From positions 23,675 to 87,674 of the forward strand of contig JBBSCG010000003.1 of NCBI GenBank assembly GCA_038250515.1: a DNA stretch of 64,000 bases, read 5' to 3'. The position numbers and the translations under genes were made by a program. Shown here piece by piece: positions 1 to 64,000 of this stretch. The stretch's first letter is position 1. Each line of letters opens with the position of its first letter. Origin of the DNA: Candidatus Limnocylindria bacterium (GTDB taxonomy: Bacteria > Chloroflexota > Limnocylindria > QHBO01). The notes beneath the pieces were generated by a model. The model had not been told where the DNA came from, made no database searches, and saw only the letters and a list, made by a program, of their open reading frames with translations.

Positions 1-644
1 CCGGCGGTCCGCTCCCGCCCTCGCCGGCACGGTTGCATCCCGATGAGCGCTGGCTCTGGCTCGAGCATCACCCCCTGCGGGCGCGGATCAGCGCTCCGGT
101 CGATCTCGGCGGCATCGGCAAGGGTCTCGCGCTGCGCTGGGCGGCGGCGGCGGTGCGCAGACTCGGCGTCGACAGCTTCCTGATCGTGGCGGGTGGCGAC
201 GTGGTCGCCGGTGCGGCGCCATCACCGGACGCAGCCTGGCGGATCGCGATCGAGCACCCGCATGCTCCGGATCCGGCCGCACTCATCGAGGTCCACGACT
301 GCGGCGTGGCAACGAGCTCGCTCGCAGTGAGGCGGTGGATCGGAGCCGATGGCCTGCCGGCCCACCACCTCATCGATCCGCGCACCGGGCACCCGGCCCC
401 TTCGAACGTGGCATCGGTGACGGTCATTGCGGCCGATCCCGCCTGGGCCGAGGTCTGGTCGAAGGTCGGGTTCGTCGGCGGCATCGAAGCAATCGCGGGC
501 AGACCAGCCTGGTGGTTGACGTGCGCAGGTGAGCTCGAGACGTCGAAGCGGGCGGCCGATCTCACGGTGTGGCAGCGGCGGTCAGTTGCCGCGGGTTCAG
601 AGCGTGATGGCCACCTGCCGCATCCATCGGCTGGTGGTCATTGA
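1..644 (+). CDS. FAD:protein FMN transferase (ApbE family), C-terminal part; 5' end lies outside the window
   Basis: Frame of ORF 33..644 is open to the window edge. DLGGIGKG motif and overall composition are typical of ApbE. The exact 3' end is uncertain. Confidence 0.55.
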   Translation, partial: GGPLPPSPARLHPDERWLWLEHHPLRARISAPVDLGGIGKGLALRWAAAAVRRLGVDSFLIVAGGDVVAGAAPSPDAAWRIAIEHPHAPDPAALIEVHDCGVATSSLAVRRWIGADGLPAHHLIDPRTGHPAPSNVASVTVIAADPAWAEVWSKVGFVGGIEAIAGRPAWWLTCAGELETSKRAADLTVWQRRSVAAGSERDGHLPHPSAGGH

Positions 645-730
645 CGACGAAGACCGCGCGATCGGAATCGTCAGCGCGCTCGACCTGCGCCGAACGATCC
701 TGGACGACCCGTCCGTCGTCTGATGGCGGG

Positions 731-3265
731 TCAGGCGATCCAGATTCGACCTGGTCGCAGCGTTCGGATCAACTCCGCGAGCAGCGCCGGCGCCAGGGCA
801 ATCACGGCGATCACCAACCACTCGCCGGCGTCGAGGGGGTGCGCACGGAACGCGCTGGCGAGCGCGGGGACCGCCGGGATCAACAGCTGAACAAGGACCA
901 CGATCCCGCACGCGATCGCGAGCAGCCAGCTCGGTCGCAGCCGATGAATCGGCTCGATCAGGCTCCTGTTCGCGTATGCACGGACGACCTGGCCGATGAC
1001 CAGCGCTGTGTAGGCGACCCATCGCAGCTCGTCGAACTCATCGGTCCCGACCAGGAGGACGGCCAGCGCGGCAAACGCCGTGAAACCGCCGGCGACGGCG
1101 ATCCGCACCAGGATGCCGGTGGTCAGCAGCGGTTCACCACGACGCCGCGGCGGATGGGTCATGGCATCGGGCTCTGCCGGCTCGCGCTCGAAGGCGACCG
1201 AGGTCGACAGATCGATGAACAGCTCGAGCCACAGGATCTGGAGCGGCAGCAGCGGCTGGCCGAACCCGGCGATCGTCGCGATCAGGATGAATCCAAGCAG
1301 CGCGACGTGGGTCGAAACGATGAACACGAGCCCCTTCTGCACGTTGGCCACGATGCGTCGGCCCTCGCGCAGCGCGTTCATCAGCGTGGCGAACGAGTCG
1401 TCTCCGAGCACCAGGTCGGATGCCTCTCGTGCCACGGCTGTGCCGCTGCCCATCGCGACCGCTACGTCGGCGTTATTCAGCGCCGGCGCATCGTTCACGC
1501 CGTCGCCGGTGACCGCCACCGTCCGATCCGCGGCGCGCGCCAGACGAACGAGGCGCAGCTTCTGCTCGGGCAACGCTCGCGCCACGATGCGCAGCTCGGG
1601 AAGCAGGTCTCGAACCTCGTCATCGGTCAACATGGCGAGCTGGGGACCACTGATCTCGCGTCCCGGGGGCAACCCGGCCGAGGCAGCGATGGCGGCCGCT
1701 GTGGTCGAGTGATCGCCGGTCACGACGACCGCCTGGATGCCCGCGCCGGTGGCCATCGCCATCGCTGCGGGCACGTCGTCGCGAAGCGCATCGGCGAAGC
1801 AGAGCACCCCGCGTGGGCGCCAATCGTGGCCATCTCGCCGTTCGGCGAGAAGCACCAGGCGGCCGCCGTGCCCGGCCTGCGCGTGGAGGAGATCCTCCCA
1901 ACCCGCGCGCTCTGTCGCAGCAAGGTCCGCGCTGAAGCCGAGCACAACCTCGGGCGCGCCGAGCGCCAGCTCACGCGTTCCCGCGCCGTCGACCAGCGTC
2001 GCCTGTGAATAGGGCCGGCCGGCACCAGGGCCGGTGACGCCCCGCAGCTCTTCACGCGCGAGCGGTGCAGCCGCGCCGACCCGGTCCCGGGCGGCCTCGA
2101 TGGCGCGGGTGAACGAGCTGCGATGCGCGGCGACATCGCTCCACGCCTCCTCCTGGGTGCGCAGTGCGTCGAGGAGGACCTCTTCGCTACCCTCTCGTGT
2201 GAGCGAGGTTCCCGGCGCGAGCACGTCTAGCAGCTCGAGCCGGTTGCGCGTCAGCGTTCCAGTCTTATCGGTGATGATCAGATCGACGGCGCCAAGCGTC
2301 TCCTGCGCAGACAGGCGCCGCACCAGGACGCCGCGTCGCAGTAGCCGGTACGCGCCGAGTCCCAGGATGACAGCCAGCAGGACGGGCGGCTCCTCGGGGA
2401 TCGCCGCGATCGCCGCGGAGATGCCGGCCAGCAGATTCGCGCCGGCCGGCTGGCCGCGCAGGAAGCCGAGCCCGACGGTGATGACGATCAGCACCGTGGC
2501 GACGACCAGCAGGATGCGCACAAGCCGGTCGAGCTCGCGTTGCAGCGGCGAGCGGCCGCGATCAGCACGCCCGAGGCGACCGGCAATATTTCCCAGCTCA
2601 GTCCGCGGACCGGTGGCGACGACCATCGCGCGTCCGCGTCCCTCGACGACGCTTGTGCCGGCATACACCATCGAGTGACGCTCGAGGACCGGCGAGTCGG
2701 CGGAGTCCGCGCCAACGCGGGCCGACTCCGGGACCGATTCGCCGGTCAGCACGCTGCGGTCGATGAGCAGCGCGGATGCCTCCAGGACCCGGCCGTCCGC
2801 CGGGAGCACATCGCCGGCGTTGAGCAGCAACACGTCGCCTGGCACCACTTCCCCCGCCGCGACCTCGAGATCGCGCCCGCCCCGGAGGACGTGGGCACGT
2901 GGCGCGGCCGCCGCGTGGAGCGCCTCGAGCGCCCGCTCCGAGCGGTACGTCGTGACGACGCCCGCGCCGACGATAGGAATCAGGCCGGCAAGGACGAACA
3001 GGCCGTCGCGCACCTCCCCGAGGAGCACGGCACCGATGCCGGCCGCCGCGAGCAACAGCACGAACGGCTCGGTCATCGCCTCGCGGAGCGCCACCCACAC
3101 GGACGGTCGCTGCAGAGCCTTCAGCTCGTTGCGCCCGACGACGGCCAGACGCGCCGCGGCGGCCGCCCGAGTCAAACCGGTTGCCGGATCCACCTCCAGC
3201 GCCGCCGCGACCTCAGCCGGTCCGCGGGCGTGCGGATCGGTCAGCCCAATCGTTTGCCCAGTCAC
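731..3265 (-). CDS. Cation-transporting P-type ATPase (type II, Ca2+/Mg2+-like; CtpF-like)
   Basis: 844 aa ORF. DKTGTLT phosphorylation motif, TGDGVNDAPAL hinge, TGES actuator motif, about 10 predicted TM helices. Confidence 0.9.
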   Translation of the reverse strand: MTGQTIGLTDPHARGPAEVAAALEVDPATGLTRAAAAARLAVVGRNELKALQRPSVWVALREAMTEPFVLLLAAAGIGAVLLGEVRDGLFVLAGLIPIVGAGVVTTYRSERALEALHAAAAPRAHVLRGGRDLEVAAGEVVPGDVLLLNAGDVLPADGRVLEASALLIDRSVLTGESVPESARVGADSADSPVLERHSMVYAGTSVVEGRGRAMVVATGPRTELGNIAGRLGRADRGRSPLQRELDRLVRILLVVATVLIVITVGLGFLRGQPAGANLLAGISAAIAAIPEEPPVLLAVILGLGAYRLLRRGVLVRRLSAQETLGAVDLIITDKTGTLTRNRLELLDVLAPGTSLTREGSEEVLLDALRTQEEAWSDVAAHRSSFTRAIEAARDRVGAAAPLAREELRGVTGPGAGRPYSQATLVDGAGTRELALGAPEVVLGFSADLAATERAGWEDLLHAQAGHGGRLVLLAERRDGHDWRPRGVLCFADALRDDVPAAMAMATGAGIQAVVVTGDHSTTAAAIAASAGLPPGREISGPQLAMLTDDEVRDLLPELRIVARALPEQKLRLVRLARAADRTVAVTGDGVNDAPALNNADVAVAMGSGTAVAREASDLVLGDDSFATLMNALREGRRIVANVQKGLVFIVSTHVALLGFILIATIAGFGQPLLPLQILWLELFIDLSTSVAFEREPAEPDAMTHPPRRRGEPLLTTGILVRIAVAGGFTAFAALAVLLVGTDEFDELRWVAYTALVIGQVVRAYANRSLIEPIHRLRPSWLLAIACGIVVLVQLLIPAVPALASAFRAHPLDAGEWLVIAVIALAPALLAELIRTLRPGRIWIA

Positions 3266-3293
3266 TACGGCTATGATGCGCTACGAGACTGCG

Positions 3294-4052
3294 CTACCGT
3301 GCCGTCCAGCCGCCGTCGACGTAGATCTCCGATCCGGTCATGTACGAGGCTGCATCCGTCGCCATGAAGGCGATGACGTCGCCGATCTCCTCCGGGCGTC
3401 CCCATCGGCCCATCGGCGTCGAGTCGATGATCGCCGTCTCGGTGGGGGTGCCCTTCAGCGACTCGACCAGCGGCGTGTCGATGAAGCCGGGATGGATCGA
3501 GTTGACCCGGACACCCTCCTTGGCGTAGCGGATCGCGGCGTTCTTGGTCATCAGCCGCACCGCGCCCTTGCTGGCGTGGTAGGCGATCGATGCGCCAAAG
3601 CCACCGACCGCGCCGAAGATTGAGCTGACGTTGACGATCGAGCCACCGTCGCCGGCCTTCATCTTCGGGATCGCGGCCTTCATTCCCAGCCAGACGCCCT
3701 CCTGGTTGATGGCGATCGTCCGATCCCAGCCCTCGGTCGTCTCCTGCTCCACATCGGCCATGGAGCCGATGCCCGCATTGTTGACCAGGACGTCGACGCG
3801 CCCAAACTCGGCGGCAGTCCGGTCGACCAGCTGTTGCCATTGCCCCTCATCGGTCACGTCAAGATGCGCGTACTGCACAGAGCCGCCCTCGGCGCCGATC
3901 TCGCGCGCCAGGTCCTCGCCCTCGTCGTCCAGCACGTCCGTTGCAATGACCGTAGCCCCGTCGCGCGTCAGCGACCGGACTGTCGCTGCGCCGATGCCTC
4001 GTGCGGCCCCGGTGACGATCGCCACCTTGCCGCGCAGTGTCTCTGCCATGGC
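3294..4052 (-). CDS. SDR-family short-chain dehydrogenase/reductase
   Basis: TGAARGIG cofactor motif, NNAG, and YHASK catalytic motif. Start refined to the ATG coding MAETLRGKVAIVTG at complement 4050..4052. Confidence 0.85.
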   Translation of the reverse strand, partial: AMAETLRGKVAIVTGAARGIGAATVRSLTRDGATVIATDVLDDEGEDLAREIGAEGGSVQYAHLDVTDEGQWQQLVDRTAAEFGRVDVLVNNAGIGSMADVEQETTEGWDRTIAINQEGVWLGMKAAIPKMKAGDGGSIVNVSSIFGAVGGFGASIAYHASKGAVRLMTKNAAIRYAKEGVRVNSIHPGFIDTPLVESLKGTPTETAIIDSTPMGRWGRPEEIGDVIAFMATDAASYMTGSEIYVDGGWTAR

Positions 4053-4135
4053 TCTCGTGCCTCTGTTACGTGTTATCGCCCGACGAGCGATCGCCGCGCG
4101 AGTCCATTGTCGTACGACCGATGCCGCACAGCGAG

Positions 4136-4407
4136 TGCCGAACGTCATCACGCCACGGGCCACCGGTCGGGCCGAACGTCATGCCGCCAGCCTGTACCAG
4201 GTCACGCTCCCGGACGGCCGCCTGTACCTCATCTGCTTCTCCGATCGGGAGCCGGACTGGGGCGGCCCATATCGGATCAGCGAAGCGCAGCTCCGCGGCG
4301 CGTTCGCCGATGGCTGGCAGGTCGAATCGGTCGAGCCGTCGACGTTCGCGACCGGCTTCGAGGGCGGAGCGGCGCAAGCCTGGCTGGCGCGGATCCGCCG
4401 CAGCTAG
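4136..4407 (+). pseudogene. Short C-terminal fragment resembling a SAM-dependent methyltransferase tail (orphan fragment)
   Basis: Only about 90 codons from a GTG. Protein-like C-terminus (YLICFSDREPDWGGPYRISEAQLRGAFADGWQVESVEP) with no upstream catalytic region. Confidence 0.3.
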
Positions 4408-4419
4408 CTCGCGGAGAGA

Positions 4420-4872
4420 TCAGGGCACCCAGTCGCGCTCCCGCGGATCGTCGAGGACGCCGCACTCCGGGCAGGCGGTCGCCAGGAACTTGAACCATTC
4501 CTCGAGCGCGCGGGCGTCCGGCAAGCCGTCGGCCTCCGGCGCGTCGATCGTCTCGTAGACCTGACCGTAGCGATCGACGATCGCCACGCGATGCTGCGCC
4601 TCGCCGCCCGGCTCGAGGGCAATCACCCGACCGTCCCACGCGGCAAGGTCGTCGCGCGCCACATCCAGCCCCGCGAGATACGCGTCGAGACCAGCTGCGT
4701 CGGGTAACACGAAGGCAGTCGCGTCCAGCCGGCGTGCGAGGCCGAACTCGACGGTCTCCGGTGGCAAGAGCTCGCCGACCCGCGCGCTTCGGATGAGCGA
4801 CGCCAGCCGCCCGGCCTCGACTTGCAGTGTCAAATGAGCTCGATCATCAGCTCCGGGATGATGTCGGCGCAT
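4420..4872 (-). CDS. Hypothetical protein (CPEC-containing C-terminus)
   Basis: 150 aa ORF with protein-like composition and no recognisable family. It may be frameshift-connected to ORF 4830..5012. Confidence 0.45.
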   Translation of the reverse strand: MRRHHPGADDRAHLTLQVEAGRLASLIRSARVGELLPPETVEFGLARRLDATAFVLPDAAGLDAYLAGLDVARDDLAAWDGRVIALEPGGEAQHRVAIVDRYGQVYETIDAPEADGLPDARALEEWFKFLATACPECGVLDDPRERDWVP

Positions 4873-5104
4873 CGGTCGTGATCGCCAGCCTCGGCCTCGT
4901 CAGCGAAGCCGCAGGCCCAGCGGTCGAGCATCTGGTCGCGCGTGACGACATCGGTTTGAGCCGTGGCGTCGACCTCGTCGCGCGCTGCATCGGCCTCGGT
5001 CAGGACAAGCATGTGAACTCTCCTTTACTGCTGCCTTATGAAACCAGCGCAGGCCAGCCCTGCGACAGGGCCGCACGGCTCACGATCACCGGGCCGTCGG
5101 TCAC

Positions 5105-5560
5105 TCAGGCCGGCTGCACGACGTTGGCCGCAGCCGTTCGACCGATGCGAACGCGCCACACCTGCGGCCCCTGCTCGATGTAGTCCCAGCTGAACGTCCC
5201 ACCCTGCTCGGCGGCGAACTGGTAGTAGAGCGGCTTGGGATCGTGGTCGTTCACCAGCACGAAGGCCGTGCCGACGTCGAGCGCGTCGAACGCCTCGAAG
5301 ATCATGGTGTGCCGGCGGGCCGGCGGGTCGTTGCGCACGTCGAGAACAAGATCGTCAGTCACCGGTTTGCTCCTCTCAGCTGTTGCCTGCGCGGCTTCCT
5401 CGAGCCGCGCCAGGTGATGCATCTCGCCGTCGATGCGGGATGCGATGCGCGGCTTATCGCGCCGTACGCTTGCGTAGGCCTCTGCGGCCAGTCGATTGGC
5501 CGCCTCGGGCTGACCGGCGGTGCCAAGCCGTCGCAGGGCCTTGATGAGCACCCCGGCCAA
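5105..5560 (-). CDS. DUF2249-domain protein
   Basis: C-terminal half (MIFEAFDALDVGTAFVLVNDHDPKPLYYQ...FSWDYIEQGPQVWRVRI) matches DUF2249. This family typically sits next to hemerythrin genes. Confidence 0.7.
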   Translation of the reverse strand: MAGVLIKALRRLGTAGQPEAANRLAAEAYASVRRDKPRIASRIDGEMHHLARLEEAAQATAERSKPVTDDLVLDVRNDPPARRHTMIFEAFDALDVGTAFVLVNDHDPKPLYYQFAAEQGGTFSWDYIEQGPQVWRVRIGRTAAANVVQPA

Positions 5561-5580
5561 CCCGTCGACGGCGGAATCGG

Positions 5581-6054
5581 TCAGTTGTCGTCCCGTCCGC
5601 TGCCCAGCAGCTCGTGCATGCCGCCGAGCAGATCGGCGAGCGACACGTTCTCGTCTGCGACCAGCGCTGGGATCAGCAGGTCGTTCTCCTTGGTGAGGTG
5701 TGACTCGAAGAGCGCCAGGATGGCGCTGCCCAGGCCGATCGCCTGGACCGCATCGCTGGCGTCTCGGAACGCGTCGACGTGCGCGACCAGATTGCGATGC
5801 TCGTCACGCATGGCGCGCACCAGTAATGCGGTCACGCCCGTGTCGCCCGCCGGGTAGAGCGCCCGTTCCTCCGCGATCGCATGCGGCAGCAGCTCACCCT
5901 CGAGAAAGTCGAGCACCGCCTGCTGCTCCGCAAAGTGCGGCTGTCGCGCCTGGACGGCGGCGCCGAGTCCGGCGACCCGCCTGCGCAGTCCCATCTCGAG
6001 CTCGGCATGGTGAGTGCGCATGGCATCGGCCGCCTGCGCATCGGTGAAGGTCAT
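5581..6054 (-). CDS. Hemerythrin-domain (HHE cation-binding) protein
   Basis: Repeated H..E / HHAELE / HxxxE motifs of hemerythrin-like di-iron proteins. Start refined to the ATG for MTFTDAQA at complement 6052..6054. Confidence 0.75.
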   Translation of the reverse strand: MTFTDAQAADAMRTHHAELEMGLRRRVAGLGAAVQARQPHFAEQQAVLDFLEGELLPHAIAEERALYPAGDTGVTALLVRAMRDEHRNLVAHVDAFRDASDAVQAIGLGSAILALFESHLTKENDLLIPALVADENVSLADLLGGMHELLGSGRDDN

Positions 6055-6067
6055 CACTTCGGGCTCC

Positions 6068-6120
6068 TTGCCGGAATTCCGTGAACACTTGATATTTACG
6101 CCGACTTCCGTGCAAAATGC
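6068..6120. promoter_or_regulatory. Divergent promoter/operator region between the hemerythrin and ArsR-like genes
   Basis: TTGCCG-17-GATATT promoter-like pair on the + strand. Perfect 10-bp palindrome CGGAATTCCG (6072..6081). Direct repeats TTCCGTGAACA / TTCCGTGCAAA (6077, 6106). Confidence 0.4.
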
Positions 6121-6124
6121 AAGC

Positions 6125-6790
6125 ATGACTTCTCCGCTGGTGCGACATCGGGTCCTGGCCGGCATCAGCCGTTCGCGGCTGTTGGCGGTGTTGCTTCAGG
6201 CGTCTGGACCGATGGGCGTTCGCGAGCTGGCCGATGCGGTCGATCTCCATCCAAATACCGCCCGCGAGCACCTCGATCAGCTGGTCGCCGTCGGGCTCGT
6301 CATCCGCGACACGGCTCAGTCGAGCGGACGCGGCCGTCCGGCGCTGCGCTACCTCGCGCAGTCCGACGCGGGCGAGGAGGATCCCCAGGCCTATCGAGCG
6401 CTCGCCGGCGTGCTGGCCAATGAGCTTGCGCGGCGCCCAGATGCGCCGACTGCGGCTACGAAGGCCGGGGAGCGCTGGGGCCATGCTCTCGCCGATGGCC
6501 TACCGTCGACGCCAACCGATGGCGATGCAGTCGCTCGTCTTGTCAGCCTGCTCGATGACACAGGCTTCGCCCCCGAGGCACCCGACGGATCCGACAACAC
6601 AATCAGGCTGCGCCATTGCCCGTTCGGAACGCTGGCGCGAGACCGCCGCGACGTGGTCTGCGCGGTCCACCTGGGCCTGATGCGCGGCGCGCTGCACGAG
6701 CTGGGCGCGCCGCTGGAGGCCATCGGCCTTGAGCCATTCGTCGAACCGAGCCTCTGTCTGGCGCACCTGGGAGCACGAGACGGTGGCTGA
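6125..6790 (+). CDS. ArsR-family (winged HTH) transcriptional regulator with C-terminal Cys/His-rich domain
   Basis: N-terminal LLAVLLQASGPMGVRELADAVDLHPNTAREHLDQLVAVGLV HTH. Divergent from the hemerythrin gene. Start at the ATG coding MTSPLVRH. Confidence 0.75.
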   Translation: MTSPLVRHRVLAGISRSRLLAVLLQASGPMGVRELADAVDLHPNTAREHLDQLVAVGLVIRDTAQSSGRGRPALRYLAQSDAGEEDPQAYRALAGVLANELARRPDAPTAATKAGERWGHALADGLPSTPTDGDAVARLVSLLDDTGFAPEAPDGSDNTIRLRHCPFGTLARDRRDVVCAVHLGLMRGALHELGAPLEAIGLEPFVEPSLCLAHLGARDGG

Positions 6791-6797
6791 GCGATCG

Positions 6798-7127
6798 ATG
6801 GATCTCTCTGACCTGCTCGCGACGCCGGTCAATCAGAGCGCAGTCACCGAACAGCTGCGCACGGTGATCGACCCGGAGCTCGGCGTGAACATCGTCGACC
6901 TGGGACTCGTCTACGACGCCGAGGTGGTCGACGGCGTGGCGCGGGTGCTGATGACGACCACCACCCCGGCCTGCCCCATCGGCGCCTACCTGTCGGATGG
7001 CATCCGCTGGGCGCTGCTCGGCCTGGACGGCGTGCTCGACGTGGCCGTCGAGCTGACACACGAACCGCCCTGGTCCCCCGACAAGATGACCGATACCGCC
7101 AAGGCACAGCTCGGCTGGAACCGATGA
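6798..7127 (+). CDS. DUF59 / MIP18-family Fe-S assembly protein (SufT-like)
   Basis: LRTVIDPELGVNIVDLGLVY ... TTPACPIG motif of DUF59. Start refined to the ATG for MDLSDLL. Confidence 0.8.
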   Translation: MDLSDLLATPVNQSAVTEQLRTVIDPELGVNIVDLGLVYDAEVVDGVARVLMTTTTPACPIGAYLSDGIRWALLGLDGVLDVAVELTHEPPWSPDKMTDTAKAQLGWNR

Positions 7128-8263
7128 TCGACCGGCGCAGCCTAGCGTTGCTCACGCTCGGTGGCGCGTCGCTGTTGGCCGGCCTCACCGGGGCCCTGGC
7201 GCTGCTCGGCCTGGCAGTGGCGCCCGGCACCGCCCACCTCGCGGCGGCCCACGGCCTGCTGATGGCGCTCGGCTTCCTGGGCACCATGATCGCCCTGGAG
7301 CGGGCGGTCGCACTGGGCGCGCGCTGGGCCTACCTCGCCCCGCTGGCCGCCGGGCTGGCCGCCGTGGCGCTCGTGCTCGGCATGCCGCACCTGCTCGCCG
7401 GCCTCCTCTTCCTGATCGGTGGCCTCACCTTCGTCGCCATGTACGTCGCCTTCGACCGCATCGAGGCGTCGCTGCACACCCGGGTCCAGGCCGCCGGGGC
7501 GCTCGCCTGGCCCGTCGCCGTACTGCTCTGGCTGACCGGCCGCCCGGTGAGCGCCATCGTCCCCTGGCTGGCGGCCTTTCTGGTGCTCACCATCGCCGGG
7601 GAGCGGCTCGAGCTGTCGCGCCTCGGCCGGCTCTCGCGGCGCGCCCGTCTGACCTTCATCGGCGCCGCGGCGCTCTTCTGCGCGGGCGTCATCGTGAGCG
7701 TGGCCGGCCCCGAGACCGGGACGCGGCTCGCCGGCATCGGCCTGGTGGCGGTGGCAGCCTGGCTGGCGAGCCATGACCTGGCGCGCCGGACCGTCCGGAT
7801 GGCAGGCGTCACCCGGTACATCGCCGCGTGCCTGCTCGTCGGCTACGGCTGGCTGGCCGTCGCTGGGATCTCGTGGCTGGTGTTCGGCGCGGGCAGCCCT
7901 TCCGCGTACGACGCGATGCTGCACACCCTCTTCCTGGGCTTCGTGATCTCGATGGTCTTCGGCCACGCGCCGGTCATCGTGCCGTCCGTGCTCCGCGTGC
8001 CACTCCCCTATCACCCGCGCTTCTACACGCACCTGGCGCTGCTGCATGCCGGGCTGCTGCTGCGGGTGGTCGGCGGCGACCTGCTCGGAGCTCGGCCGCT
8101 GTGGCAGGCCGGCGGCATGCTAAACGTGCTCGCGCTGCTGCTCTTCGTTGCCTCGTCCGCCATCGCGGTCGTCCAAGGCCTCGCTTCGCGGCGACCGCAC
8201 CCGCCGCGGCGGGTGGTCGGCGACGTTCAGCGGATCCAACGAGAGGCCATCCGCATCGACTGA
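7124..8263 (+). CDS. Polytopic integral membrane protein, unknown function
   Basis: 379 aa with about 10 hydrophobic helices. ATG overlaps the DUF59 stop (ATGA). Confidence 0.7.
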   Translation: MIDRRSLALLTLGGASLLAGLTGALALLGLAVAPGTAHLAAAHGLLMALGFLGTMIALERAVALGARWAYLAPLAAGLAAVALVLGMPHLLAGLLFLIGGLTFVAMYVAFDRIEASLHTRVQAAGALAWPVAVLLWLTGRPVSAIVPWLAAFLVLTIAGERLELSRLGRLSRRARLTFIGAAALFCAGVIVSVAGPETGTRLAGIGLVAVAAWLASHDLARRTVRMAGVTRYIAACLLVGYGWLAVAGISWLVFGAGSPSAYDAMLHTLFLGFVISMVFGHAPVIVPSVLRVPLPYHPRFYTHLALLHAGLLLRVVGGDLLGARPLWQAGGMLNVLALLLFVASSAIAVVQGLASRRPHPPRRVVGDVQRIQREAIRID

Positions 8264-8279
8264 GAGAGCTCGGCGCGTG

Positions 8280-9590
8280 TCAGCCGCGAACCGGGTTCGA
8301 TGAGCCCACAAGCAGTGCGGCGACCAGCAGGCCGATGGCGGCGACCAGCGCGCCGCCGAGCAGGATTGCTCCCGCGGCAATCAGTGGCCCGATGCCGAGG
8401 CCCAGCCCGGTCCACAACAGGAGCACACCCAGGTTCCAGGCCACGATGCGCAGAGAGCCCCAGCGCGACAGCACCTCGCGCTGCCGCGCCTTGGCGGCCA
8501 TGTCGCCCGGGCCGACCGCCGGCAGGAGGTGTCCCCACGCGCCGACCAGTTCCTGCAGCGCCCAACCGCCGATGAGCGGCACCGCCATGGCGCCAACCGA
8601 CCAGGCTGGGGGCGCAACGCCATCGCGCACGAGCCCGACCAGCGCCGTCGCCACCGTCACCACGAACCACGCCATGCCGGCGATGCCATGGCGCGCCGTC
8701 AGGGCATGCCAGGCCAGGTCGTTCGCCCATCGGCCGCGGCGGCGCCACACATCCACGCCGTAGCCGAGCAGCCCCAGCCCGCCGGCCAGCGTCGTCGCCG
8801 CCCCGGCCACCGCGATCGCCTGCGCTTCCAGCGCCGCGCCCGCCGCGACGATCGGCGGTCCGATGAGCAGCCCGAACACCGCCACCGCCATGCTCGGATG
8901 CGGCCGGATGCGCGTCCCGAGCATCGTCGGGTAGAGGTAAATCAAGGTTCCGGTGATCGTCAGCGACACGAAGCCGAACACGTTCAGCCAGACGTGCGCC
9001 GGCTTCAGCGCGATCCAATGCGAAGCGACCGGCCCCCAGCCGAGCAGCAGCAGGATCGCCAGCGACGCGCCCACCGTCATGTCGGTGAGCGCGACGCCGT
9101 AGGTCACCTGCACGATCGGGTGTCGACGCGCGAGCCCGGATCGCATGGGGGCATACGTGTTCCAGGCGGTGATCCCTAGACCGATGAGGACCAGCAGGCC
9201 ACTCCCGGCCGCCACGCGATTACCGGCCAGTGGCCGGCCGAGCGCCACGCCGGCCATGCCGAGCGCCAGGCAGAGCACACCCGCCAGGCGCACGCGGGCC
9301 GGCTCCGCGCGCGTCCCCGCCAGCGTCACGCCGAAGTGCGGCATGAAGGTGCCGATCGCGACGGTCGTCGCGCCGGCCAGCGCCAGGTGGATCGCGGTCC
9401 AGCCATGAAGCGGTCCGAACGGCATCAGGCCGCCAACGAGGGAAAGGACCACGAAGCTTGCCGCCAGGGCAACGCCCAGCTGCAGGATGGTGCGTTCGGT
9501 GAGACGTCGAGATGCCGGAGCTGCATCACGCCGCTCCGGCATCGGACCGATGACCAGGTCCATCGGGTCAGTTGAGCGGATCGCCATCAC
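8280..9590 (-). CDS. Polytopic membrane protein, possibly NnrS-like (NO-response heme-copper membrane protein)
   Basis: 436 aa, about 12 TM helices with conserved His in TM segments. It overlaps the 3' end of nirK on the same strand (operon). The NnrS assignment is tentative. Confidence 0.65.
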   Translation of the reverse strand: MMAIRSTDPMDLVIGPMPERRDAAPASRRLTERTILQLGVALAASFVVLSLVGGLMPFGPLHGWTAIHLALAGATTVAIGTFMPHFGVTLAGTRAEPARVRLAGVLCLALGMAGVALGRPLAGNRVAAGSGLLVLIGLGITAWNTYAPMRSGLARRHPIVQVTYGVALTDMTVGASLAILLLLGWGPVASHWIALKPAHVWLNVFGFVSLTITGTLIYLYPTMLGTRIRPHPSMAVAVFGLLIGPPIVAAGAALEAQAIAVAGAATTLAGGLGLLGYGVDVWRRRGRWANDLAWHALTARHGIAGMAWFVVTVATALVGLVRDGVAPPAWSVGAMAVPLIGGWALQELVGAWGHLLPAVGPGDMAAKARQREVLSRWGSLRIVAWNLGVLLLWTGLGLGIGPLIAAGAILLGGALVAAIGLLVAALLVGSSNPVRG

Positions 9591-10917
9591 CCGCCTGGAC
9601 CAGGCCGAGTGCGCCGCGGCCCACCATGTTGAAGGCGTGCGTCACCATCGGGTAGAGGCCGTCCTCCGCTGTGGTGAACTCGACGATCCCGCCCTGGGCC
9701 GGGGAGAGGTCGACCGCCTGCGAGCCCCAGTTGCCGTCGTTGCCGCGCTTGAGGTGGATGCCCTCCTTGATCACGTCGTCGAAGATCGTGCCGACAATAT
9801 GGAAGGAGCTGTCCACGTCCGGACCGGCGTCCAGCACGAAGACGCGCACCCGCGCACCGGTCGCGACCTTGATCGGGTTGTCCTTGTACTGGTTGGCGAT
9901 GCCGTTGAAGACCACGAAGTCTGGAGCCGGAGCGGCGGCGGAGGCCTTCTCGAGGCTGGCCGGCTGGCCCTGCGGGCCGAGATACCACTCGCTCTGCACG
10001 ATGGCATACTCGGCGTCAACCTTGGGCAGGCCGGCTGTTGGCTCGACGATGATCATGCCGTACATGCCGTTGGCGATGTGCTGCAGGGTCGGGTTGGTGC
10101 CACAGTGGTACATCCACACGCCTGCGTGCTCGGCGGTGAACTCGTAGAGCTTCTCCTCGCCGGGAGCGATATCGGTCATCTCGTCGTTCCAGGCAACCAT
10201 GCTGGCATGGAAGTCAATCGAGTGCGTCATCTGGCTTGTCGCCGGATTCTTGAGATGGATGCGCACCGTGTCTCCGACCTTGACGCGCAGCACCGGACCG
10301 GGGACGCTCCCGTTGAAGGTCCACACCTTCTGCACGTAGCCATCGGCGACGGTCATCAGCTTCTCCTCGGCGACGAGGTCGATGTCATGCACCTTGCCGG
10401 GCAGGGCCTTCGGCGCGGTGGCGTCGCGCGGCTCGTACTTCGGCGCCTTCGGGTCCTTCGCGACGTCCAGCGTCGGTGCCGACCCACCATGGTCCCCGGT
10501 GCCCGCGGCTGGAGAGGCGGCAGTACCCGCGGCGGCTGCGCCGGCGACCGTGATCGTGCTCTTCATGCCTGCGGCGGCGTGACCCGGAACGGAGCAGATG
10601 AAGCCGATCCCGGCTGCCGGCACGTCGACTTCCACGGTCACGGTCTTGCCCGGCGCGGCGACCCCGGATGCTCCATCAGCGAAGGTGATGTCGTGCGGCA
10701 TCTTGCCGTCGTTGGTGAACTTCACCGTGTAGCGCCCGGCCTCTGGCACCTCGACCATCGTCGGCTGGAACGCCAGGTCAATGGCGTGAACTTCCACGAC
10801 GCCCAGCGATGCGGCCGGCGCTTCGGCACGAGTCGGCTGATCCGACACCTGTGCGTAGATCAAGGTCAGCAACGACATGCTGACGAATGCGGCGATGAAG
10901 ATGATTGCCCTGGTCAT
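9568..10917 (-). CDS. nirK: Copper-containing nitrite reductase (NirK) with N-terminal cupredoxin-domain fusion and signal anchor
   Basis: Motifs HSIDFHA, HCGTNPTLQHIANGMYGMIIVEP (type 1 Cu Cys/His/Met) and an N-terminal plastocyanin-like block (PHDITFADG ... CSVPGHAAAGM). Start refined to the ATG for MTRAIIFIAAF (TM/signal). Confidence 0.85.
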   Translation of the reverse strand: MTRAIIFIAAFVSMSLLTLIYAQVSDQPTRAEAPAASLGVVEVHAIDLAFQPTMVEVPEAGRYTVKFTNDGKMPHDITFADGASGVAAPGKTVTVEVDVPAAGIGFICSVPGHAAAGMKSTITVAGAAAAGTAASPAAGTGDHGGSAPTLDVAKDPKAPKYEPRDATAPKALPGKVHDIDLVAEEKLMTVADGYVQKVWTFNGSVPGPVLRVKVGDTVRIHLKNPATSQMTHSIDFHASMVAWNDEMTDIAPGEEKLYEFTAEHAGVWMYHCGTNPTLQHIANGMYGMIIVEPTAGLPKVDAEYAIVQSEWYLGPQGQPASLEKASAAAPAPDFVVFNGIANQYKDNPIKVATGARVRVFVLDAGPDVDSSFHIVGTIFDDVIKEGIHLKRGNDGNWGSQAVDLSPAQGGIVEFTTAEDGLYPMVTHAFNMVGRGALGLVQAGDGDPLN

Positions 10918-11032
10918 CGGTTCCCTACTGGCTTGCGAGCCATACGTGGCAGTCCCTTTTTCGACATTTCCATTTGGCCAGAACGATACAGGGTTGCGGA
11001 TGTGCCATTCGGCCCCCGCTCGCACGACCGAT

Positions 11033-11049
11033 GTCCCCTTGCGTGGGAC
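11033..11049. promoter_or_regulatory. Inverted repeat GTCCC-N7-GGGAC 20 nt upstream of the sensor kinase ATG; an AGTCCC half-site at 10951
   Basis: Seen directly. Half-sites resemble DevR/DosR-box halves (GGGAC/GTCCC). Confidence 0.35.
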
Positions 11050-11068
11050 GTGCAGGTAGGCTTGCTGC

Positions 11069-12571
11069 ATGCCTGAGCGCGTCGTTCTGCCCTTGTCGCT
11101 GCTGCTCGACGCCCTGGCGGCCTGGCAGCGCGGCCGGGGCGAGGCTCAACGCACACAGCTGACCGATGCGCTTGACGGCCTGGTGCGACCCCTCGGACTG
11201 CGCGGCGCCGCACTCAGCGTGGAGGCGGCACCTCTCGCCGGGGTTGACATCTCGTGCGGGACGCTGGCGGGCGAATCGGCGCGCGATGGGGTCGCGATCG
11301 GCGCAATCGAAACGGGGGTCAGCCTGGGCCACCTGCGCCTCGACCCGGCCGATGCCGACGGCGCACGGCTGGCGGCGCAGGCCATCGGTCTCGCGCTGGC
11401 GGGAGAGCATGGCAAGGCCCGAGCGGATCTGGCCGAGGCGAACCTGGCCGCCCTCGACATCGCCGTCCGTGGAGTGGCCGGCGTGCTCGCGCTCGACCGC
11501 GTGCTGCAGGAAATCGTCGATCGCGTCCGCGAGCTGGCCGGTGCCGAATACGCCGCGCTGGGCATCGTCGACGAGCAGGGCGTGATCGAGGAGTTCATCA
11601 CCAGCGGCATGAGCGCCAAGGTGCGAAAACGGATCGGCTCACTGCCGGTCGGCCGCGGACTGCTCGGACTGATCATCCGCGAGAACCGCGCGTTTCGGAT
11701 CCCGGACATCAACACGGATCCGCATCGCTATGGCTTTCCGCCCCAGCACCCGCCGATGCACTCGTTCCTCGGCGTGCCGATCACGGTCAAGGGCCGCTCC
11801 ATCGGCCGCCTGTACCTGACCAACAAGCGCGGAGCGCCGGAGTTCAGCGAGGACGACCAGCGGCTGGTCGAGCGCTTTGCGCTGCATGCCGGCATCGCCA
11901 TGGAGAACGCCCGGCTGCACGACAGGGTGCGACGGCTGGGCATCGTCAGCGAGCGGGAGCGCATCAGCCGCGATCTGCACGACTCGATCATCCAGCGCAT
12001 CTACGGCGTGACCCTTTCGCTCGAGGACGTCCCGGAGCTGGTCGACGAGGCGCCTGCCGAGGCGCGCGAACGGGTCGATCGCGCCATCGACGCACTGCAC
12101 GCCACGATCAATGAGATCCGCAGCTTCATCTTCGGGCTGCGGCCGGTCCTGCTCGAGGAGGGCGGGCTGCTCGTTGCGCTCGAGACGCTCGCCAACGAGG
12201 TGCGCCTGAACTCGACCGTCGAGATCGATGTGCACGGCACCGAACCCGAGCCGTTGCCGGTCGCGGTGAGCGCCGAGCTGCTCAGCATCGTGCGCGAGAC
12301 GCTGAGCAACGTCGCTCGCCACGCGGATGCGCACCACGCCAGCATCACAATCCGCCCGGACGCGGAAGCGCTCCACCTGGAGATTGCCGATGACGGCCGT
12401 GGCTTCGACCCCCACGCACCGCTGGTCGGCACGCACGACGGCCTGCGCAACGTCACCGATCGCACCGCGCGCCTGGGGGGGACGCTTCAGATCGAAAGCC
12501 GCGCGGGAGCCGGCACCCGTATCATCGTCGAGATCCCGCATGGCTCGGACCCAGGAGCGGATTCAGAATGA
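11069..12571 (+). CDS. GAF-domain sensor histidine kinase (NarL/DevS-type HisKA_3 + HATPase)
   Basis: GAF region followed by the RISRDLHDSIIQ H-box and an HATPase C-terminus (DDGRGFD, GLRN, GG). Confidence 0.85.
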   Translation: MPERVVLPLSLLLDALAAWQRGRGEAQRTQLTDALDGLVRPLGLRGAALSVEAAPLAGVDISCGTLAGESARDGVAIGAIETGVSLGHLRLDPADADGARLAAQAIGLALAGEHGKARADLAEANLAALDIAVRGVAGVLALDRVLQEIVDRVRELAGAEYAALGIVDEQGVIEEFITSGMSAKVRKRIGSLPVGRGLLGLIIRENRAFRIPDINTDPHRYGFPPQHPPMHSFLGVPITVKGRSIGRLYLTNKRGAPEFSEDDQRLVERFALHAGIAMENARLHDRVRRLGIVSERERISRDLHDSIIQRIYGVTLSLEDVPELVDEAPAEARERVDRAIDALHATINEIRSFIFGLRPVLLEEGGLLVALETLANEVRLNSTVEIDVHGTEPEPLPVAVSAELLSIVRETLSNVARHADAHHASITIRPDAEALHLEIADDGRGFDPHAPLVGTHDGLRNVTDRTARLGGTLQIESRAGAGTRIIVEIPHGSDPGADSE

Positions 12572-13242
12572 CGCAAGAGACGCCGGACGCGCACCATCCA
12601 CTGCGGCTGCTGGTGGTCGACGACCACGAGATCGTGCGCCAGGGCCTGGTCGCGCTCCTCGAGCGGCGCCCCGAGTTCAGCGTGGTGGCGCAGGCTGGCA
12701 CGGTGGCCGAGGCGATCGCCGCCGCGCGCCGGCACCAACCCGACCTGATCGTGATGGACGTGCGACTGCCCGACGGCTCCGGGATCGAAGCGTGCCGCGA
12801 GATCCGCGCCGAGATGCCGCAGACGCGGGTGCTGATGCTGACCAGCTACCCCGATGAGGAGGCGGTGCTGTCGGCGATCATCGCCGGGGCCAGCGGCTAT
12901 CTGCTGAAGCAGGTCCGTGGCCGTGACCTGGTCGCCGCGCTCGAGGCAGTCGGCGGTGGCGACTCACTTCTCGACCCGGCGGTCACCGAGAGGGTGCTCG
13001 AACGCGTTCGGCGCGCGGCGTCCGGCGACGACCACGACGAGCTTGCCGACCTTACCGCTCAGGAGCGCAAGATCCTGCTGCTGGTGGCGGAGGGCAAGAC
13101 CAACAAGGAGATCGCCGCCGAGGTGTTCCTCTCCGACAAGACGGTCAAGAACTACGTCAGCAGCATCCTGTCGAAGCTCGACCTCCAGCGACGCGCCCAG
13201 GCTGCAGCGTTCATGGCCAAGCACGGCCTCGATCGCAGCTAG
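12568..13242 (+). CDS. NarL/LuxR-family response regulator (DevR/DosR-like)
   Basis: Receiver domain (LLVVDDHEIVRQG ... DLIVMDVRLPDGSG) plus LuxR HTH (LTAQERKILLLVAEGKTNKEIA). ATGA overlap with the kinase gene. Confidence 0.9.
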   Translation: MTQETPDAHHPLRLLVVDDHEIVRQGLVALLERRPEFSVVAQAGTVAEAIAAARRHQPDLIVMDVRLPDGSGIEACREIRAEMPQTRVLMLTSYPDEEAVLSAIIAGASGYLLKQVRGRDLVAALEAVGGGDSLLDPAVTERVLERVRRAASGDDHDELADLTAQERKILLLVAEGKTNKEIAAEVFLSDKTVKNYVSSILSKLDLQRRAQAAAFMAKHGLDRS

Positions 13243-13766
13243 CGCTTCTCCTCTTCCAGGCAGCGAACGGCGTCGGCGAGCGCGCCAAGCAGCCACCGAG
13301 CGGTTGCACGCGCGGCGATCTGGAGCAGCACGTTGTCGGCGAACCGACCGACGAATCCGCCGGGCGGCGCGTACCAGCCTTCGAGCCGCAGCTCTCCGTC
13401 GGCGATGGCCAAGCGGCCCGAAAAGACCGGGAAGAGCGGCGCGAGCGTCGCGGCGCGCCAGCCGATCTCCATTTCGTAGCCGCCGCCGACCCTGCGGCCG
13501 GGACCAAGATCGACGAACGCCGCCTTCCGGAACATGCCGCCGGAACGATCGCCGATCTGCAGACCCAAGTCGGTCAGATGCCGCTCCATGCCGATCGGCG
13601 CGTCGGCCTCCTCGAGCGCTGGCCCGAGCCACCCCAGGTCGCGGTTGCCGAGCGCCAGGCGAAAGCGATCGGCCGAGAGGTCGACCTCCTGAACGACGAC
13701 GAGGTGGGACATGCCTGTCCTCGCCCGCTCGCTCCGGGATGCGTTGTGGATGGAATCGGCCTGCAT
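13239..13766 (-). CDS. Hypothetical protein
   Basis: 175 aa ORF convergent with the response regulator. Protein-like, no family recognised. Start uncertain; a likely ATG (MSHLVVVQ) is at about 13712. Confidence 0.45.
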   Translation of the reverse strand: MQADSIHNASRSERARTGMSHLVVVQEVDLSADRFRLALGNRDLGWLGPALEEADAPIGMERHLTDLGLQIGDRSGGMFRKAAFVDLGPGRRVGGGYEMEIGWRAATLAPLFPVFSGRLAIADGELRLEGWYAPPGGFVGRFADNVLLQIAARATARWLLGALADAVRCLEEEKR

Positions 13767-13897
13767 GCACCGAATGGTGACGGCGGCCAGAGGGCAGCAG
13801 CAGGGCCAGATGGCCTACCACGAGCGAGCCATGGTTCCCGTTGTTAGGCCCATTGCGACCATGTGCGCGGAGACCATGCCCGCGAGAATAGAAAGAA

Positions 13898-14131
13898 ATG
13901 AGAACAGGAGACGATCGAAACGCGGCCTTCTTCGGGATCGTGATGAATGCCAACTACCTGCTCGCCGGCACCGTCAGCAGCAATCCGATCCTGATCATCC
14001 TCGGCACGCTCGTCGTGCTTGCCTGGCGCAACGCCGGTTGGATCGGGCTCGACCGATGGCTTCTTCCGGCACTCGGCACTCCCTGGCAGCCCGGCGAGGT
14101 GTTCGACCGCTCGACCGATGCAACCTCATGA
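13898..14131 (+). CDS. Small predicted membrane protein
   Basis: Locally lower-GC stretch. Hydrophobic helix NPILIILGTLVVLAW. Weak. Confidence 0.3.
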   Translation: MRTGDDRNAAFFGIVMNANYLLAGTVSSNPILIILGTLVVLAWRNAGWIGLDRWLLPALGTPWQPGEVFDRSTDATS

Positions 14132-14142
14132 CGCAGGAGCCT

Positions 14143-14215
14143 GGACGCCTGCGGCAACGGCCATCGGGCCGATATCGCTGGCCCGATGGCTGATCGCCCC
14201 AAATGCTGCAGCGAA
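14143..14215. repeat. Intergenic repeat element (family A)
   Basis: See 16757..16845. About 35 nt upstream of the MFS start at 14251. Confidence 0.7.
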
Positions 14216-14250
14216 TAGGCCGAGTCCCCCTGAGCCGATAGACTCCCGCC

Positions 14251-15477
14251 GTGAAATCTCCACAGGGCTGGCGCTCGTTGCTCGTCGCCTACGGCATCAC
14301 CTCGACCATCGAGGCGCTGGGGGTCAGCCAGATCTTCGCCTTCCTGCCACTGCGGCTCGGTGAGGTCGGCCTTCCCCAGGCCGATATTCCCGCGTTCACG
14401 GGCATCTTCAGCTCTCTGATCTTCGTTTTCGGCATCCTGCTCGTGCCGTTCTGGGGCGTCTGGGCGGACAAGTACAGCCGCCGCGCGGTCATCGTGCGCA
14501 GCGCCGTCGTCGAGGCGGTCGTCTTCGTTGGGGTCGCGGCTGCCCAGGTGCCCTGGCAGCTCGCCGCCGTGCTGCTGCTCGTGGGCCTACAGCTGGGGAA
14601 TACGGGCGTGATGCTCGCCGCCCTGCGCGACGTGACGCCGCACCACCGGCTCGGGACAGCCACGGCCATCTTCGGGGCGATGGGGCCCATCGGTTTCGCG
14701 GTGGGACCGGTGATCGGCGGGGTCATGGTCGACGCATTGCATCTGCCGCTGACATCGGTCTTCTGGCTTTCAGCGGCGCTCTCGATGGCGATCGTGGGCG
14801 TCCTGCTGATCGGTACACGCGAGGTCCGGCCACAGGTGGTGCCGGTCGGACGAGTGACCGCCTTGGCGAAGCGCGCCCTGGTGGGCGTCCTGCGCGACGC
14901 CGCCATTCGCCGCCTCTTCATCGTCTTCGGCGTCTCGATGCTGGCCAACCAGATGTATCGACCCTTTCTCCCGCTGCTGGTCGCGGGAGTCCAGGGCAGC
15001 GGACCGGGCCTGGCCAGCGCCATCGGCCTGGTGACCGGGACCGCGGCGCTGGTCGGCGCGCTGGTGTCACCCATCTCGGGGCCGATCGGCGATCGAATCG
15101 GCTTCCGCCCGGTCCTCGCGGCGGCATTGATCGGCGGCGGCGTGGCGGTCGCGCTCATGCCGCTGGCGAGTGTCGTCCCGGTGCTCGCGCTATTCGCGGC
15201 GATCTACGCCGCGTTCCAGGCAGCGGTGCAGGCCATGATGTTCAGCCTGATCGCCACCGAGGCGGCACCCGAGGGTCGCTCGGCCACGCTCAACCTGGTG
15301 CTGCTGCCGCTCTACGTGGCCGGGATCATCGGTCCAAGCCTGGGCGCGATCATCGTTTCCACGACTGGCGTCGAAGGCGTCTTCCCGGCGGCCGGCTTCG
15401 TCTTCCTGCTCGGCGGGCTGGGGATCGCCGGCGTGCTCGGCCGTCTCCGTCGCGGCCCCACCGTCATTCTCGACTGA
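14251..15477 (+). CDS. MFS transporter
   Basis: 408 aa, 12 TM helices, MFS-like signature (PFWGVWADKYSRR). Confidence 0.85.
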   Translation: MKSPQGWRSLLVAYGITSTIEALGVSQIFAFLPLRLGEVGLPQADIPAFTGIFSSLIFVFGILLVPFWGVWADKYSRRAVIVRSAVVEAVVFVGVAAAQVPWQLAAVLLLVGLQLGNTGVMLAALRDVTPHHRLGTATAIFGAMGPIGFAVGPVIGGVMVDALHLPLTSVFWLSAALSMAIVGVLLIGTREVRPQVVPVGRVTALAKRALVGVLRDAAIRRLFIVFGVSMLANQMYRPFLPLLVAGVQGSGPGLASAIGLVTGTAALVGALVSPISGPIGDRIGFRPVLAAALIGGGVAVALMPLASVVPVLALFAAIYAAFQAAVQAMMFSLIATEAAPEGRSATLNLVLLPLYVAGIIGPSLGAIIVSTTGVEGVFPAAGFVFLLGGLGIAGVLGRLRRGPTVILD

Positions 15478-16645
15478 CGAGCGCCTCGTACAGAGCGACC
15501 GTCTGCTCAGCGATCGCGTCCCAGCCGAATTCTTCGACCGCCCGACGCCGGCCGGCCTTGCCCATGCGGGCGCGAAGCTCGGGCTGGGCCATGAGAGCGT
15601 TGATCGCATCGGCCAGGTCATGCTCGAACCGGTCTGTGTCAGGGGCGACCGGCACCAAGACGCCGGTCTCGCGGTCAGCCACCACCTCGGGAATACCGCC
15701 AACCGCGCTGGCGACCACCGCTGCCTGGCAGGCCATCGCCTCCAGGTTGATGATCCCGAACGGCTCATAGACCGATGGGCAGCAGAACAGCGCCGCATGA
15801 CTGTACAGCTGCCGCACCGCTTCGCGGCTGACCATCTCCGGAATCCAGACAACATTCGACCGATGCCGCCGCGCCTCGGCCACCCCGTCTTCCATCTCCC
15901 GCGCGATCTCCGGCGTGTCCGGCTGCCCGGCGCACAGCACCACGCCGATGCCCGGATCCAGGTGTTGGATGGCGCGCACCAGGTGCACGATCCCCTTCTG
16001 GCGAGTGATGCGACCGACGAACAGCACGTACGGCTGCGAGGGCTCGATGTTGTAGTGCTCGAGCGCGTCCCTCGTCGCCACGGGGTGATAGAACCCCGCG
16101 TCGATCCCGTTGTGAATGACGCTCACCTTTTCGGGCGCCACCTTGAACAGCCGCAGGATGTCGGCGCGCGTCTCGCTGCTGACCGCGATCACCGCGTCCG
16201 CCATCTCGAGCGCCGACCGCTCGATCCATGCCGAGACGTCGTAGCCGCCGCCCAGCTGCTCCCGCTTCCAGGGCCGCAGCGGCTCGAGCGAATGGACCGT
16301 TATGACCAACGGAATGCCGTACGCCAGCTTGGTCATGATGCCGGCGAAATGGGCGTACCAGGTGTGCGCGTGGACGACATCGGCCTCGACCGGCTGCGCC
16401 GCCATGCCGATGTCCCGGCTGAGCGCCGCGAACATCGGCTTCAATCGTTCATCGGTCGATGGCAGGTCGTGGGCGGCCGGAAAGCCGCGGATGCGCCAGC
16501 CGTCGGCCTGCTCGTCCTGCGCGCCGAACGTTCGCACCTCGACCTCGATCAGCCTGCGCAGTGCGCGCGTCAGCTCGCCGACGTGCACGCCGGCGCCGCC
16601 GTAGACGTTCGGCGGAAACTCGTTGGTCAGGATCAGCGCACGCAT
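15464..16645 (-). CDS. GT4 glycosyltransferase, GlgA/GlgM-like (glycogen or alpha-maltose-1-phosphate synthase family)
   Basis: N-terminus MRALILTNEFPPNVYGGAGVHV and a GT4 C-terminus EPFGIINLEAMA. Start refined to the ATG at complement 16643..16645. Confidence 0.8.
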   Translation of the reverse strand: MRALILTNEFPPNVYGGAGVHVGELTRALRRLIEVEVRTFGAQDEQADGWRIRGFPAAHDLPSTDERLKPMFAALSRDIGMAAQPVEADVVHAHTWYAHFAGIMTKLAYGIPLVITVHSLEPLRPWKREQLGGGYDVSAWIERSALEMADAVIAVSSETRADILRLFKVAPEKVSVIHNGIDAGFYHPVATRDALEHYNIEPSQPYVLFVGRITRQKGIVHLVRAIQHLDPGIGVVLCAGQPDTPEIAREMEDGVAEARRHRSNVVWIPEMVSREAVRQLYSHAALFCCPSVYEPFGIINLEAMACQAAVVASAVGGIPEVVADRETGVLVPVAPDTDRFEHDLADAINALMAQPELRARMGKAGRRRAVEEFGWDAIAEQTVALYEALVSRE

Positions 16646-16756
16646 GAGCACGTAGCCTACCGTCGGCGTCGGGCCGACTTGCAGCATTTGGTCGTAACGG
16701 CCAGCAGGGACGCAAATCGGCCCAATCGAGCCGGCTCGTTGGCCGACAGCAATCAG

Positions 16757-16845
16757 CCGGTGCAAAAACGGCCATCGGGGGCCGAATCTCGATGTCCCGG
16801 TGGCAGATACGGCCAAATGCTGCAAGGCCAACCATTTGGCCCGAC
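16757..16845. repeat. Intergenic repeat element (family A), contains GTCCCGGTGGCAGAT and CCAAATGCTGCA
   Basis: Related to 14143..14215 (AACGGCCATCGGG, GCCGA(T/A)ATC, CCAAATGCTGCAG blocks). About 20 nt upstream of the copA start. Confidence 0.7.
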
Positions 16846-16865
16846 GCGGTATACTCCCCGGTAGT

Positions 16866-19079
16866 ATGAGCACCACCAATCAGCCCGAGCTCAGCCTGCC
16901 GGTGACCGGCATGACCTGCGCGTCGTGCGTGAACCGGATCGAGCGCTTCCTGAACAAGGCCGATGGCGTGACGACCGCGACCGTCAACCTCGCCACCGAG
17001 CGCGCCACGGTGCAGTTCGATCCGACAAAGATCGATCGAACGGGCATCGTGCAGACCATCCAGGCGGCCGGCTACGACGTCCGGGCCGACGCCGGCACGA
17101 GCGAGGCCGCGACCGAGCACGACGATGAGCAGCGCAGCCTGTTGGTCCAGGCGCTGGCCGCGGCCGGCATCGGCCTGGCGATGATGGTCGTCATGCTCTG
17201 GCCGGGCGGCGTGCCGTGGTCGATGGAACGCGTCAACGTCTGGTTCCTCGTGCCGGCCACCATCGTCCAGTTCATCTTCGGTCGGCGGTTCCTGGTCGCG
17301 GCCGCGCGCGGCCTCCCCCATCTCGACCTCAACATGAACACGCTGGTCGCCATGGGCACGCTGGCGGCGTACGGCTACTCGCTGTTCGTGACGCTCTTTC
17401 CGGAGGCGGTCAGGTCTGCCGGGCTCGGCATGGAGACCTACTTCGACAGCGCTGCGCTCATCGTCGGCCTGATCCTCTTCGGCCGATGGCTCGAGGCACG
17501 CGCCAAGGGACAGGCCGCGGGCGCGGTCAAGGCACTGCTGGAGCTTCAACCGCGGACGGCTCGGATGATTCGCAACGGGGTCGAGATGGACCTCCCGGTC
17601 GACCAGGTGCGCGTCGACGACCTACTACGCGTGCGGCCGGGCGACAAGGTTCCGGTCGACGGCATCCTGACCGATGGCGCCTCCGCCCTCGACGAGTCGA
17701 TGCTCACCGGCGAATCACTCCCCGTCGAAAAGAGCATGGGCGATCGGGTCATCGGCGCGACGCTCAACACCAGCGGATCCTTCGTGATGCGTGCCGAGAA
17801 GGTCGGGGCGGAGACCGCGCTGTCGCAGATCGTCGCGATGGTCGAGCAGGCCCAGGGGTCGAAGGCGCCCATCCAGCGCGTCGCCGATCGGGTCACCGGC
17901 TGGTTCGTGCCCGCCGTCGTGGGAGTGGCGCTGCTCACCTTCGCGCTATGGATGCTGCTCGGGCCGGAGCCGCGCCTGCCGCTCGCCCTGTCGAGTGCGA
18001 TCACGGTGCTGATCATCGCCTGCCCGTGCGCGATGGGCCTCGCCACGCCGACGGCAATCATGGTCGGCACCGGCAAGGGCGCCGAGCACGGCATCCTGGT
18101 GCGCAACGGTGCCGCGCTCGAGCAGGCACAGCGCGTCACGACGGTCGTGCTCGACAAGACCGGCACGCTGACGCGCGGCGTGCTCAGTGTCATCAACGTC
18201 ATTCCAGAGAGTATCGACGAGCGGGAGCTGCTGAGCCTTGCGGCCGCCGCCGAGCGCGGCAGCGAGCATCCCATCGCCGAAGCCATCGTCCGACATGCCG
18301 AGGCGGCTGGCCTGGCACTGCCAGACGCATCGACCTTCGAGGCGATCGCCGGACGCGGCGTGCGCGCCACAGTCGACGGTCGGAAGGTCCTGATCGGAAC
18401 CGAGAAACTGCTCGACGAAAGCGGCGTCGACGTCGACGCACCGCCAACCGACCCTGCCCACTCTCCGATCTTCGTTGCGCTCGACGGCCGGCTGGCGGGC
18501 GTCATCACCGTGGCGGACACGATCCGTCCCGAGGCCGCCGAGGCGGTCCGCCGTCTCCGCGATCGCGGCCTCGATGTGTGGCTGATCAGCGGCGATCGCG
18601 CGGCAACGGCGCATGAGATCGGCGCCCGGGCCGGGATCGGAGCAGACAGAATTCTCGCCGAGGTGCTGCCCGGCCAGAAGTCGGCCAAGATCGCGGAGCT
18701 CCAGGCGAACGGCGCAGTGGTGGCCATGGTCGGTGACGGCATCAATGACGCGCCGGCGCTGGCGCAGGCCGATCTCGGCATCGCCATCGGAACGGGCGCC
18801 GACGTAGCGCTCGAGGCATCTGACATCACGATCCTGGGCGAAGACCTGCGCAGCGTGCCGAACAGCATCGGTCTATCGCGAGCCACCATGCGAACCATCC
18901 GCCAGAACCTGGGCTGGGCGTTCGGCTACAACGTGGTGCTGATCCCGGTGGCCGCGGGCGCGCTGTTCCCCATCTTCGCGCTGCTGCTGAATCCGGCGCT
19001 GGCGGCCGCTGCCATGGCGCTGTCGAGCGTCAGCGTGGTGAGCAATTCGCTGCGGTTGCGCGCCTTCAATCCCGCCTGA
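16866..19079 (+). CDS. copA: Copper-translocating P1B-type ATPase
   Basis: N-terminal HMA domain ([12 protein letters not shown]), CPC motif in TM6 ([12 protein letters not shown]), [17 protein letters not shown]. Start refined to the ATG for MSTTNQPEL. Confidence 0.9.
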
Positions 19080-19097
19080 CCAAGAGGTTTTCGACCG

Positions 19098-19298
19098 ATG
19101 ACCGATCTCGACCAGCTCATGGACCACGAGACCGATCCCGTGTGTGGCATGGCGATCAACCCCGACGCCGCCCGCGCTGAGGGGCTCACCGCGGAGTATC
19201 AGGGACGCAGCCACTTCTTCTGCGGTCGCGGATGCCTGCTCGAATTCGCCGATGACCCGGAGCGCGTCTTCAAGCCGGACCACGTCCCGCACATGTAG
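19098..19298 (+). CDS. YHS/TRASH-domain metal-binding protein
   Basis: 66 aa with DPVCGM ... FFCGRGC Cys motifs of the YHS domain. Immediately downstream of copA. Confidence 0.75.
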   Translation: MTDLDQLMDHETDPVCGMAINPDAARAEGLTAEYQGRSHFFCGRGCLLEFADDPERVFKPDHVPHM

Positions 19299-19448
19299 TC
19301 ATGTACCGTCGGGATGGCGAACCGCGACCACCCTCAGCTCATCGATTCCCACGAAGTCGCCCGGGTTGCAGGTGTAGAGCGGCAGCCCATTCGCAATGGC
19401 GGATGGGACGAGATCGGGGCGGCGGTCCGCTCGGCTACACTGCCCGCG

Positions 19449-20399
19449 ATGCCGCTCATCGCAGCCCGAGCCCTGACGAAGCGATATTCCGGGGGCGTGA
19501 CTGCCCTCGACGGACTGACGCTGGACGTCGAACCGGGAATCATCGGTCTGGTGGGCGCCAACGGCGCAGGCAAGAGCACCTTGCTGAAGATCCTGCTGGG
19601 GCTCATCAAGCCGACCAGCGGCAGTGTCAGCGTGATGGATATGGACGTCACCACGCAGGGCACCCAAATTCGCCAGTTTGTGGGTTACCTGCCAGAGCAC
19701 GATTGCCTGCCGCCGGACCTGTCGGCGACCGACTTCGTGACCCACATGGGCCGCATGGCCGGACTGCCGGCCGATGCGTCGCGCGAACGCACGGCGGAAG
19801 TGCTGCGACATGTCGGGCTGTACGAGGAGCGTTACCGCGCAATGGGCGGCTACTCGACCGGCATGAAGCAACGCGTCAAGCTGGCGCAGGCGCTGGTGCA
19901 CGACCCCAAGCTGCTGCTCCTCGACGAGCCGACCAACGGCCTAGATCCCGCCGGGCGTAACGAGATGCTCGACCTCGTGAAGCGGACCGGCACGGAGTTC
20001 GGCATCGCGACCATCGTGGCCAGCCACCTGCTCGGCGAGATCGAGCGGGTCTGCAACTTCCTGCTGGCGATCGACGGCGGCAAGCTGCTGCGCGCCGCGC
20101 CCATCGCCAGCTTCACCGAGCAGACCGGGACGCTGGCGGTCGACGTCGAGGAGGGCGCGGAGACGCTGGTGCGGCGCCTGGCCGACCACGGCCTGACCGC
20201 CACCCTGGACGGCAGCAGCGTCCTGGTCGACCTGCCGAATGCCGATCCCTACGACATCGTGCGCGACACGGTCGACGAGCTGGGGCTGGGGCTGCTGCGG
20301 CTGGAGCAGCGGCGGCATCGGCTCGAGGACCTGTTCAGCGAGCGCGTCGGCGCGCGCGCGGGCGACGCGGAGGAGGAATCCGCGCATGACGCTGCCTGA
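19449..20399 (+). CDS. ABC transporter ATP-binding protein
   Basis: Walker A GANGAGKST, signature YSTGMKQRV, Walker B LLLLDEPTNGLD. Confidence 0.9.
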   Translation: MPLIAARALTKRYSGGVTALDGLTLDVEPGIIGLVGANGAGKSTLLKILLGLIKPTSGSVSVMDMDVTTQGTQIRQFVGYLPEHDCLPPDLSATDFVTHMGRMAGLPADASRERTAEVLRHVGLYEERYRAMGGYSTGMKQRVKLAQALVHDPKLLLLDEPTNGLDPAGRNEMLDLVKRTGTEFGIATIVASHLLGEIERVCNFLLAIDGGKLLRAAPIASFTEQTGTLAVDVEEGAETLVRRLADHGLTATLDGSSVLVDLPNADPYDIVRDTVDELGLGLLRLEQRRHRLEDLFSERVGARAGDAEEESAHDAA

Positions 20400-21299
20400 C
20401 GCCCGGCCCGCCGGCCGCAGCGGCGCCATCTACGACCTCGGCTACCAGGGCTACGACGGTCAGCGACTGGGGCGCCGCGCCGCCATCGCCGCCCTCTTCT
20501 GGTCGAGCTGGCGCTCCGCTTTCGGCCTGGGGCGCAGCGGCAAGTCGAAGATCGTGCCGTGGGGCGTCACCGTCCTGGCGCTGCTGCCCGCCGCGGTGGC
20601 CGTCGGCATTACCGCGTTGGTCGGCGACGCGGTGCAGCCGTTCACCTACGACAACTACCTGCCCCAGATCGCCATCACGCTCAGCATCTTCGTGGCGGCA
20701 CAGGCGCCCGAGCTGGTGGGCGGCGACCAGCGCAACCACGTCCTGTCCCTGTACTTCAGCCACGCCATCCAGCGCATCGACTACGCCGTGGCCAAGCTGG
20801 CGGCACTCACCGCCGCGCTCCTGGTGCTGACGCTCGTTCCCCAGCTGGTCCTGTTCGCCGGCAAGGTGCTCAGCACGACCGATGTGCTGACGGCGCTCGG
20901 CAACGAGGCTCCCAAGCTGGGACAGATCCTCCTCACCTCGCTGATCTACTCGGTGGCCCTGGCGATCATAGGTCTGGCCATCGCCGTGTTCACGCCGCGA
21001 CGATCGTTCGCCACCGGCGGGATCATCGCCTTCTTCCTGGTGACCGCCATCGTGGCCCAGATCCTGACGTCAATGGATGCCGGCGACATCAGCCGATACG
21101 CCCAGCTGATCGACATCGACCAGGTGCTGATCGGCGTGACCTACACGATCTTCGGCGGCCCGGGCTTCTCGTTCGGCGCAGCGCGCAACCCCCCGAGCCT
21201 CACCCCGGGTCTGCCGGGCATCGCCTATGTCGGCGCCCTCGTTGCGATCCTGGCCGTGGGCATCGCGGTGATCGTGCAGCGCTACCGCCGGGTGCAGGC

Positions 21300-21303
<4 letters not shown>
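20386..21303 (+). CDS. ABC-2 type transporter permease
   Basis: 6 TM helices. Overlaps the upstream ATPase stop. Confidence 0.75.
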
Positions 21304-22225
<922 letters not shown>

Positions 22226-22229
<4 letters not shown>

Positions 22230-22978
22230 ACGCGGTCGTCGCGCGCCTTACCCTGCGGCAACTTCTCGGTCGACGCCGCGTGCTGCTGCTCCTGCTCCTC
22301 GGCGGGCTGATGGTGCTGGTCGCCTTCATCTACCTGCTGAACACCACCGGCGGCGGGCAGGTGGCCGATGCACGGGCGCGCATCTTCACGAGCCGGCTGC
22401 TGCAGAACTTCGGGCTTGCGGTCCTGATGCCGCTCGTCGCGCTGCTGATGGGCACGGCCACACTGGGCGCCGAGATCGAGGACGGCACGGTCGTCTACCT
22501 GCTGGCCAAGCCCGTGTCGCGACGCACGATCGTGCTCACCAAGCTCGCGATCGCGATCGTCGGCGCGGTCCTGCTCACGAGCGTGCCGATCTTCCTCGCC
22601 GGCCTCATCGCGGCGCGTGGGCTTGCCGACGGTCTGGTCCCGGCCTTCGCGCTGGCGGCGGTCATCGGCTCGGCGATCTACTGCGCCATGTTCCTGGCGT
22701 TCAGCCTCGTCACCAGTCGCGCTCTGATCTTCGGCCTGCTCTACGTGCTGGTCTGGGAAGCACTGCTCGCTGGGCTCTTCGCCGGGACGCGAACGCTCAG
22801 CGTGCGGCAGCAGACGCTCGCCTTCGCCGACGCGCTCAGCGATGCGCCGCGCAGCGTGCTCAACGCACAGCTGGACCTGACCACGGCCGTGGTGGTCGGC
22901 GGGATTCTGCTGATCGGCGCCACGATTTTGGCGGTTCGGCGGCTCCAGCACTTCGAAATCTCGGGCGAGACCGGCTGA
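22226..22978 (+). CDS. ABC-2 type transporter permease
   Basis: 250 aa, 6 TM helices. ATGA overlap. Confidence 0.75.
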
Positions 22979-23042
22979 GGCCTGGCGCTCCGCTGAACGC
23001 CGAAGGACGGCCAGACGGACGCGCCGCTGCTATCTTGCTGCG

Positions 23043-24071
23043 ATGCAGCCGTGGAGCCACGAATTCGCCGGCCGGATCGACGAGCACGTCATCGACAGCC
23101 AGGCGCTCACCGCCAATCCGCTCGGCGACCCGCATCGGCGCCCGCTGTATGTCTACACCCCGCCCGACTACGACGCGGACGCCGACCGAACCTATCCGAG
23201 CATCTACGTCATCCAGGGACTGACCGGTCAGCTCGACATGTGGCGCAACCGCAAGGCGTTCGCGCCGAACCCGCTGGAGCTGACCGACACGATGTTCGCG
23301 GCAGACGACGCCCCCCGTGCCATCGTGGTGTACGTGGACTGCTGGACCAGTCTCGGCGGCAGCCAATTCCTGGACTCGCCAGCGACCGGCCGCTACCACA
23401 CCTACCTGTGCGATGAGGTCGTGCCCTTCATCGACGCGCACTACCAGACGGCGCCCAAGCGCGAGCATCGCGGCATCGCGGGCAAATCGAGCGGGGGCTA
23501 CGGCGCGATGGTGACGCCCATGCTTCGTCCCGACCTGTTCGGCGGGCTCGCGACGCATGCGGGCGACGCGCTGTTCGAGGTCAGCTACCAGCCCGACATG
23601 CGCGAAGCGGCTCGCGCCGTGCGCGACCAGTACGACGGCAGCCTCGACGCGTTCTGGGCCGATTTTCGCTCGCGCCCCGGACAACCAAAGAAGTCCGATG
23701 GCTCGCTGCTGAACGTGTACTGCATGGCCGCCTGCTACTCGGCCGATGCGGACGGTACCGTCCGGCTTCCGTTCGACCTCGCGACGGGACGCATGATTCC
23801 CGAGATCTGGGACCGATGGCTCGCCTGGGATCCGGTGCGCATGGCGCCGCAGCACGCGGACGACCTCCGCGCCATGCGCGCCATCTGGATCGATGCCGGA
23901 CGTTCCGACGACTTCTACCTCGACCTCGGCGCCGAGGCATTCCGCGACGAGCTGACGAAGCTCGGCGTCAGCGAACAGGTCCATTTCGAGCTGTTCGACG
24001 GCACGCATGCCAATATCGAGTGGCGCTACCCCATGGCCATCCGCTTCCTCGCTGAGCGGCTAGCCCCTTGA
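23043..24071 (+). CDS. Esterase-family alpha/beta hydrolase (enterochelin-esterase-like)
   Basis: GKSSGGYGA nucleophile elbow. Typical putative-esterase architecture. Confidence 0.75.
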   Translation: MQPWSHEFAGRIDEHVIDSQALTANPLGDPHRRPLYVYTPPDYDADADRTYPSIYVIQGLTGQLDMWRNRKAFAPNPLELTDTMFAADDAPRAIVVYVDCWTSLGGSQFLDSPATGRYHTYLCDEVVPFIDAHYQTAPKREHRGIAGKSSGGYGAMVTPMLRPDLFGGLATHAGDALFEVSYQPDMREAARAVRDQYDGSLDAFWADFRSRPGQPKKSDGSLLNVYCMAACYSADADGTVRLPFDLATGRMIPEIWDRWLAWDPVRMAPQHADDLRAMRAIWIDAGRSDDFYLDLGAEAFRDELTKLGVSEQVHFELFDGTHANIEWRYPMAIRFLAERLAP

Positions 24072-24176
24072 CCATTGGCCCGGAGATTGCTGCGCTGAAT
24101 CTGGAGCGGGCCGGCGGCATGGGCATGGGCCTGGCGGTCTGCCCGGAGCAAGCCTGGAAACGGTCCAGCCAAACAC

Positions 24177-24210
24177 GTCGGCAGCGGTTGTCCAGTCGAA
24201 CCCGCCTGAG
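24177..24210. repeat. Direct repeat copy 1 (CAGCGGTTGTCC..GTCGAACCCGCCTGAG), non-coding
   Basis: 30/32 identical to 26352..26385. The pair brackets the GGDEF gene. Confidence 0.75.
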
Positions 24211-24220
24211 TCGGTCGCGG

Positions 24221-26260
24221 TTAGGCGGCCACCACGCGGTCGCGGCCGGCGCGTTTGGCCATGAACAGCCCTACGTCCGCGCTGCGCAGTAACTGCTCGC
24301 GGCTGGCGTCGAAGGGATCGAGCGATGCGCACCCTGCGGAGATGCTGACGGTGAGCGGGGTACTCCCATCGGTGACCACGACCCGCTTGGAAACCGCCAT
24401 GCGCACCTCTTCGGCGATCCGGACCGCGTCCTGGAGGGTCGATCCGTCGAGCACCGCGACGAACTCCTCGCCGCCGAAACGCGCCACGATGTCGCTGCGC
24501 CGGAATCGAGAGCGCAGCACCTGGCCGATTTCGCGCAGCACCTGGTCGCCAACCTGGTGGCCGTGCAGCTTGTTGAACTGCCCGAAATGATCGACGTCGA
24601 AGATTACGGCCGAAACAGGGCGCCGATGCTCGGCATCCAGGCGCAGCCATCCAGCAAGGACGCGCTCGAATGCCTCATCGAAGTACCGACGGTTATACAG
24701 ACCTGTCAATGGGTCACGGATCGCCAGCTCCTCGACGTCGGCGTGCAGGAACGCATTCGCCAGCGCAAGCGCTGCGTGGCTCGCCACCAGCGTGATGAGC
24801 TCCAGCTCGATCGGGCGAAACCGATCGGAGGCGCTGAAGCGACCGATGGTCAGGGCCCCGAGGGCGATCCCCTCGCGCACGAGGGGAATACCCAGGGCCA
24901 GCTCACAGGGCGCGTGCTCGCCGCCCATTCGATAGGCGGCCGGGTAGCTCTGCGGGCCGAACTGATCGTCCACCACGATGGCGCGGTCGCGCACGGCACG
25001 GCCGGCGACGCCCTCGCCAATGCGAATTTCGCGATTGAGGACCGCCGGATCTGCATCGGTGGCGGCACGGAGCAGATAGCGGCCGGTCGGCCGATCCAGC
25101 ACGGTGACGGCAACCATGTCGCAATGCACGACATCGGCGACGCTGGTGCTCAATGTCTCCGCGAGCCGATCCACGGCGAGGCTGCTGTTCACACTCTCCG
25201 AGAAATCGTGCAGCTTCGCAAAGAGTCCTGCGCGTTCTGCCAGCGCCTGGCGGTCGCGGCCGAGCGCAACCGCCACGCCGATACGCCCGGCGAGCGTGGC
25301 CACGAGGTCCCGATCGGTCCAGTCCAATGGTCGCCGCGCCTCAACGTTGAGGATTCCCAGGAACTGGCGGTCGACCATCAGCGGTGCGCAGATCTCGCTG
25401 ACAACCGCCGCATCGACGGTCACGTAGTCGGTGTCGACGGCCACATTTCCGACGAACGCCAGCTCTCGAGTGCGCATCACACGGCCAACCACGCCCGCGC
25501 TGCCGTCGAACTCGGGGATGGGAGTTTCATAGCCACACTGCGCACCGAGCCGCACGACCGCACCATCCGCAAGGTAGATCGCCACGTTTGCGTATCCGAA
25601 TCGGTCGACGAGCACGCCGAGCGTCTGGTCAAGCAGCTCGGCGGTCGGACCGCCGGATGCGAGTAATCGGCCGACCTCCTCGAGGCCGGCGATCTGCCGC
25701 GACCTTCGTCGATCGGCCACGACAGCCGAACGCAGCTGCCGGGTCCGTTGCTCGAGAATCCCGACCAGCCTTCGCGTGCCAATAGTCAGGAACAGGCTGA
25801 CTCCGGCCAGGCTCAGCCCGCGAAGCGGGACTTCGGCCGCGCTTCCCGGTTGGACCAGCTCCGGCAGGAGATAGATCAGCGCGGCCAGCGCACCGATGGC
25901 GATGGCCTGCGTGGCACCAAGCGCGGCGGCGGCCGCGACGACCGGAAGGTAGAGCGAAGTCAAGGCGCGACCGCTACCGCCCGCGAGCTCGAGCAGAATC
26001 GCGGCGAACGCCAGGGCGAGGATGAGCCGCAGCAGCGACCATCCGGTCGGACCGATGGGCCGACGCCGAGACGGAAGGCCTCCGAGCACGAGCTGCACGC
26101 CGATGAACAGGCCGCTGACACCGGTCACCATCAGCGTCGTCTGCGTCCCGCGTCCGATCAGCGAAACCGCCAGCGCGATCGCCGCGATGGTGAGCGTGGC
26201 AAGCAGATGAGCATCCCGGGCGTGACGGCTGAAGGCGCGTCTTCGATTGGTGGGCCGCAT
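24221..26260 (-). CDS. Membrane-anchored GAF-GAF-GGDEF diguanylate cyclase
   Basis: N-terminal TM helices, two GAF-like regions, C-terminal GGEEF active site. Confidence 0.85.
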   Translation of the reverse strand: MRPTNRRRAFSRHARDAHLLATLTIAAIALAVSLIGRGTQTTLMVTGVSGLFIGVQLVLGGLPSRRRPIGPTGWSLLRLILALAFAAILLELAGGSGRALTSLYLPVVAAAAALGATQAIAIGALAALIYLLPELVQPGSAAEVPLRGLSLAGVSLFLTIGTRRLVGILEQRTRQLRSAVVADRRRSRQIAGLEEVGRLLASGGPTAELLDQTLGVLVDRFGYANVAIYLADGAVVRLGAQCGYETPIPEFDGSAGVVGRVMRTRELAFVGNVAVDTDYVTVDAAVVSEICAPLMVDRQFLGILNVEARRPLDWTDRDLVATLAGRIGVAVALGRDRQALAERAGLFAKLHDFSESVNSSLAVDRLAETLSTSVADVVHCDMVAVTVLDRPTGRYLLRAATDADPAVLNREIRIGEGVAGRAVRDRAIVVDDQFGPQSYPAAYRMGGEHAPCELALGIPLVREGIALGALTIGRFSASDRFRPIELELITLVASHAALALANAFLHADVEELAIRDPLTGLYNRRYFDEAFERVLAGWLRLDAEHRRPVSAVIFDVDHFGQFNKLHGHQVGDQVLREIGQVLRSRFRRSDIVARFGGEEFVAVLDGSTLQDAVRIAEEVRMAVSKRVVVTDGSTPLTVSISAGCASLDPFDASREQLLRSADVGLFMAKRAGRDRVVAA

Positions 26261-26351
26261 GAATTCGGACGGTACGGCAGCGCGCGCGGTGCGAGCAGGT
26301 GTCGAAAGTACTCGCCGCTACCGGCGTCGGTACGCCTACCGGCAGTCAGTC

Positions 26352-26385
26352 GCCGATCAGCAGCGGTTGTCCGCGTCGAACCCGC
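26352..26385. repeat. Direct repeat copy 2, overlapping the last codons (SGGFDADNRC) of the hydrolase-like gene
   Basis: See 24177..24210. Confidence 0.75.
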
Positions 26386-27283
26386 CTGAGAAGTACTGGC
26401 TCAGCGCTACCCGGCCGGTGGTGAAGCCTGACCCGATGCAGTTGCGCTTGGCACCCTGCAGGTTGCTCGCGCCGGCGACCCAGCTGGGATAGCTGCTGAA
26501 GGCGCCGGTGTTGCCGGTGATCTGGCCCCACATCCGCGGCGCCGAGTAGAAGCCAACGCTCGCCGCATTGACTGTTTCGAGGTAGGCGACCGCGCCCTGA
26601 AGGGCCGCGACATTCAGCGCGGTATCGTCGCGCCACGAGTTCGCGGTCTCGACGTCCAACCACCAGTGATTGGCAACCGGCGTGCGCGTGGCGCCCTGGT
26701 TGGCCCAACCGAGCGAGATATAGGCATCGACGGCGGTGCGATACGAATCAGCGGCGGCATTCCAGCCGTAATCGAATGCGCAGTCGGCCGTATCGGGGTT
26801 CGCCGCGTCGCAGACGCGCGGCACGCTCTGGCCGGTGGGCCAACGCGACGAAAGCTGCGGCCCGGGATTGCCGGTGTTCGCGTACAGCTCGGCGTTCATG
26901 CCCGCCCAGTTCAGCTGGCTCGATTGGGTCCCGGCGCCCAGGCACGGATTGGCCCTGAACACGATTCCCTGGTTGACGCCCACGATGCCGAAGGCAACGT
27001 TGGTCGGCAGGGTTGTGCTGCACTGTGGATAGCTCACGTCGTAACCGATCGGCGTGGGCGGCTTCACCGGCTTGGCATGGTCGCCATTCGATCGCTCGAC
27101 GTCGACGCCCGCGACCGGGCCACCTGCCGCGGAGAGTCCGGGAAGCAGGCCGACGAGGATGACGGCGAAGATGGACGCGGCGACGAAACGCCTGTGGCGG
27201 CGCTCCGCAGTTCGCGAAAGCATGGTCTCGGCGCTCGGTGAAACTACGAACGTACAGCCTAGCAGGCCCCGTGCGGATCGCAA
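26357..27283 (-). CDS. Secreted hydrolase-like protein (GH25/DUF1906-like fold), signal anchor
   Basis: N-terminal hydrophobic segment, GYDVSYPQC ... FGIVGVNQG motifs. Start uncertain. Confidence 0.6.
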   Translation of the reverse strand: MRSARGLLGCTFVVSPSAETMLSRTAERRHRRFVAASIFAVILVGLLPGLSAAGGPVAGVDVERSNGDHAKPVKPPTPIGYDVSYPQCSTTLPTNVAFGIVGVNQGIVFRANPCLGAGTQSSQLNWAGMNAELYANTGNPGPQLSSRWPTGQSVPRVCDAANPDTADCAFDYGWNAAADSYRTAVDAYISLGWANQGATRTPVANHWWLDVETANSWRDDTALNVAALQGAVAYLETVNAASVGFYSAPRMWGQITGNTGAFSSYPSWVAGASNLQGAKRNCIGSGFTTGRVALSQYFSGGFDADNRC

Positions 27284-27332
27284 GCAGCCAGGCGGCGGCG
27301 TCCGAGCGGCGTCGGCCTCGTATGCTCAGCGC

Positions 27333-27869
27333 ATGACGTTGCTCTCCCGACCAACCGTCCTGCTTGGGCCGGGTGCATCGGGCGGAATCGAGCGACTGGT
27401 GCCCTACGTCGACGGGCTTGAACGCCGCGGCCTTACGGCGCGGGCCGTTGCGCTGTCCCGCGGCAAAACCGACCCGGCCCTGGCAGCGTACCGGGCCGCA
27501 CTTGCACAGCTCGCGCCGGAACGGACGGTCATCGGCGGGCACTCATTCGGTGGCCGCGTTGCGTCGCTGCTGACCGCCGAGATCGAGGTCGCCGGATTGG
27601 TCCTCTTTGCCTATCCGCTTCATCCACCCGGAAAGCCGCATCTCTGGGACGAGCGCACCGCCCACTGGCCGGCCATCACCTGTCCGGTGCTGCTGCTCTC
27701 CGGTGAGTCGGACCCCTTCGCGGAAATCGGGCTGCTGCGCGCCGCCATCAAACGGTTGCCGAATGCCGAGCTGGTGACGTATCCGCGGGTGCGCCACGGC
27801 ATCGGTCCCGTGCTGGATGACGCACTCGACCGGGTCGCAGGCTTCGTCAAGTCGCACGTCGCGTACTAA
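27333..27869 (+). CDS. Small alpha/beta-fold hydrolase
   Basis: GGHSFGG nucleophile motif. Start refined to the ATG for MTLLSRP. Confidence 0.7.
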   Translation: MTLLSRPTVLLGPGASGGIERLVPYVDGLERRGLTARAVALSRGKTDPALAAYRAALAQLAPERTVIGGHSFGGRVASLLTAEIEVAGLVLFAYPLHPPGKPHLWDERTAHWPAITCPVLLLSGESDPFAEIGLLRAAIKRLPNAELVTYPRVRHGIGPVLDDALDRVAGFVKSHVAY

Positions 27870-27922
27870 ACCGAATATTCGATGGGCCGAGCCGGGCATG
27901 GTATCTTCGGCACATTCCGCGG

Positions 27923-27998
27923 GCGGGAGTAGCTCAGTTGGTAGAGCGTCAGCCTTCCAAGCTGAATGTCGCGAGTTCGAACCTCGTCTCCCGCTCCA
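27923..27998 (+). tRNA. tRNA-Gly (anticodon TCC)
   Basis: Cloverleaf by eye: acceptor GCGGGAG/CTCCCGC, D-arm GCTCAGTTGGTAGAGC, anticodon stem TCAGC/GCTGA with loop CTTCCAA, T-arm GCGAGTTCGAACCTCGT, encoded CCA. Confidence 0.85.
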
Positions 27999-28091
27999 AA
28001 GCACATCGGTGGCTGCCTGAATGGCAGAAAGCACTCCGAGGTCGCCTCGAGCAGGGGGCAGCGGGGCTGGCCTACGGCCCTGGCCTGGCGC

Positions 28092-30614
28092 ATGATGACC
28101 GTCGTGCGCTCTGATCTCCCCAGCGGCACCGTCACCTTCCTGTTCACCGACATCGAGGGTTCGACCAGGCTGTTGCACGAGATCGAGGCTGAGGCCTATG
28201 CCGATGCCCTGGCCGAGCACCGCCGCATCGTGCGCGAGGCGTTCCGGGCCGAGGGCGGGGTAGAGGTCGACACCCAGGGGGATGCCTTCTTCGTGGCCTT
28301 TCCAACCGCGCCAGGCGCTCTGCGGGCAGCGGCTGCGGCGAACGAAGGACTGGCGCCGGGTCCGATCCGCGTGCGGATGGCCATCCACACCGGCACGCCG
28401 TACCTGACCGAGGAGGGCTACGTCGGGGTCGACGTCCACCGCGGTGCGCGCATCGCGGCGTCCGGCCACGGCGGCCAGGTGCTCGTCTCAGCCTCCACGG
28501 CTGCCCTCCTTGGCACGGATGGGCTGCGTAACCTGGGCGAGCACCGCCTCAAGGACCTTTCGGCACCCGAGCGCATTTACCAGCTCGGCGACGACGACTT
28601 TCCGGCACTCAAGTCGCTGTATCGGACCAACCTGCCGGTACCGGCGACCCCGTTTCTGGGTCGCGAGCGGGAGCTGGCCGAAGTGGTCAAGCTCCTGGAG
28701 CACGACGACCTACATCTGCTCACCCTGACCGGGCCGGGCGGCACCGGCAAGACGCGGCTCGCCCTGCAGGCCGCGGCGGAGGCTTCCGAGTCCTTCCCCG
28801 ACGGCATCTACTGGGTGCCACTCGCGCCCCTGCGCGACCCCGAACTCGTGCTCTCATCGGTTGCGCGGACGCTTGAAGTCAATGAAGAGCCCGATCGCCC
28901 CATCCAGGACACGCTCAGCGCGCACCTGGCGGGCAAGCGCCTGTTGCTCGTCCTCGACAACCTCGAGCACCTGTTGCCGCAGGCGACCGCACCGATCGCC
29001 GCACTCCGTGACGCAAACGGGTCTTCCCTCCTGGTGACGAGCCGCGAGCGGCTGCGGATCCGCGGCGAGCAAACCTGGCCGGTGCCGCCGCTCGCCGACA
29101 AGGACGGGGCGGCGCTGTTCGTGGCTCGTGCGCAAGCGGTCGACCCGTCCTTCACCCACACCCCCGCAGTTGACGAACTGTGCGCTCGACTCGACGAGCT
29201 TCCGCTGGCGATCGAACTCGCCGCCGCCCGCACCGCGGTCTTCTCGAGCGCGCAGTTGCTCGAGCGACTGTCCGGGCGCCTTGACCTGCTCAAAGGTGAG
29301 CGCGACGCCGATCCGCGCCAGCAGACGCTGCGCGCCACCATCGAATGGAGTCACGCCCTGCTCGCACCGCCGGAGGCACAACTCTTCCGCGGGCTCGCGG
29401 TCTTTGCCGGCGGCTGCACGTATGACGCCGCCGAGCAGGTCTCGGGCGCGGACCCCGACACCCTGCAATCGCTCCTCGACAAAAGCCTTCTGCGCAAACG
29501 GGATGCCGCCTACGGGCCTCGTTACTGGATGCTCGAAACGATCCGCGAGTTCGCCGCCGAGCGGCTCGAGGAGTCGGGCGAGGCCGAGCCGTCACAGCGG
29601 CGGCACGCCGAGCACTTCATGGCCCTGGCCCAGGACGCGGAGCCGAATACACGCTCGTACTCCGCCGAGTGGATCGAGCGGCTAGAGATGGAGCATGACA
29701 ATCTGCGCGCCGCGCTCGACTACCTCGCGGCCTCAGGCGAAAACGAACTGGTCTTGCGATTGGCCGGAGCCCTGTCGGATTTCTGGCACTACGGGGGGCA
29801 CGTCGCCGAGGGCTGGCGTCGTCTCGAGAGCGCACTCGAACCAGAGGAGCGCCCGACGGCGGCCCGTGCCAGGGCCCTCACTGGGGCTGCCGACATGGCG
29901 TATGGGAGCGGAGATGCTGCAACAGCCAGGTTGATGGCCGAGAAGGCGCTCGCGCTCCATCGCCAGCTTGGGGACACGTGGGGCGCCGCATATGCGCTGA
30001 ACCTGCTCGGCGTGGCCTTCATCGAGGAAGGAGACTTCGAGCGGGCGCAGCAGCTCGTCGAAGAGGCAGTAGATCTCTTCCGCCGGCTCGGCGATGACCA
30101 GTTCACGCTCGCGGCAACTCGCACTCTGGCATTCGCTTACTACAGCCGCGGCGACCTCGACCGCGCCCGCACGCTCCACGAAGCGAACCTTCGCCGGGCG
30201 AGAGCGGGGGGCATGAAGGAGACCGAGGCTGGGACGTTGGGCTCCCTGGCGATCATTGCCGTCGACCAGGGCCGCGTCGATGACGCGCTCGCGTTGGTGA
30301 AGGAAAACGTATTGGTCGCGCGCGACCTTGGCTCCGCGCACGGAATCGCGCAGAGTCTCTGTCGCGCCGCCGATGTTCTCGCCCGGTTCCTCGGGAATGC
30401 GCACGCGGCCGCCCAACTCCTCTCCTGCTTCGAGGGCCTGCGACAGCAGATCGGCGTCAGCGAGGCCTGGGTCTCGAGGATGAACGAGCAGACGCTCGCG
30501 GCCGTCCACGCGCAACTCGACGCCGCCGCCTTTGCCGACGCATGGGAGCAAGGCCGGAAGCTGACGGTCGACGAGGCCGTCGCGCTCGCCCTCGGCTCGG
30601 TTGAACCGGCATGA
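28092..30614 (+). CDS. Class III adenylate/guanylate cyclase fused to AAA/NB-ARC-like ATPase and TPR repeats
   Basis: FLFTDIEGST ... TQGDAFF cyclase core, Walker A GPGGTGKT, C-terminal TPR-like repeats. Start refined to the ATG for MMTVVRSD. The longer ORF start would overlap the tRNA. Confidence 0.85.
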   Translation: MMTVVRSDLPSGTVTFLFTDIEGSTRLLHEIEAEAYADALAEHRRIVREAFRAEGGVEVDTQGDAFFVAFPTAPGALRAAAAANEGLAPGPIRVRMAIHTGTPYLTEEGYVGVDVHRGARIAASGHGGQVLVSASTAALLGTDGLRNLGEHRLKDLSAPERIYQLGDDDFPALKSLYRTNLPVPATPFLGRERELAEVVKLLEHDDLHLLTLTGPGGTGKTRLALQAAAEASESFPDGIYWVPLAPLRDPELVLSSVARTLEVNEEPDRPIQDTLSAHLAGKRLLLVLDNLEHLLPQATAPIAALRDANGSSLLVTSRERLRIRGEQTWPVPPLADKDGAALFVARAQAVDPSFTHTPAVDELCARLDELPLAIELAAARTAVFSSAQLLERLSGRLDLLKGERDADPRQQTLRATIEWSHALLAPPEAQLFRGLAVFAGGCTYDAAEQVSGADPDTLQSLLDKSLLRKRDAAYGPRYWMLETIREFAAERLEESGEAEPSQRRHAEHFMALAQDAEPNTRSYSAEWIERLEMEHDNLRAALDYLAASGENELVLRLAGALSDFWHYGGHVAEGWRRLESALEPEERPTAARARALTGAADMAYGSGDAATARLMAEKALALHRQLGDTWGAAYALNLLGVAFIEEGDFERAQQLVEEAVDLFRRLGDDQFTLAATRTLAFAYYSRGDLDRARTLHEANLRRARAGGMKETEAGTLGSLAIIAVDQGRVDDALALVKENVLVARDLGSAHGIAQSLCRAADVLARFLGNAHAAAQLLSCFEGLRQQIGVSEAWVSRMNEQTLAAVHAQLDAAAFADAWEQGRKLTVDEAVALALGSVEPA

Positions 30615-31024
30615 CGGAGTCACGTTCTGACCTCCCCTCCGGCACGGTCACCTTCCTGTTCACCGACATCGAGGGATCGACCAAGCTGTTGCACCAGCTC
30701 GGAGCCGAGGCGTATGCCGATGCCCTGGCCGAGACCCGGCGCGCTGCGCGCAGCGGCTGCGGTGACCGACGGGCTGGCCCATGGTCCGATCCGGGTGCGG
30801 ATGGCCATCCATACCGGCACGCCGCACCTGGGCGAGGAGGGCTACGTCGGCAGCGACGTGCACCGCGGCGCCCGCATCGCGGCGTCCGGCCACGGCGTGC
30901 TATCGATGAGCGACGGCGGCTCGTGGACCGGTGTGCTACCGAGGCGGACGCTGCCCGGCTGTGGGCCGATGGGCAGGCGATGAGCGTAGACGAGGCCGTC
31001 GCCTACGCGCTCATTGTCAGCTGA
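30611..31024 (+). pseudogene. Internally deleted, frameshifted duplicate of the upstream adenylate cyclase gene
   Basis: Starts (ATGA overlap) with MTESRSDLPSGTVTFLFTDIEGSTKLL, identical in pattern to the intact gene. The cyclase continues in a second frame (IRVRMAIHTGTPHLGEEGYVGSDVHRGARIAASGHG). It ends with a tail like the intact C-terminus (SVDEAVAYAL vs TVDEAVALAL). Confidence 0.7.
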
Positions 31025-31230
31025 CGCGGCACAGGCCCAGGGAACCCGAATCGGCTCTCGACACGAACCGCGCGCGTTTTGGACGTTCCAGTCCAAGTTG
31101 TCGATCAAGGCTCAGCCATTCACAGGATTCAGTGTGCGACGCACCTGATGTCCCATCGGGGTGACGAAGACACGATAACTGGACGCGTTTCGCTCAAGCC
31201 CCACGCTTGGTGCCACTGCGCTCACACGTC

Positions 31231-31280
31231 CCGGCCTTCCAAGGTCGATGTCGCGGGTTCGAACCCCGTCTCCCGCTCCA
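31231..31280 (+). other. 3' remnant of a tRNA-Gly(TCC)-like gene (anticodon loop through CCA; no 5' half)
   Basis: CCTTCCAAG ... GTCGCGGGTTCGAACCCCGTCTCCCGCTCCA parallels positions 27956..27998 of the intact tRNA. No D-arm or acceptor 5' strand upstream. Confidence 0.6.
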
Positions 31281-31304
31281 AATTTCCCACCGCGCGACAA
31301 CGCG

Positions 31305-31475
31305 TCAGTCGGATCGAACGCTCCTCCGGGCCTCTTCGAGCATCGCGGTCAGCTCCTCATCACATTCCAGCTCGAACTTCACCGCGACGACATCGAGCAT
31401 CTCGAGAGCGCGCTTCTTGAGCCGTTCCCTGTCACCGTTGTGAGCATGGCTCAGCGCCGCGTGGTAGCTCACCAT
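31305..31475 (-). CDS. Small hypothetical protein
   Basis: 56 aa (MVSYHAALSHAHNGDRERLKKRALEMLDVVAVKFELECDEEL...). Weak. Confidence 0.25.
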   Translation of the reverse strand: MVSYHAALSHAHNGDRERLKKRALEMLDVVAVKFELECDEELTAMLEEARRSVRSD

Positions 31476-31716
31476 CACGGTCCTGACCGCTAATCCGATT
31501 CTGCTGTGACCGTCCACACGTCCCCCTGGGTACGTGCGACGCCTCTCAGCACACTCCGTGCCCACGGGTAGGCCGAGGAGCGCGCAGCCCGCACCGTGAA
31601 CAAGGAGCGCCGCGAAGCTGGCGAGACCAAGAGGAAGGCCTGAGCGCAGCTCGGCGGCGACAGGCTGAGCGGTTCGGTGCGAGACCGCCTGGCGCCGTGC
31701 AACCGCGTCGGCACCG

Positions 31717-32393
31717 GTGTTGCATGCTGCGTTGGGAATGATCAACCGCTCAACTGCACCGATCATCATCGGACCGTCCGTCGCGCGGGCCGCGGGAATC
31801 GGGCTCACCGCCTACGGCCTGATCGGAATCGTGCTCATCGCCGTGACGCTGCTGGTCGGCGGCGCTGCGCTCGGTCGCGTGGAACGTCTGACGGGTTCGC
31901 TGAACGGCACGCTGACCGCCGCCGCAACGACGGCGCGCAGCTCCGTCAAGGCCCTCGGTAACCTCCAGGAAGGCGTCGGCACCAGCAGTACGGCGGCCCA
32001 CGACGCGAGCGGGCTCGTCGACCAGGCCTCGACTACCAGCGCGCAGCTGGGCGCAGCCATGACCCTGTCCATCCTCGGCGCGCAGCCACTGCTGCCCATG
32101 GCGGCCAGCTTCAACGACCTGTCGACGCAGCTGCGCAGCCTGTCGGGCGATCTGCGCTCGATATCAGCGGCGGGGACCTCGACCGGCTGCAGCTCGACAT
32201 GCAGCGACTAACGACCCGCCTCGAGAGCCTCGACGCGAGCAGCGCGATCGTCACCGGCGGCAATCTGCGGCTCGCGCTCCTGGCGCTGCTCACCTGGCTC
32301 GCCTTTCTTGCACTTGGCTCGCTGCTGCTGGGGATCGCACTGCTCGCCTTCGTCCGCCGGCGCGTGCCTGTCGTTCCTGTCAGCGACGCTTGA
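31717..32393 (+). CDS. Membrane protein with coiled-coil middle, interrupted by a frameshift near 32165-32185 (possible pseudogene or sequencing error)
   Basis: ORF 31717..32211 (N-terminal TM) continues in another frame as ORF 32199..32393 (C-terminal TM). The alternate frame reads smoothly across the junction (…LDISGGDLDRLQLDMQRLTTRLESL). Confidence 0.5.
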
Positions 32394-32407
32394 CGCCTGG
32401 CTGAACC

Positions 32408-33223
32408 TTACTGAACCTGACCCCGCAGCCACGCAACAACGTCGGCAACCACTGCCCGTCCCTCGGGCTCGTTATGCAGCTCGTGGCGTAGCCCGGGATA
32501 CACCCGCCGGGTCACGCCCGGCACCCGCGCCAGCGGTTCGGAGGCTGACGGCGGCACGAGCCAATCCGCATCGCCATGCATTACCAGGGTTGGAACGTGG
32601 ATGCGTCCGATCCCCGCCCGCGTCCGTGCCTGCGCTGCGAACGCCTCCCGGCCGAAGCGGAAGGTCTGGCGGTTGACGACAAGCGGGTCGCTGCGGAACG
32701 CCTCCGCGACCGCCGGATCACGTGACAGCACCGAGAAGTCGTCGTCGCCCGACACGCTGACCCACGGCAGGACGCGTCCGAGCACGGCCGCCGCCCAGCG
32801 CAACCACTTCGGATGCCCCGAATCCAGCCCCGGCGCCGACAGCACCATGAGATCCGGCTGCGGCCTCGCACTTTCCGCGTACTCGACGCAGATCAGGCCG
32901 CCCATCGAGTGGCCGTACAGCACCAGCGGCAGCCCCGGCCGCCGCGCAGCCGCCATCCGGCCCTCGAGATCGTCGAGCAACGACCGCCAAACCCGCACAT
33001 CACCGCGACGCCCTCCCGACCCGCCAAAGCCCCGTTGGTCGTAGGCGCGCACCTCCAGACCCGCCTCGGAAAGCCACTCACCGACGTGCTCGTAGCGACC
33101 GCTGTGCTCCGATACGCCGTGAACGAGCAGTACAACGCCCCACGGCTCGCCGCGCGCGGCCCACGACCGCGCGAGCAGCGGCGTGCCGTCGGCGGCGGCG
33201 ACCGGATCGGTCTGTGAAGCCAT
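32408..33223 (-). CDS. Alpha/beta hydrolase (lysophospholipase / monoacylglycerol lipase-like)
   Basis: HGVSEHSGRY and GHSMGG motifs, 271 aa. Confidence 0.8.
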   Translation of the reverse strand: MASQTDPVAAADGTPLLARSWAARGEPWGVVLLVHGVSEHSGRYEHVGEWLSEAGLEVRAYDQRGFGGSGGRRGDVRVWRSLLDDLEGRMAAARRPGLPLVLYGHSMGGLICVEYAESARPQPDLMVLSAPGLDSGHPKWLRWAAAVLGRVLPWVSVSGDDDFSVLSRDPAVAEAFRSDPLVVNRQTFRFGREAFAAQARTRAGIGRIHVPTLVMHGDADWLVPPSASEPLARVPGVTRRVYPGLRHELHNEPEGRAVVADVVAWLRGQVQ

Positions 33224-33240
33224 AAGCCCGATAATGACCC

Positions 33241-33861
33241 ATGGCCGACCTGTTGATCGAGGACCTCCTGCGCGACGAGGGCTTCCACAAGACCGATGCG
33301 CGCGCCGCCGCGCGCGAGGTGCTGGAGGCGAACGGCCTCACCCGGCCGGGCAAGGCGCGCATGGCACCGGACAAGCTCGACCGCGTACGTGCCGCACTCG
33401 ACCGTGCCATCGTGCGCCACTGCTCGGATCCGGCGTGCATCGCCGCGGTCGCGGCCGACCCGCGTCGCCACCTCGAGGTCAATCGACCGCGCTGCTCCAT
33501 CTGCTCCGGTTCGAACAACCGCCGCGCACTGCGTGCCATGGCGGAGGCCTGTCTTGCGGCCGGCGTGCGGCGCGTGCTGATCGTCGGTGGGCGCTCGCCT
33601 GCGTACGTCGAGCTGGAGCGCACGCTGACCGAGCTCGAGCTGCGCTTTGTGGACGGCACCTCCAACCTGCCCAACGGGACCGATGCGCTGCGCGACTGCG
33701 CCTGGGCCGACCTGCTCATCGTTTGGGCGCCGACGCCGTTGCCGCACAAGGTCAGCACGTTGTATCGGTCCGAGGTATGCGACGTCGCGCACCGCGTGAT
33801 GGTCCATCGACGCGGGCTCGAGGCGCTGGCCCATGAGGTGGTGACGCACCTGTCGCGCTGA
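33241..33861 (+). CDS. Hypothetical protein with CxxC Zn-ribbon-like motifs
   Basis: HCSDPAC and RCSICSG motifs followed by a Rossmann-like segment (RVLIVGG). No family recognised. Confidence 0.5.
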   Translation: MADLLIEDLLRDEGFHKTDARAAAREVLEANGLTRPGKARMAPDKLDRVRAALDRAIVRHCSDPACIAAVAADPRRHLEVNRPRCSICSGSNNRRALRAMAEACLAAGVRRVLIVGGRSPAYVELERTLTELELRFVDGTSNLPNGTDALRDCAWADLLIVWAPTPLPHKVSTLYRSEVCDVAHRVMVHRRGLEALAHEVVTHLSR

Positions 33862-33894
33862 GGCTTGGCCCTGCACTTGCCAGAGGAGGCCCTC

Positions 33895-34566
33895 ATGCGC
33901 AAGTTCTTTCGCGACAATGGCCTCGCCATCTCGATGTTCGGGTTCTTCTTCCTCTTTGTCATCGGTCTGTCGATCACCGGCTGGATGGAGGAGAACAGCA
34001 CTTTGGTGGAGCATGGACAGCCGGAGACCGGCTTCCTCGCCTACCTGTTCAGCGGTGCGTTCGGTGAGGCAATCTTCGAGAACTGGGAGAGCGAGTTCCT
34101 CCAGATGGCCGCCTACGTGGGGCTCACCGCGGTCCTGGTGCAGCGCGGATCCGCCGAGTCCAAGCCCGATGCTGGCCGCAGCCCGGTCGACGCCGATCCC
34201 GCCAAAAAGCCCGGTCGGAAGCGGGACGACGCTCCCTGGCCGGTCCGCGCCGGCGGCGGGTGGCTGAAGCTGTACCAGCACTCGCTGACCATCGCACTGG
34301 CGCTCATCTTCCTGTTCTCCTTCGCTATGCACGCCGTGACCGGCGCCGCCGATTACTCAGAGGAGCTCATGGCGCACGGCGAGCCAGGGATCTCGGTTCT
34401 GGGCTACGTCACCGGCTCGCGCTTCTGGTTCGAGTCGTTCCAGAATTGGCAGAGCGAGTTCCTGGCGGTCGGGATGCTGATCGTGCTGTCGATCTTTCTG
34501 CGCCAGCGCGGATCCCCCGAGTCGAAGCCGGTCGACGAGTCCAATGCCAAGACGGGCTCAGACTGA
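33895..34566 (+). CDS. Membrane protein built from two internally duplicated halves
   Basis: Halves end ...FENWESEFLQMAAYVGLTAVLVQRGSAESKP and ...FQNWQSEFLAVGMLIVLSIFLRQRGSPESKP. Start is either GTG 33865 or ATG 33895. Confidence 0.6.
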   Translation: MRKFFRDNGLAISMFGFFFLFVIGLSITGWMEENSTLVEHGQPETGFLAYLFSGAFGEAIFENWESEFLQMAAYVGLTAVLVQRGSAESKPDAGRSPVDADPAKKPGRKRDDAPWPVRAGGGWLKLYQHSLTIALALIFLFSFAMHAVTGAADYSEELMAHGEPGISVLGYVTGSRFWFESFQNWQSEFLAVGMLIVLSIFLRQRGSPESKPVDESNAKTGSD

Positions 34567-34648
34567 CCGTTCCGTCCCACGGCATCCGACGTTGCAAGCC
34601 CCCGACCGCCCCATGCCGCGACCGAGCAGGCTGGACGCCAAGTACGCC

Positions 34649-34750
34649 TAATGGGCCGATGCGGAACCGGTATCTCAGCGCACCGCCGCCAAAGCGGCGT
34701 AATGGGCCGATGCGGAACCGGTATTTCAGCGCACCGCCGCGAGGCCGCCC
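34649..34750. repeat. Tandem direct repeat, 2 copies of about 51 bp
   Basis: TAATGGGCCGATGCGGAACCGGTAT(C/T)TCAGCGCACCGCCGC repeated at 34649 and 34700 with one mismatch. Intergenic. Confidence 0.8.
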
Positions 34751-34872
34751 CGACGGAGCGGTATCGGCTCTCACGGGAGCCGTTACAGCGACATTCGAAC
34801 CCGACCCAACTGTGGACCGGATATAGCGCATCTCAGCAGGCCCGATAGCTCACTTGCCTCAGCGGGCCCCGT

Positions 34873-35112
34873 TCAGTCATCCGCGCCGGATCCGAACACC
34901 AGCCGCCGGCCGCGACCCAACAGCCGCGGCAGATACGGGACCAGCATGGCGCTGACCGCCAACAGCAGAATGACCAGCGAGATCGGCCGGGTGATGAACA
35001 CCGTGGGGTCTCCCTGGCTGATCTGGAGGGCGCGACGGAACTTCTGCTCCATGAGCGGCCCCAAGATCACGCCCAGGATCATCGGCGCCACCGGAAAGTC
35101 GTATCGCCGCAT
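34873..35112 (-). pseudogene. C-terminal remnant of a TctA-family tripartite tricarboxylate transporter permease
   Basis: Only the last about 80 aa ([50 protein letters not shown]) are present. There is no upstream TctA body. Confidence 0.5.
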
Positions 35113-35468
35113 GAGGAAGCCCACGACAACGTGTACACCCGGCGAAATATCCGGAAGGTCCGGTCGGGTCTGACCTCGATGTTTCCGTCGCGAGAGGAGC
35201 CGCCCGACGCGGAGGCGTAATGCGTCTGACCGGTCCCGATGCGGAGCGCAGCGTTCATCTGACGAAGGACACCGCTCTGCTTCGCCCACTCGCTCGCTGA
35301 GCGTTCCAACCGCAAAGCACGAAACGCGCCGCTACCGCTCCTCGACGGACACGACCCCGATGCCGTGTCGGTACGACATCTCTCCACCCAACCAGCCGGT
35401 GACCATGCGCAGGACCGATGCGATGCCGCCGGCGTGCCTCGCGTCCATATATCGGACAATTGATCAGA

Positions 35469-36014
35469 ATGACGAGCATGCGACAGACGCGGTACGTGGC
35501 GCTGCTGCGCGGCGTCAACGTCGGCGGTAACGCCAGGGTCTCGATGGAGGCGCTGCGCGAAACCTGCCCGTCCATCGGCTGCAAGGACGTCGCGACCTAT
35601 ATCCAGAGCGGCAACGTCGTGCTCAGCAGCTCACTCACGGCCGATGGGCTTCGCGACCGCCTGGCATCCGCCATCGCCGAGCAGCTCAGCGTGCCGGCGG
35701 CGGTCATGATTCGGACCCACACGCAAATGGCGAAGGTCATCGAGGCCAATCCGTTTACCGACGCGGACGCCGGCCACTTGCACGTCGCCTTCCTCAGTGA
35801 TGAGCTGGACGACCGGGCGAAAGGCGCTGCCAACGAGATCTCGATGCCGCCCGAGGAGTTCGCCATCCGCGGTCCGGAAATCTACCTGCACCTGCCGAAC
35901 GGGATGGGCCAATCGAAGCTGCCGGCGGCATTGCTCAATCCGCGGCGGCTCGGCGTTGCCGCCACGGTGCGCAACTGGCGAACGGTCACGAAGCTTGTCG
36001 AGATGTCGGCGTAG
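35469..36014 (+). CDS. DUF1697-family protein
   Basis: YVALLRGVNVGGN ... typical DUF1697 N-terminus. Start refined to the ATG for MTSMRQTRY. Confidence 0.75.
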   Translation: MTSMRQTRYVALLRGVNVGGNARVSMEALRETCPSIGCKDVATYIQSGNVVLSSSLTADGLRDRLASAIAEQLSVPAAVMIRTHTQMAKVIEANPFTDADAGHLHVAFLSDELDDRAKGAANEISMPPEEFAIRGPEIYLHLPNGMGQSKLPAALLNPRRLGVAATVRNWRTVTKLVEMSA

Positions 36015-36022
36015 GCGAAGGG

Positions 36023-37093
36023 TCAGCCGTCGTAGCGCCACGCGCTCCGCGAGCGGCCGATGCAGGCGTAGCATGTTCCGCCGTCCCACGGCTGGGCGAG
36101 GTGTCCGCAGCCACGCACGGTCTGGACCGATGACGCCGGCGCCGCAGTCGCGGTGGCCGATTGCGTCCGTCGTGATTTCGACCAGAAACCGCGATCCTCG
36201 TCCGGAGCGGCGCGCTCGGACTTGGCGCACGACACCACCAGGTAACGCAGCGTGCCCTGGTGCAGGTATCGCGCGAAGCGTTCCCAGATCCACGACCGCC
36301 CGGACGCCTGCATCTCGGCCGCCCACTCCCGAAAGGCCGGCGATGCATCAGCGCGGTTCATGACCTGGATCAGTGGCTTCTCTCCGTCCTCCAGCAGCCG
36401 CACGATGTCGTGCCACAAGTCCAGCCGCGACGGCTCGACCATGGTGCGATGTCGAATCCGCAGCGCCACGCCAAGCTCGTCGCACAGTCCGGACACCACG
36501 TCGATCAACTGCCGGTCATCGATCTCCACCGGATCGACCCAGACCGCCACGACGTGGCGCAGATCGAGCATGCCGGAGCGACGCGGCGAGAGCAGCACCT
36601 CAACCGCACTCGCATCCCGCGAGCCGAACGCCTCGCGCAGGTGATCATCGAAGCGGATCCAGGTGCTGCGCGGGAATCCCGCATCGGCCTCGTACCAGAA
36701 GAGCTCGTCAAGCAGGTCGACATCGGACAGCGAGTCGCGCGCCACGTCGAAGCCGGGTGCGGCGGCGGAGCGCAGGCAGAAGCCGGCATCGGTCACTTCG
36801 GTCAGGACGGACGGCGCAAGCTGGAGCGCGATCGGGCCGGAGACGTTGGGCGTCATCGCCCAGCCGGCCGCAAATCCATGACCGATGTCGTCGAGGCTGC
36901 AGAAGACGCGGTCGATCGCATCGGTCTGCATGGAAGTGAAGGGCAGGCCGGTCCGCTCCAGGGCAGCTCGTGAACCGATGCCGCCCATGCGCAGGTACGC
37001 CGCAAGATCGATCAGTTGGCAGGCATGCCACAGCGACGCCTCGCGTCGCTCAAGGACGCGAATGACGTCGGGCATCTGCGATTCGTCGAACAC
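36023..37093 (-). CDS. Hypothetical protein, 356 aa, C-terminal Cys cluster (CGH ... CYAC)
   Basis: Long ORF with good protein-like composition and no recognisable motifs. Lies between mazEF and the DUF1697 gene. Confidence 0.55.
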   Translation of the reverse strand: MFDESQMPDVIRVLERREASLWHACQLIDLAAYLRMGGIGSRAALERTGLPFTSMQTDAIDRVFCSLDDIGHGFAAGWAMTPNVSGPIALQLAPSVLTEVTDAGFCLRSAAAPGFDVARDSLSDVDLLDELFWYEADAGFPRSTWIRFDDHLREAFGSRDASAVEVLLSPRRSGMLDLRHVVAVWVDPVEIDDRQLIDVVSGLCDELGVALRIRHRTMVEPSRLDLWHDIVRLLEDGEKPLIQVMNRADASPAFREWAAEMQASGRSWIWERFARYLHQGTLRYLVVSCAKSERAAPDEDRGFWSKSRRTQSATATAAPASSVQTVRGCGHLAQPWDGGTCYACIGRSRSAWRYDG

Positions 37094-37195
37094 CCAAGCC
37101 CCTCAAGCAAGAACGTGAGCATCGTCGCGCACCCGAGCCAAAACGACCATGGGAGATGAGTCCCATGCTGCGTTGCCCCGGACCGATGGCGCCTG

Positions 37196-37585
37196 TCAGG
37201 CGGCTCCATCTGCAACCCCGGGAATATCCAGCCCCAGGTGATGCGCGAGAGCCACACGCACAGCGCGTCGCAATCGCGAGTCGCCGAGGTAACCGACAGG
37301 GGCGCCTGTAACACGACTCACCGACACAGTTCGCAGCTGACTGACAACGATCACGCCCGATTTGGTCTGTCCAACCTGCCCCACAGGATTTGGGATGTCG
37401 CCCGGGTAGCGAGCCTCCGAGCGTGCGGCGGTGATCGGGCAGACCGTCATCAGTCCTGAGCGATGAAACGGCTCGTAAGAGACAACCAAAGCACGGCGCC
37501 TTCCGGCCTGCTCATGACCTTCGACGGGATCGAGATCAACCATTACGACGGCCCAGCGCAGCGGCGCACCGGTCAGGCTGGCCAT
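37196..37585 (-). CDS. mazF: MazF/PemK-family endoribonuclease toxin
   Basis: VDLDPVEGHEQAGRRRALVVS and PITAARSEARYPG motifs of PemK/MazF. Confidence 0.8.
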   Translation of the reverse strand: MASLTGAPLRWAVVMVDLDPVEGHEQAGRRRALVVSYEPFHRSGLMTVCPITAARSEARYPGDIPNPVGQVGQTKSGVIVVSQLRTVSVSRVTGAPVGYLGDSRLRRAVRVALAHHLGLDIPGVADGAA

Positions 37586-37869
37586 GTCTCGCGATCGGCG
37601 GAATGGTAGGCGGTCTCGATATCCGCGACCTCATCGCGGAACGTCGGATCCTTGGCCGCGGCCTCCCATGCATCGGCCTCGCGGGCTTCACGGAGGTGTC
37701 GTTCGAGCTCATCGATGGCAAGCTCGACGACGGCGTCCTGCGACGGTCCGACGTTGTATCGCTCCGCCAGCTCGCGGACGCGCTTCACGGTATTCGACGA
37801 CAGGTTGTACGTGCGCTTGATGCGGGTCGACACGTTCGGAAGCGTAGTACGTCCGGTTCGACGTGTCAA
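37573..37869 (-). CDS. Antitoxin partner of MazF (RHH/MazE-like)
   Basis: 98 aa ORF overlapping the mazF start. TA operon arrangement. Confidence 0.6.
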   Translation of the reverse strand: MTRRTGRTTLPNVSTRIKRTYNLSSNTVKRVRELAERYNVGPSQDAVVELAIDELERHLREAREADAWEAAAKDPTFRDEVADIETAYHSADRETWPA

Positions 37870-37881
37870 TCTACGTGTATG

Positions 37882-38754
37882 TTAGTGGAGCCGGCCTCCG
37901 CCGCCGCCCCCCGGCTCGCCGTTGCCGCCGCGGTCACGCAGGAATCGCTCGATATCCGCGATGAGCTCGTCGCCCTCCGGCAGCCGCGACTGGTCGGCCA
38001 GCAGCTCCAGCCGCGCCACGTGCGCCTTGGTGTCACTGTCCGATGCGGCCGCCGCATCCAACTGGGTGCGCCGCTCCAGCGCACGGGTCGCCAGGGAACC
38101 CATCGGCACATCCACGCCGAGGTACTTCGCCAACATGTCCAGCAGCGCGATCGACGCCGCGGGATACGACGCGTTGACGTAATGCGGCACCTGGGCGAAG
38201 AAGCCGACCGCCGGGATCCCCGCCGCCGCAACCTCCACCTCCAGGACCGATAGCGCCGCCGCCGGCACCCGCAGCAGCCCGTCCGGACCCTGCTTGGTTC
38301 CCTCCGGCAGCAGACCATCGGCCGATGCGGTGGCCAGCACCGGCACCTGCCGCGTGTGCGGCACCGCCGCCGGGATGGCGCCCAGGCTGGCCCAACCGAC
38401 CACGCCGAAGCGCCGCGCCAGGTCGACAACGTCCGAGGCGAGCTGGTGCCAGCGGTAATCGGGCTCGGCGCCGAGCAGGACAAGCAGGTCGCGCTCGCCG
38501 ACGCGTGTGTGGGTGAGCGTGAGCGCCGACCATTCGAGGCGCATCGGTCGACCGTCGACGATATCCAGGGTCGGACGGCGTACGCGGTAGTCGAAGATCG
38601 CATCCTGGTCGAAGGCCGCGATGACGTCGCCATCCTCGGCCAGCTGCGCCGCCGCGCTCGTCCCGGCGCCACCGGCATCCACCCAGCCCTCCAGCGCCGC
38701 CACGATGACCGGCGCGGTCAGCTGGGGTTCATCGTGGATCTCGTAGAGCGGCAT
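37882..38754 (-). CDS. PAC2-family protein
   Basis: 290 aa. PVIVAALEGWVDAGGAG N-terminus characteristic of actinobacterial PAC2-family proteins. Confidence 0.75.
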   Translation of the reverse strand: MPLYEIHDEPQLTAPVIVAALEGWVDAGGAGTSAAAQLAEDGDVIAAFDQDAIFDYRVRRPTLDIVDGRPMRLEWSALTLTHTRVGERDLLVLLGAEPDYRWHQLASDVVDLARRFGVVGWASLGAIPAAVPHTRQVPVLATASADGLLPEGTKQGPDGLLRVPAAALSVLEVEVAAAGIPAVGFFAQVPHYVNASYPAASIALLDMLAKYLGVDVPMGSLATRALERRTQLDAAAASDSDTKAHVARLELLADQSRLPEGDELIADIERFLRDRGGNGEPGGGGGGRLH

Positions 38755-39246
38755 GCGGTGAAGTCTACGGCGGGGTGCATAGCGTGGCGTTCAGCGAGCT
38801 TTGGCCATCGCCTGCATCCAGGCCTCGGTATCGATCTCGAGCCACCGGTCATCACAAATGCCGGTTTCGATCGGCGCGCGTTCGACATGATCATCCGCTT
38901 CAGTGCCGTGCGCGCGGGGGTTGAGGGTTACACGCGATTTCGAGACTGCCAGGCACAGTTGCGCTCATGCTTCCTGAAGCAGCGCGATGCCGGCGTCGAA
39001 CGCCTGTTCATCGTGGTAAAGGGAACGCGCCACAATCGCCTCGCTGTCGCGGCCGTTGGTGACCTCATCTTGGCTGCTCTCCCGCTCGGCACGCGCCAGG
39101 TGCTTACGGCACTGGCCGCCGGCCGCGATCCAGGTGCCAACGGGCTGGTTTTTCTGTAGTCGCTCGTCGCCACCGCTGGCGCCACGATCGCCTTTGTCAC
39201 CCGCTGGAGGTACCAACCAAGAAAAGGCGGTTATCGGGGCTGCCGG

Positions 39247-39348
39247 CCTGCAAATCGGCCGCACGCTGACCGAAACCGCCAACCTGAGACCGGTTTTGGC
39301 GGCTACTTGTTCGTTAGCTCCGGAGAACACCTCCACCCGGTGGCAAAT
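39247..39348. repeat. About 100-nt intergenic repeat element (family B) ending in CTCCACCCGGTGGCAAAT
   Basis: See 46977..47050. Upstream of the MFS gene at 39463. Confidence 0.75.
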
Positions 39349-39462
39349 TGACCGCTCATCCCTTCAGTCCCCGATCCACCCGGCGGAACGACATCGAACG
39401 AAGACTGACCGATGCCGCCGTCTCGCCTGCAGCCGGGCCGCCCCATCGCGTAACGTGCGGCC

Positions 39463-40692
39463 GTGGCCATTCCCCCCGCCGCCGACGCGCTCGTTCGACC
39501 GATTCGGACGTTGTGGCTGCTCGCCGGTGCGCATGCCGTCAACCATGCCCTCGCAATCCTGATGCCGCTGGTCTACCTGCAGGTCATTCGCGAAATGCAC
39601 GTCGATGGGGCGGCGATCGCCATCCTGACCGCGGTGGGCAGCCTCAGCTCGGGCCTGGCGCAGTTGGCGTACAGCGGGCTGACCCGCGTCTTCTCGCGTC
39701 GCTCGATCCTGGTTCTCGGCGGCCTGCTGCTCGGTGGCGGGATGGCCGTGCAGGGGCTCGTCAGCAACTTCACCGCATTCTCGGCGGCCAATATCGCCTC
39801 GAAGGTCGGTGGCTCGCCGCAACACCCGGTCGGCAACGCATTGCTGGCGGAGCAGTTTCCGCCGCACCGACGCGGATTCGCCATCAGTGCCCATATCTCC
39901 GGCGGCAACGTGGGAACGCTGGCGGTGCCGCTGATCGGGACGTGGCTGATCGCCGGCATCGGCTGGCGCAACACGGTGATCCTCTTCGGCGTGCCGGGGA
40001 TCCTGATCGCCATCGCCATCGCGGCGCTCGTCCGCGAGTCGGGATCGGACCGCGAAGCAGCCCGTGCACACGGCAACCTGGCGGATGGCTTCCGGCGGGT
40101 GTTCCATGACCGCGACCTGCTGCTGCTCTACTTCGCCTCGACCGTCGCGGCCGGCGGTCGCGGCCTGGGTGTCATCACCCTGTTCGTGCCGCTCTACCTG
40201 TCCGAGGTCCTGCACCTCGACACCGCGACCATCGGCTGGATGTACACCGTCCTGCTGCTCGGCAGCGTGCCTGCGCCGCTCGCCGCGGGGTGGCTGTCGG
40301 ACCGCATCGGTCGACGACCGGTCATCCTCGTGGCCTACCTGCTGGCCGCGGCCGGCATGGCGCTGTTCGTCGCATCCGGCCAAAACCAGGCCGGCGTGTG
40401 GGCGGCGATCGCAGTCATGAGCGTGTTCGCCTACGTCGAGAGCCCGCAGTTGCAGGCGATCCTGGCCGATATTTCGCCGCCGGCCATCCGCGACACCGCC
40501 TTCTCGACCTACTTCACGCTTGCCTTCGGCGTCGGCTCCCTGTGGACGGCGGTCTTCGGCGTCATCCTCGGTGCGGCCGGCGATACGGCGGGCCTGCCGA
40601 TCGTCTTTTGGATCATGGCCGCCACCTTCGTTGCCGGAGGTTTGGCCGTCTTACCGATACGGACCACGCCTCACGACGGACACCCGGCGTGA
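39463..40692 (+). CDS. MFS transporter
   Basis: 409 aa, 12 TM helices, GTG start. Confidence 0.8.
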   Translation: MAIPPAADALVRPIRTLWLLAGAHAVNHALAILMPLVYLQVIREMHVDGAAIAILTAVGSLSSGLAQLAYSGLTRVFSRRSILVLGGLLLGGGMAVQGLVSNFTAFSAANIASKVGGSPQHPVGNALLAEQFPPHRRGFAISAHISGGNVGTLAVPLIGTWLIAGIGWRNTVILFGVPGILIAIAIAALVRESGSDREAARAHGNLADGFRRVFHDRDLLLLYFASTVAAGGRGLGVITLFVPLYLSEVLHLDTATIGWMYTVLLLGSVPAPLAAGWLSDRIGRRPVILVAYLLAAAGMALFVASGQNQAGVWAAIAVMSVFAYVESPQLQAILADISPPAIRDTAFSTYFTLAFGVGSLWTAVFGVILGAAGDTAGLPIVFWIMAATFVAGGLAVLPIRTTPHDGHPA

Positions 40693-42338
40693 ACGCGGCG
40701 GATCTCGTCTTCGTCAACGCGAGCGTCCTGACCATGGACCCGGCGCGCAGCACCGCCTCCGCCGTGGCCGTGCGGAACGGCCGAATCGTCACGGTGGGCG
40801 CAGATCACGACGTCGCCCACCTGGTTGGCCCGCGCACACGGCGCCTGGATCTCGAAGGCCGCACGCTGCTCCCGTCGTTTCAGGACGCGCACGTCCATCC
40901 CTCGTCGGCGGGCGTGAAGCTGATGCGATGCCCCCTCTACGACCTGCCGCCATCGCTCGATGCCTACCTGGAGGCGATCGCCGCCTACGCCGCCGACCAC
41001 CCGGAGAAGCCATGGATCATCGGCAGCGGTTGGTATATGGAAGCGTTCCCGGGCGGGGCGCCGTCGCGCCGCGACCTCGATCGGGTCGTGCCGGATCGGC
41101 CGGCGTTTTTCACCGACCGCGACGGGCATCGGGCCTGGCTCAACAGCCGCGCGCTGGAGCTCGTCGGATTCGACCGCGAGACAGCCGACCCGCCCGACGG
41201 ACGCATCGAGCGGGAGCCAAACAACACGCCGGCGGGCACAATCCACGAAGGCGCGATGGAGCGAGCCAGCCGGTTCTTGCCGGAGACGACGCTCGATGAG
41301 GTCGTCGCAGGCATCGGTCTCGCGCAGGTGTACCTCAACCGACTGGGGATCACGGCCTGGCAGGATGCCTGGGTGACCCCACTGGAGCTCGAGGCCTACC
41401 GGCGCCTGGCCGAGGAGCGGAAGCTGACCGCCCGCGTGATCGCGGCGCACTGGTGGGAGCGCGAGCAGGGCGCTGAGCAGGTCGGGTCCATCATTGAGCG
41501 GCGCGAACGCGGCACCGTCGGCCGGCTGCGAGCCGATACGGTGAAGATCATGCTCGACGGCGTCGCCGAGAACTTCACCGCCGCCATGCTCAAGCCCTAC
41601 CTGGATGGCTCTGGCCGTCCAACCGAGAACCGCGGGCTGAGCTTCGTCGACCCTCAGCTGCTCAAGACGTACGTCACGCAGCTCGACGCGCTGGGCTTCC
41701 AGGTGCACTTCCATGCCCTGGGCGACCGTGCGGTGCGCGAGGCGCTCGACGCCATCGAGGCCGCGCTGCGGGCTAATGGCGACAGCGACCGGCGGCATCA
41801 CCTGGCGCATCTGCAGATGATTGACCCTGCGGACACTCCGCGGTTCGCGGCCCTCGGCGCGGTCGCAAATATCCAGCCCTACTGGGCCTGCCACGACGCG
41901 CAGATGGACGACTACACCATCCCGTTCCTGCCCGCCCATCGCGTTCGTTTTCAGTACCCATTCGCGAGCCTGCTGCGCGCGGGCGTGGTGCTGGCCGGCG
42001 GCAGCGACTGGACGGTCAGCACGCCCAATGTGCTGATGGAGGTCGAGACCGCCGTCAACCGGGTCTCGCCCGAGGACCGCTTGGCTGCGCCATTCCTGCC
42101 GGACGAAGCCCTTGAACCGATGCAGGCGCTGGCGGCGTACACCATCGGGACCGCCTATGTGAACCACCTCGAGACCGATACCGGCTCGATCGAGCCGGGC
42201 AAGTCCGCGGACCTCGTGGTGCTCGACCGCGACGTGCTGGACTGCGGCGCCGGGCACTTGGGGGAGGCGGCGGTGCTCATGACCCTGCTCGAGGGCGAGG
42301 TCCTGCGCGAAGGATTGGAGCTGGCCGGGCTCGGCTGA
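40689..42338 (+). CDS. Amidohydrolase-family metal-dependent hydrolase (Amidohydro_3/YtcJ-like)
   Basis: QDAHVHP metal-binding motif, about 549 aa. GTG start overlaps the upstream stop (GTGA). Confidence 0.8.
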   Translation: MNAADLVFVNASVLTMDPARSTASAVAVRNGRIVTVGADHDVAHLVGPRTRRLDLEGRTLLPSFQDAHVHPSSAGVKLMRCPLYDLPPSLDAYLEAIAAYAADHPEKPWIIGSGWYMEAFPGGAPSRRDLDRVVPDRPAFFTDRDGHRAWLNSRALELVGFDRETADPPDGRIEREPNNTPAGTIHEGAMERASRFLPETTLDEVVAGIGLAQVYLNRLGITAWQDAWVTPLELEAYRRLAEERKLTARVIAAHWWEREQGAEQVGSIIERRERGTVGRLRADTVKIMLDGVAENFTAAMLKPYLDGSGRPTENRGLSFVDPQLLKTYVTQLDALGFQVHFHALGDRAVREALDAIEAALRANGDSDRRHHLAHLQMIDPADTPRFAALGAVANIQPYWACHDAQMDDYTIPFLPAHRVRFQYPFASLLRAGVVLAGGSDWTVSTPNVLMEVETAVNRVSPEDRLAAPFLPDEALEPMQALAAYTIGTAYVNHLETDTGSIEPGKSADLVVLDRDVLDCGAGHLGEAAVLMTLLEGEVLREGLELAGLG

Positions 42339-42447
42339 CGCGGAGGTCGTCGTCCAAGACGCGGTCGCGGCCGGCTGAAGCTGCCAAATTTACACCACTC
42401 ATGCGTTAGGCTCGGTGAGGCCCGCTCGGAGCGTCCGCATTCCCGTC

Positions 42448-42846
42448 CTACACAGGCTCCCGCAGCGGAAGGCCATACGCCTTCATGGACCGATCGAACG
42501 TCAGGAGTGGCGACGCGCCTGCTTCACGGCACGCACCGACGATCAGCGCGTCCGGGATCGGGCGACCGGGTGCGCCGCGCGCCTGCACCAGCGCGTCGAC
42601 CGCCGTTTCGTTGCGCATGCCCAGCAGGACGATGTTCTCGCGCAGCAGCAGCTCGATCAGGCTGTGAATGATGTCGGCCTGGTCGACACCGTACTGGGTT
42701 CGCAGCACGTGTGCGCACTCAACGAGTCCCACCAGCGACAGTCCGATGCGCTGCGTGCCATTGATCACGCGCGCCGCCCGAGCGGCGGCTGCTGACGGAG
42801 TCCCGACGAGGTAACGGACGATCAGCGACGTGTCCGCACCGATCAC
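42448..42846 (-). CDS. vapC: PIN-domain toxin VapC
   Basis: PIN acidic residues (D5 ..., D near the C-terminus), 132 aa. Overlaps the upstream antitoxin. Confidence 0.8.
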   Translation of the reverse strand: MIGADTSLIVRYLVGTPSAAAARAARVINGTQRIGLSLVGLVECAHVLRTQYGVDQADIIHSLIELLLRENIVLLGMRNETAVDALVQARGAPGRPIPDALIVGACREAGASPLLTFDRSMKAYGLPLREPV

Positions 42847-43100
42847 GCGGATCGGTCCGGGTCAGGCGTCTCCCACGCCGCGCGTCGAAGGGCCGGCCAG
42901 GACTCGTCCGACGGTTGCTTTCGAATCTTGTCCTTGAGGCTGCCGGCGAGCGAACGAGTGTGCCGGCCAGGAACGAACTCGATCACGACGCGGCCCTGTT
43001 CGATGCGCTGCACTGCTCCGTCGCCCGGATACACGCCCAGCTCTTCTCGAATCGCCTTCTCGAGCGTGATCTGGCCTCGCTCACCAACCCGACTGACCAT
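42843..43100 (-). CDS. vapB: AbrB/SpoVT-type antitoxin VapB
   Basis: 85 aa. GQITLEKAIREELGV swapped-hairpin motif. Confidence 0.75.
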   Translation of the reverse strand: MVSRVGERGQITLEKAIREELGVYPGDGAVQRIEQGRVVIEFVPGRHTRSLAGSLKDKIRKQPSDESWPALRRAAWETPDPDRSA

Positions 43101-43225
43101 GTCGCCACCACGATATGAATGCTTGACGGGAGTATGAATCCCACTCGGATGTACGTCAACGGCCGCTCGCGCCGGCCGCGCATGAGACGTATTGACAAGC
43201 GTACCGTCAAGCGTATCGTGGACCG

Positions 43226-43501
43226 ATGAAGTCCATCCCCATCACCGACCTCCGACAGCGCGCTGCTGACGTCATCGATGACGCCCGCACCAGCGACGAG
43301 CCGACCGTCATCCTGCAGCGATCGCGGAAGGCGGCGTACCTCGTCAGTCCGGATCGGTACGAGCGCGACCAGGAGGAGCTGCGCACACTTCGCCGAGCAC
43401 TCTTCGTGGCCGAGGTCCGCGAGGCAGAGGCGGAATACACGGCCGGCACGGCTTCGTCGTTCGAAGACATGGAGGAGCTGCTGGCCGAGCTCCGGCGTTG
43501 A
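43226..43501 (+). CDS. Phd/YefM-family antitoxin
   Basis: ITDLRQRAADVIDDARTSDEPTVILQRSRKAAYLVSPDRYE, typical Phd/YefM. Confidence 0.8.
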   Translation: MKSIPITDLRQRAADVIDDARTSDEPTVILQRSRKAAYLVSPDRYERDQEELRTLRRALFVAEVREAEAEYTAGTASSFEDMEELLAELRR

Positions 43502-43758
43502 GGATGCGGCTGAGCGCATCCCGCCGGTTCGTTCGGCGAGTGAAGAAGCTGCGAGAGCCGCAGGCGACCATGCTGCGTGCAGCGCTGCGTCGGTTCGCCG
43601 CGGACCCGGGCGATCCCCTCCTGCGCGTCCATAAACTGAAGGGCGAGCTGGCGGACTACTGGGCGTTCAGCGTCGACGACGACCTGCGCGTGCTGTTCCG
43701 ATGGAACGGCGACGAAGTCTTTCTGGTCAACCTCGGCTGCCACGAAGAGGTGTACTGA
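43498..43758 (+). CDS. relE: RelE/ParE-family toxin
   Basis: 86 aa. ...RVHKLKGELADYWAFSVDDDLRVLFRW...VFLVNLGCHEEVY. ATGA overlap with the antitoxin. Confidence 0.8.
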   Translation: MRMRLSASRRFVRRVKKLREPQATMLRAALRRFAADPGDPLLRVHKLKGELADYWAFSVDDDLRVLFRWNGDEVFLVNLGCHEEVY

Positions 43759-43766
43759 CGGTCGGG

Positions 43767-45740
43767 GTGACGACGGCAGCATCGGTCCTGGATGGCCTCA
43801 ATGAGGAACAGCGCGAGGCTGCCATGGCGACAAGCGGCCCGGTTGCCATCCTCGCAGGCGCGGGCACGGGCAAGACGCGAGTGATCAGCCACCGCGTCGC
43901 GTATGCGGTCGCGACCCGCGTCGTGGATCCCAAGCGCATCCTCGTCGTGACGTTCACCGAGAAGGCGGCGACGGAGATGAAGCATCGGCTGAGCCGGCTG
44001 GGACTGCCAGGGGTGGCGGCTTCGACCTTTCACTCGGCTGCCAAGCGACAGCTCGAGTTCTACTGGCCGCGTCTGCATGGCCAGCCGCTGCCGAATGTGC
44101 TGGATTCAAAGCTGGGCATTGTCATTCCACTCGCTCGCCAACTGCCCGGCGGATACAAGTTCACGCCAGCCAAAGACCTGGCCGATGAGATTGAATGGGC
44201 CAAAGCCCGTCGCATCGGTCCTGGGGAGTACGCGGCCGAGGCCGCGCGAGCGCATCGGGAGTCGCCCATTCCTGCCGACGTGTTTCAAACGGTGTATCGC
44301 CGCTACGAACAGGGCAAGCAGCGGGCGGGTGTCATCGATTTCGAGGACATGCTCAGCCTGGCGGTTGACCTGTACGAGACCGATGCGGATGCCGCCGCCC
44401 TCGTGCGGCAGCGCTACGACTGGTTCTCGGTCGACGAGTACCAGGACACCAACCGGCTGCAGGAGGATCTGCTTCGCCTGTGGCTGGGCGATCGACGCGA
44501 TCTCTGCGTCGTCGGCGATGAAAACCAGACGATCTACAGCTTCACCGGCGCGACCGCGGACTACCTGACGACCTTCAAGGACCGATATCCCGGCTGCCGC
44601 GTCATCAATCTCACGCAGAACTACCGCAGCACGCCGCAGATCCTGGCGCTGGCCAACCGGCTGATCGCGAGCTCGGGCCAACTGAGAGCGACGCTCGACG
44701 ACGGCAGCGAGCCAAGCCTGGTCGCCTACGCGAACGGGGCTCAGGAGGAATCGGCGATTGTCGCTGCGATTCGTCAACACGCGAGCAGGCAAATGCAGCT
44801 GACCGAGATCGCGATCCTGGTGCGCACCAACGCGCAGCTTGTGCCGTTCGAGTCGGCGCTGACTCGGGCGGGCATTCCGTTCACCGTTCGCGGCCAGCGC
44901 TTCTTCGCTCGGGCAGAGGTTCGGGCGGCACGGCAGGCGCTGAGCAGCGGTCGTGCAACCGGCACATTGGAAGAGGTGCTCGCAGCTCGATGGCGGACGA
45001 TCCTGGGCTTCGATGAGCAGGAGCCATCGGGTCCAGGTGCCGAGGCACGTGACCGACACGCGTCGCTGCTGACGCTGCTGGGCATCGCGCGGGAGCTCGT
45101 CGCACGCGAGCCGGACGCCACGGTCACCGACTACCTCACCGAGCTGCAGCGTCGCGATGGCGATGAGGCTGCAGCCGGCGGTGCGGGCGTGGTGCTCTCC
45201 ACGTACCACCGGGCGAAGGGACTCGAATGGGATGTCGTCTTCCTGCCGATGCTGGAGGATGGGACGCTGCCCAGTCGCCAGTCACTGAGCGACGACGCCG
45301 CGGTGCGGGAAGAGCGACGGCTGCTGTACGTCGGCATCACGCGGGCACGCAAACAGTTGGCGGTGTCCTGGGCAGCGCAGCGCCTGAACCCCAAGGGCGG
45401 CGTCGCACGGGCGAAGCCCTCACGCTTCATTGCGGAGCTGCATCCAGGGCGCGTGATGCGCCCGACGGCTGCAACAGCGGTTCCACCCGCCGGCGCGGCC
45501 CCGGCCAAGGGCGCCGCGGCCGACCTGTACGAGGCGCTCCGGTCGTGGCGCATCAAGCGTGCGCGAACCGACGGCGTGCCTGCGTACGTCGTCGCCGACA
45601 ACAAGACGCTCACCGCAGTGGCGACGGAGAGACCGATGAACGCGGCCGAGCTGCTCGCCGTTCCCGGCATGGGACCGCACCGCGTCGCGACCTATGGAGC
45701 GGAGATGCTGCAGATCATCGCTTCGGCGTCTGAGAAATAG
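43767..45740 (+). CDS. UvrD/PcrA-family SF1 DNA helicase with C-terminal HRDC-like domain (UvrD2-like)
   Basis: Walker A GAGTGKTRV, DEYQDTN motif, VTFTEKAA motif, C-terminal HRDC-like tail (LYEALRSWR ... VVADNKTL). GTG start assumed. Confidence 0.85.
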   Translation: MTTAASVLDGLNEEQREAAMATSGPVAILAGAGTGKTRVISHRVAYAVATRVVDPKRILVVTFTEKAATEMKHRLSRLGLPGVAASTFHSAAKRQLEFYWPRLHGQPLPNVLDSKLGIVIPLARQLPGGYKFTPAKDLADEIEWAKARRIGPGEYAAEAARAHRESPIPADVFQTVYRRYEQGKQRAGVIDFEDMLSLAVDLYETDADAAALVRQRYDWFSVDEYQDTNRLQEDLLRLWLGDRRDLCVVGDENQTIYSFTGATADYLTTFKDRYPGCRVINLTQNYRSTPQILALANRLIASSGQLRATLDDGSEPSLVAYANGAQEESAIVAAIRQHASRQMQLTEIAILVRTNAQLVPFESALTRAGIPFTVRGQRFFARAEVRAARQALSSGRATGTLEEVLAARWRTILGFDEQEPSGPGAEARDRHASLLTLLGIARELVAREPDATVTDYLTELQRRDGDEAAAGGAGVVLSTYHRAKGLEWDVVFLPMLEDGTLPSRQSLSDDAAVREERRLLYVGITRARKQLAVSWAAQRLNPKGGVARAKPSRFIAELHPGRVMRPTAATAVPPAGAAPAKGAAADLYEALRSWRIKRARTDGVPAYVVADNKTLTAVATERPMNAAELLAVPGMGPHRVATYGAEMLQIIASASEK

Positions 45741-46137
45741 GACGCAGTGGTTCTTCAAAGTGGCCGCAGATGCTGCAGGTTCGGTTTGGCGTCTGAGAAA
45801 GAGGCCCAGTGGTCCTCTCGCGAGTCTCCCGACCCTCCACCGATTCGACACAGCCGACAGCCGGGGTGATCGTCCGTTCAGAGGACCTCGGACACGATTG
45901 GCGCGTGATTGCTGTCGAGTTGGCTGTCGACGTGCTGCAATCCCTGCGCGGGGATGAAAGCCACCTCGCGACCGCACACGAGGCATCATCGTTGTCGTCA
46001 TCGTCCACGCGTTCGTACCCCGTCCTCACTAAGACGCAAGAACGCGTCGCCCTCCGGCCGGGCAAGCGCGGATTTTACTAACTCCGCGTTCCCAGCCCTC
46101 CCTGTGCGGCGCTCCTTGCGGACCGAGGGCGGCAATT

Positions 46138-46521
46138 TCAGGAAGGCGACGCGACGACGAGTCCGACAGCACGAGCAGCATCGGCCAAGCGAAGGTCATA
46201 TGTGACGAACGCCTCGAGCGTCTCAGCGAACGCGAGGGCGGAAGCCAGGTGGATCGCATCCAGGGATCGAAGGGTGTTGGGTAGCAAACGCCCAGCGAGC
46301 TCCGCAATCGCTGCATCCAGCTCCACGTAGTCCAGGAAGCCCATCACGGCCGGAATCTCGCCCAATGCGTCAGGCCTGCGCGACCCCACTGCCCGCGCGA
46401 TCTCAACAGACAGAACGCGGCTGCTGACGCGTGCGGAACAGCTCTCCAGATACGAGATAAGCGCACTCGTTTCCGCCTCCGCGACCACGAGCTTCACTGC
46501 GGCCGACGCATCGAGGTACAC
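46138..46521 (-). CDS. vapC: PIN-domain toxin VapC
   Basis: MYLDASAAVKLV ... PIN fold signature, 127 aa. Confidence 0.75.
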   Translation of the reverse strand: MYLDASAAVKLVVAEAETSALISYLESCSARVSSRVLSVEIARAVGSRRPDALGEIPAVMGFLDYVELDAAIAELAGRLLPNTLRSLDAIHLASALAFAETLEAFVTYDLRLADAARAVGLVVASPS

Positions 46522-46526
46522 CGGCG

Positions 46527-46832
46527 CTACCAGGGTTCCTCCTCCCGCATCTCGATGATGATCTGCGACAGCGGCTTCCCGCCGGTCGCGGGCAGCGGGG
46601 GCGGCAAGTCCTCCCAGCGCCGGGTCGCCAACGTGATGCGGCCGTCCGCCACCATCTGCTCATATACCGATGTGGTTCGGCCCTCGAGGGGAGTCAGCCG
46701 CGCCACCGGCTCACCACGCTCGGTCACCTCGTACGCGCGCCCCTCCTCACGCACGCGCTTCACGTACACAGATAGATTCTGCCGCAGCTCGCGGATCCCC
46801 ACGCGCTCAGGCCCTGGCTTCCTGGTGCTCAT
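46527..46832 (-). CDS. Phd/YefM-type antitoxin partner of VapC
   Basis: VGIRELRQNLSVYVKRVREEGRAYEVTERGEPVARLTP. Start refined to the ATG for MSTRKPG. Confidence 0.7.
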   Translation of the reverse strand: MSTRKPGPERVGIRELRQNLSVYVKRVREEGRAYEVTERGEPVARLTPLEGRTTSVYEQMVADGRITLATRRWEDLPPPLPATGGKPLSQIIIEMREEEPW

Positions 46833-46895
46833 GACGCACAATTGTAGCACATCAACGCCGCCGAACCAGCCGCGCATGGCCAGAAGTGGCCGATG

Positions 46896-46910
46896 TGCCA
46901 CCGGGTGGAG
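46896..46910. repeat. Palindrome-like 15-mer TGCCACCGGGTGGAG, reverse complement of the motif at 47030 and 39331
   Basis: Exact reverse complement of CTCCACCCGGTGGCA. 64 nt upstream of the antitoxin start at 46832. Confidence 0.8.
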
Positions 46911-46976
46911 ATAACGGCGAAGATGAGGCTCTCGCAGGCCTGATTCAGCCCGCTTCGTCGCCGCTTCTGCCACCTG

Positions 46977-47050
46977 CTGACCGAAACCGCCAACTCGGGG
47001 CCGATTCGCACGGCAACTTGTCCGTTAGCTCCACCCGGTGGCAGATCGGC
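46977..47050. repeat. About 75-nt intergenic repeat element (family B) ending in CTCCACCCGGTGGCAGAT
   Basis: Shares the blocks CTGACCGAAACCGCCAAC, ACTTGT(T/C)CGTTAGCTCC and CACCCGGTGGCA with 39247..39348. Confidence 0.75.
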
Positions 47051-47158
47051 GCGATCACAGCCGCGCTGTCGCCTCTCTGGGGTCGCCTCAGCCGCCTGAG
47101 GACCGCGCCAGCTCGGGATGGGTCGAGGTGATCTCCCCGGCGAGGTCAATGACCGCCG

Positions 47159-48259
47159 CTACAGCGCGACCCCGACCAGTACCGGCTCGGGCTGCAGCAC
47201 GACGCCGAACTCCGCCTGCACGCGGCCTTGCACGAACCTGGCTAGCTCCACGATCTCGGCCGCGGTCGCCCCGCCCCTGTTGATCAGCGCGAGTGTGTGC
47301 TTGCTCGATATCGCGGCGCGCGACCCCGGCAACGCAAAGCCGCGCATGATACCGGACCGTTCGATCAGCCACGCAGCGCTCAACTTCACCCGAGAATCGG
47401 CCGGCCACCGCGGCGCGGCAGCTGGCAGCGAGCGCCCAATGTCTTCACTCACGATCGGATTGGTGAAGAACGAACCGGCACTCACCGAGTCCGGATCCGC
47501 GGCATCCAGCACCATGCCCTTCGATGCTCGGAGGGCCAGCACCGCACGCCGCAAGTCGGCCAGCGGAACGCGCTCGCCGACACGAACACCGAGGGTCGTT
47601 GCCAGCTGTCCGTACGCCACCGGCTGGCTGAGCGCAGATGACTCGTCTGCGCCGGCCGAGCCCGCGCCGTCCTCGAACACGTCCAGCTCGATCGCCAGAA
47701 TGATGCCGCGAACAAGGCCCGCCTTGACCCTGGACGTCCGGTACCCCAGTTTGAGCTCGGAGGCGAGAACCCGCGAGGCTGCACGGGTCTCGAAGTCCAA
47801 CAAGTGCACAGCGACGAGGCTCTCCGAGAGTTCCTGTCCGTAGGCGCCGATGTTCTGCACGGGTGCCGCACCGCAGCATCCGGGGATGCCCGATAAGGCT
47901 TCGATCCCGGTCCAGCCCTGATCGACGGTGTACGCGACCAGGTTGTCCCACGGCTCGCCGGCCTGCACGCGGAGGCGGACCGTGCCGTTTTGCTGCGGAA
48001 CGTCCAGCTGCTCGATGCCCCTCGTGACCAGGCGGATCACCGTCCCCTCGAACCCCTTATCGCTGGTGACGGTATTCGACCCGCCGCCGACCAGCAGCCA
48101 GTCATCGTCCCTGTCCCAGACTTCGAGGGCATCGGCCACGAGCTCCAGTTCAGTTCGCGGCGCGATCATGCGTTCGGGCGGACCGCCCACACGCAACGTG
48201 GTCAGCGCCGACAGCGGCACAATTGGCGGCTCAATTGGCGATAACGGGCCGGCGGTCAT
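47159..48259 (-). CDS. murB: UDP-N-acetylenolpyruvoylglucosamine reductase MurB
   Basis: FAD-binding LVGGGSN, NIGAYG and GSFFTNP motifs. Start refined to the ATG for MTAGPLSPIE. Confidence 0.85.
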   Translation of the reverse strand: MTAGPLSPIEPPIVPLSALTTLRVGGPPERMIAPRTELELVADALEVWDRDDDWLLVGGGSNTVTSDKGFEGTVIRLVTRGIEQLDVPQQNGTVRLRVQAGEPWDNLVAYTVDQGWTGIEALSGIPGCCGAAPVQNIGAYGQELSESLVAVHLLDFETRAASRVLASELKLGYRTSRVKAGLVRGIILAIELDVFEDGAGSAGADESSALSQPVAYGQLATTLGVRVGERVPLADLRRAVLALRASKGMVLDAADPDSVSAGSFFTNPIVSEDIGRSLPAAAPRWPADSRVKLSAAWLIERSGIMRGFALPGSRAAISSKHTLALINRGGATAAEIVELARFVQGRVQAEFGVVLQPEPVLVGVAL

Positions 48260-48485
48260 GTCGCCCGCACTGTGCGAGACTGACGGGGGTCTGCGCCAAC
48301 CCGGCCCATGGCGGGCACCTCTTTGCTGTCGCAGGGATTCTCCCACGATCCGCATTGCTCCTCCACTCGTTGAACAGGGCGTTGCCAAGGATCAGGTTGG
48401 CGCCTCAATGCTGCCACCACCTGTTGGTACACGCTTCGAACCTCCGGCGCCGTGTCCGGCACTCGGTGCCTTGGCGCCTTGACTT

Positions 48486-48512
48486 TACACGGCACATGCC
48501 GTATAAATTAGG
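48486..48512 (+). promoter_or_regulatory. Strong sigma-70-like promoter candidate
   Basis: TTGACT 17-bp spacer TATAAA in an otherwise GC-rich context. The spacer contains the inverted repeat CGGCA-ca-TGCCG. AGGAG follows at 48511. Confidence 0.45.
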
Positions 48513-48532
48513 AGCCACCGAACGGCCCCCAT

Positions 48533-48868
48533 GTGTTAGAGGGAATGGGCTCGCATGTGGAAACGATGACGCTAAGCGACCTCCTCTCAGGAGAAGCTGT
48601 CTCGGACTGGCGACGTCACCGTCCGCCAATTGGGGTGTTCGACTCAGCGGCTGGTTCTTGGACGGCAACGGTCGGATTCGCTGCGGCCATCATCCTGGGG
48701 ACACTCCCGATCCTCGCTCTGGTCGGGCTGTGCTGGCTTGGCGGCCGCCACCTCCGGCGCGCCGTACCGTCAGGGCCATTGACAACTGCGGAGCACGGAC
48801 GCGGGACGCCAGCGATGACGGAGGCCCCGGCCCCTCCGCGAACGACGTCCCGCCGTGGCGCGCAGTGA
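48533..48868 (+). CDS. Small hypothetical membrane protein
   Basis: One hydrophobic helix (TATVGFAAAIILGTLPILALVGLCWLGG). Downstream of the promoter candidate. Exact start unclear. Confidence 0.4.
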   Translation: MLEGMGSHVETMTLSDLLSGEAVSDWRRHRPPIGVFDSAAGSWTATVGFAAAIILGTLPILALVGLCWLGGRHLRRAVPSGPLTTAEHGRGTPAMTEAPAPPRTTSRRGAQ

Positions 48869-48902
48869 CGCTTGAGGCCGCGGAGCAGCTGGGAGTCGCC
48901 CG

Positions 48903-49310
48903 ATGACGATCGACCTTCCGGCTGCTGACGCTCCAGCAGCTGCGCCACGTACCGGCGGCAGCTCTGGGCTCGAGGCTGACGAGCTGACCGCGGCCATTCT
49001 GCGGTTTCTGCGTCGCTTCCCAAACAAGTTTGTCGACCTGACGCCGCTGGCCGAGGAGCTCGGTGTTGATCCGATTGCGATGCAGCTCACCGTGGAGCGA
49101 CTGGCGCGACGCGGGTTGTTGACGTTGCCGTTCATCGAACCCAGCACGGCCGGCGGGGGCGAACTGACGGAGCGCGGCGTGGCCTGGCTGATCGGGCACA
49201 AGGGCGGGACGCCGGTCGACGTGCCGGACGTTCTGAAGCCCGCCACGGCGCCGACCATCCACCGGGGCGGCAGGCTACCCCGCGCCGACGTCTACGGTCC
49301 AGGTCGCTGA
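48903..49310 (+). CDS. Hypothetical protein (possible winged-helix)
   Basis: 135 aa, 34 nt after the previous ORF. No family recognised. Confidence 0.45.
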   Translation: MTIDLPAADAPAAAPRTGGSSGLEADELTAAILRFLRRFPNKFVDLTPLAEELGVDPIAMQLTVERLARRGLLTLPFIEPSTAGGGELTERGVAWLIGHKGGTPVDVPDVLKPATAPTIHRGGRLPRADVYGPGR

Positions 49311-49438
49311 GATCTGCAGGCGAGCACCGGCCCGCCGAGCATGGTCCCAGGCGTTGCGGACCATGCTCGTGAGTTCGGGCGTCGACGAGGACGACATCCG
49401 GACCGAAGAGTTCACCGGCTACTGAAGGAGTGAGATCC

Positions 49439-49903
49439 ATGAGACTCGATTACGCGCACGAACTTCCCGAGGCATCACGAGCGATGAGCCAGCTCGAGCG
49501 CGTCGTCGAGGCGAGCACGCTGGAACCGAACATGCGCGAGCTCATCAAGCTCCGTGCCTCGCAGATCAATGGCTGCGCGTACTGCGTGGACATGCACACG
49601 AAGGACGCCCAGGCGATGGGCGAGGATGCACAACGGCTGCACCTGGTCGCGGTCTGGCGCGAGACAGCGGTGTTCAGCCCTCGGGAGCGGGCGGCCCTCG
49701 CCTGGACCGAAGCGCTCACGCTTCTGCCCGAATCCGCGGCGCCCGATGATGTCTATGAGGAGGTCGCACGGCAGTTCGGACCCGCGGAGCAGGTCGCCTT
49801 GACACTGGCGATCATCGCGATCAACGGATGGAATCGCCTCGCGATCGGCTTCCGGCGACCGGTCGGCGCCTACGTGTCGCACCGTCATGCAGTGGCGGCG
49901 TGA
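49439..49903 (+). CDS. Carboxymuconolactone decarboxylase / AhpD-like peroxidase-fold protein
   Basis: CAYCVDMH (CxxCxxxH) motif. GAAGGAG RBS 8 nt upstream of the ATG. Confidence 0.8.
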   Translation: MRLDYAHELPEASRAMSQLERVVEASTLEPNMRELIKLRASQINGCAYCVDMHTKDAQAMGEDAQRLHLVAVWRETAVFSPRERAALAWTEALTLLPESAAPDDVYEEVARQFGPAEQVALTLAIIAINGWNRLAIGFRRPVGAYVSHRHAVAA

Positions 49904-51016
49904 GGCCGATAGCCTTGCCTCGGCGCCCCGGTCCCCATCGCCGACGACCCGCGATGCACCCACTGGGTATGACATCCCTCAGTCGAACCTTCGGCATAGG
50001 TGAAGATCTCGACCGGCCGGCCGTCGGGGCCGACGGCGATGGGCGGCGGCGCGTCCGTATCGGTCAGGGCGTAGCGGGCGGCGAATTCGTGGATGGCCTT
50101 GCTCGAGCGCCGGTTCTCGTTGAGGTAGTAGACCGGCGGCGACTCCGGCATGACGACGCCGAGCTCGTCGGGCTGGCGGGCGTGGTAAAGGTCCTGGTTG
50201 GCGTCGCCGAAGACGTACATGATCCCCCGTTGGCGGTCGCGCAGCAGGTCGAGCAGCGGCAGCCACCAGACCGCGTCGAGATCCTGGCGCTCGTCAACCA
50301 CGATGGCGTCAAACCGATGGTCCGGCAGGCGCGTGAGTGCCTGGTCCAGCACGTTCGGCAGCTCATCGAAGTAGGCCGTGTCGCGCACCGGGGTGGGACC
50401 GATGAGCCCGGCATCGGTCCCCAGCCGCTCCGCCAGGCGATGGAAGGTGCTGACCGTCACGCCGCTGGACCTGACCGATGGTCGCGGCCAGGTGCTCGGC
50501 CAGCGGCCGGTTGAAGCAGGTGAGCAGCACCTCGAAGCCCTGGGCGGCCAAGCGGCGCGCCTTCTCGGCGGCGAGCAGCGTCTTGCCCGAGCCCGCCACG
50601 CCGAGGACGAGTGCCCGACGCTGGGCGTTGAGCATGTCGAACGCGCCGAACTGCAGGGCGCTCAGTCCGATGCGGGCCTCGTCGGATGCGACGTCGGCGG
50701 CGAGCGGCGAGGCGATCTCGATGGGCCGCGCCAGCAGGGCGTCGAGCGCTTCCATGCCCATCCTGCCGGGTGGCCCACCGTCGGCCGACGCATCGCCCGA
50801 GGCGCTCCACCAGTCGAAGATCTCGCGCACCCGCTCGCCGACGCGCTCGAGGTCGCCGTGGTCGATGACGATCTTGCGCGGCCCATCCGCCGGCGCGGGA
50901 TGCGGGTCGTAGGTAGCATCCGGGAAGGCGACGGCGTGCGTGAATCGCACCTCGTGGGCCGGCCAGGCCGGCAGGTCGTGGCAGACGCGCCGCAGGGCGT
51001 GCATCGCGCGGGTCAC
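49885..51016 (-). pseudogene. Frameshifted and C-terminally truncated SF1 helicase (nuclease-related N-terminus + UvrD-like ATPase core)
   Basis: ORF 50363..51016 carries Walker A GVAGSGKTLLA. The downstream frame ORF 49885..50460 continues with TVSTFHRL, DAIVVDERQDL (Walker B/DExx) and later helicase motifs. The two frames are joined only by a shift near 50460. The helicase C-terminal domain is missing. Confidence 0.6.
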
Positions 51017-51049
51017 CTGCGCGAACGGGTCCTTGATGTAGCGTTCGGC

Positions 51050-51547
51050 TCAGCGGCGGCGATCGATCTCGTCGCGCAGGGCGCCGAGCACCTCCACCTC
51101 GATGAGATCCTTCGGCCGACCGGCGGCCCGCTTCATCCTGATCAAGTCGTCGAGCGCAGCGACCTGGATCGTGAGCCCGTCGAGATCGGTGGCGATCGCG
51201 GTGCGCACCAGGTCGTCGTACCCACCTGTGCCCTGGGGGGTGGCGAGGATGTCGAAGTCGCCGGCATCGGTGGTGAACGTGAACGAGTCGCCGGCCGCCA
51301 GGGTCCGGGCGTCGAGCATGAACGGGACCTCCACATCGACGCCGCGCAGGCGGGCGCCCAAGTCGCGGAGGACCCCCGTCAGCGCCTCCTGGTTGGGCCG
51401 ATCGCGCGCATGGCAGATGTCCAGGTCGCGCGTCATGGTCGGTGAGCCAAGGATTCGGCCGGCGAAGGCGCCGATGACGACGTAGCGCACGCCGGCATCG
51501 TTGAGAGCGCGAAAGATCCGGAGCGGATCAAAGCGTGCCGGCCTCAA
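51050..51547 (-). CDS. Nucleotidyltransferase-fold protein (TA/abortive-infection-like NTase)
   Basis: 165 aa. GVRYVVIGAFAGRILG and DLDI motifs of minimal nucleotidyltransferases. Confidence 0.6.
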   Translation of the reverse strand: MRPARFDPLRIFRALNDAGVRYVVIGAFAGRILGSPTMTRDLDICHARDRPNQEALTGVLRDLGARLRGVDVEVPFMLDARTLAAGDSFTFTTDAGDFDILATPQGTGGYDDLVRTAIATDLDGLTIQVAALDDLIRMKRAAGRPKDLIEVEVLGALRDEIDRRR

Positions 51548-51909
51548 GGTCGGCCGGACCGATCGAAGACCGCGGCGGCCGCGGCATCGGCGGCAGCCAG
51601 GCGCGCGCGCTCGCCGGGGGTCAGCCGCAGCAGCTCTCGGATCTGGGTCCGATCGACCCCCTCGCCCAGCGCCGGGGCCAGCTCCAGGGTGTAGCCGCTC
51701 GCGCGCAGAAGCCGATCCAGGGTGTCGGCGCGCGGGGTCAGCAAGCCGAGCTCGATCCGCGCCACCGTCGATTGCGGCACACCGGCAGCCTGGGCCAACT
51801 CACGCTGCGTCATCTGGCAGGCGCGTCGAACGTGACGGACGAGTCGTGCGGCATTCACGGAACGCAGCATAGCTGATAGCATTTGAGCTAGCAGCGGACG
51901 CGACCTCAA
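51544..51909 (-). CDS. XRE-family HTH transcriptional regulator (putative antitoxin partner of the NTase)
   Basis: MTQRELAQAAGVPQSTVARIE HTH. ATGA overlap with the downstream NTase gene. Confidence 0.7.
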   Translation of the reverse strand: MRSRPLLAQMLSAMLRSVNAARLVRHVRRACQMTQRELAQAAGVPQSTVARIELGLLTPRADTLDRLLRASGYTLELAPALGEGVDRTQIRELLRLTPGERARLAAADAAAAAVFDRSGRP

Positions 51910-52241
51910 TCAGCCGCTGCGTAGCTGAGAAGCGAGTCGTTACGATGTGAAGGTCGAGCACGAACCGGCTCACACTCAGGTGGACTTCCATAACGCAGCA
52001 GCACGCAAGGGATCGCTCGACCGGCTCCGCGCGCCGCGTGACGCCCGAGTCGCGGACGATGCCATCCGAGCGCGATACGCCGGCGACGCGCGCTCCGGAC
52101 TCATCGGACCCAATTGCAGTCAACGAGTGGTGGGACAGCCTCCGGGCGGAGGCGTCGGAATCGAAGCCAGATACAGGTGCCGGTTAAGCGCGGCTAGGTG
52201 CCCGAGGCCGCGGGCGTCCTGAGCCGACGCGCGCGTCAGTA

Positions 52242-52721
52242 CTACGACGACGTGCCCGTAGCGCGCCCGCCGAGGCCGATGAGCTCCGCGCGCAACGCCT
52301 GCACGAAGGCTCCCGGTTCGGACACGCGGATCCGATCGGTTCGGAAGTCGCGGAGATTGAAGGTCACCAGCCATCGACACTCTGCCGCGAGCGCGGCGGC
52401 CAGGATCGGTGCGTCCTTCGGATCGGCCTCTCTGGCATCCACCAGCTCCGCCGCCAGCTCGGCGGAAACCATCGGCAACGGCTGGCACGAAAGCTCGATC
52501 AGCGTGCGGAAGGCGGGCAGGGCCGCCGGGAGCTTCTCCGCCAGGTTGCGCTCGGCCTCGATGCGCGCCTGCTCCGGCACACCGACCTCGATGATCCCCA
52601 GCTCGCCGAGTTGGAGCACCACGTGGCTCGCCCCCGCGACCGATGCCGCCCCTGCAAAGAGCGCGTCCGCGTCGAGGCAGATGCGCAGGCGAGGGGAAAG
52701 CGAGGGGTCAGGGGCGCTCAA
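52242..52721 (-). CDS. PIN-domain protein (VapC-like toxin)
   Basis: RICLDADALFAG N-terminus and a PIN-like acidic pattern. Overlaps the upstream AbrB-type gene. Confidence 0.6.
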   Translation of the reverse strand: MSAPDPSLSPRLRICLDADALFAGAASVAGASHVVLQLGELGIIEVGVPEQARIEAERNLAEKLPAALPAFRTLIELSCQPLPMVSAELAAELVDAREADPKDAPILAAALAAECRWLVTFNLRDFRTDRIRVSEPGAFVQALRAELIGLGGRATGTSS

Positions 52722-52980
52722 GTCGCTCGGCGTGATACCGGGCGCGCTGCTCGCGGAGGCCGTCCAACAGCTCCTCCAGACTCAGGCCGGCGCCGGTGCG
52801 CAGATACTCGATCTCGGCGGAGAGCTTGTCCGCGACGCTCAACTTGGGCGACAGGAGGATCGCGCCGTCGAGATCGACGAGTGTCAGCGGATCGCCGTCG
52901 GCCAGGTCGTACCGCTCGCGGATGGGTGCAGGCAGGGTTACGGTTCCTCTGCCGCGTATCTGCACAGTCTTTGTCTGCAT
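52708..52980 (-). CDS. AbrB/SpoVT-type antitoxin
   Basis: VQIRGRGTVTLPAPIRERYDLADGDPLTLVDLDGAILLSP swapped-hairpin motif. Confidence 0.7.
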   Translation of the reverse strand: MQTKTVQIRGRGTVTLPAPIRERYDLADGDPLTLVDLDGAILLSPKLSVADKLSAEIEYLRTGAGLSLEELLDGLREQRARYHAERLERP

Positions 52981-53247
52981 TCCGGCACCCTACTTGAATT
53001 ACCGATTTACCGCAATCCTGCGCATGTCCTCGGGGGATGAGCGAACTCATCGCAGCCTACCGCGCGCGCCGAGCCAAGACCTTCTGGCGCCGCGCAGCCC
53101 GAGCGGGTCGTGGTTTGTGACCTATGGCCCGCCATCACGCGGTCGGTGGCCCGCGGAATGGGTCCGTGTGTCACATGTGTCCGGAACGGAAACCGACGAC
53201 AGTGCACACAGGGGACGACCAAAACACAGATCGAGAAGGATGTTCAC

Positions 53248-53931
53248 GTGATCAGTCGGTTGAAGGGACTCGGAATTGTCCTGGCAATTATCGGTATCGT
53301 CTTCGTGGCGGCCGGTGCGTTTGCTTACATGAAGACCCAGGAAGGGTATAAGTCGCTGAATGCCTTCAGCGCCGCACAGAACGTTCAGCTCAGCTACAAC
53401 AAGGACGGCCAGCTGGTCGACCGCGGCGAGACCAAAGATGCGCAGGCCATCATGGCCCTGCTGAAGGACGACTGGGGCTACCCGGTCGCTAGTTCGGAGC
53501 TCAACCCGAACAACCCCCTCGTCAACACGGCAAGCGAGTACATGTACCAGATGGCGACCGTCGCCTACCACACCCTGAACGGGACCCAGACCGTGGTCCT
53601 GCCCAAGGACGCGGAGTACAAGGGCAAGCTTTACAAGGCCGGCGAGTACCAGTTCCCGGTCGACGGGCGCTACTGGACCGGCTTCGATCGCGAGAATCCG
53701 ATCGAGGGCCCGGCGCGCGAGCAGGCGTGGACGGGCACCGCACATGCCCTGATCGCCGAACTTGGCGTAGGCACCGCCACCGCTTCGGCCCTCCAGCTCG
53801 GACTCGGACTGGCGGCCCTCTTCGCGGCCATCGGCGGCACGTTCCTGCTGACCGGCGCTGGCCTGGTGTGGGCGACCCGCACCGAGCCCGAACGGGTCCC
53901 GGTGCTGCGTCCAGCCACCATGCCGATCTGA
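53248..53931 (+). CDS. Hypothetical membrane protein (N- and C-terminal TM helices, extracytoplasmic middle)
   Basis: GAGAAGGA RBS then GTG. Aromatic-rich central region. No family recognised. Confidence 0.6.
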   Translation: MISRLKGLGIVLAIIGIVFVAAGAFAYMKTQEGYKSLNAFSAAQNVQLSYNKDGQLVDRGETKDAQAIMALLKDDWGYPVASSELNPNNPLVNTASEYMYQMATVAYHTLNGTQTVVLPKDAEYKGKLYKAGEYQFPVDGRYWTGFDRENPIEGPAREQAWTGTAHALIAELGVGTATASALQLGLGLAALFAAIGGTFLLTGAGLVWATRTEPERVPVLRPATMPI

Positions 53932-53977
53932 CCGGCCTATGAGGAAAGGCTTCTAAGAACCGGGCGACCTCTCGAGG

Positions 53978-54041
53978 AGCCTGGCCCGCACGGCGACCGA
54001 TCCACGAGGACGATCGCCGGCGGCCAGGCTCCTCGTCTGTT
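53978..54041 (+). other. Perfect 14-bp inverted repeat (CGAGGAGCCTGGCC / GGCCAGGCTCCTCG) enclosing a 35-nt partly self-complementary loop
   Basis: Seen directly. Lies 45 nt downstream of the preceding gene. Confidence 0.6.
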
Positions 54042-54289
54042 TCATCGCCACGGATTCCTTATCTGCTTGGCCTTGCGGGCTCGCCGAATCCCCAGTTCCG
54101 ACAGAGGGGGGAACGACACGGGGAGAGCCTCAGTGGCGCCCAGTAATCGCCCGGCGCAGCTGTCGGCCAGACAGGATCACCGGCACGCCGAGTGGCCGTT
54201 GTCGGAAGAGCGGCGCATCGGCCTTCTGAACGAACAAGATGGGCCTGATCGGGACCTCTGAGACGCCAGCCTCGTCCAAGAGCGATTCA

Positions 54290-54790
54290 AGTATCTCGGC
54301 CTCGGTGCAGCACCTGGTCGACCATTCTCGTGTTGCGGCCGCGAACGAAGACCTCGTTGGATTGGAGCTGCGTTGGGGGGCCAGACTGTCTGCTCGATGC
54401 CTGGCGGGGGGGGTCAGGCTCCGCGACGCCATCGGGCAGGTCGATGCTGCGGCTATTGACGTGCTGTTGCCGATATCGGCCCGCAGCCGGACGGACCACT
54501 ATTCCTGCCGCACTCGCGGCGGATAACCGCGCAACACGATCGCTTCGATAACGAGGAAGACGGTGTTCAGCGCGAAGCCGATGCTCACCAAGCACCTGGC
54601 GGCGCATGGGGACAATCGATGCCTCCTGCTGACCGATGGCATGGCCAACGTCGGCTGCACCGAGCCGGACCAGCTGGCCGCGTACGGCGCCGACCTGCGC
54701 GCGTCGGGTGTGACCACCACCACGTTCGGCATGGGCGAGCAGTTCGACGACGAGCCGCTGAGCCCGGTCGTGGCCGCCGCGGCCGTCCCC
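54290..54790 (+). pseudogene. Decayed remnant of a vWA-domain gene, paralog of 61724..62983
   Basis: ORF 54563..54847 reads NRCLLLTDGMANVGCTEPDQLAAYGADLRASGVTTTTFGMG, matching NRCLLLTDGLANIGLTEPVALAAFAKDLRASGVATSTFGVG in the intact gene. An upstream frame carries ARSRTDHY, like ARGSTDLHGG. Frames are broken. Confidence 0.55.
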
Positions 54791-54839
54791 GGTGAAGCAT
54801 CGGCGGTCGGCGGCCAGCTTCTGACGCTAGAGTTGTCGG

Positions 54840-55826
54840 GTGGTTGATAGGAGCCCCGCCCTCGACTGGCTTCTGGCATCCGATGAGCCAGCCAACCGCT
54901 ACCGGACCCAGACCTGGCTGCTCGACCAGCCCGAAACCGATCCGGCAGTCCGGCAGGAGCGCGCGCGCGTCGCCGATGGCCCGATCGTGTCGACCCTTCT
55001 CGACTTCCCGGAGCCGAAGCTCGACCCGTACCGCAAGTGGTTCGGGCTGCATTGGCGCCTCGTGTCACTGGCCGATTTCGGGTTACCGGCGGACGGGGCG
55101 GAGGTTCGCGCCAGGCTCGATGACGGGGTCGATCGCGAGCTGGCCTGGATCGCCGACCCGCGCCACCTCGAGGCCGTCAAACGGATTGATGGGCTCTACC
55201 GCGCGCATGCCGCGATGGAGGGCAACGCCCTCTACGCCGCCAGTCGATTCGGCCACGCCGATGACGAGCGCGCACGCCGCCTGGTCGACAAGCTCCTCGA
55301 ATGGCAGTGGCGCGACGGCGGCTGGAACTGCGATCGCCAATCATCGGGGTACCGGTCGTCATTTCACGAGAGCTGGGCGACAGCCATCGGCCTGGCGGCC
55401 TACCACGACGCCACCGGTGACGCCAATGCCCTGGCCGCCGCGCGCCGGACGGCCGAATTGCTGCTGGAGCATCGGCTGTTTCGTGGCCTGAGCGACCATC
55501 GTCCGATGCCCGGCAGCTTCGCGGCCCTCCACTGGCCCGCGTACTGGCATTACGACTTCCTGGGTGGCCTGCGCGTCGTCCGGGCGGCCGGCATGCTGTC
55601 GGATCCGCGCGCGACCGATGCGCTCGACCTCCTCGAGTCGCTCCAGCTGCCGAACGGCCGCTTCCAGGCCAAACGCGCGTGGTGGCAGGCCGGGCGCCAC
55701 GTGACATCGCCGGTCGACGTGGTTGACTGGGGCAAGGGCCGGCCCAGCGAGGTGCTGACGCTCCATGCCCTGTCGCTGCTCAAGGCGTCGGGACGCTGGA
55801 AGACAGGTCCCGCGGATGGTTCGTAA
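54840..55826 (+). CDS. Hypothetical protein with alpha/alpha-toroid (prenyltransferase/terpene-cyclase-like) repeat features
   Basis: LEWQWRDGGWNC and LQLPNGRF motifs resemble QW/prenyltransferase repeats. GTG start. Confidence 0.5.
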   Translation: MVDRSPALDWLLASDEPANRYRTQTWLLDQPETDPAVRQERARVADGPIVSTLLDFPEPKLDPYRKWFGLHWRLVSLADFGLPADGAEVRARLDDGVDRELAWIADPRHLEAVKRIDGLYRAHAAMEGNALYAASRFGHADDERARRLVDKLLEWQWRDGGWNCDRQSSGYRSSFHESWATAIGLAAYHDATGDANALAAARRTAELLLEHRLFRGLSDHRPMPGSFAALHWPAYWHYDFLGGLRVVRAAGMLSDPRATDALDLLESLQLPNGRFQAKRAWWQAGRHVTSPVDVVDWGKGRPSEVLTLHALSLLKASGRWKTGPADGS

Positions 55827-55890
55827 CTGAATCCGTTACGAATTACCTGGCGGGTGCACCCTCGGCGCGGGCTCTGCTGAGAACCCGTCT

Positions 55891-56085
55891 TCAATCCTCT
55901 TGCGGTGGGCCGCTCGGAATAGATCGGAGCGCCTCGTTCACGGCTTGGGAGGTTGGAAACCGCTTCGCGACGTCGGGGTCGAGGTGGACAACTGAGCCCC
56001 GCTCCGAGATCTGACGACTGTGCCGGCCGCGCGTGCCATACCGGAAGTCGTATTCCTCTCGCGGCTCGTCCTCAGGCTTCTTCAT
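55891..56085 (-). CDS. BrnA-like (DUF4415, RHH) antitoxin, apparently orphan
   Basis: EEYDFRYGTRG ... VHLDPDVAKRFPTSQAVNEALRSI matches the BrnA pattern. No BrnT-sized ORF upstream. Confidence 0.55.
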   Translation of the reverse strand: MKKPEDEPREEYDFRYGTRGRHSRQISERGSVVHLDPDVAKRFPTSQAVNEALRSIPSGPPQED

Positions 56086-56276
56086 AGTCGTGTCTCTCGA
56101 GCGAGGTCGCTCGCGTTGCAAAGATCAGTCGGATCTTACTCGCCACTCCAGAGCAGGCGGACAGTACGCATCGGGGCTTACTGAGCAATTACCGCGCGCT
56201 TACCGTCCGCTGCCACTCGCGACACGCAAGCTGTCACGCCCTCGCGCTACCGTATGGATGGGAGGGAGTGCCCTAC

Positions 56277-59200
56277 ATGCAATTGATCGACGGCAAGCCC
56301 GTCTTCTCGGCCACGGATCTTGTCGGCTACCTCGCCTGCGAGCATCTGACCGCACTCGAGACCGCGGCGCTCAGCGGCCTGGTCGAACGCCCGAATCGGC
56401 CCGATCCGGAGCTCGACGTCATCCGCCGCCGCGGTGAGCAGCACGAGCAGCGGTACCTCGGTGGGCTGCGTGCCGAGGGCAAGTCGGTGGTGACCATCGA
56501 GCGGTACGAGGACGAGCAGCGCGGCGCGCGGCTCATTCGCCAGGCGGACGAGACGATCGCCGCCATGCGCGAGGGCGCCGATGTCATCTACCAGGCCACC
56601 TTCTTCGACGGCCGATGGCTCGGCTATGCCGACTTCCTGCTGCGCGTGGACGATGCCGCCCGACCGTCGGCGTGGGGGCCGTACCACTACGAGGTCGCCG
56701 ACACGAAGCTGGCGCGGCACGTCAAGGCGGGCGCGGTGCTGCAGATCTGCTCGTACGTCGACCAGCTCGAACGACTCCAGGGGGTGCGGCCGGCGACGAT
56801 GAAGGTCGTCCTGGGCGGCAGCGCGCACGAGGTCGCCGAGCTGCGCACCGACGACTACATGGCCTACTACCACGCGGCGAAGCGGCGATTCGAGGCAACG
56901 GTGCTCGGCACCGATGATGCACCTGCGCCGCCGCCGGCATATCCGCCGGCGAGCACCTACCCGGAGCCGGTCGAACATTGCGCCGTCTGCCGCTGGGCGC
57001 CCGAATGCCAGGCGCGGCGGCGAGCCGACGACCACCTCTCGCTCGTCGCCGGCATCAGCGCCCGACAGCGCAAGGAGCTCGGCAAACGTGACATCGGCAC
57101 GCTGACCGAGCTTGGCACCACGCCGATCCCATTTGATCCGTCGCTCAAGGACGGCGAGGCGAGCATGGAACGTGTCCGAGAGCAGGCCCGCATCCAGCTC
57201 GAGGGCCGCGGCCGCACGCCGCCGCTCCACGAGCTGCTGCCGGTCGAGCCGGAGCGCGGCCTGGCGATCCTGCCCGAGCCCGATGCGGGCGACCTCTTCT
57301 TCGACATCGAGGGCGACCCATTCGCGTTCGACGATGGGATCGACTACCTGTTCGGGTTCCTCGACACGGCGGACGATTTCACCGCCTTCTGGTCGTTCGA
57401 TGCCAGCGGAGAGGTCTCGCTGGAGGGCGAGAAGCTCGCCTTCGAGCGGTTCATGGACTTCGTGATGGCCCGCCTCGCCGCGTACCCCAACATGCACATC
57501 TACCACTACGCGCCATACGAGCCGACGGCGCTGAAGCGGCTGATGGGCCGCCATGCGACGCGCGAAACGGAGGTCGACAGGCTGCTGCGCGGTGGCGTGC
57601 TGGTCGACCTCTTCCGCGCGGTGCGGCAGGGGGTTCGCGCATCGGTCGAGAGCTACTCGATCAAGAAGCTGGAGTCGATCTACGGCTTCCACCGCGAGAT
57701 CGACCTGCGCGACGCGGGATCGAGCATCGTGGCCTTCGAGGAGTGGCTCCAGTTGGGTGAGGGCGAGCGTCCATCGTCCGACATCCTGCAGCGGATCCAG
57801 ACCTACAATCGCGACGACGTGGTGAGCAACGCGCGCCTGCGCGACTGGCTGGAGCAGCTGCGCTTCGAAGTCGAAAGCGAGACCCGCACGCCGGTTCCGC
57901 GTCCGGCGGACCGCGTTGCCGAAGCGCCCGAGGAACTGACGGAGGCCGATGCGCAGGTCCAGCGCGTCGCCGACCGGCTGACCGACGGCGTCCCCGTCGA
58001 TCCGGCCGAGCGATCCGACGAGCAGCAGGCGCGATGGTTCCTCGCGCAGCTCCTGTCATGGCATCGGCGCGAAAACAAGGCGACGTGGTGGGACTTCTTC
58101 CACCGCATCGCCCTGACGTCGGAGGAGCTCGTCGATGAGGATGGCGCGTTGGGGCAGCTCGAGCTCGTGTCGGTGAGTCCACCGTACAAGCCGACACCCC
58201 GCAGCGGCCAGCGCCGGAAGGCGACGTATCGCTTCCCTCCCCAGGAGCATAAGAACGTCGAGTCGCGTTCCGATCTGTTCGATCCGGCGCTGGCGCAGGA
58301 GGCCCCGGCCGCCCCGAAATGGGACTGGCGTGTCAATGCCGACCTCGCCGAGCTGGACGACAAGACCGCCACGGTCACCCTGCTGTGGAAGGGCGAGGCG
58401 CCGATTCGCCACCCGGAAGCCCTCGTGGCCGTGAACCGGATCGATGACAAGGTGCTGCGTGCGGCGCTGCTGCGACTCGGTGAATGGGTGGCGGAGTACG
58501 GCATCGACGCCGACGGACCCTCCCGCGCTGCCCGCGACCTGCTCCTCAGGCGTGCGCCGCGCTGCGGGCATGCAGCGGAGGCGCCACTCAAGCAACCCAA
58601 TGAAACGGATCTCGATGCCGCTTGCCGGCTGATTGGGCAGCTGGACCGCGGCACGCTCGCCATCCAGGGGCCGCCCGGCTCGGGCAAGACCTACACCGGG
58701 GCGCGGATGGCGGTCGAGCTGCTGCGCGCCGGCAAGAAGGTCGGCATCAGCGCAACGAGCCACAAGGTGATCGGCAACTTCCTCGACATGCTGCTGAAGG
58801 CCGGCCGCGAGGCGGGCGTCGCGGTCAACGCGGTCCAGCGCGCGGACCCTGAGCAGGGCCTCGACCACGACGTGGAGCTCGCCAGCGACGGCGCCAGGGT
58901 CCGCAATGGCCTGGCCGATGGCACGTTCAATGTCGCCGCGGGCACGCCCTGGCTCTGGGCCCCTGAACAATGCTGCGACCTCGTCGACGTGCTGTTCGTC
59001 GACGTGGCCGGCCAGATCTCGCTTGCCAACGTCCTGGCCATGGGTGCCGCAACCGGCAGCATCGTCCTGCCGGGCGATCCCCAGCAACTCGACCAGCCGC
59101 TGCAGGGTACGCACCCGCTTGGGGCGGACAAGTCGGCCCTCGCCCACCTCCTCGGTTCGCACGACACCATGCCGGAGGCACTCGGCCTGTTCCTCGAGCG

Positions 59201-59801
59201 AACATGGCGGCTGCACCCACGCATCACGGAGTTCACCTCCGAGGCGTTCTACGAGGGGCGCCTCCTCTCGCGGGAAGGCCTGGAATCCCAGGAGCTGCGT
59301 GGGCCGGCACCGCTCGGGGGCGTCGGGCTGCGGCTCTCGCCATCGGTCCACAGCGGAGACGCGAACGAGTCCGACGAGGAAGCTCGACAGGTCGCCGAAC
59401 TCGTGCGGAACCTGGTCGAAGGACGGTCGACCTGGGTCAACCAGGACGGGGAGGAGCGCCCGGTGACCTGGACCGACGTCCTGGTCGTCGCTCCGTATAA
59501 CGCACAGGTCGGCGCGATTCGTCAGCTGCTGCCCGCCGAGGCGCGCGTCGGGACGGTCGACAAGTTCCAGGGCCAGGAGGCCCCGATCAGCATCTACTCC
59601 ATGACGACCAGCTCACCCGAGGACGCGCCGCGCGGCATGGACTTCCTCTACTCACGCAACCGCCTGAACGTCGCGACCTCCCGGGCGCGGTGCGTCGCGG
59701 TGGTCGTCGCGTCTCCAGAGCTGTTGCGGGTCCGCGCCCGAACGCCGGAGCAGATGCGCCTGGCAAACGCCCTCTGCCAGTTCGTGGAGTTAGCGACCTA
59801 G
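56277..59801 (+). CDS. RecB-like nuclease (TM0106 family) + RNase H-like domain + SF1 DNA2/AAA_11-AAA_12-type helicase fusion protein
   Basis: N-terminal Cys cluster CAVCRWAPEC and DxK-type nuclease region, FFDIEGDP RNase-H-like motif, Walker A GPPGSGKT, VLFVDVAGQ, VDKFQGQE, VATSRAR helicase motifs. GGGAGGGAG RBS 9 nt before the ATG 56277. Confidence 0.85.
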   Translation: MQLIDGKPVFSATDLVGYLACEHLTALETAALSGLVERPNRPDPELDVIRRRGEQHEQRYLGGLRAEGKSVVTIERYEDEQRGARLIRQADETIAAMREGADVIYQATFFDGRWLGYADFLLRVDDAARPSAWGPYHYEVADTKLARHVKAGAVLQICSYVDQLERLQGVRPATMKVVLGGSAHEVAELRTDDYMAYYHAAKRRFEATVLGTDDAPAPPPAYPPASTYPEPVEHCAVCRWAPECQARRRADDHLSLVAGISARQRKELGKRDIGTLTELGTTPIPFDPSLKDGEASMERVREQARIQLEGRGRTPPLHELLPVEPERGLAILPEPDAGDLFFDIEGDPFAFDDGIDYLFGFLDTADDFTAFWSFDASGEVSLEGEKLAFERFMDFVMARLAAYPNMHIYHYAPYEPTALKRLMGRHATRETEVDRLLRGGVLVDLFRAVRQGVRASVESYSIKKLESIYGFHREIDLRDAGSSIVAFEEWLQLGEGERPSSDILQRIQTYNRDDVVSNARLRDWLEQLRFEVESETRTPVPRPADRVAEAPEELTEADAQVQRVADRLTDGVPVDPAERSDEQQARWFLAQLLSWHRRENKATWWDFFHRIALTSEELVDEDGALGQLELVSVSPPYKPTPRSGQRRKATYRFPPQEHKNVESRSDLFDPALAQEAPAAPKWDWRVNADLAELDDKTATVTLLWKGEAPIRHPEALVAVNRIDDKVLRAALLRLGEWVAEYGIDADGPSRAARDLLLRRAPRCGHAAEAPLKQPNETDLDAACRLIGQLDRGTLAIQGPPGSGKTYTGARMAVELLRAGKKVGISATSHKVIGNFLDMLLKAGREAGVAVNAVQRADPEQGLDHDVELASDGARVRNGLADGTFNVAAGTPWLWAPEQCCDLVDVLFVDVAGQISLANVLAMGAATGSIVLPGDPQQLDQPLQGTHPLGADKSALAHLLGSHDTMPEALGLFLERTWRLHPRITEFTSEAFYEGRLLSREGLESQELRGPAPLGGVGLRLSPSVHSGDANESDEEARQVAELVRNLVEGRSTWVNQDGEERPVTWTDVLVVAPYNAQVGAIRQLLPAEARVGTVDKFQGQEAPISIYSMTTSSPEDAPRGMDFLYSRNRLNVATSRARCVAVVVASPELLRVRARTPEQMRLANALCQFVELAT

Positions 59802-59911
59802 GACTCAGTCTTCAGGTGAAAGGATCCGTCATCACGAGGCTCGCTGGTCGGCGCTTGCACGCGCGGCGCAAAGCTACGCCGTCCATCCTCAGCGCGGGCT
59901 GAGACGGCGCG

Positions 59912-60121
59912 TTAGACCGCCTCGACTATTCCGACACCAGTTGTCGGCGAAGGGACGGCCTCGCCAGTCGCCCGCATGGCTTCGATATGAAGCTGGATCG
60001 CCGCGCTGATGCGGCGCTCGACTCCCGCGCGGGTTCTCCCGGTGGCAACGCAGCCGGGCAGGTCCGGCACGTACGCAGCCCAGTTCCGATCGGTTTGTTC
60101 AAAGACGACTGCGTACTTCAT
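59912..60121 (-). CDS. hicB: HicB-family antitoxin
   Basis: 69 aa. YAVVFEQTDRNWAAYVPDLPGCVATGRT, typical HicB/UPF0150. Confidence 0.8.
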   Translation of the reverse strand: MKYAVVFEQTDRNWAAYVPDLPGCVATGRTRAGVERRISAAIQLHIEAMRATGEAVPSPTTGVGIVEAV

Positions 60122-60321
60122 GGGTCCTCATCTCGATCGGCGCCTGCTTGTCGGAGGATACTCCGATAGGTTCCTGGCGGCAGATCATCCGAAAGATCTC
60201 CTGCAACTGTCACGGTGCCTCGACGTACCGGATGCTGCAACTGGCGGTGACTGCCGGCGCGACGCACTTCACGCCATCCCGCCTCGCGAAGCCTACGGAG
60301 CACATCTCGGACCTTGGGCAC
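60118..60321 (-). CDS. hicA: HicA-family mRNA interferase toxin
   Basis: 67 aa. VLRRLREAGWREVRRAGSHRQLQHP, typical HicA (YcfA-like). Confidence 0.8.
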   Translation of the reverse strand: MPKVRDVLRRLREAGWREVRRAGSHRQLQHPVRRGTVTVAGDLSDDLPPGTYRSILRQAGADRDEDP

Positions 60322-60450
60322 ACACAGACAGTACGGATCAGCCCTTACCGCGCTGTTACCAGTTCCTTATTTGAACGGAGCTCATGGACCCGGCGCGAGC
60401 CCACCCAACGCGACACACAAGCTGTCACGACACATCCCGATACTCCCCGT

Positions 60451-61710
60451 ATGAACAGCAGCGTCACCATCACCGCGGACCGCATCGTCGTCGAGCATCT
60501 GGAGCTCCACGACCCGCAACTGGCCGCCTTCGTCGCCGAGCGCGACCCGGGTGAGCGGCCGGCGCTGGTGGAGCGCGCTCTGCGCATCGGCCTCATGACC
60601 ATCTGTAACGCCGGCGTCAGCCTGACGACCGACGTCGTGCGAACCGAGTTCACACGCCTCAGCGAGCGCCTGAAGGCGACGAACGCGCGCGCCGCGGAGG
60701 CGCTCGAGCAGCAGTTGCGTGCCAACTTCGCCGATGGCGACGGCCGACTGCCCCGGACCCTCGAGGCCTTCCTGGGCGACGAGGGCAAGCTGCGCCGGCT
60801 TGTGGGCGAGCTGTTCGATCCGAATCGGCGCGAGGGCGCCATGGGCCAGCTCACCACCCTGCTGCAGCGCTACTTCGACGGCGACGCCTCGCAGCTCGCC
60901 CGCCTGCTGGACCCGACCCGCGAGGGCTCGCCGCTGCACCAGTTCCGCAACGAGGTGACCGGCGAGTTCCGCTCCCTCCAGGAGCGGCTGACCGCGCTGG
61001 AGGCCGGCGAGAAGGCCCGGGCCGAGGAGCGCGCTCGCGGCACCGCCAAGGGCGTCGATTTCGAGGACGCGCTGGAGGCCCGCCTCGCCGAGCTGGCCCG
61101 CGCGCAGGGTGACCTGCTGGAGCGCACCGGCGCCGAAGCGGGAGACAGCCTTCGCAGCAAGAAGGGCGACTTCGTGCTGGGCATCGACCCCAGCCGCACG
61201 CGCGGCGTGGACCTGCGGGTGGCCATCGAGGCCAAGGACCGCACGGTGAGCCTGCGCCGATTCAGCACTGAGCTGGCGGAGGCGAAGGCGAACCGCCGCG
61301 CCGCCATCGCGCTCGCCGTCTTCACACCGCATAGCGCACCGCCCGGCGTGGCACCGCTGACCGTCATCGGTTCAGACGTCTACTGCGTGTATGACCCGGA
61401 GGCCGATGACGCCATCGCCCTGGAGGCCGCCGTCCGCCTCGCCCGCGCGCTGGCGCTGGCCAGCCTACGCGAGTCGACCGTCCAGCTCGACGTGCCGGCC
61501 GTGCAGGACGCGCTCGCCGAGATCGTGCGCCAGGTGGGCGAGGTGCAGGGCATGAAGTCGCGCCTCACCTCCATCTCGAATGCGGCCGGCGACGTGAGCC
61601 GAACCCTCGACATGATGCGGATGGGCATCCTGCGCAGCGTCAAGGACGTTGAGGCGCAGCTGGACGTCGTCGATTCCAAGACCGATACCGCTGGCGCGCT
61701 GAGCGCCTGA
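60451..61710 (+). CDS. Hypothetical coiled-coil protein with C-terminal PD-(D/E)xK-like motif
   Basis: 419 aa from the ATG for MNSSVTIT. Long helical/charged N-terminal region, then GDFVLGID-x11-VAIEAKD. No Walker motifs. Confidence 0.65.
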   Translation: MNSSVTITADRIVVEHLELHDPQLAAFVAERDPGERPALVERALRIGLMTICNAGVSLTTDVVRTEFTRLSERLKATNARAAEALEQQLRANFADGDGRLPRTLEAFLGDEGKLRRLVGELFDPNRREGAMGQLTTLLQRYFDGDASQLARLLDPTREGSPLHQFRNEVTGEFRSLQERLTALEAGEKARAEERARGTAKGVDFEDALEARLAELARAQGDLLERTGAEAGDSLRSKKGDFVLGIDPSRTRGVDLRVAIEAKDRTVSLRRFSTELAEAKANRRAAIALAVFTPHSAPPGVAPLTVIGSDVYCVYDPEADDAIALEAAVRLARALALASLRESTVQLDVPAVQDALAEIVRQVGEVQGMKSRLTSISNAAGDVSRTLDMMRMGILRSVKDVEAQLDVVDSKTDTAGALSA

Positions 61711-61723
61711 AAGAGAGCAACCC

Positions 61724-62983
61724 GTGACCGCATTCAGTGCCCGAACCGACCGCCACCTCGTCCGCACTGATGGACGCAGCCGGCGCCACGTCCTCCTCTG
61801 CCTCACCGCACCGAAGCCCCGCCGCAAGCCGGCGCAGCGCCCGCCGGTCAATGTCGCCTTCGTCCTGGACCGCAGCGGCTCGATGGGCGGGCAGAAGATC
61901 GCGCTGGCCAAGTACGCCGTCGAGCGTGCGCTCCAGGGGCTCGGCTCCAGGGACCGATTCAGCGTCGTGACCTACGACGACCAGGTGGAGAGCGTCGCGA
62001 GCAGCCGCACCGCCACCGCCAAGGCAAAGCAGGATGCGCTCCTTCGCCTCCAGACAGTCGACGCGCGCGGCAGCACCGACCTCCATGGCGGCTGGACCGC
62101 CGGCGCGGAGCAGGTCAAGTCGCACTTGGCCACCGACGGCGTGAACCGATGCCTGCTCCTGACCGATGGACTCGCCAACATCGGCCTCACCGAGCCGGTC
62201 GCCCTGGCCGCATTCGCGAAGGACCTGCGCGCCTCCGGCGTCGCGACCAGCACCTTCGGCGTCGGCGCCGACTTCGACGAGGTGCTCCTGACCGCCATCG
62301 CCGATGCCGGCGGCGGCCACTTCTACTTCATCGGTCGCCCGGAGCACATCGTGGACGCCATGACCAGCGAGCTCGGCGAGCTGCTCGAGACGGTCGCGCG
62401 CGAGGTCGTGGTCGACATCAAGCACCATCCGGCGCTCGAGCTCCAGGCGCTCTCCCCGGTCGTCGACGCGGCCGCCATCCCCGGCGAGCTGCGCCTGCTC
62501 ATCGGCGACCTCGTCGCCGGCCAGAACGTGGAGCTCGTGCTTTCAGTGCGCTTTCCGGCCGCCGATGCCGGAATCGCGACGAGCGCCTTCTTCACCACCG
62601 GCGACCGCGACGGCGTCCTCAAGGCCGATGGCTGCACCCTGGCCTGGCGGCATGCCGAAGGTGCGGATGTCGACGCCCAGCCGCGCGACCGCGAGGTCGA
62701 CCGTGCCGTGGCCCGCATCTACGCCGCACGCGCCCGCATGGAGGCGGTGCACCTCAATCGGCTGGGCGAGTATCGCGATGCCCGTCATGCGCTCAGGGGC
62801 GTCGCGCGGCGCATCGCCGGCTACGCGGGCTCGGACACCGAGCTCAAGGAGCTCGCGGCCCAGCTCATCGCCGAGGAAGCCGCCTTCTCAGCACCGATGG
62901 CCGAGCTCGACCGCAAATCGACCCACTTCACCTCCGCCAACATCCAGCGCTCGCGCGATCAGACGGGCCAGGCGCGGCGATAG
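61724..62983 (+). CDS. vWA-domain protein with intact MIDAS and C-terminal extension
   Basis: VAFVLDRSGSMGG MIDAS and LLLTDGLAN, then a C-terminal domain of about 200 aa. 13 nt downstream of the previous gene. GTG start. Confidence 0.75.
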   Translation: MTAFSARTDRHLVRTDGRSRRHVLLCLTAPKPRRKPAQRPPVNVAFVLDRSGSMGGQKIALAKYAVERALQGLGSRDRFSVVTYDDQVESVASSRTATAKAKQDALLRLQTVDARGSTDLHGGWTAGAEQVKSHLATDGVNRCLLLTDGLANIGLTEPVALAAFAKDLRASGVATSTFGVGADFDEVLLTAIADAGGGHFYFIGRPEHIVDAMTSELGELLETVAREVVVDIKHHPALELQALSPVVDAAAIPGELRLLIGDLVAGQNVELVLSVRFPAADAGIATSAFFTTGDRDGVLKADGCTLAWRHAEGADVDAQPRDREVDRAVARIYAARARMEAVHLNRLGEYRDARHALRGVARRIAGYAGSDTELKELAAQLIAEEAAFSAPMAELDRKSTHFTSANIQRSRDQTGQARR

Positions 62984-63079
62984 GGTTCATCCGGAGTTAG
63001 CGTCGAGGCGTGGATGGGCCAGGCCGACTATGACCTCTAACGGGCCCTGTCTCACCTGCAATGAGCGCACGCCGCCAAA

Positions 63080-63328
63080 TTGGATCAGAGCGCGGCTGAG
63101 GCGAAGTTCAATACCGCCATGGTGGACATCTACGGGAGAACCGGCAAGGAGTTTGGGTATTGGCCGCACTCCTTCCAGTGGATGGTTCGGACGATGGGCA
63201 GCGTGGCCGCGGCCAAGAAGCCACTCGAAGATAGGCAAGTGTCCGATGGCTTCCTAAAGCTCGTCAAGGCGCGACGGATGGACCTGAGCGATGGCACCCC
63301 GCGTTCCGCCCTTGATACGCGACCATGA
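63080..63328 (+). CDS. Small hypothetical protein in a lower-GC segment
   Basis: 82 aa (MVDIYGRTGKEFGYWPHSFQWMVRTMG...). Weak. Confidence 0.25.
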   Translation: MDQSAAEAKFNTAMVDIYGRTGKEFGYWPHSFQWMVRTMGSVAAAKKPLEDRQVSDGFLKLVKARRMDLSDGTPRSALDTRP

Positions 63329-63769
63329 GGAGCGCGCGATCGCGCGACATCACCTCGAACGTATGGACACGACCATGACTCGGTGGGCCGAGTGATGGCC
63401 TGGCTGCACCTAGCGTTGGAGGTTCGCGAACGGCAGTCCCGTGGCGGTTGACGAAGACATCGAGGAGCCGGATCTCCTCAAGGCGAGGGCTGCCACGGCC
63501 TTCCAATGGACGCACAGATCTAGTGCATCAGCCAAATGCCACACCAGGCGCCCACCCCAATGACCAATAGGCCCGGCCCGCGCCAAGCTGAAGGTCATCC
63601 ACCGGCAGCGTCAGCCCTGTTATCCGGGGCTCAGGACCGCCGCGAGCCCGAATCCGATCTGCCGCCCGACGGCCCGACTAGCTTGGAACGGTGGTTTTGG
63701 TCGTGTTGCCTTGTCCGGAGCACGGGGTGTCGAGCGAGTTGGCGCCGAACCGGCTGCCACTCGCATCCG

Positions 63770-64000
63770 TCACACGAGTAGAACGCGGAGGCGATCAATG
63801 AAGTCCGACACATCGGCGGCCGGTAGGAGCCGCTCCTTACCACCAGCGCCGACTGCCTCGACTGCTTGGTGCGCCGATATCGCCGGAAAGTATCGCTGGA
63901 AGGCTTCGGGCGAGCTCCAAACGCGAAATGAACCGCCCTCAGCCGGTTGCGGCCACACCGTAAAGAGCATTACCTGCCTGTCGGAGTCCGGCGTGAACAT
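63770..64000 (-). CDS. Hypothetical protein, partial (runs off window end)
   Basis: Open frame to the window edge. Weak. Confidence 0.25.
   Translation of the reverse strand: MFTPDSDRQVMLFTVWPQPAEGGSFRVWSSPEAFQRYFPAISAHQAVEAVGAGGKERLLPAADVSDFIDRLRVLLV

Follow-up and report, generated by a model that had tools for sequence, protein, structure and literature searches.

Imperfect palindromic repeats upstream of promoters in Candidatus Limnocylindria: possible decaying MITE/ERIC-like elements

Introduction

Short repeated sequences that stand between genes may be regulatory DNA, RNA genes, mobile elements or by-products of local mutation. Which of these are the four intergenic elements found in a 64-kb stretch of DNA (hereafter the window) from an uncultured soil bacterium, Candidatus Limnocylindria (Chloroflexota)? 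The elements form a family A (A1 and A2) and a family B (B1 and B2). A first-pass annotation read them as conserved 5' leaders, small-RNA genes or miniature repeat elements; the last of these fits the analysis below, and the first two do not. Because the closest relatives lack them, we tentatively regard the elements as young repeats of one lineage, palindromic and MITE/ERIC-like, that are decaying in the spacers upstream of promoters.

Two families of non-coding repeats

The sequence and coordinates of the four elements are as first described, and their likeness within each family is beyond chance. In-window blastn aligned A1 (14156-14210) with A2 (16767-16824) at 79% over 58 nt (E 1.7e-7) and B1 (39255-39321) with B2 (46966-47032) at 78% over 67 nt (E 2.5e-10). 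The local alignment score was 31 for A1-A2 (10.6 +/- 1.7 in dinucleotide shuffles) and 37.5 for B1-B2 (11.2 +/- 1.6), and none of 500 shuffles equalled either score. The named blocks AACGGCCATCGGG, CCAAATGCTGCA, CTGACCGAAACCGCCAAC, CGTTAGCTCC and CACCCGGTGGCA are all present, while the block GCCGA(T/A)ATC is inexact in A2, which has GCCGAATC. The distances given to the transporter genes, 35 nt for the MFS gene and 20 nt for copA, are also correct. Reading frames across the blocks shared by B1 and B2 disagree and no ORF is conserved, a frame inconsistency that speaks against a protein-coding role for the B elements. The A and B repeats are real and non-coding.

The two families had also been credited with one core. 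Only A2 (16799) and B2 (47037) have this core, GGTGGCAGAT, without mismatch; B1 differs from it at one position and A1 at two. A 13-mer common to A and B, CCCGGTGGCAGAT, has P ~0.0085 by shuffling, and the A2-B2 alignment score was equalled in one of 500 shuffles; the remaining A-B pairs gave no significant alignment (500 shuffles). Support for a common core is marginal (P ~0.01), and A and B are possibly two families distantly related to each other.

Palindromic architecture

At three of the four loci the repeat is part of an imperfect palindrome, the inverted partner of which was overlooked in the first-pass annotation. The repeat features are as follows.

14143..14215 (+): A1, solo family A copy, found by blastn and nhmmer
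14158..14192 (+): hairpin in A1, with a 14-pair stem (12 Watson-Crick and 2 G-U pairs), a 7-nt loop and no U-tract
16646..16763 (-): A2', inverted family A copy, towards the GT4 glycosyltransferase gene; arm core 16678-16708
16657..16864: GT4-copA divergent spacer, the whole of which folds as one quasi-palindrome of ~200 nt
16754..16867 (+): A2, family A copy, towards copA; arm core 16796-16826, including CCCGGTGGCAGAT
39179..39227 (-): B1', degenerate left arm of the B1 element
39246..39359 (+): B1, interior and right arm, carrying the palindrome CCACCCGGTGG
46873..46957 (-): B2', left half of the B2 element; arm 46889-46925
46957..47069 (+): B2, right half of the element; arm 47014-47050

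The basic unit, seen in A2/A2', B1'/B1 and B2'/B2, is an imperfect palindrome of 150-200 nt in which inverted arms of 31-37 nt enclose an interior of 85-88 nt. The A2/A2' arms (16678-16708 against 16796-16826) match at 84% over 31 nt and the B2/B2' arms (46889-46925 against 47014-47050) at 86% over 37 nt; no other local inverted repeat in the whole window is as strong as these two. B1 and B2 can be aligned from end to end, both arms included, each being ~165-185 nt long with inverted arms of 31-37 nt. A1 is a solo half-unit that has its own hairpin and lacks a partner arm. The fold z-scores of the elements are -7.0, -4.5, -2.7 and -3.2. The first belongs to the GT4-copA spacer (-114.1 kcal/mol against -82.6 +/- 4.5 for shuffles), the second to the B2 element (46885-47055, -85.9 kcal/mol) and the last to the RNA fold of 14132-14250 around A1 (-54.4 kcal/mol).

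Two of the inverted partners need comment. The nhmmer E value of A2' (4.4e-20) was obtained with A2' itself in the model, and its independent support is the inverted-repeat pair. B1' scores E 0.017 with a model that excludes it and E 4.5e-5 with a seven-arm model that includes it, and the alignment agrees. The elements differ in their neighbours. Upstream of A1 is the stop codon of a truncated doxX fragment (14131), and downstream of it is the MFS core promoter. B1' overlaps the 5' end of a minus-strand ORF whose translation has an in-frame stop and which obtained no identity from Pfam or NCBIfam, and B1 ends ~100 nt upstream of a second MFS gene. The B2' arm lies 57-93 nt upstream of a phd-vapC toxin-antitoxin operon, and B2, which includes a weak third arm (46964-46997, minus strand), lies ~100 nt downstream of the murB stop codon. 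A 4.9-kb Logan contig (SRR19962013) is 100% identical to window positions 44528-49404.

Adjacent promoters and RNA readings

Several promoter features accompany the repeats.

14239..14253 (+): MFS core promoter and start, TAGACT-N6-GTG; outside the repeat and conserved in relatives
16654..16659 (-): GT4 -10 box TAGGCT, 8 nt before the ATG at 16645
16851..16867 (+): 17-bp palindrome ATACTCCCCGGTAGTAT, overlapping the copA -10 box (TATACT, 16850-16855) and start codon (16866)
39451-39465: second MFS gene promoter, TAACGT-N6-GTG

A TAnnnT-type -10 box just before the start codon is the signature of leaderless genes (PMC3160421). The TAnnnT boxes of MFS, copA (TATACT-N10-ATG) and GT4 end 6-10 nt before their start codons and are conserved in relatives; the GT4 box reads TAGCCT there, and the corresponding position in one relative (L008) is TACGCT. 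Among 27 operon-first genes of the relatives, 11 have a box at the leaderless offset, compared with one box at all other offsets. The genes flanking the repeats are probably leaderless, with transcription starts predicted from these boxes. The repeats lie upstream of the predicted starts and hence are not the 5' leaders of these genes. The ATACTCCCCGGTAGTAT palindrome at copA is conserved in relatives, lies outside the repeat and is probably an operator. The phd-vapC operon has its own promoter (TACAAT-N8-ATG), overlapped by the palindrome ACAATTGT. A toxin-antitoxin operator was rejected as an identity for the B arm, which lies 57-93 nt further upstream than this palindrome over the phd -10 box.

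Conserved 5' leaders, riboswitch-like elements or small-RNA genes are very improbable as an explanation. Single strands of the elements fold strongly and the elements adjoin transporter genes, as such RNAs might, but any DNA palindrome would give such a fold, and placement upstream of the -10 boxes would put the elements outside the mRNAs (PMC3160421). No match to Rfam was obtained in the elements at the gathering threshold or at E up to 10. Simple scans of three regions returned no sigma-70-type promoter, and simple terminator scans returned nothing placed to define a small-RNA gene; within the elements they gave a single terminator-like match, a weak minus-strand stem of 5 pairs in A2. Covariance between B1 and B2 had been proposed as a check, and it yielded one compensatory pair among 29 predicted pairs, which is not informative. 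Nor are the elements conserved in relatives (see below). The main value of the analysis at present is this negative one: the elements are not conserved riboswitch-like leaders or small-RNA genes.

Other identities were also rejected. For a sigma-54 promoter the spacing is wrong, and a tRNA-derived att site was rejected on reading the sequence. The R''/R' boxes (RYYYAAC / GTTRRRY) of integron attC sites lie at the outer ends of an imperfect palindrome, whereas the GATAAC/GTTAGC motifs of the B arms lie at their inner ends and misfit GTTRRRY; no integrase gene was seen.

Comparison with relatives

The elements had been called conserved, a reading that by its own terms would fall if both further copies in the genome and conservation in relatives were lacking. 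It fails on conservation, none of which is seen at the orthologous sites. At all four, relatives whose flanking genes have 87-93% DNA identity hold unrelated sequence or no spacer, and only the core promoters are conserved. In L013, with flanking DNA 87-93% identical, nothing aligns to 14132-14227 or 16646-16845; homology halts at 14131 and restarts at 14228, so that segment 14132-14227 is unique to this genome. The B1 site is just a 93-nt PAC2-MFS2 spacer in L012 and a DUF411 gene in L011. In L016, murB has 93% DNA identity, homology ends 10 nt past its stop codon, and both phd-vapC and B2 are absent. Presence or absence thus differs between close relatives at orthologous sites, as expected of a MITE, while the relatives' sites are replaced by other sequence and offer no clean empty site. 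This wholesale turnover of promoter-upstream spacers and the strong evidence for leaderless promoters in the lineage are two by-products more solid than the repeats themselves.

Searches for further copies and mobility machinery

Further copies of A or B were sought in the window and in ~108 kb from seven relatives' loci, and none was found. Profiles of A, of B and of the seven arms gave no significant nhmmer match in the relatives' loci, and all-vs-all blastn of the window and the seven loci revealed no other dispersed non-coding repeat. Wider scans gave matches that were rejected. The pattern GGCCATCGGG-N18-48-CCAAATGCTGCA had five single matches in unrelated taxa of a genome collection, about the chance level by our own estimate. 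The B-arm pattern GTTANCTCCACCCGGTGGCA had two metagenome matches with unrelated flanks, one of them inside what we take to be a phage-terminase-like coding region. Three pattern scans of viral collections gave one chance match in an apparent coding region and were otherwise empty, and plasmid records searched by blastn with the A2 and B2 elements gave no match.

Among the ~46 window ORFs tested, none had a Pfam match to a transposase or integrase, and no Y1-transposase gene was seen. No direct repeat recognisable as a target-site duplication was seen at the junctions read. Sharp element ends were likewise not definable; past the arms the inverted similarity tapers off gradually. GCCGATSTGCCACCGGGTGGAG and CTTGCAGCATTTGG are sequences with which the ends of an insertion sequence or a RAYT gene could be matched.

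Origin of the repeats

It is unlikely that the blocks are binding sites of one DNA-binding protein, forming a species-specific cis-regulatory module that co-regulates the adjacent leaderless promoters. The candidate binder would be a LuxR-type response regulator (12568-13242), or another activator or nucleoid protein, acting on MFS, GT4 and copA through family A and on the palindrome CCACC(N)GGTGG in family B. CCAAATGCTGCA occurs three times in the window against 0.2 expected, each copy facing a gene start with its centre ~38-46 nt before the predicted transcription start, and MFS, GT4 and copA belong to a copper-related cluster that includes a multicopper oxidase, a two-component system, copA and a YHS-domain gene. 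The exact palindrome CCACCNGGTGG is confined, within the window, to three B arms, and palindromic operators are normal at divergent promoters of this lineage. The orthologous promoters of five relatives, however, lack these blocks and have no module in common, although the regulators and core promoters are conserved in the same five. The similarity spans 60-110 nt including spacers and indels, far beyond the needs of a binding site, and the distance from block to -10 box varies (~20, 25 and 29 nt). The B arms also differ in distance to the nearest starts, ~-65 for phd and ~-118 for the second MFS gene, and one faces the murB 3' end.

Neutral local mutation is a somewhat unlikely source. Spacer duplications, inverted or direct, by template switching or ectopic repair between neighbouring intergenic sites would leave quasi-palindromes that have neither mobility nor function. 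Copies of the same family are close together (2.5 kb apart in A and 7.7 kb in B), two loci are known per family, and the sequences scanned hold no transposase (window ORFs), target-site duplication or copy elsewhere. Spacers of the lineage turn over wholesale between close relatives, and the window holds other small duplications, namely a 51-nt tandem repeat (34636-34740) and a duplicated uvrD 3' end (45700-45803). Proximity says little, since any two copies in a 64-kb window are necessarily close. What tells against this origin is the two-armed architecture of ~165 nt at two separate loci (B1 and B2), with a similar one in A2, which implies that a whole palindromic unit was copied and was not formed in place. 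The core and the weak colinear similarity common to A and B also count against it.

Decaying copies of a non-autonomous MITE/ERIC-like element would account for a copied palindromic unit, and this is the reading we tentatively prefer. Such an element may have been copied into, or have replaced, the fast-turning-over spacer DNA that directly precedes core promoters; its mobilisation would probably have depended on a transposase acting in trans from another part of the genome. As a side effect, its ends would replace the -35/upstream region of adjacent promoters, placing CCAAATGCTGCA ahead of the predicted starts. Where read from upstream genes, the long hairpins could be terminators or stabilisers, that of A1 after the doxX remnant and that of B2 after murB. 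Signs of rearrangement stand beside the elements (the doxX 3' fragment, the ORF with an in-frame stop and the toxin-antitoxin cassette), and murB near B2 is probably a transferred gene. The elements are non-coding and 150-200 nt long, under the ~500 bp of a MITE, with terminal inverted repeats in A2 and B2 and degenerate ones in B1; the window ORFs tested include neither a cognate insertion sequence nor a transposase whose ends would match. Against a MITE/ERIC-like origin stand the number of loci, two per family in 64 kb, and the orientation of family A, whose three ends each point at a gene start from a similar distance; a regulatory module would account for this orientation too. The copies are just ~78% identical, so any mobility is old.

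A broader proposal, which we consider improbable, is that A and B form one superfamily of mobile "promoter-upstream cassettes" in Limnocylindria, palindromic elements that land preferentially between or directly upstream of leaderless -10 boxes. If so, the -35/upstream region on one side or on both would be exchanged for element DNA, and the genes nearby (here copA, the glycosyltransferase gene, the two MFS transporters and the toxin-antitoxin operon) would come under rewired regulation. Such cassettes would also explain wholesale spacer replacement between genomes with 87-93% identical flanking genes. If the repeats turned out to be dispersed as a family, no small palindromic repeats would have been described before them in Limnocylindria, a class still uncultured. 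They would then serve as strain markers, account for breaks in assemblies and represent repeat DNA at the upstream half of leaderless promoters, able to alter the expression of metal-efflux and transporter genes.

Comparison with known systems

Palindromic operators resemble A and B in their inverted-repeat symmetry centred between divergent genes. The operators of this lineage, such as ATGTCCC-N7-GGGACGT at the multicopper oxidase/kinase promoter and ATACTCCCCGGTAGTAT at copA, are 17-21 bp long, overlap the core promoter and are conserved, whereas A and B have 10 times that length, stand further upstream and lack conservation.

REP units, which are linked to RAYT transposases, and their BIME and REPIN assemblies share with A and B the form of short intergenic repeats, often inverted pairs that form a hairpin, and arm-linker mosaics. 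Each REP unit is itself a palindrome of 20-40 bp, bears the tag GTAG or CGTC at one of its ends and is present in high copy number (PMC3733652). Unlike REP units, the arms of A and B are not lone hairpins (except A1), and the B arms carry no GTAG/CGTC end tag.

The ERIC/IRU elements are non-coding intergenic imperfect palindromes of ~100-200 nt that encode no transposase, vary in presence at a site between related genomes and have size variants that come from internal insertions. A and B are likewise non-coding intergenic palindromes whose presence varies at the same site in relatives. From one genus to another ERIC copies remain highly similar; a genome has tens to hundreds of them, usually in regions that are transcribed. 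A and B, unlike them, have two known loci per family, are ~78% alike, belong to one lineage and lie mostly upstream of predicted starts.

Typical marks of MITEs are defined ends, duplication of the target site (TA for Correia), a large number of copies and a cognate insertion sequence; for A and B none of these was found in the sequences scanned. The Correia/NEMIS elements and other bacterial MITEs are ~100-200 nt long, with terminal inverted repeats of ~26-37 nt, and lie near gene starts. Their ends can supply parts of promoters, and RNA transcribed from them forms long hairpins. A and B resemble Correia/NEMIS in size, in the length of their inverted repeats and in their closeness to gene starts.

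Repeat families and their genomic setting

The window carries two families of non-coding repeats that have a palindromic unit architecture, lie upstream of conserved core promoters and are absent at the orthologous sites of relatives. The elements and the features that border them are as follows.

13922-14131, doxX fragment
14143-14215, family A copy A1
14251-15477, first MFS gene
16646-16763, minus strand, A2', inverted partner of A2
16754-16867, family A copy A2
38792-39210, minus strand, ORF of about 140 codons
39179-39227, inverted partner of B1, degenerate
39246-39359, family B copy B1
46957-47069, family B copy B2
47159-48388, minus strand, murB

The G+C content of the window is 66-71%. 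Homologues sharing 78-90% identity with the first MFS protein carry the labels Candidatus Limnocylindria or Chloroflexota, which places the window in an uncultured Limnocylindria MAG. Genes neighbouring the repeats were assigned by Pfam. Family A is set in a copper-related cluster comprising a multicopper oxidase, a GAF-histidine kinase with a LuxR-type regulator, an unknown minus-strand gene, the doxX fragment, the MFS gene, a GT4 glycosyltransferase (minus strand), copA and a YHS-domain gene. B1 has a PAC2-family gene (minus strand) on one side and a second MFS gene on the other, and B2 is bordered by the murB 3' end and a phd-vapC toxin-antitoxin operon (both minus strand). With three PIN-domain (VapC-like) genes within 64 kb, all on the minus strand (42448-42846, 46138-46521 and 52242-52781), the region is rich in toxin-antitoxin cassettes. 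Only two close homologues of murB were found (90% and 81%), the next best being from Microbacteriaceae (Actinomycetota; 56-68%), which suggests that this gene was acquired horizontally.

The sequence blocks quoted in the first-pass annotation are present in the window. A1 and A2 are 79% identical over 58 nt, and B1 and B2 78% over 67 nt. Local alignment scores are 31 for the A pair and 37.5 for the B pair; dinucleotide-shuffled sequences score about 11 +/- 1.6, and not one in 500 gets as high as either. The window contains three occurrences of CCAAATGCTGCA, where 0.2 would be expected. The core proposed to be common to both families is less well supported: GGTGGCAGAT is exact in A2 and B2 but nowhere else among the copies. 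Exact words common to A and B loci reach at most 13 nt, in CCCGGTGGCAGAT (P about 0.0085). Because only the A2-B2 alignment is marginally significant among A-B pairs (1/500 shuffles reach its score), a distant relationship between the families is plausible, not established. Directly after a DUF6766 gene, a 51-nt unit is present twice in tandem (34636-34740, copies 88-95% identical) and has GGGCCGAT, as do the family A copies; profile searches did not link this unit to A or B.

Palindromic anatomy

Inverted partners, overlooked in the first-pass annotation, were found for A2, B1 and B2. The two strongest local inverted repeats of the whole window are 16678-16708/16796-16826 and 46889-46925/47014-47050. 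A2' is directed at the GT4 gene, and since the A2/A2' similarity extends outward nearly to both -10 boxes, the whole 220-nt GT4-copA spacer folds as a single quasi-palindrome (-114 kcal/mol, z -7.0). B1 and B2 can be aligned along their full length as units of about 165-185 nt, in which two arms flank an 85-88-nt interior; folding gives z-scores of -2.7 for B1 and -4.5 for B2, and a weak third arm is present inside B2. Exact copies of the palindrome CCACCNGGTGG are confined to those three B arms that are better preserved. A1 stands alone as a half-unit and contains a hairpin of 14 pairs.

Orthologous sites in relatives

Synteny with relatives is conserved, whereas the A and B elements are not. 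Among the relatives found, L013 is closest at the A loci. At the A1 site it matches the window at 93% as far as the doxX stop (14131), and homology returns at 14228; at the A2 site the match is 87% as far as the GT4 start (16645), and homology returns at 16846. The sequence between these blocks is unrelated, 266 nt long in L013 at the A1 site (window 14132-14227, L013 93-358) and 161 nt at the A2 site (window 16646-16845, L013 5413-5573). Between these genomes, whose flanking DNA is 87-93% identical, the spacers upstream of promoters are wholly different, with breakpoints at the end of the gene and some 10-25 nt ahead of the -10 box. L013 has neither a quasi-palindrome nor a module common to its own promoters; an apparent direct repeat of about 30 nt in its spacer (about GATTCTTTGCA.CCGG..GTCGG) was seen by eye only. 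The A sites of L006, L007 and L008 differ in the same way. The doxX fragment is the 3' third only (residues 128-190 of the L007 protein, 97% identical), and the absence of the 5' two-thirds and promoter places a deletion junction directly upstream of A1.

At the B1 site, L012 has a PAC2-MFS spacer of only 93 nt and L011 a DUF411 gene; a segment of about 650 nt comprising B1 and ORF 38792-39210 is absent from both. This ORF, which contains one in-frame TGA and has no match in Pfam or NCBIfam, is possibly a cassette gene in decay. For B2 the comparison is with L016, whose murB is 93% identical in DNA; homology stops 10 nt past the stop codon, and downstream there is neither B2 nor the phd-vapC module that follows murB in the window.

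Promoters and operators

Every flanking gene has a TAnnnT box that ends 6-10 nt before the start codon and is kept in relatives.

First MFS gene, TAGACT-N6-GTG
copA, TATACT-N10-ATG
GT4 gene, TAGGCT-N8-ATG
Second MFS gene, TAACGT-N6-GTG
PAC2 gene, TAGACT-N7-ATG
phd, TACAAT-N8-ATG

In published work, a box at such an offset marks leaderless genes (PMC3160421), and we infer that the genes flanking the repeats are leaderless. Among operon-first genes of L006-L008, 11/27 have a TAnn[C/A]T box at this offset (one box at all other offsets together) and 3/27 a Shine-Dalgarno-like motif; leaderless expression seems common in Limnocylindria. A 17-bp palindrome, ATACTCCCCGGTAGTAT (16851-16867), overlaps the copA -10 box and start codon, and its conservation extends to L007, L008 and L013. 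We take it as the probable operator of a metal-responsive repressor on a leaderless promoter; it may resemble CsoR-type operators. The divergent multicopper oxidase/GAF-kinase promoter (11031-11071) has the palindrome ATGTCCC-N7-GGGACGT followed by TAGGCT-N6-ATG, and since comparable palindromes occupy this position in L008 and L007, the neighbouring two-component system probably has its operator here.

Origin of the elements

The repeats lie upstream of the TAnnnT boxes and hence outside the predicted mRNAs. Provided that transcription starts where the boxes predict, this excludes the 5' leaders first proposed, and a leader or small-RNA role is altogether improbable. A species-specific regulator-binding module would fit the three CCAAATGCTGCA blocks at similar distance and orientation, but these blocks are not conserved in relatives although the regulators themselves are, and the repeat similarity is long for such a module, which we regard as rather unlikely.

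Searching about 108 kb from relatives with profiles of A, of B and of seven arms gave nothing significant, and these profiles revealed no additional copies within the window. Exact-pattern scans of genome, metagenome and viral collections returned isolated matches with unrelated flanks only, and plasmid records and Rfam had no match to the elements. The low known copy number and the lack of any transposase in the window agree with neutral local duplication, yet a complete two-armed unit recurs at separate loci, and we consider such an origin rather unlikely too. Our tentative preference, held at somewhat less than even confidence, is that the elements are young additions to fast-turnover spacer DNA and resemble decaying MITE/ERIC-like elements. 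They could change the upstream half of neighbouring promoters and, where transcribed, could serve as hairpin terminators.

Other repeats occur in the window. The last ~40 nt of a uvrD/pcrA-like helicase gene, including GATGCTGCAG...GGCGTCTGAGAAA, are repeated about 60 nt further downstream (45700-45803). The 3' 49 nt of tRNA-Gly(TCC) (27923-27998) recur 3.3 kb downstream (31234-31282, 90% identity), with a STAND NTPase gene (cyclase, NB-ARC and TPR domains) between the copies; about 280 nt of its 5' part are repeated at 87% directly before the second tRNA copy (28107-28473 vs 30623-30897). The arrangement is suggestive of a partial duplication or of an integrated segment bounded by att-type repeats.

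Comparison with known repeat classes

REP and REPIN sequences are units of 20-40 bp that pair with themselves and carry a GTAG or CGTC tag (PMC3733652). The A and B elements do not fit this description, and an integron attC identity was likewise rejected. They are probably a new addition to the small palindromic intergenic repeats, a known class of which no member is known to have been described in this lineage; literature searches turned up nothing specific. At the junctions read no target duplication could be recognised, each family has two known loci in the 64 kb, and no cognate transposase was detected among the window ORFs examined with Pfam. The elements are most like ERIC/IRU elements or Correia-type MITEs, a likeness rather than a demonstrated membership, and resemble MITEs in being short, in carrying inverted arms and in varying between relatives at orthologous sites.

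Follow-up and report, generated by a model that had tools for sequence, protein, structure and literature searches.

A probable integrase-less, cargo-only island at tRNA-Gly(TCC) in a Limnocylindria bacterium, bordered by a conserved attP-like unit

The window, by which is meant the whole 64-kb stretch of DNA analysed here, contains a tRNA-Gly(TCC) gene that is preceded by hydrolase and GGDEF genes (Pfam) and followed by a cyclase gene, a degraded paralogue of it and a partial copy of the tRNA. The features of the locus are as follows.

27923-27998, + strand: intact tRNA-Gly(TCC), corresponding to attL (ARAGORN; Rfam tRNA, 73.4 bits)
27966-27973, + strand: inferred strand-exchange interval ATGTCGCG in attL, with a host-type 5′ side and a donor-type 3′ side
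27999-28091, + strand: leader on the element side, separating tRNA and cargo gene, the expected place of a downstream (P′) arm
28092-30614, + strand: cargo gene of 840 amino acids encoding a class III nucleotidyl cyclase, NB-ARC/STAND ATPase and TPR protein (Pfam)
30611-31024, + strand: pseudogene of a second, tandem cyclase-STAND paralogue (blastn, translation and blastx)
31161-31233, + strand: conserved P arm of the element, including GACACGATAACTGGAC at 31169-31184 (L031/L103 alignment, pattern, profile and 50-unit alignment)
31234-31282, + strand: copy of the tRNA-Gly 3′ half, corresponding to attR, with donor-type GGTCG, ATGTCGCG and host-type T-arm and acceptor strand
31283-31490, + strand: native flank, which adjoined the tRNA before the insertion (B′ side; alignment to L191)

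The intact tRNA-Gly lies at the position given in the preliminary description, and the remnant reported there, with a 16-nt identical 3′ end and no 5′ half, was recovered at 31234-31282, aligning without gaps to 27952-28000 at 44 of 49 positions (90%; 45/51 with two more bases counted) and ending in CGTCTCCCGCTCCAAA, identical to the end of the tRNA-Gly. The remnant is not a complete, different tRNA, the case that would have spoken against that description, with ARAGORN calling one tRNA only and Rfam giving no tRNA match for 31161-31282 at E≤1. Besides the tRNA-Gly, no Rfam match at gathering level was found elsewhere in the window. An exact 15-mer of the tRNA end occurs at two sites only in the window, the tRNA and the remnant, against a chance expectation of 0.15 matches when up to two mismatches are allowed. 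An intact tRNA at one border, with its 3′ part repeated at the opposite border, is the direct-repeat layout of a tRNA-targeted island.

The 840-aa cargo protein combines in one polypeptide the Pfam domains Guanylate_cyc (37.7 bits, cut-off 21.9), NB-ARC (40.2, cut-off 23.5) and TPR_12 (57.2, cut-off 30.1), in keeping with the earlier reading of this gene, and would fit a STAND NTPase with a predicted class III cyclase effector. The metal-binding motifs FTDIEGST and GDAFF are legible in the sequence, and the N..R motif of the cyclase has His for the usual Asn (VHRGARI). In its order of cyclase, NB-ARC and TPR the protein resembles AfsR-like NB-ARC-TPR regulators and cyclase STANDs, although unlike AfsR-like regulators it has no DNA-binding domain, and its similarity to the AfsR and HaaT TPR-ATPase models and to LipJ-type cyclase is below cut-off. 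As the protein reaches no NCBIfam equivalog cut-off and matches no PADLOC system model, with weak domain similarity to PycC (19.3 bits) and a TPR model (24.8 bits), no defence-system assignment is made. More than 8000 homologues were found, the best being 82% identical, and the gene falls in cluster C0, the commonest cargo of the unit-bounded cassettes described below. A Gaiellaceae host, suggested by the named homologues of the cyclase protein, was rejected, since the matches in synteny and tRNA locus indicate Limnocylindria-type Chloroflexota. As a guide to synteny, the nearest homologues of this gene (L001-L003, 71-82%) were dropped, standing beside other tRNAs or none and carrying no repeat scar.

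The ATG of the pseudogene overlaps the TGA of the first gene. Two blocks of the pseudogene match that gene at 87% (30623-30742 to 28107-28226, and 30735-30897 to 28311-28473), with a 92-bp deletion between them that breaks the frame, and a further ~2.06 kb (28474 to ~30530) is absent, while the C-terminal tail ending in WADGQAMSVDEAVAYALIVS and a stop is kept. By blastx, the pseudogene is 80-81% identical in amino acids to the gene of the L031 cassette and 81-86% to its neighbour gene. Since the copies are only 87% identical and the degraded one is about equally close to the L031 gene, the two seem to be tandem paralogues of long standing, like those of other arrays such as L142, and not products of a recent duplication. 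The frameshifted partial copy and the deletions of the preliminary description are in this way confirmed.

Four relatives (L191, L192, L193 and L189) that are syntenic with the window on both sides have at this locus a single tRNA-Gly without cyclase genes, directly abutting the flank found after the remnant in the window. Because the tRNA-Gly of these relatives adjoins the post-remnant DNA, positions 27999-31233 of the window are an insertion of ~3.2 kb at the tRNA-Gly 3′ end. The stretch 31234-31490 aligns to the 3′ half and downstream flank of the L191 tRNA with 67% identity, with homology resuming at 31710-33843 (74%). The preliminary description had taken the repeat of the tRNA 3′ end for a scar of site-specific integration and had pointed to related genomes with a lone tRNA-Gly; both the empty sites and the chimeric ends described next support this. 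The native flank (31283-31490) overlaps a conserved ORF on the minus strand (31305-31808).

At the two ends of the insertion, host-type and donor-type tRNA-Gly 3′ halves are recombined in exactly reciprocal fashion. The attL consists of a host 5′ part up to and including GCTGA, followed by a donor-type T-arm (GCGAG...CTCGT), while attR has the opposite make-up. The donor type, GGTCG with GCGAG/CTCGT, is that of the functional tRNA-Gly of L142 and L156, and the host type is deduced from relatives that are only 67-78% identical in nucleotides in the flanks. On these assignments attR agrees with the predicted donor-host chimera at 38 of 38 positions and the 3′ half of attL with the predicted host-donor chimera at 37 of 38. 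The GGTCG of the remnant was at one point considered random decay, a reading rejected when it was found to be the anticodon-stem strand of this natural tRNA-Gly variant.

Strand exchange would then be confined to the 8-nt identical block ATGTCGCG (27966-27973 in attL, 31248-31255 in attR), which covers tRNA positions 44-51, namely the variable loop and the first 3 nt of the T stem, and is nearly invariant over 50 aligned units. Eight nucleotides is the size of a tyrosine-recombinase overlap region. A crossover within the last 14-17 nt, where resident tRNAs and units never differ, was also considered and rejected; as the empty-site relatives reveal the T-arm of the remnant as host-type, the exchange was relocated to ATGTCGCG. 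The locus is a textbook pair of occupied and empty sites, with both junctions legible and the exchange interval narrowed to 8 nt without experiment.

The tRNA-Gly 3′-half copy is preceded by a ~70-nt arm, overlooked in the preliminary description. Arm and remnant together match a unit profile (nhmmer, 31165-31287, 116 bits), and the pattern of the arm has 59 instances, with further matches to the profile, in Chloroflexota MAGs and soil and sediment metagenomes. Mean column identity of the unit is 84% over 50 non-redundant units; the arm motif served as the search pattern, such that conservation of its core is partly by construction while that of the flanking positions and of the units found by profile only is not. 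By these comparisons the remnant is part of a ~125-nt conserved unit, apparently an attachment site, with ~60 copies elsewhere, and no isolated tRNA fragment. At 13 loci the unit is preceded on the same strand, at a distance of 1.4-6.5 kb, by an intact tRNA of matching identity, and the identity of the unit tracks that of the neighbouring tRNA, Gly or Arg. The family is abundant in Limnocylindria-type Chloroflexota, where it is stacked in tandem at tRNA-Gly(TCC), and in a sister lineage it is found at tRNA-Arg(TCT). Arrays reach four units (L169), and L031 has two units around a single gene. The cassettes between units hold one to three genes, most often cyclase-STAND. Where L129 and L131 are compared, homology (88% in nucleotides) begins exactly at the unit, with unrelated cargo upstream. 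A downstream arm repeating the site GACGACACGATAACTGGAC follows 39 units and 30 of 126 intact tRNA-Gly genes.

The preliminary description had found no integrase at this locus and had left room for a degraded one nearby; none came to light, with no tyrosine recombinase detected by phmmer screens anywhere in the 64-kb window and no recombinase domain in the ten ORFs between 24.2 and 34.6 kb (Pfam), the interval within which serine recombinases and transposases were screened. The contents of the 3.2-kb island are all assigned, to the cyclase gene, the pseudogene and the arm, leaving no integrase among them. In ~50 unit-bearing loci there is likewise no complete integrase gene, the sole trace being a truncated fragment at the edge of contig L162; five genomic contexts of the short integrase family to which it belongs (~1200 members) contained no unit. 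An XerD query, used for screening only, recovered Xer-like genes beside tRNA-Gly in L008, L041, L085, L106 and L046, all of them loci without units, and since these genes are 72-97% identical across species, this suggests a housekeeping gene. Among viral contigs there was no match to either the tRNA-half pattern or the long arm pattern, and the 16-nt core of the arm gave 13, of which that in L180 alone is genuine. This satellite-like contig, in which the arm and a truncated core can be seen but no integrase, is the nearest approach to an autonomous parent of the cassettes, none having been found in these searches.

The reading that we favour, with a probability of roughly 80%, is that the locus is a cargo-only island without integrase that entered by reciprocal, most likely site-specific, recombination of the tRNA-Gly(TCC) with a circular element. 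The element would have carried an attP-like module, consisting of the ~70-nt arm with GACACGATAACTGGAC and then a copy of the tRNA-Gly 3′ half, the latter derived from a different host lineage of the type of L142 and L156. Exchange within ATGTCGCG would have restored a functional tRNA composed of the 5′ part of the host and the T-arm of the donor, with the host's own T-arm and acceptor strand displaced to the far end behind the element arm. The original cargo would have comprised two cyclase-STAND-TPR genes in tandem, of which the second was later gutted by deletions. A tyrosine-type recombinase supplied in trans probably performs the exchange, with the arm as its putative binding site.

Entry might also have been achieved without any integrase, by host homologous recombination (a Campbell-type single crossover) with a tRNA-Gly-like segment on circular or linear DNA, the arrays arising likewise. 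A single crossover would leave the same reciprocal chimeras, and the ~50 unit-bearing loci without a complete integrase are in keeping with such a route. Against this, the tRNA homology between the partners amounts to just ~48 nt split into identical blocks of 8-16 nt, which are too short for efficient RecA recombination, the exchange lies in the shortest identical block and not the longest, and the strictly conserved ~70-nt non-tRNA arm and the repeated downstream site would have no role; we consider this route unlikely. Far less probable still, and the least likely of the explanations weighed here, is a purely local rearrangement in which a tandem duplication of tRNA-Gly was followed by loss of the 5′ half of the downstream copy, the cyclase genes being ordinary chromosomal paralogues. 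The island shows no G+C anomaly, which also counts against the favoured reading, cyclase-STAND genes form a very large chromosomal family in these bacteria and the presence of two gene copies suggests local duplication, but duplication and deletion would explain neither the empty site in relatives, nor the arm 5′ of the remnant common to unrelated loci of other genomes, nor the reciprocal foreign parts, namely the anticodon-stem strand of the remnant and the T-arm of the tRNA.

The arm and tRNA half might alternatively function as RNA, in the form of a tRNA-like small RNA gene or of a 3′-end processing or stability element of the upstream gene. In keeping with this, in at least five loci the cyclase-STAND gene upstream has its stop codon within the start of the arm (GTGACGACACG), and the T-arm hairpin is intact. 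RNAalifold on the units gave -13.3 kcal/mol with a covariation term of 0.19 and its sole compensated pair in the inherited T-arm, while the acceptor 3′ strand has no pairing partner and the units have no match in Rfam. Cargo orientation is mixed, with genes upstream of the unit on either strand, and hence the unit is not a gene-specific 3′ UTR; its identity follows instead that of the neighbouring tRNA. On this evidence a functional RNA is very improbable, and an attachment site used in recombination remains the preferred reading of the unit.

The copy in the window is probably no longer mobile. Its arm has 8 mismatches at columns conserved at ≥90%, against a median of 1, no downstream-arm motif is present in the leader (27999-28091), the nhmmer match to the unit profile ends at profile position 127 and no second GACACGATAACTGGAC-like site occurs in the window. 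Searches with the leader (27999-28095) and the spacer (31025-31165) by blastn against all retrieved loci gave nothing similar. It is because the arm has decayed, the downstream arm is absent after the tRNA and the second gene is pseudogenised that the copy would be a relic; the preliminary description had reached the same conclusion from the missing integrase, an argument that does not hold by itself since absence of an integrase is the norm in this cassette family.

For the window alone the result is tidy and not surprising, and the wider interest lies in the cassette family. To our knowledge, next to nothing has been established about how genes are exchanged in Limnocylindria and related Chloroflexota, which are abundant in soil and uncultured. 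It is possible, and put forward here tentatively, that the scar in the window is a worn member of an undescribed and still active cassette system of Limnocylindria-type Chloroflexota, in which cassettes of one to three genes with a ~125-nt attP-like module are inserted, stacked and exchanged at tRNA-Gly(TCC), or at tRNA-Arg(TCT) in the sister lineage, by a recombinase whose gene lies on a helper element or at another place in the genome, in an integron-like manner that favours cyclase-STAND sensors. A searchable 125-nt unit that marks cassette borders offers a handle for mapping the flexible genome of these Chloroflexota, for asking why cyclase-STAND sensors are favoured and for hunting the recombinase.

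The island is of a known kind, that of tRNA-targeted islands and CIME- or tycheposon-like remnants, here in an undescribed cassette-like family. Tycheposons of Prochlorococcus integrate at tRNA genes with partial tRNAs on both sides, later integrations pushing older ones outward into tandem arrays with remnants, extra partial tRNAs and adaptive cargo, and their definition rests on 937 elements that carry an integrase together with replication modules (Hackl et al., bioRxiv 10.1101/2020.12.28.424599). The likeness lies in the tRNA target, the partial tRNAs, the stacking and the degenerate remnants, whereas the Chloroflexota cassettes are almost all without integrase, measure 1.4-6.5 kb with one to three genes and have a long conserved non-tRNA arm beside every partial tRNA; no tycheposon-type tyrosine or large serine recombinase with a replication module was found in the window island or, the L162 fragment aside, in the unit-bearing loci. 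Within the same phylum, the abstract on the ssrA-specific islands of Dehalococcoides describes islands of ~12 kb stacked at a single tRNA-like gene, with an integration module in 16 of 31 and cargo-only islands common (McMurdie et al., 2011; PMC3146451). Stacking at one gene and cargo-only members are shared with the present cassettes, while the tmRNA target and the size differ and a conserved 70-nt arm is not mentioned in that abstract.

Cis-mobilizable elements (CIMEs) of streptococcal ICEs are segments flanked by attL and attR that lack recombination and transfer genes and can stand in tandem (accretion) with an autonomous element using the same att site, the cognate ICE and integrase being known. 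The present cassettes are likewise cargo-only DNA flanked by att sites, and the window shows the corresponding features, an arm common to ~60 copies elsewhere and reciprocal chimeric ends, but they are much smaller and far more numerous, with no autonomous partner found. The term CIME is in use in reviews such as PMC5704250. In actinobacterial tRNA-integrating elements such as pSAM2 and mycobacteriophage L5, att identity runs from the anticodon loop to the tRNA 3′ end and integration regenerates the tRNA, with arm-type sites on both sides of the attP core and the element's own integrase and excisionase next to attP; the att layout over the tRNA 3′ half is the same here, the difference being the integrase and excisionase encoded beside attP. 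Integron cassettes resemble the present ones as arrays of small, mostly single-gene units that end in a recombination site, with variable cargo and a fixed anchor. Unlike in integrons, there is no integrase gene beside the anchor in the unit-bearing loci and no intI beside the tRNA in the window, the cargo orientation is mixed and a tRNA gene serves as anchor and has its 3′ half copied; unlike attC, the unit is conserved as sequence with almost no covariation, and not as a structure-defined imperfect palindrome. If these cassettes are moved in trans, they would constitute a compact, tRNA-anchored analogue of integron cassette arrays.

The locus reads from an intact tRNA-Gly through two cargo genes to a partial copy of the tRNA.

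Features of the locus (window coordinates)
27923-27998, plus strand: tRNA-Gly(TCC), the sole tRNA found by ARAGORN in the 64-kb window (Rfam, 73.4 bits)
28092-30614: cargo gene of 840 aa, counted from the earliest ATG beyond the tRNA, whose Guanylate_cyc, NB-ARC and TPR domains each exceed the Pfam cut-off
30611-31024: second ORF of 137 codons, a wrecked paralogue of the 840-aa gene
31234-31282: tRNA remnant, an ungapped match to 27952-28000 (44/49)

The TGA of the 840-aa gene overlaps the ATG of the second ORF, which matches the first gene in two blocks of 87% identity (30623-30742 to 28107-28226 and 30735-30897 to 28311-28473) separated by a 92-bp deletion that breaks the frame, with a further ~2.06 kb of the gene middle gone and the C-terminal tail (...WADGQAMSVDEAVAYALIVS, to the stop) retained. 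The remnant has no 5′ half; it aligns to the tRNA at 45/51 if two extra bases are included, the last 16 nt being identical, and neither ARAGORN nor Rfam (E<=1) called a tRNA there, complete and different or otherwise. A 15-mer common to tRNA and remnant has exact matches at these two places only, with 0.15 matches at up to two mismatches expected by chance; a copy of the tRNA 3′-end 15-mer with two mismatches at 3739-3753 (GTCTCCTGCTCCACA), distant from the locus, is probably such a chance match. With the intact tRNA, the cyclase/NB-ARC/TPR gene, the frameshifted and internally deleted second copy with its C-terminal tail and the tRNA 3′ remnant all verified, the preliminary description was right in every element.

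Syntenic contigs were reached via homologues of the downstream hydrolase (window 32408-33223) and are collinear with the window on both sides, as aligned here for the contig L191.

Segments shared by the window and the reverse complement of L191
26357-27849 and 6710-8207: upstream genes, 73%
27919-27998 and 9009-9089: tRNA-Gly, 94%
31234-31490 and 9043-9285: remnant with following DNA, matching the tRNA 3′ half with its native flank, 67%
31710-33843 and 9366-11530: downstream genes, 74%

Gene order around the tRNA in L192 and L193 is that of L191, and L189 has the same arrangement, seen on the downstream side, so that the single tRNA-Gly without cyclase genes proposed as a check was found in all four. 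As the tRNA directly adjoins the flank in two separate lineages, window 27999-31233 is an insertion. Upstream of the tRNA (compared over window 26357-27869, and over 27849-27919 against L191 reverse complement 8207-9009), the window carries a conserved minus-strand ORF (26357-27283, 61% amino acid identity to an ORF of L011) that shares 230 nt with a plus-strand ORF in which Abhydrolase_11 matches the C-terminal part only; L191 has a 115-aa Abhydrolase_11 fragment at the same place, together with a gene for a response regulator and a stretch of ~0.8 kb from this gene to the tRNA, both missing from the window. These differences indicate that the 5′ side of the tRNA was also remodelled.

The two ends of the insertion are chimeric. 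The tRNA 3′ half of the empty-site relatives (host-type) reads GCTGA-ATGTCGCG-GGTTCGA(A/T)CCCCGT-CTCCCGCTCCA. The intact tRNA of the window keeps GCTGA, paired with its own 5′ strand TCAGC, and has a T-arm that differs from that of the relatives and is internally paired (GCGAG...CTCGT). In the remnant the T-arm is host-type (GCGGG...CCCCG), and a foreign GGTCG replaces GCTGA. The combination of GGTCG with GCGAG/CTCGT is that of a functional tRNA-Gly(TCC) type (donor-type) in the loci L142 and L156, where CGACC pairs with GGTCG. Chimeras of the two types spliced at ATGTCGCG match the remnant at 38/38 and the intact tRNA 3′ half at 37/38, the mismatch being one T-loop base, which shows the two ends to be reciprocal recombinants. 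The interval of exchange is 8 nt (tRNA positions 44-51; window 27966-27973 and 31248-31255), an identical stretch of the size of a tyrosine-recombinase overlap region. As to homologous exchange, identity between the partners comes in blocks of 8-16 nt, short for RecA-dependent recombination. The empty sites in relatives and the reciprocal ends uphold the reading of the tRNA duplication as an integration scar, and the donor-type core implies that the element formerly resided in a lineage with an L142/L156-type tRNA.

The remnant belongs to a wider family. Species-representative genomes scanned with a degenerate pattern spanning both versions of the tRNA half gave at least 120 loci, mostly in Chloroflexota MAGs (Limnocylindria or "Chloroflexia"); among the matches listed, 118 were complete tRNA-Gly genes and two (L031 and L103) were remnants without a 5′ half, as in the window, with ~75 nt 5′ of the remnant similar to window 31150-31233. 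Scanning with the most conserved stretch of this arm, GACACGATAACTGGACNCGNTTCNCTC, gave at least 49 metagenome loci (soils, sediments, permafrost), bringing pattern instances to at least 59 in total, and a profile made from these picks up further diverged copies. The conserved unit comprises an arm of ~70 nt (consensus GTGACGACACGATAACTGGACACGTTTCGCTCGGGCCCCTGAGCACGGTGC...CGTCCCGG), a tRNA 3′ half (anticodon loop to CCA) and, in 39 of the 62 complete units listed, a downstream segment, CTTCCCGGTTTCGTGCTCAGGACGACACGATAACTGGAC, that repeats the arm site. In one unit (L167) the arm is joined to a Gly(CCC)-like half and in three to a tRNA-Arg(TCT)-like half.

Arg-type units (unit-oriented coordinates)
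L146:1893-2011, with an intact tRNA-Arg(TCT) 1.5 kb upstream
L157:3414-3532
L170:9049-9167, with an intact tRNA-Arg(TCT) 5.5 kb upstream

The Arg-type units are a sister lineage of the element family with a switched target tRNA.

In 13 of the fetched loci the unit is preceded, at a distance of 1.4-6.5 kb and on its own strand, by an intact tRNA of matching identity, 11 of them Gly/Gly (window included) and two tRNA-Arg(TCT)/Arg-type (L146, L170). Units also occur in arrays, with four within 14.7 kb in L169, two bracketing a single 1183-aa gene in L031 and two on several other contigs. The DNA between units holds one to three genes and is highly varied, encoding surface proteins (RCC1-repeat, PKD/HYR, Ig-domain), a serpin, an ECF sigma factor, methyltransferases, a ferric reductase, an adenosine deaminase, an esterase and an ABC ATPase; cyclase-STAND proteins are by far the largest family (25 of 200 called proteins, that of the window included). 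The coding sequence of the commonest cargo gene ends within the arm in at least five loci. Cargo genes occur on both strands, which shows that the unit is not a 3′ element specific to one gene. Starting precisely at the first base of the unit, the loci L129 and L131 share 88% identity over more than 4 kb, and they are unrelated upstream of it, one having an Ig-domain gene and the other a cyclase-STAND gene, which marks the unit as a border between variable cargo and conserved chromosome.

Cassette arrays also contain c-di-GMP-II-GAG riboswitch aptamers (RF03169), which lie antisense to the units and in each case exceed the gathering score of 40; Rfam gave none in the window.

RF03169 aptamers
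L021:1706-1790, plus strand: 73.6 bits
L169:618-702, minus strand: 43.3 bits
L169:10761-10844, minus strand: 62.3 bits

Nucleotide cyclase genes and riboswitches of the cyclic-dinucleotide type are therefore combined in the arrays. L189 (reverse complement 3575-3678; original ~8715-8818) has a mirror image of the unit, in which a copy of the tRNA-Gly 5′ half (45 nt, 97.8% identity to that of the window), stopping just past the anticodon loop, is joined to a diverged arm in inverted orientation (...GCATAACTGGGCCCGTTACGCTCGAG...). Between this variant and the intact tRNA-Gly ~5.3 kb downstream of it are AbiEi/AbiEii, TusA, an HTH_5 regulator and a pyridine-nucleotide oxidoreductase, suggesting that islands can also build up 5′ of this tRNA-Gly.

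Whether the unit is a structured RNA or a DNA site was addressed by folding. RNAalifold on 50 non-redundant units gave a weak consensus (-13.3 kcal/mol, covariation term 0.19) in which the sole compensated pair is in the T-arm, inherited from real tRNAs; the acceptor 3′ strand has no pairing partner, and Rfam gave no match at the units. Conservation of the arm is at the level of primary sequence, and the arm core reappears downstream of the tRNA-like core. A classical tyrosine-integrase attP has a core flanked on both sides by arm-type protein-binding sites. By analogy, the arm and its downstream repeat are putative arm-type sites around an attP core, with GACGACACGATAACTGGAC as a putative recombinase-binding site.

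Screening of all six-frame ORFs from the window and every fetched locus with phmmer found no tyrosine recombinase in the window, in agreement with the earlier statement that no integrase is present. Elsewhere such recombinases occurred in two settings only: unit-free loci, and one C-terminal fragment at the contig edge of L162, within a unit-terminated island. In the Chloroflexota unit-free loci the recombinase adjoins tRNA-Gly.

Xer-like genes, each directly upstream of tRNA-Gly(TCC) and divergently transcribed
L008:1284-2324
L041:1735-2691
L085:6456-7430
L106:1437-2411
L046:368-1342

No unit was found in the available DNA of these five loci. The copies of L008, L041, L085 and L106 are 92-97% identical across species representatives, suggesting a housekeeping Xer-like gene; it is probably a conserved chromosomal gene, curious as its place beside this tRNA is. 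The L162 fragment (131 aa) belongs to a very large family of short integrases (~1200 matches at 73-90% identity), called at 150-229 aa with a modal length of 212 and annotated with the catalytic domain alone (members P0121-P0240); an abutting 106-aa ORF at the gene start in L173 suggests that the short length may partly reflect gene calling. The unit was absent from all five genomic contexts of this family (L173, L174, L175, L194, L195). Family members are found in regions of mobile or defence type among resolvase, Dam, RAMA, restriction-modification and PycTM genes, and three of the five contexts have tRNA-Arg genes close by. The sole hint of an autonomous, satellite-like relative is L180 (IMGVR_UViG_3300046505_000116), a predicted viral or satellite-like contig encoding a D5-type primase, an N6/N4 DNA methylase and a Terminase_4 small subunit. 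Its unit (L180:7249-7348, minus strand) has the arm and a tRNA-like core that diverges after GCGGGTT in the T-arm and is truncated in the T-loop; the units of L160 and L134 are truncated near the same point. From the conserved sites and the reciprocal 8-nt exchange, we infer that a trans-acting recombinase moves the cassettes.

In domain order the 840-aa protein matches STAND signalling ATPases that carry a class III cyclase effector. The cyclase metal-binding motifs FTDIEGST and GDAFF are present, and the catalytic N..R motif reads VHRGARI, with H for N. No NCBIfam equivalog cut-off was reached, the best matches, far below threshold, being AfsR-like and HaaT-like TPR-ATPases and a LipJ-type cyclase, and PADLOC gave nothing beyond weak domain-level similarity. 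Judged from domain architecture alone, the most likely function would be ligand sensing by the TPR region, nucleotide-dependent oligomerisation and a cyclic-nucleotide output. There are more than 8000 homologues, and the two closest (82% amino acid identity) adjoin tRNA genes with no tRNA repeat scar, one between tRNA-Thr(TGT) and tRNA-Tyr upstream of rpmG-secE-nusG (L001:1913-5232) and the other just upstream of tRNA-Val(GAC) (L002:994-3993).

The window copy is in poor condition. Its unit scores 116 bits against the profile, typical copies scoring 140-173, and has eight mismatches at columns at least 90% conserved among other units (median one; only L167 is higher). It is of the terminal type without a downstream arm, as expected at a junction with host DNA. 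No recognisable downstream arm follows the window tRNA, such an arm being present after 30 of the 126 tRNA-Gly genes listed elsewhere, and the 93-nt leader has no similarity to any other fetched locus. One of the two cargo genes is a pseudogene and the G+C content of the island does not differ from its surroundings. Together the low score, arm decay, missing downstream arm, pseudogene and ordinary G+C indicate an old, immobilised insertion with its first gene intact, and the earlier view of the locus as a relic stands.

Overall, we put the probability that the locus is an integration-derived island occupying 27999-31233 at about 0.8, with greater confidence in the insertion itself and less in a site-specific mechanism driven by a recombinase in trans. 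As a relic the window locus is of modest interest; the family merits a systematic survey. A limited literature search found no published description of the unit family, and four features seem to be novel: the existence of such a family in Limnocylindria-type hosts, the conserved arm of 70 nt on every tRNA half, cassettes down to a single gene, the commonest cargo gene terminating within the arm in at least five loci, and the almost complete absence of integrases.

Among known systems, CIMEs are segments flanked by att sites without recombination genes. Both defining features of integrons are absent from the window element, and autonomous islands and tycheposons encode an integrase, whereas the window element does not. 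It resembles tRNA-targeted islands with tandem accretion and cargo-only derivatives, and is best filed as a CIME-like, cargo-only islet. In tycheposons, partial tRNAs and degenerate remnants remain in the islands (10.1101/2020.12.28.424599), and in Dehalococcoides, also of the Chloroflexota, the integration module is retained by only 16 of the 31 islands linked to ssrA (PMC3146451).

Follow-up and report, generated by a model that had tools for sequence, protein, structure and literature searches.

Among dispersed palindromic repeats that flank a cognate gene, only those of Proteobacteria have been studied in detail, namely the REP sequences, REPINs, and RAYT transposases of Pseudomonas and the Enterobacteria (PMC3116915, PMC3337134, PMC3733652). 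One end of the REP palindrome is tagged by GTAG or CGTC, and this tag is the hallmark of the family (PMC3733652). We found no description in the literature searched of a module such as the one analyzed here, or of repeats in Limnocylindria. Two other systems resemble it in part. Lambdoid phages carry tripartite operators, OL and OR, that flank the gene for an XRE-type helix-turn-helix (HTH) repressor, as in 434 and P22 (c2). Multiple protein-binding sites are also found at transposon ends, namely the L1-L3 and R1-R3 sites of Mu and the TnsB sites of Tn7, and Tn7 transposition includes TnsA, a PD-(D/E)XK nuclease. The module described below differs from what is known in its predicted protein fold, the three-site phased architecture of its repeats, and its host, an uncultivated soil phylum.

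The 64-kb stretch of DNA that was analyzed, referred to as the window, contains three exact copies of the 15-mer CTCCACCCGGTGGCA that an earlier note had reported as repeated. They are located at 39331-39345 and 47029-47043 on the plus strand and at 46896-46910 on the minus strand. No match was found in 100 dinucleotide-preserving shuffles of the 68% G+C window (mean 0.00). With up to three mismatches, 12 sites are present in the window compared to 4.09 expected, and none of the 100 shuffles reached 12. The inverted pair described in the note exists, with its right member at 47029 rather than 47030 and a gap of 118 nt rather than 119 nt. The pair is the center of a longer imperfect inverted repeat, 46889-46925/47014-47050 (37 nt, 86% complementary), that ranks as the strongest local one in the window. 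The 39331 copy also has a partner arm, the degenerate sequence TGTCACCCGCTGGAG at 39195, that had been missed. The 15-mers are the cores of terminal inverted arms and mark the ends of a ~160-bp repeat element of which A and B are copies (Table 1), which goes beyond a chance motif.

Table 1. Coordinates of the repeat elements, their sites, hairpin C with D, and the neighboring genes in the window.
Feature	Position	Strand	Description
Element A	46886..47052	+	Complete, ~165 bp with three sites; murB stop on one side, vapB promoter on the other
A site 1	46896..46910	+	Left arm core TGCCAC-CGG-GTGGAG
A site 2	46968..46982	+	Interior degenerate palindrome TGCCAC-CTG-CTGACC, then conserved tail GAAACCGCCAAC
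A site 3	47029..47043	+	Right arm core CTCCAC-CCG-GTGGCA
Element B	39189..39350	+	Second copy; nhmmer 95.1 bits
B site 1	39195..39209	+	Degenerate left arm TGTCAC-CCG-CTGGAG
B site 2	39257..39271	+	Interior degenerate GGCCGC-ACG-CTGACC
B site 3	39331..39345	+	CTCCAC-CCG-GTGGCA
Hairpin C	16678..16826	+	Holds GTCCCGGTGGCAGAT; inverted repeat 31 nt, 84%; fold z = -6.4
D	14156-14210		Partial relative of C; C versus D 79% over 58 nt
Truncated XRE-HTH + restriction-endonuclease-like gene	38797..39159	+	C-terminal ~120 aa only; tblastn
UvrD-type helicase gene with HRDC domain	43701..45740	+	Pfam
vapC PIN-domain toxin gene	46138..46521	-	Pfam
vapB-like Phd/YefM antitoxin gene	46527..46832	-	Pfam; alternative start 46877
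murB	47159..48355	-	Stop codon 107 nt from A

The two elements were compared directly and with a profile. A and B have a 57-nt interior block in common with 81% identity (39265-39321 versus 46976-47032). The center of A site 2 lies 72 bp from the center of site 1 and 61 bp from that of site 3, and B carries a 13-nt internal duplication ahead of its right arm. A profile of 12 elements (nhmmer) matched A at 46886-47050 with 125.5 bits compared to 58 bits in the reversed direction. In the whole window, the profile found exactly A and B, and forward matches were far better than reverse ones. The suggestion in the earlier note that the motif is the conserved end of a small repeat element was correct, with the element present twice in the 64 kb of the window (125 and 95 bits). 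All copies are intergenic and near gene starts, as had been stated. B additionally begins 34 nt past the stop codon of a truncated gene and ends 116 nt before the start of an MFS transporter gene. The gap that holds B is 700 nt long and separates a PAC2-family gene on the minus strand from the transporter gene on the plus strand.

Thirteen further copies of the element were identified in seven related Chloroflexota genomes or metagenome contigs. The proposal that the repeat is specific to this genome did not hold, as copies are present in at least seven relatives. One copy is in L013, three plus a tandem array are in L150/L151 (L150 is ERZ25039564 contig_16027), two are in L154, three are in L155 (GCA_964552085.1), two are in L156, and the others are in L157 (GCA_040007635.1) and L159 (ERZ25039492 contig_7943). 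All of these loci except L013 were fetched via neighboring genes, so the sample is biased toward the protein gene described below. The inverted-pair pattern gave 20 matches in 185,579 species genomes. Eighteen were chance or coding matches, several of them in one conserved helicase-like gene; the sole clear true copy was that in L013, a Chloroflexia MAG, and L019 was doubtful. A scan of viral sequences with the 15-mer returned 61 singletons, all chance or coding, and a metagenome scan with an 18-mer returned 65 singletons that were chance or coding except L123, which has a 29-nt motif-containing unit in six tandem repeats. The element profile detected one further dispersed copy in L155. No element was found in L152, L153, L022, and L023 (~44 kb), related loci that lack the protein gene, and the distribution among relatives is patchy. 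In a comparison aimed at an empty site next to murB, the synteny of the relatives L022 and L023 with the window broke off precisely at the stop codon of murB. The elements also explain assembly breaks at their loci, as in contig L154, whose end falls within one.

The relatives define the motif and the plan of the element. L150/L151 represents a close relative (PAC2 is 89% identical) with three full elements and an array in which a 60-nt arm unit is repeated in tandem. Two samples of this species differ in the length of the array, with five copies in one and four in the other. The L150/L151 copies show that the true motif is TGCCAC-NNN-GTGGAG with a free center, and the triplets CCG, CGG, CGC, GGG, and CCC occur in that position. 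Alignment of 12 elements from six genomes gives a common plan consisting of a left site with a ~15-nt tail, an interior site with a tail, and a right site. The consensus of the interior third site is G(C/T)CAC-NNN-(G/C)TGAC.

The spacing of the sites is regular. The half-sites are conserved around a variable 3-nt center in 15 elements (YCAC-N3-GTGR). The center triplet mostly does not pair between the arms; among 12 sequences, its columns lack pairing in 3-10. The center-to-center spacings in these elements are 51, 60-62, 72, 82, and 92 bp, steps of ~10.2 bp that correspond to 5 to 9 helical turns, and the sole exception is B with its internal duplication. Such phasing is expected of double-helical DNA rather than of RNA or single-strand hairpins. 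Together with the CAC-N3-GTG palindrome and the variability of its center, the helical phasing of the three sites points to a dimeric DNA-binding protein.

The position of A after the murB stop and before vapB is one that a structured RNA (an sRNA, a long murB terminator hairpin, or an mRNA stabilizer) or an operator for the VapB antitoxin would occupy, and A is predicted to fold very stably. The minus strand of A has a predicted energy of -96 kcal/mol (z = -6.9), fold z-scores range from -2.9 to -6.9 with both strands very stable, and co-variation of the arms exceeds that in shuffles (1 of 500). However, the element interior alone is unstructured and poorly conserved, and conservation resides in the three phased palindromes of the double helix. 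A and B are also oppositely oriented relative to the surrounding transcription. Only a tRNA-Gly passed the Rfam gathering threshold in the whole window, all matches by E-value in the local region had E > 1, and a promoter and terminator scan of 46700-47300 found none. No U-tract terminator is present, and no Rfam family, tRNA, or terminator-like site accounts for A or B.

The connection to the antitoxin was examined separately. A TACAAT box at 46841-46846 lies 8 nt ahead of the likely vapB ATG (46832), which suggests that it is the vapB promoter and that the transcript is leaderless; promoters were guessed from TANNNT boxes only. Both arms of A are upstream of this box, from ~50 nt outward. 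The earlier note had placed the inverted pair around the antitoxin promoter, and this is not the case because the likely promoter is downstream of both arms. The same element also occurs at loci that lack toxin-antitoxin genes. A type II toxin-antitoxin (VapB) operator was rejected because the element neither overlaps the vapB promoter nor is specific to the vapB locus, and we consider an RNA or antitoxin explanation of the elements very unlikely. A reading of the sequence also rejected an integron attC site, in that the R''/R' core sequences are absent.

The gene order in L150 connects the elements to a protein. Two elements in L150 bracket a gene for a 224-aa product that consists of an XRE-type HTH domain (HTH_31) and a C-terminal part of ~130 aa with no match in Pfam. 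A word-indexed search gave a family of 115 proteins, and an exhaustive search with the C-terminal domain gave 748 clusters at 50% identity. Nearly all family members are ~217 aa long with the same two-part architecture. The nearest named relatives of this family and of PAC2 are in 'Candidatus Limnocylindria'/Chloroflexota MAGs, and MurB has only 65% identity to named proteins (Microbacteriaceae). The host of the window, whose sequence is identical to a Logan contig and to an 88.8-kb MAG contig at NCBI, is therefore probably an uncultivated, 'Limnocylindria'-like soil Chloroflexota. Six full-length genes were examined, that of L150 and five members with 66% to 43% identity. An element lies within 150 nt upstream of all six (in L159 it overlaps the annotated start), and one lies within ~35 nt downstream of four of the six and of the truncated copy in the window. 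The eight gene-adjacent elements scored by the profile are all co-oriented with the gene, and the flanking repeats of L159 are also in the orientation of the gene. In L013, the element is present and no HTH-nuclease gene is found within its 8 kb.

The window contains the remains of this gene. The truncated gene aligns with residues 105-224 of the L150 protein in tblastn (67.5% identity, E = 5e-50). The HTH half is absent, and the divergent PAC2 gene starts at 38754. A minus-strand ORF through B (38965-39336) was dropped in favor of the plus-strand truncated gene on the basis of homology. Element L150_2 begins 30 nt past the stop of its gene in the same orientation, as B does behind the truncated gene, and comparison of the sequences identifies B as the downstream element of a truncated HTH-nuclease gene. 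Orthology of B to L150_3, both of which are upstream of PAC2, was rejected because the flanks are not homologous. The order in the window is PAC2, truncated gene, B, a segment with MFS, amidohydrolase, and PIN toxin genes, uvrD, vapCB, and A. L154 has the order PAC2, element, HTH gene, uvrD, element, and in L157 a UvrD-family helicase gene likewise directly follows the HTH-nuclease gene. A and the post-uvrD element of L154 have the arm sequence GTGGCCGATGTGCCAC...GTGGAGCTAACGGACAAG in common. A probably corresponds to this L154 element, an assignment of orthology from position and arm similarity, and the vapBC cassette lies between uvrD and A in the window.

The sites and the protein vary together. 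The half-sites are GCCAC/GTGGAG in the window, L150, and L154 (66-100% protein identity), TTCAC/GTGAA at 56-57% (L155; L156 has both half-site kinds), TTCGC/GCGAA in L157 (53%), and RYCAC/GTGRC in L159 (43%). The predicted recognition helix varies in parallel with the half-sites (...LRRER, ...LRTER, ...LDTER, and ...GRVER), and the arm pairs 28/217 and 29/216 are altered on both sides. These data make the XRE-HTH/nuclease-like protein whose gene is flanked by the elements the candidate binder of the sites. The earlier note had suggested a binding site for a global regulator. The phased CAC-N3-GTG palindromes agree with a binding site, and a global regulator is probably the wrong kind of protein given a dedicated candidate and two copies in 64 kb.

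Searches of Pfam, NCBIfam, PADLOC, and PHROGs found no model for the C-terminal domain, and its structure was predicted with AF2. The pLDDT was 94 for the full-length protein and 92 for a C-terminal-only member, and the core of the domain is predicted to have the order alpha-beta-beta-beta-alpha-beta. A Foldseek search of the PDB with the full model returned only HTH repressors, antitoxins, and C-proteins. With the C-terminal model, the best matches were almost only nucleases of the restriction-endonuclease fold (Bax1, the R2 endonuclease domain, AF1548, OkrAI, BspD6I, EcoT38I, McrC, Hjc, PspGI, and Can2). These matches are weak, with a best E of 8.8e-3, TM of 0.3-0.43, and a probability up to 0.98 (Bax1). 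The family alignment shows invariant E107, D117, R119, and K153 and near-invariant D122 and E135. K153 is predicted on the following helix, outside the canonical (D/E)xK strand position. The conserved residues would fit the active site of a nuclease in which the lysine is displaced, and a PD-(D/E)XK nuclease is a plausible, not a proven, identity for the domain. Such a protein would recall TnsA, and the elements resemble the Mu and Tn7 ends in having several phased sites per end. They differ in that no DDE partner (TnsB- or MuA-like) is nearby and there is a single small gene.

Two insertions may be recorded in L155. The element-gene-element unit of this genome is bracketed by a perfectly repeated 20-mer, which is absent elsewhere in the loci compared. 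A solo element 4 kb from the unit has another sequence, a 26-mer, on either side, and its two copies differ by one mismatch and one indel. The repeats score 20 and 16, respectively, compared to a maximum of 10 in the flank-pair null. They look like target duplications at two independent insertions, and their 20-26 bp compare with 5 bp in Mu and Tn7. A significant flanking repeat was found in L155 only; none was detected at A, B, or the L150, L154, L156, and L159 copies, and the flanks of A contain only a 9-mer with p about 0.04. If the elements move, then they do so rarely. The site predicted after removal of the L155 unit is AACGCAATCTCCGTGCCGCGTCCGTCATGATGGGAGC, and a second predicted empty site, a single occurrence without an element, reads CCCCGCAA(G/T)ACGGGAATCT(T)CAGTAC.

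A model that accommodates these findings begins with three TGCCAC-N3-GTGGAG palindromes, two terminal and inverted and one interior, that would lie on the same helix face to form the ~160-bp element. The elements would be the cis-acting sites of the XRE-HTH protein with the predicted PD-(D/E)XK fold, and the module would normally be the gene bracketed by an upstream and a downstream element, both in its orientation. Both the element-gene-element module and solo elements would have entered new locations, duplicating 20-26 bp of the target each time. The module would be small and either selfish or domesticated, and solo copies would then behave as its non-autonomous derivatives, like MITEs or REPINs. 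The element family, its architecture and phasing, the gene association, the co-variation, and the flanking repeats of L155 are established by the sequences, whereas binding of the sites by this protein, nuclease activity, and mobilization are inferred. Of the explanations considered, we favor, at about even odds, a lineage-specific protein-plus-repeat module that is or was mobile. A more specific version, which we offer tentatively, has the element-gene-element unit as an autonomous mobile element of an undescribed kind, in which the HTH-PD-(D/E)XK protein mobilizes the elements and seeds solo ~150-bp copies. It would then be, just as tentatively, a counterpart of RAYT/REPIN on a different enzyme fold, so far in uncultivated soil Chloroflexota only. 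If the protein mobilizes the elements, either the chemistry of transposition or the path to domestication would be new.

The resemblance to REPINs extends to several features. Both consist of inverted palindromic doublets in extragenic DNA with a repeat-flanked gene and repeat-protein co-evolution, and both are inherited vertically and maintained within a lineage. The short palindromes of A form an inverted REP-like doublet that could fold into a long hairpin (arms 46889-46925/47014-47050), and a single gene is flanked by repeats as RAYT genes are (PMC3337134, PMC3733652). A REP/REPIN family moved by a RAYT (an IS200/IS605-like tyrosine transposase) would share these properties. However, neither GTAG nor CGTC was found next to the sites, where the flanks read GGAG(A/C/G)TA..., ...TAGCTCCAC, and similar. 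The flanked gene encodes HTH_31 and a predicted restriction-endonuclease-like fold rather than an HUH tyrosine (Y1) enzyme, and inspection of the available loci revealed no Y1 transposase. The stem is only 4-6 bp long with a variable 3-nt center that lacks co-variation between the arms. The elements further differ in their interior site, the third, and in phasing that strictly follows ~10.2 bp. The copy number seen is low, with two copies in the 64-kb window and, near the gene in L150 and L155, 3-4 in 20 kb. REPIN insertion is not known to make flanking duplications, unlike the long ones in L155. Movement by a RAYT is extremely unlikely.

An ordinary MITE of a DDE insertion sequence located elsewhere, with the HTH-nuclease gene as a coincidental neighbor or a preferred target, would also have terminal inverted repeats, a length of 140-200 bp, and non-coding intergenic copies with a patchy distribution among relatives. 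Like a MITE and its parent IS, the solo elements have outer termini in common with a larger gene-carrying unit, and direct repeats flank two insertions in L155. In contrast to a single pair of ends, the unit here has two full elements in direct orientation around its gene, and the encoded protein, the candidate enzyme, is no recognized transposase and not a DDE transposase. No transposase with these ends was found in ~250 kb of the window and related loci. Internal palindromes in the arms and a third phased copy inside the element are unusual for MITE ends. In six lineages, the elements are also associated and co-oriented with one gene family, with which the motif co-varies. The duplications are variable and, at 20-26 bp, exceed by far the length typical of most IS families. 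Copies are not near-identical; most are strongly diverged, with within-genome identities of 55-68% in the window, L150, L154, and L156, 86-89% in L155 (the youngest copies), and 97% in L159. An ordinary MITE is a very unlikely explanation. The old, diverged copies in most genomes also count against the mobile module that we favor, because functional sites kept over a long time would account for them better than an element that moved recently.

In a rival reading, the elements would be purely regulatory operators and the XRE protein a transcription factor for its own gene and neighbors such as uvrD. It would act through cooperative binding and looping between two three-site arrays, the C-terminal domain would serve in oligomerization or ligand sensing, and dispersed copies would be regulon members or old segmental duplications that are immobile. 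The arrays flank the gene on both sides and each has three helically phased palindromes. In L155 and L156, 36-45 nt separate the end of the upstream array, which lies beside a conserved GGTAAGC box, from the start codon. The HTH domain is closest to repressors, C-proteins, and antitoxins, UvrD-family helicase genes are recurrently adjacent, and sites and spacing are conserved in copies that are old and diverged. This arrangement matches the lambdoid OL/OR operators in its XRE-type HTH, three palindromes per array, and an array on each side of the gene, and the phasing is compatible with cooperative binding and looping. It differs in that the arrays are ~150-bp repeats that also occur elsewhere in the genome, the sites are 50-90 bp apart rather than adjacent, and a nuclease-like domain replaces the lambda-type oligomerization or cleavage domain. 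A phage context is lacking as well, the viral scan having given only chance matches. Several observations argue against a purely regulatory role. The ~150-bp architecture, including the tails outside the sites, is repeated at unrelated loci (A, L150_1, L155_3, and L013). Direct repeats of 20-26 bp surround both a solo copy and a whole unit in L155, the arm is tandemly amplified to a variable copy number, and the C-terminal domain has a predicted nuclease fold with invariant acidic residues. A itself follows murB and is separated from the -10 box of vapB by ~50 nt or more, not an obvious place for an operator. A purely regulatory role is the strong competitor of the mobile module, at a probability clearly below even, and it would make the module a compact example of looping operators that have been copied around a genome. 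Either way, the proposals are testable through the expected binding sequence of the protein, the residues to mutate, and the empty-site sequences.

In terms of the protein-plus-repeat module, the arrangement in the window would reflect decay, with the HTH half of the gene lost, B as the downstream element, and A as the post-uvrD element. The module in the window is a decayed remnant that consists of the truncated gene and two old elements, and the interest lies in the family and not in this locus.

A shortened variant of the motif, GTCCCGGTGGCAGAT, had been reported at 16794, and its presence at 16794-16808 was confirmed. It has a 13-mer in common with the family motif and lies in hairpin C, the second-strongest hairpin in the window, which is similar to the elements in size and hairpin shape. 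C and D were rejected as members of the family, and membership of the variant is not demonstrable, because C scores only E = 0.82 with the element profile. C and D were regarded as a separate hairpin family that may be related.

The gene that joins an XRE-type HTH to a predicted restriction-endonuclease-like fold (the HTH/nuclease-like gene) is followed directly on its 3' side, in the relatives L154 (7303-10134) and L157 (10001-14445), by a gene for a UvrD-family helicase. The helicase gene carries UvrD and HRDC domains in one of them and UvrD and PDDEXK_1 domains in the other. Both genes are kept in the window, 4.5 kb apart (38797-45740). The adjoining UvrD-family gene hints at a functional link of the HTH/nuclease-like gene to DNA repair or unwinding. 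One PIN-domain toxin locus lies on each side of the window's uvrD-like gene (table), and RHH/PIN pairs also occur near the module of HTH/nuclease-like gene and flanking elements in relatives' loci L150 and L155.

Part of the flanking element, a repeat of three palindromic sites, is itself amplified. A 60-nt unit consisting of one element arm plus spacer is found in tandem in two samples of the same species (L150 8326-8626; L151 8390-8610), with five copies in L150 and four in L151. This array is copy-number variation of the element arm. A metagenome contig of 72% G+C from a different organism than the window's (L123; Ga0308309_10029074) begins with six tandem copies of a 29-nt unit, CTCCACCCGGTGGCAGATCGGCCGAGCAA, at 20-190, immediately 5' of a family-4 uracil-DNA glycosylase gene. 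The unit is identical over 22 nt to the right end of element A, one of the window's two copies (46886-47052). The HTH/nuclease-like gene was not found on this 3.8-kb contig. The L154 contig breaks off within the right arm of an element (10298-10466; …CTCCACCCCGG), which suggests that element repeats break metagenome assemblies. The gap that separates the upstream element from the start of the neighbouring gene is occupied by simple repeats rich in G+C, namely CGACCCGGCGA-like 8-11-mers and GCGGCGGGTC 10-mers (L150 9728-9950; L154 7188-7227). The window also holds two tandem copies, 88% identical, of a 51-nt unit at 34636-34737.

The genes for vapB, PAC2, the copper P-type ATPase and one MFS transporter each have a TANNNT box 7-10 nt 5' of their start codon (table), which suggests that leaderless transcripts are common in the window's organism. 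In the upstream region of PAC2, only the box and the start are conserved between the window and L150. The second hairpin family of the window, C (16678-16826) and its partial copy D (14156-14210), ends in CCAAATGCTGCA(A)G 5' of start codons. Hairpin C contains a 9-bp inverted repeat, GGCCAAATG-N13-CATTTGGCC. The palindrome ATACT-N7-AGTAT overlaps the TATACT box immediately 5' of the copper P-type ATPase start, and could be a metal-regulator operator.

Features of the window outside the element copies
Feature	Position	Strand	Remark
MFS gene TAGACT box	14235-14241		5' of start
MFS transporter start codon	14251		~40 nt past end of partial hairpin D
Cu-ATPase TATACT box	16852-16857		5' of start
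Copper P-type ATPase start codon	16869		~40 nt past end of hairpin C
tRNA-Gly(TCC)	27923-27998		
Adenylate/guanylate cyclase + NB-ARC/STAND ATPase + TPR gene	27966-30614		in the stretch bracketed by tRNA-Gly(TCC) and 3'-half repeat
PAC2 TAGACT box	38770-38775 region		5' of start
PIN-domain toxin locus	42448-42861	-	flanks uvrD-like gene
PIN-domain toxin locus	46138-46832	-	flanks uvrD-like gene, other side
vapB TACAAT box	46841-46846		5' of start

The 3' half of tRNA-Gly(TCC) recurs as a 49-nt direct repeat (90%) at 31234-31282. The ~3.3 kb thus bracketed holds one large gene (table) and internal repeats (28107-28473 versus 30623-30897, 84-87%). The region 27923-31282 has the appearance of a small element that integrated at tRNA-Gly, or of a duplication.

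The taxonomic signal in the window is mixed. The best named relatives of MurB (47159-48355) are Microbacteriaceae at ~65% identity, whereas PAC2 (37882-38754) and the HTH family have Limnocylindria/Chloroflexota relatives at 85-89%. This difference could reflect a poorly sampled lineage or horizontal acquisition of murB.
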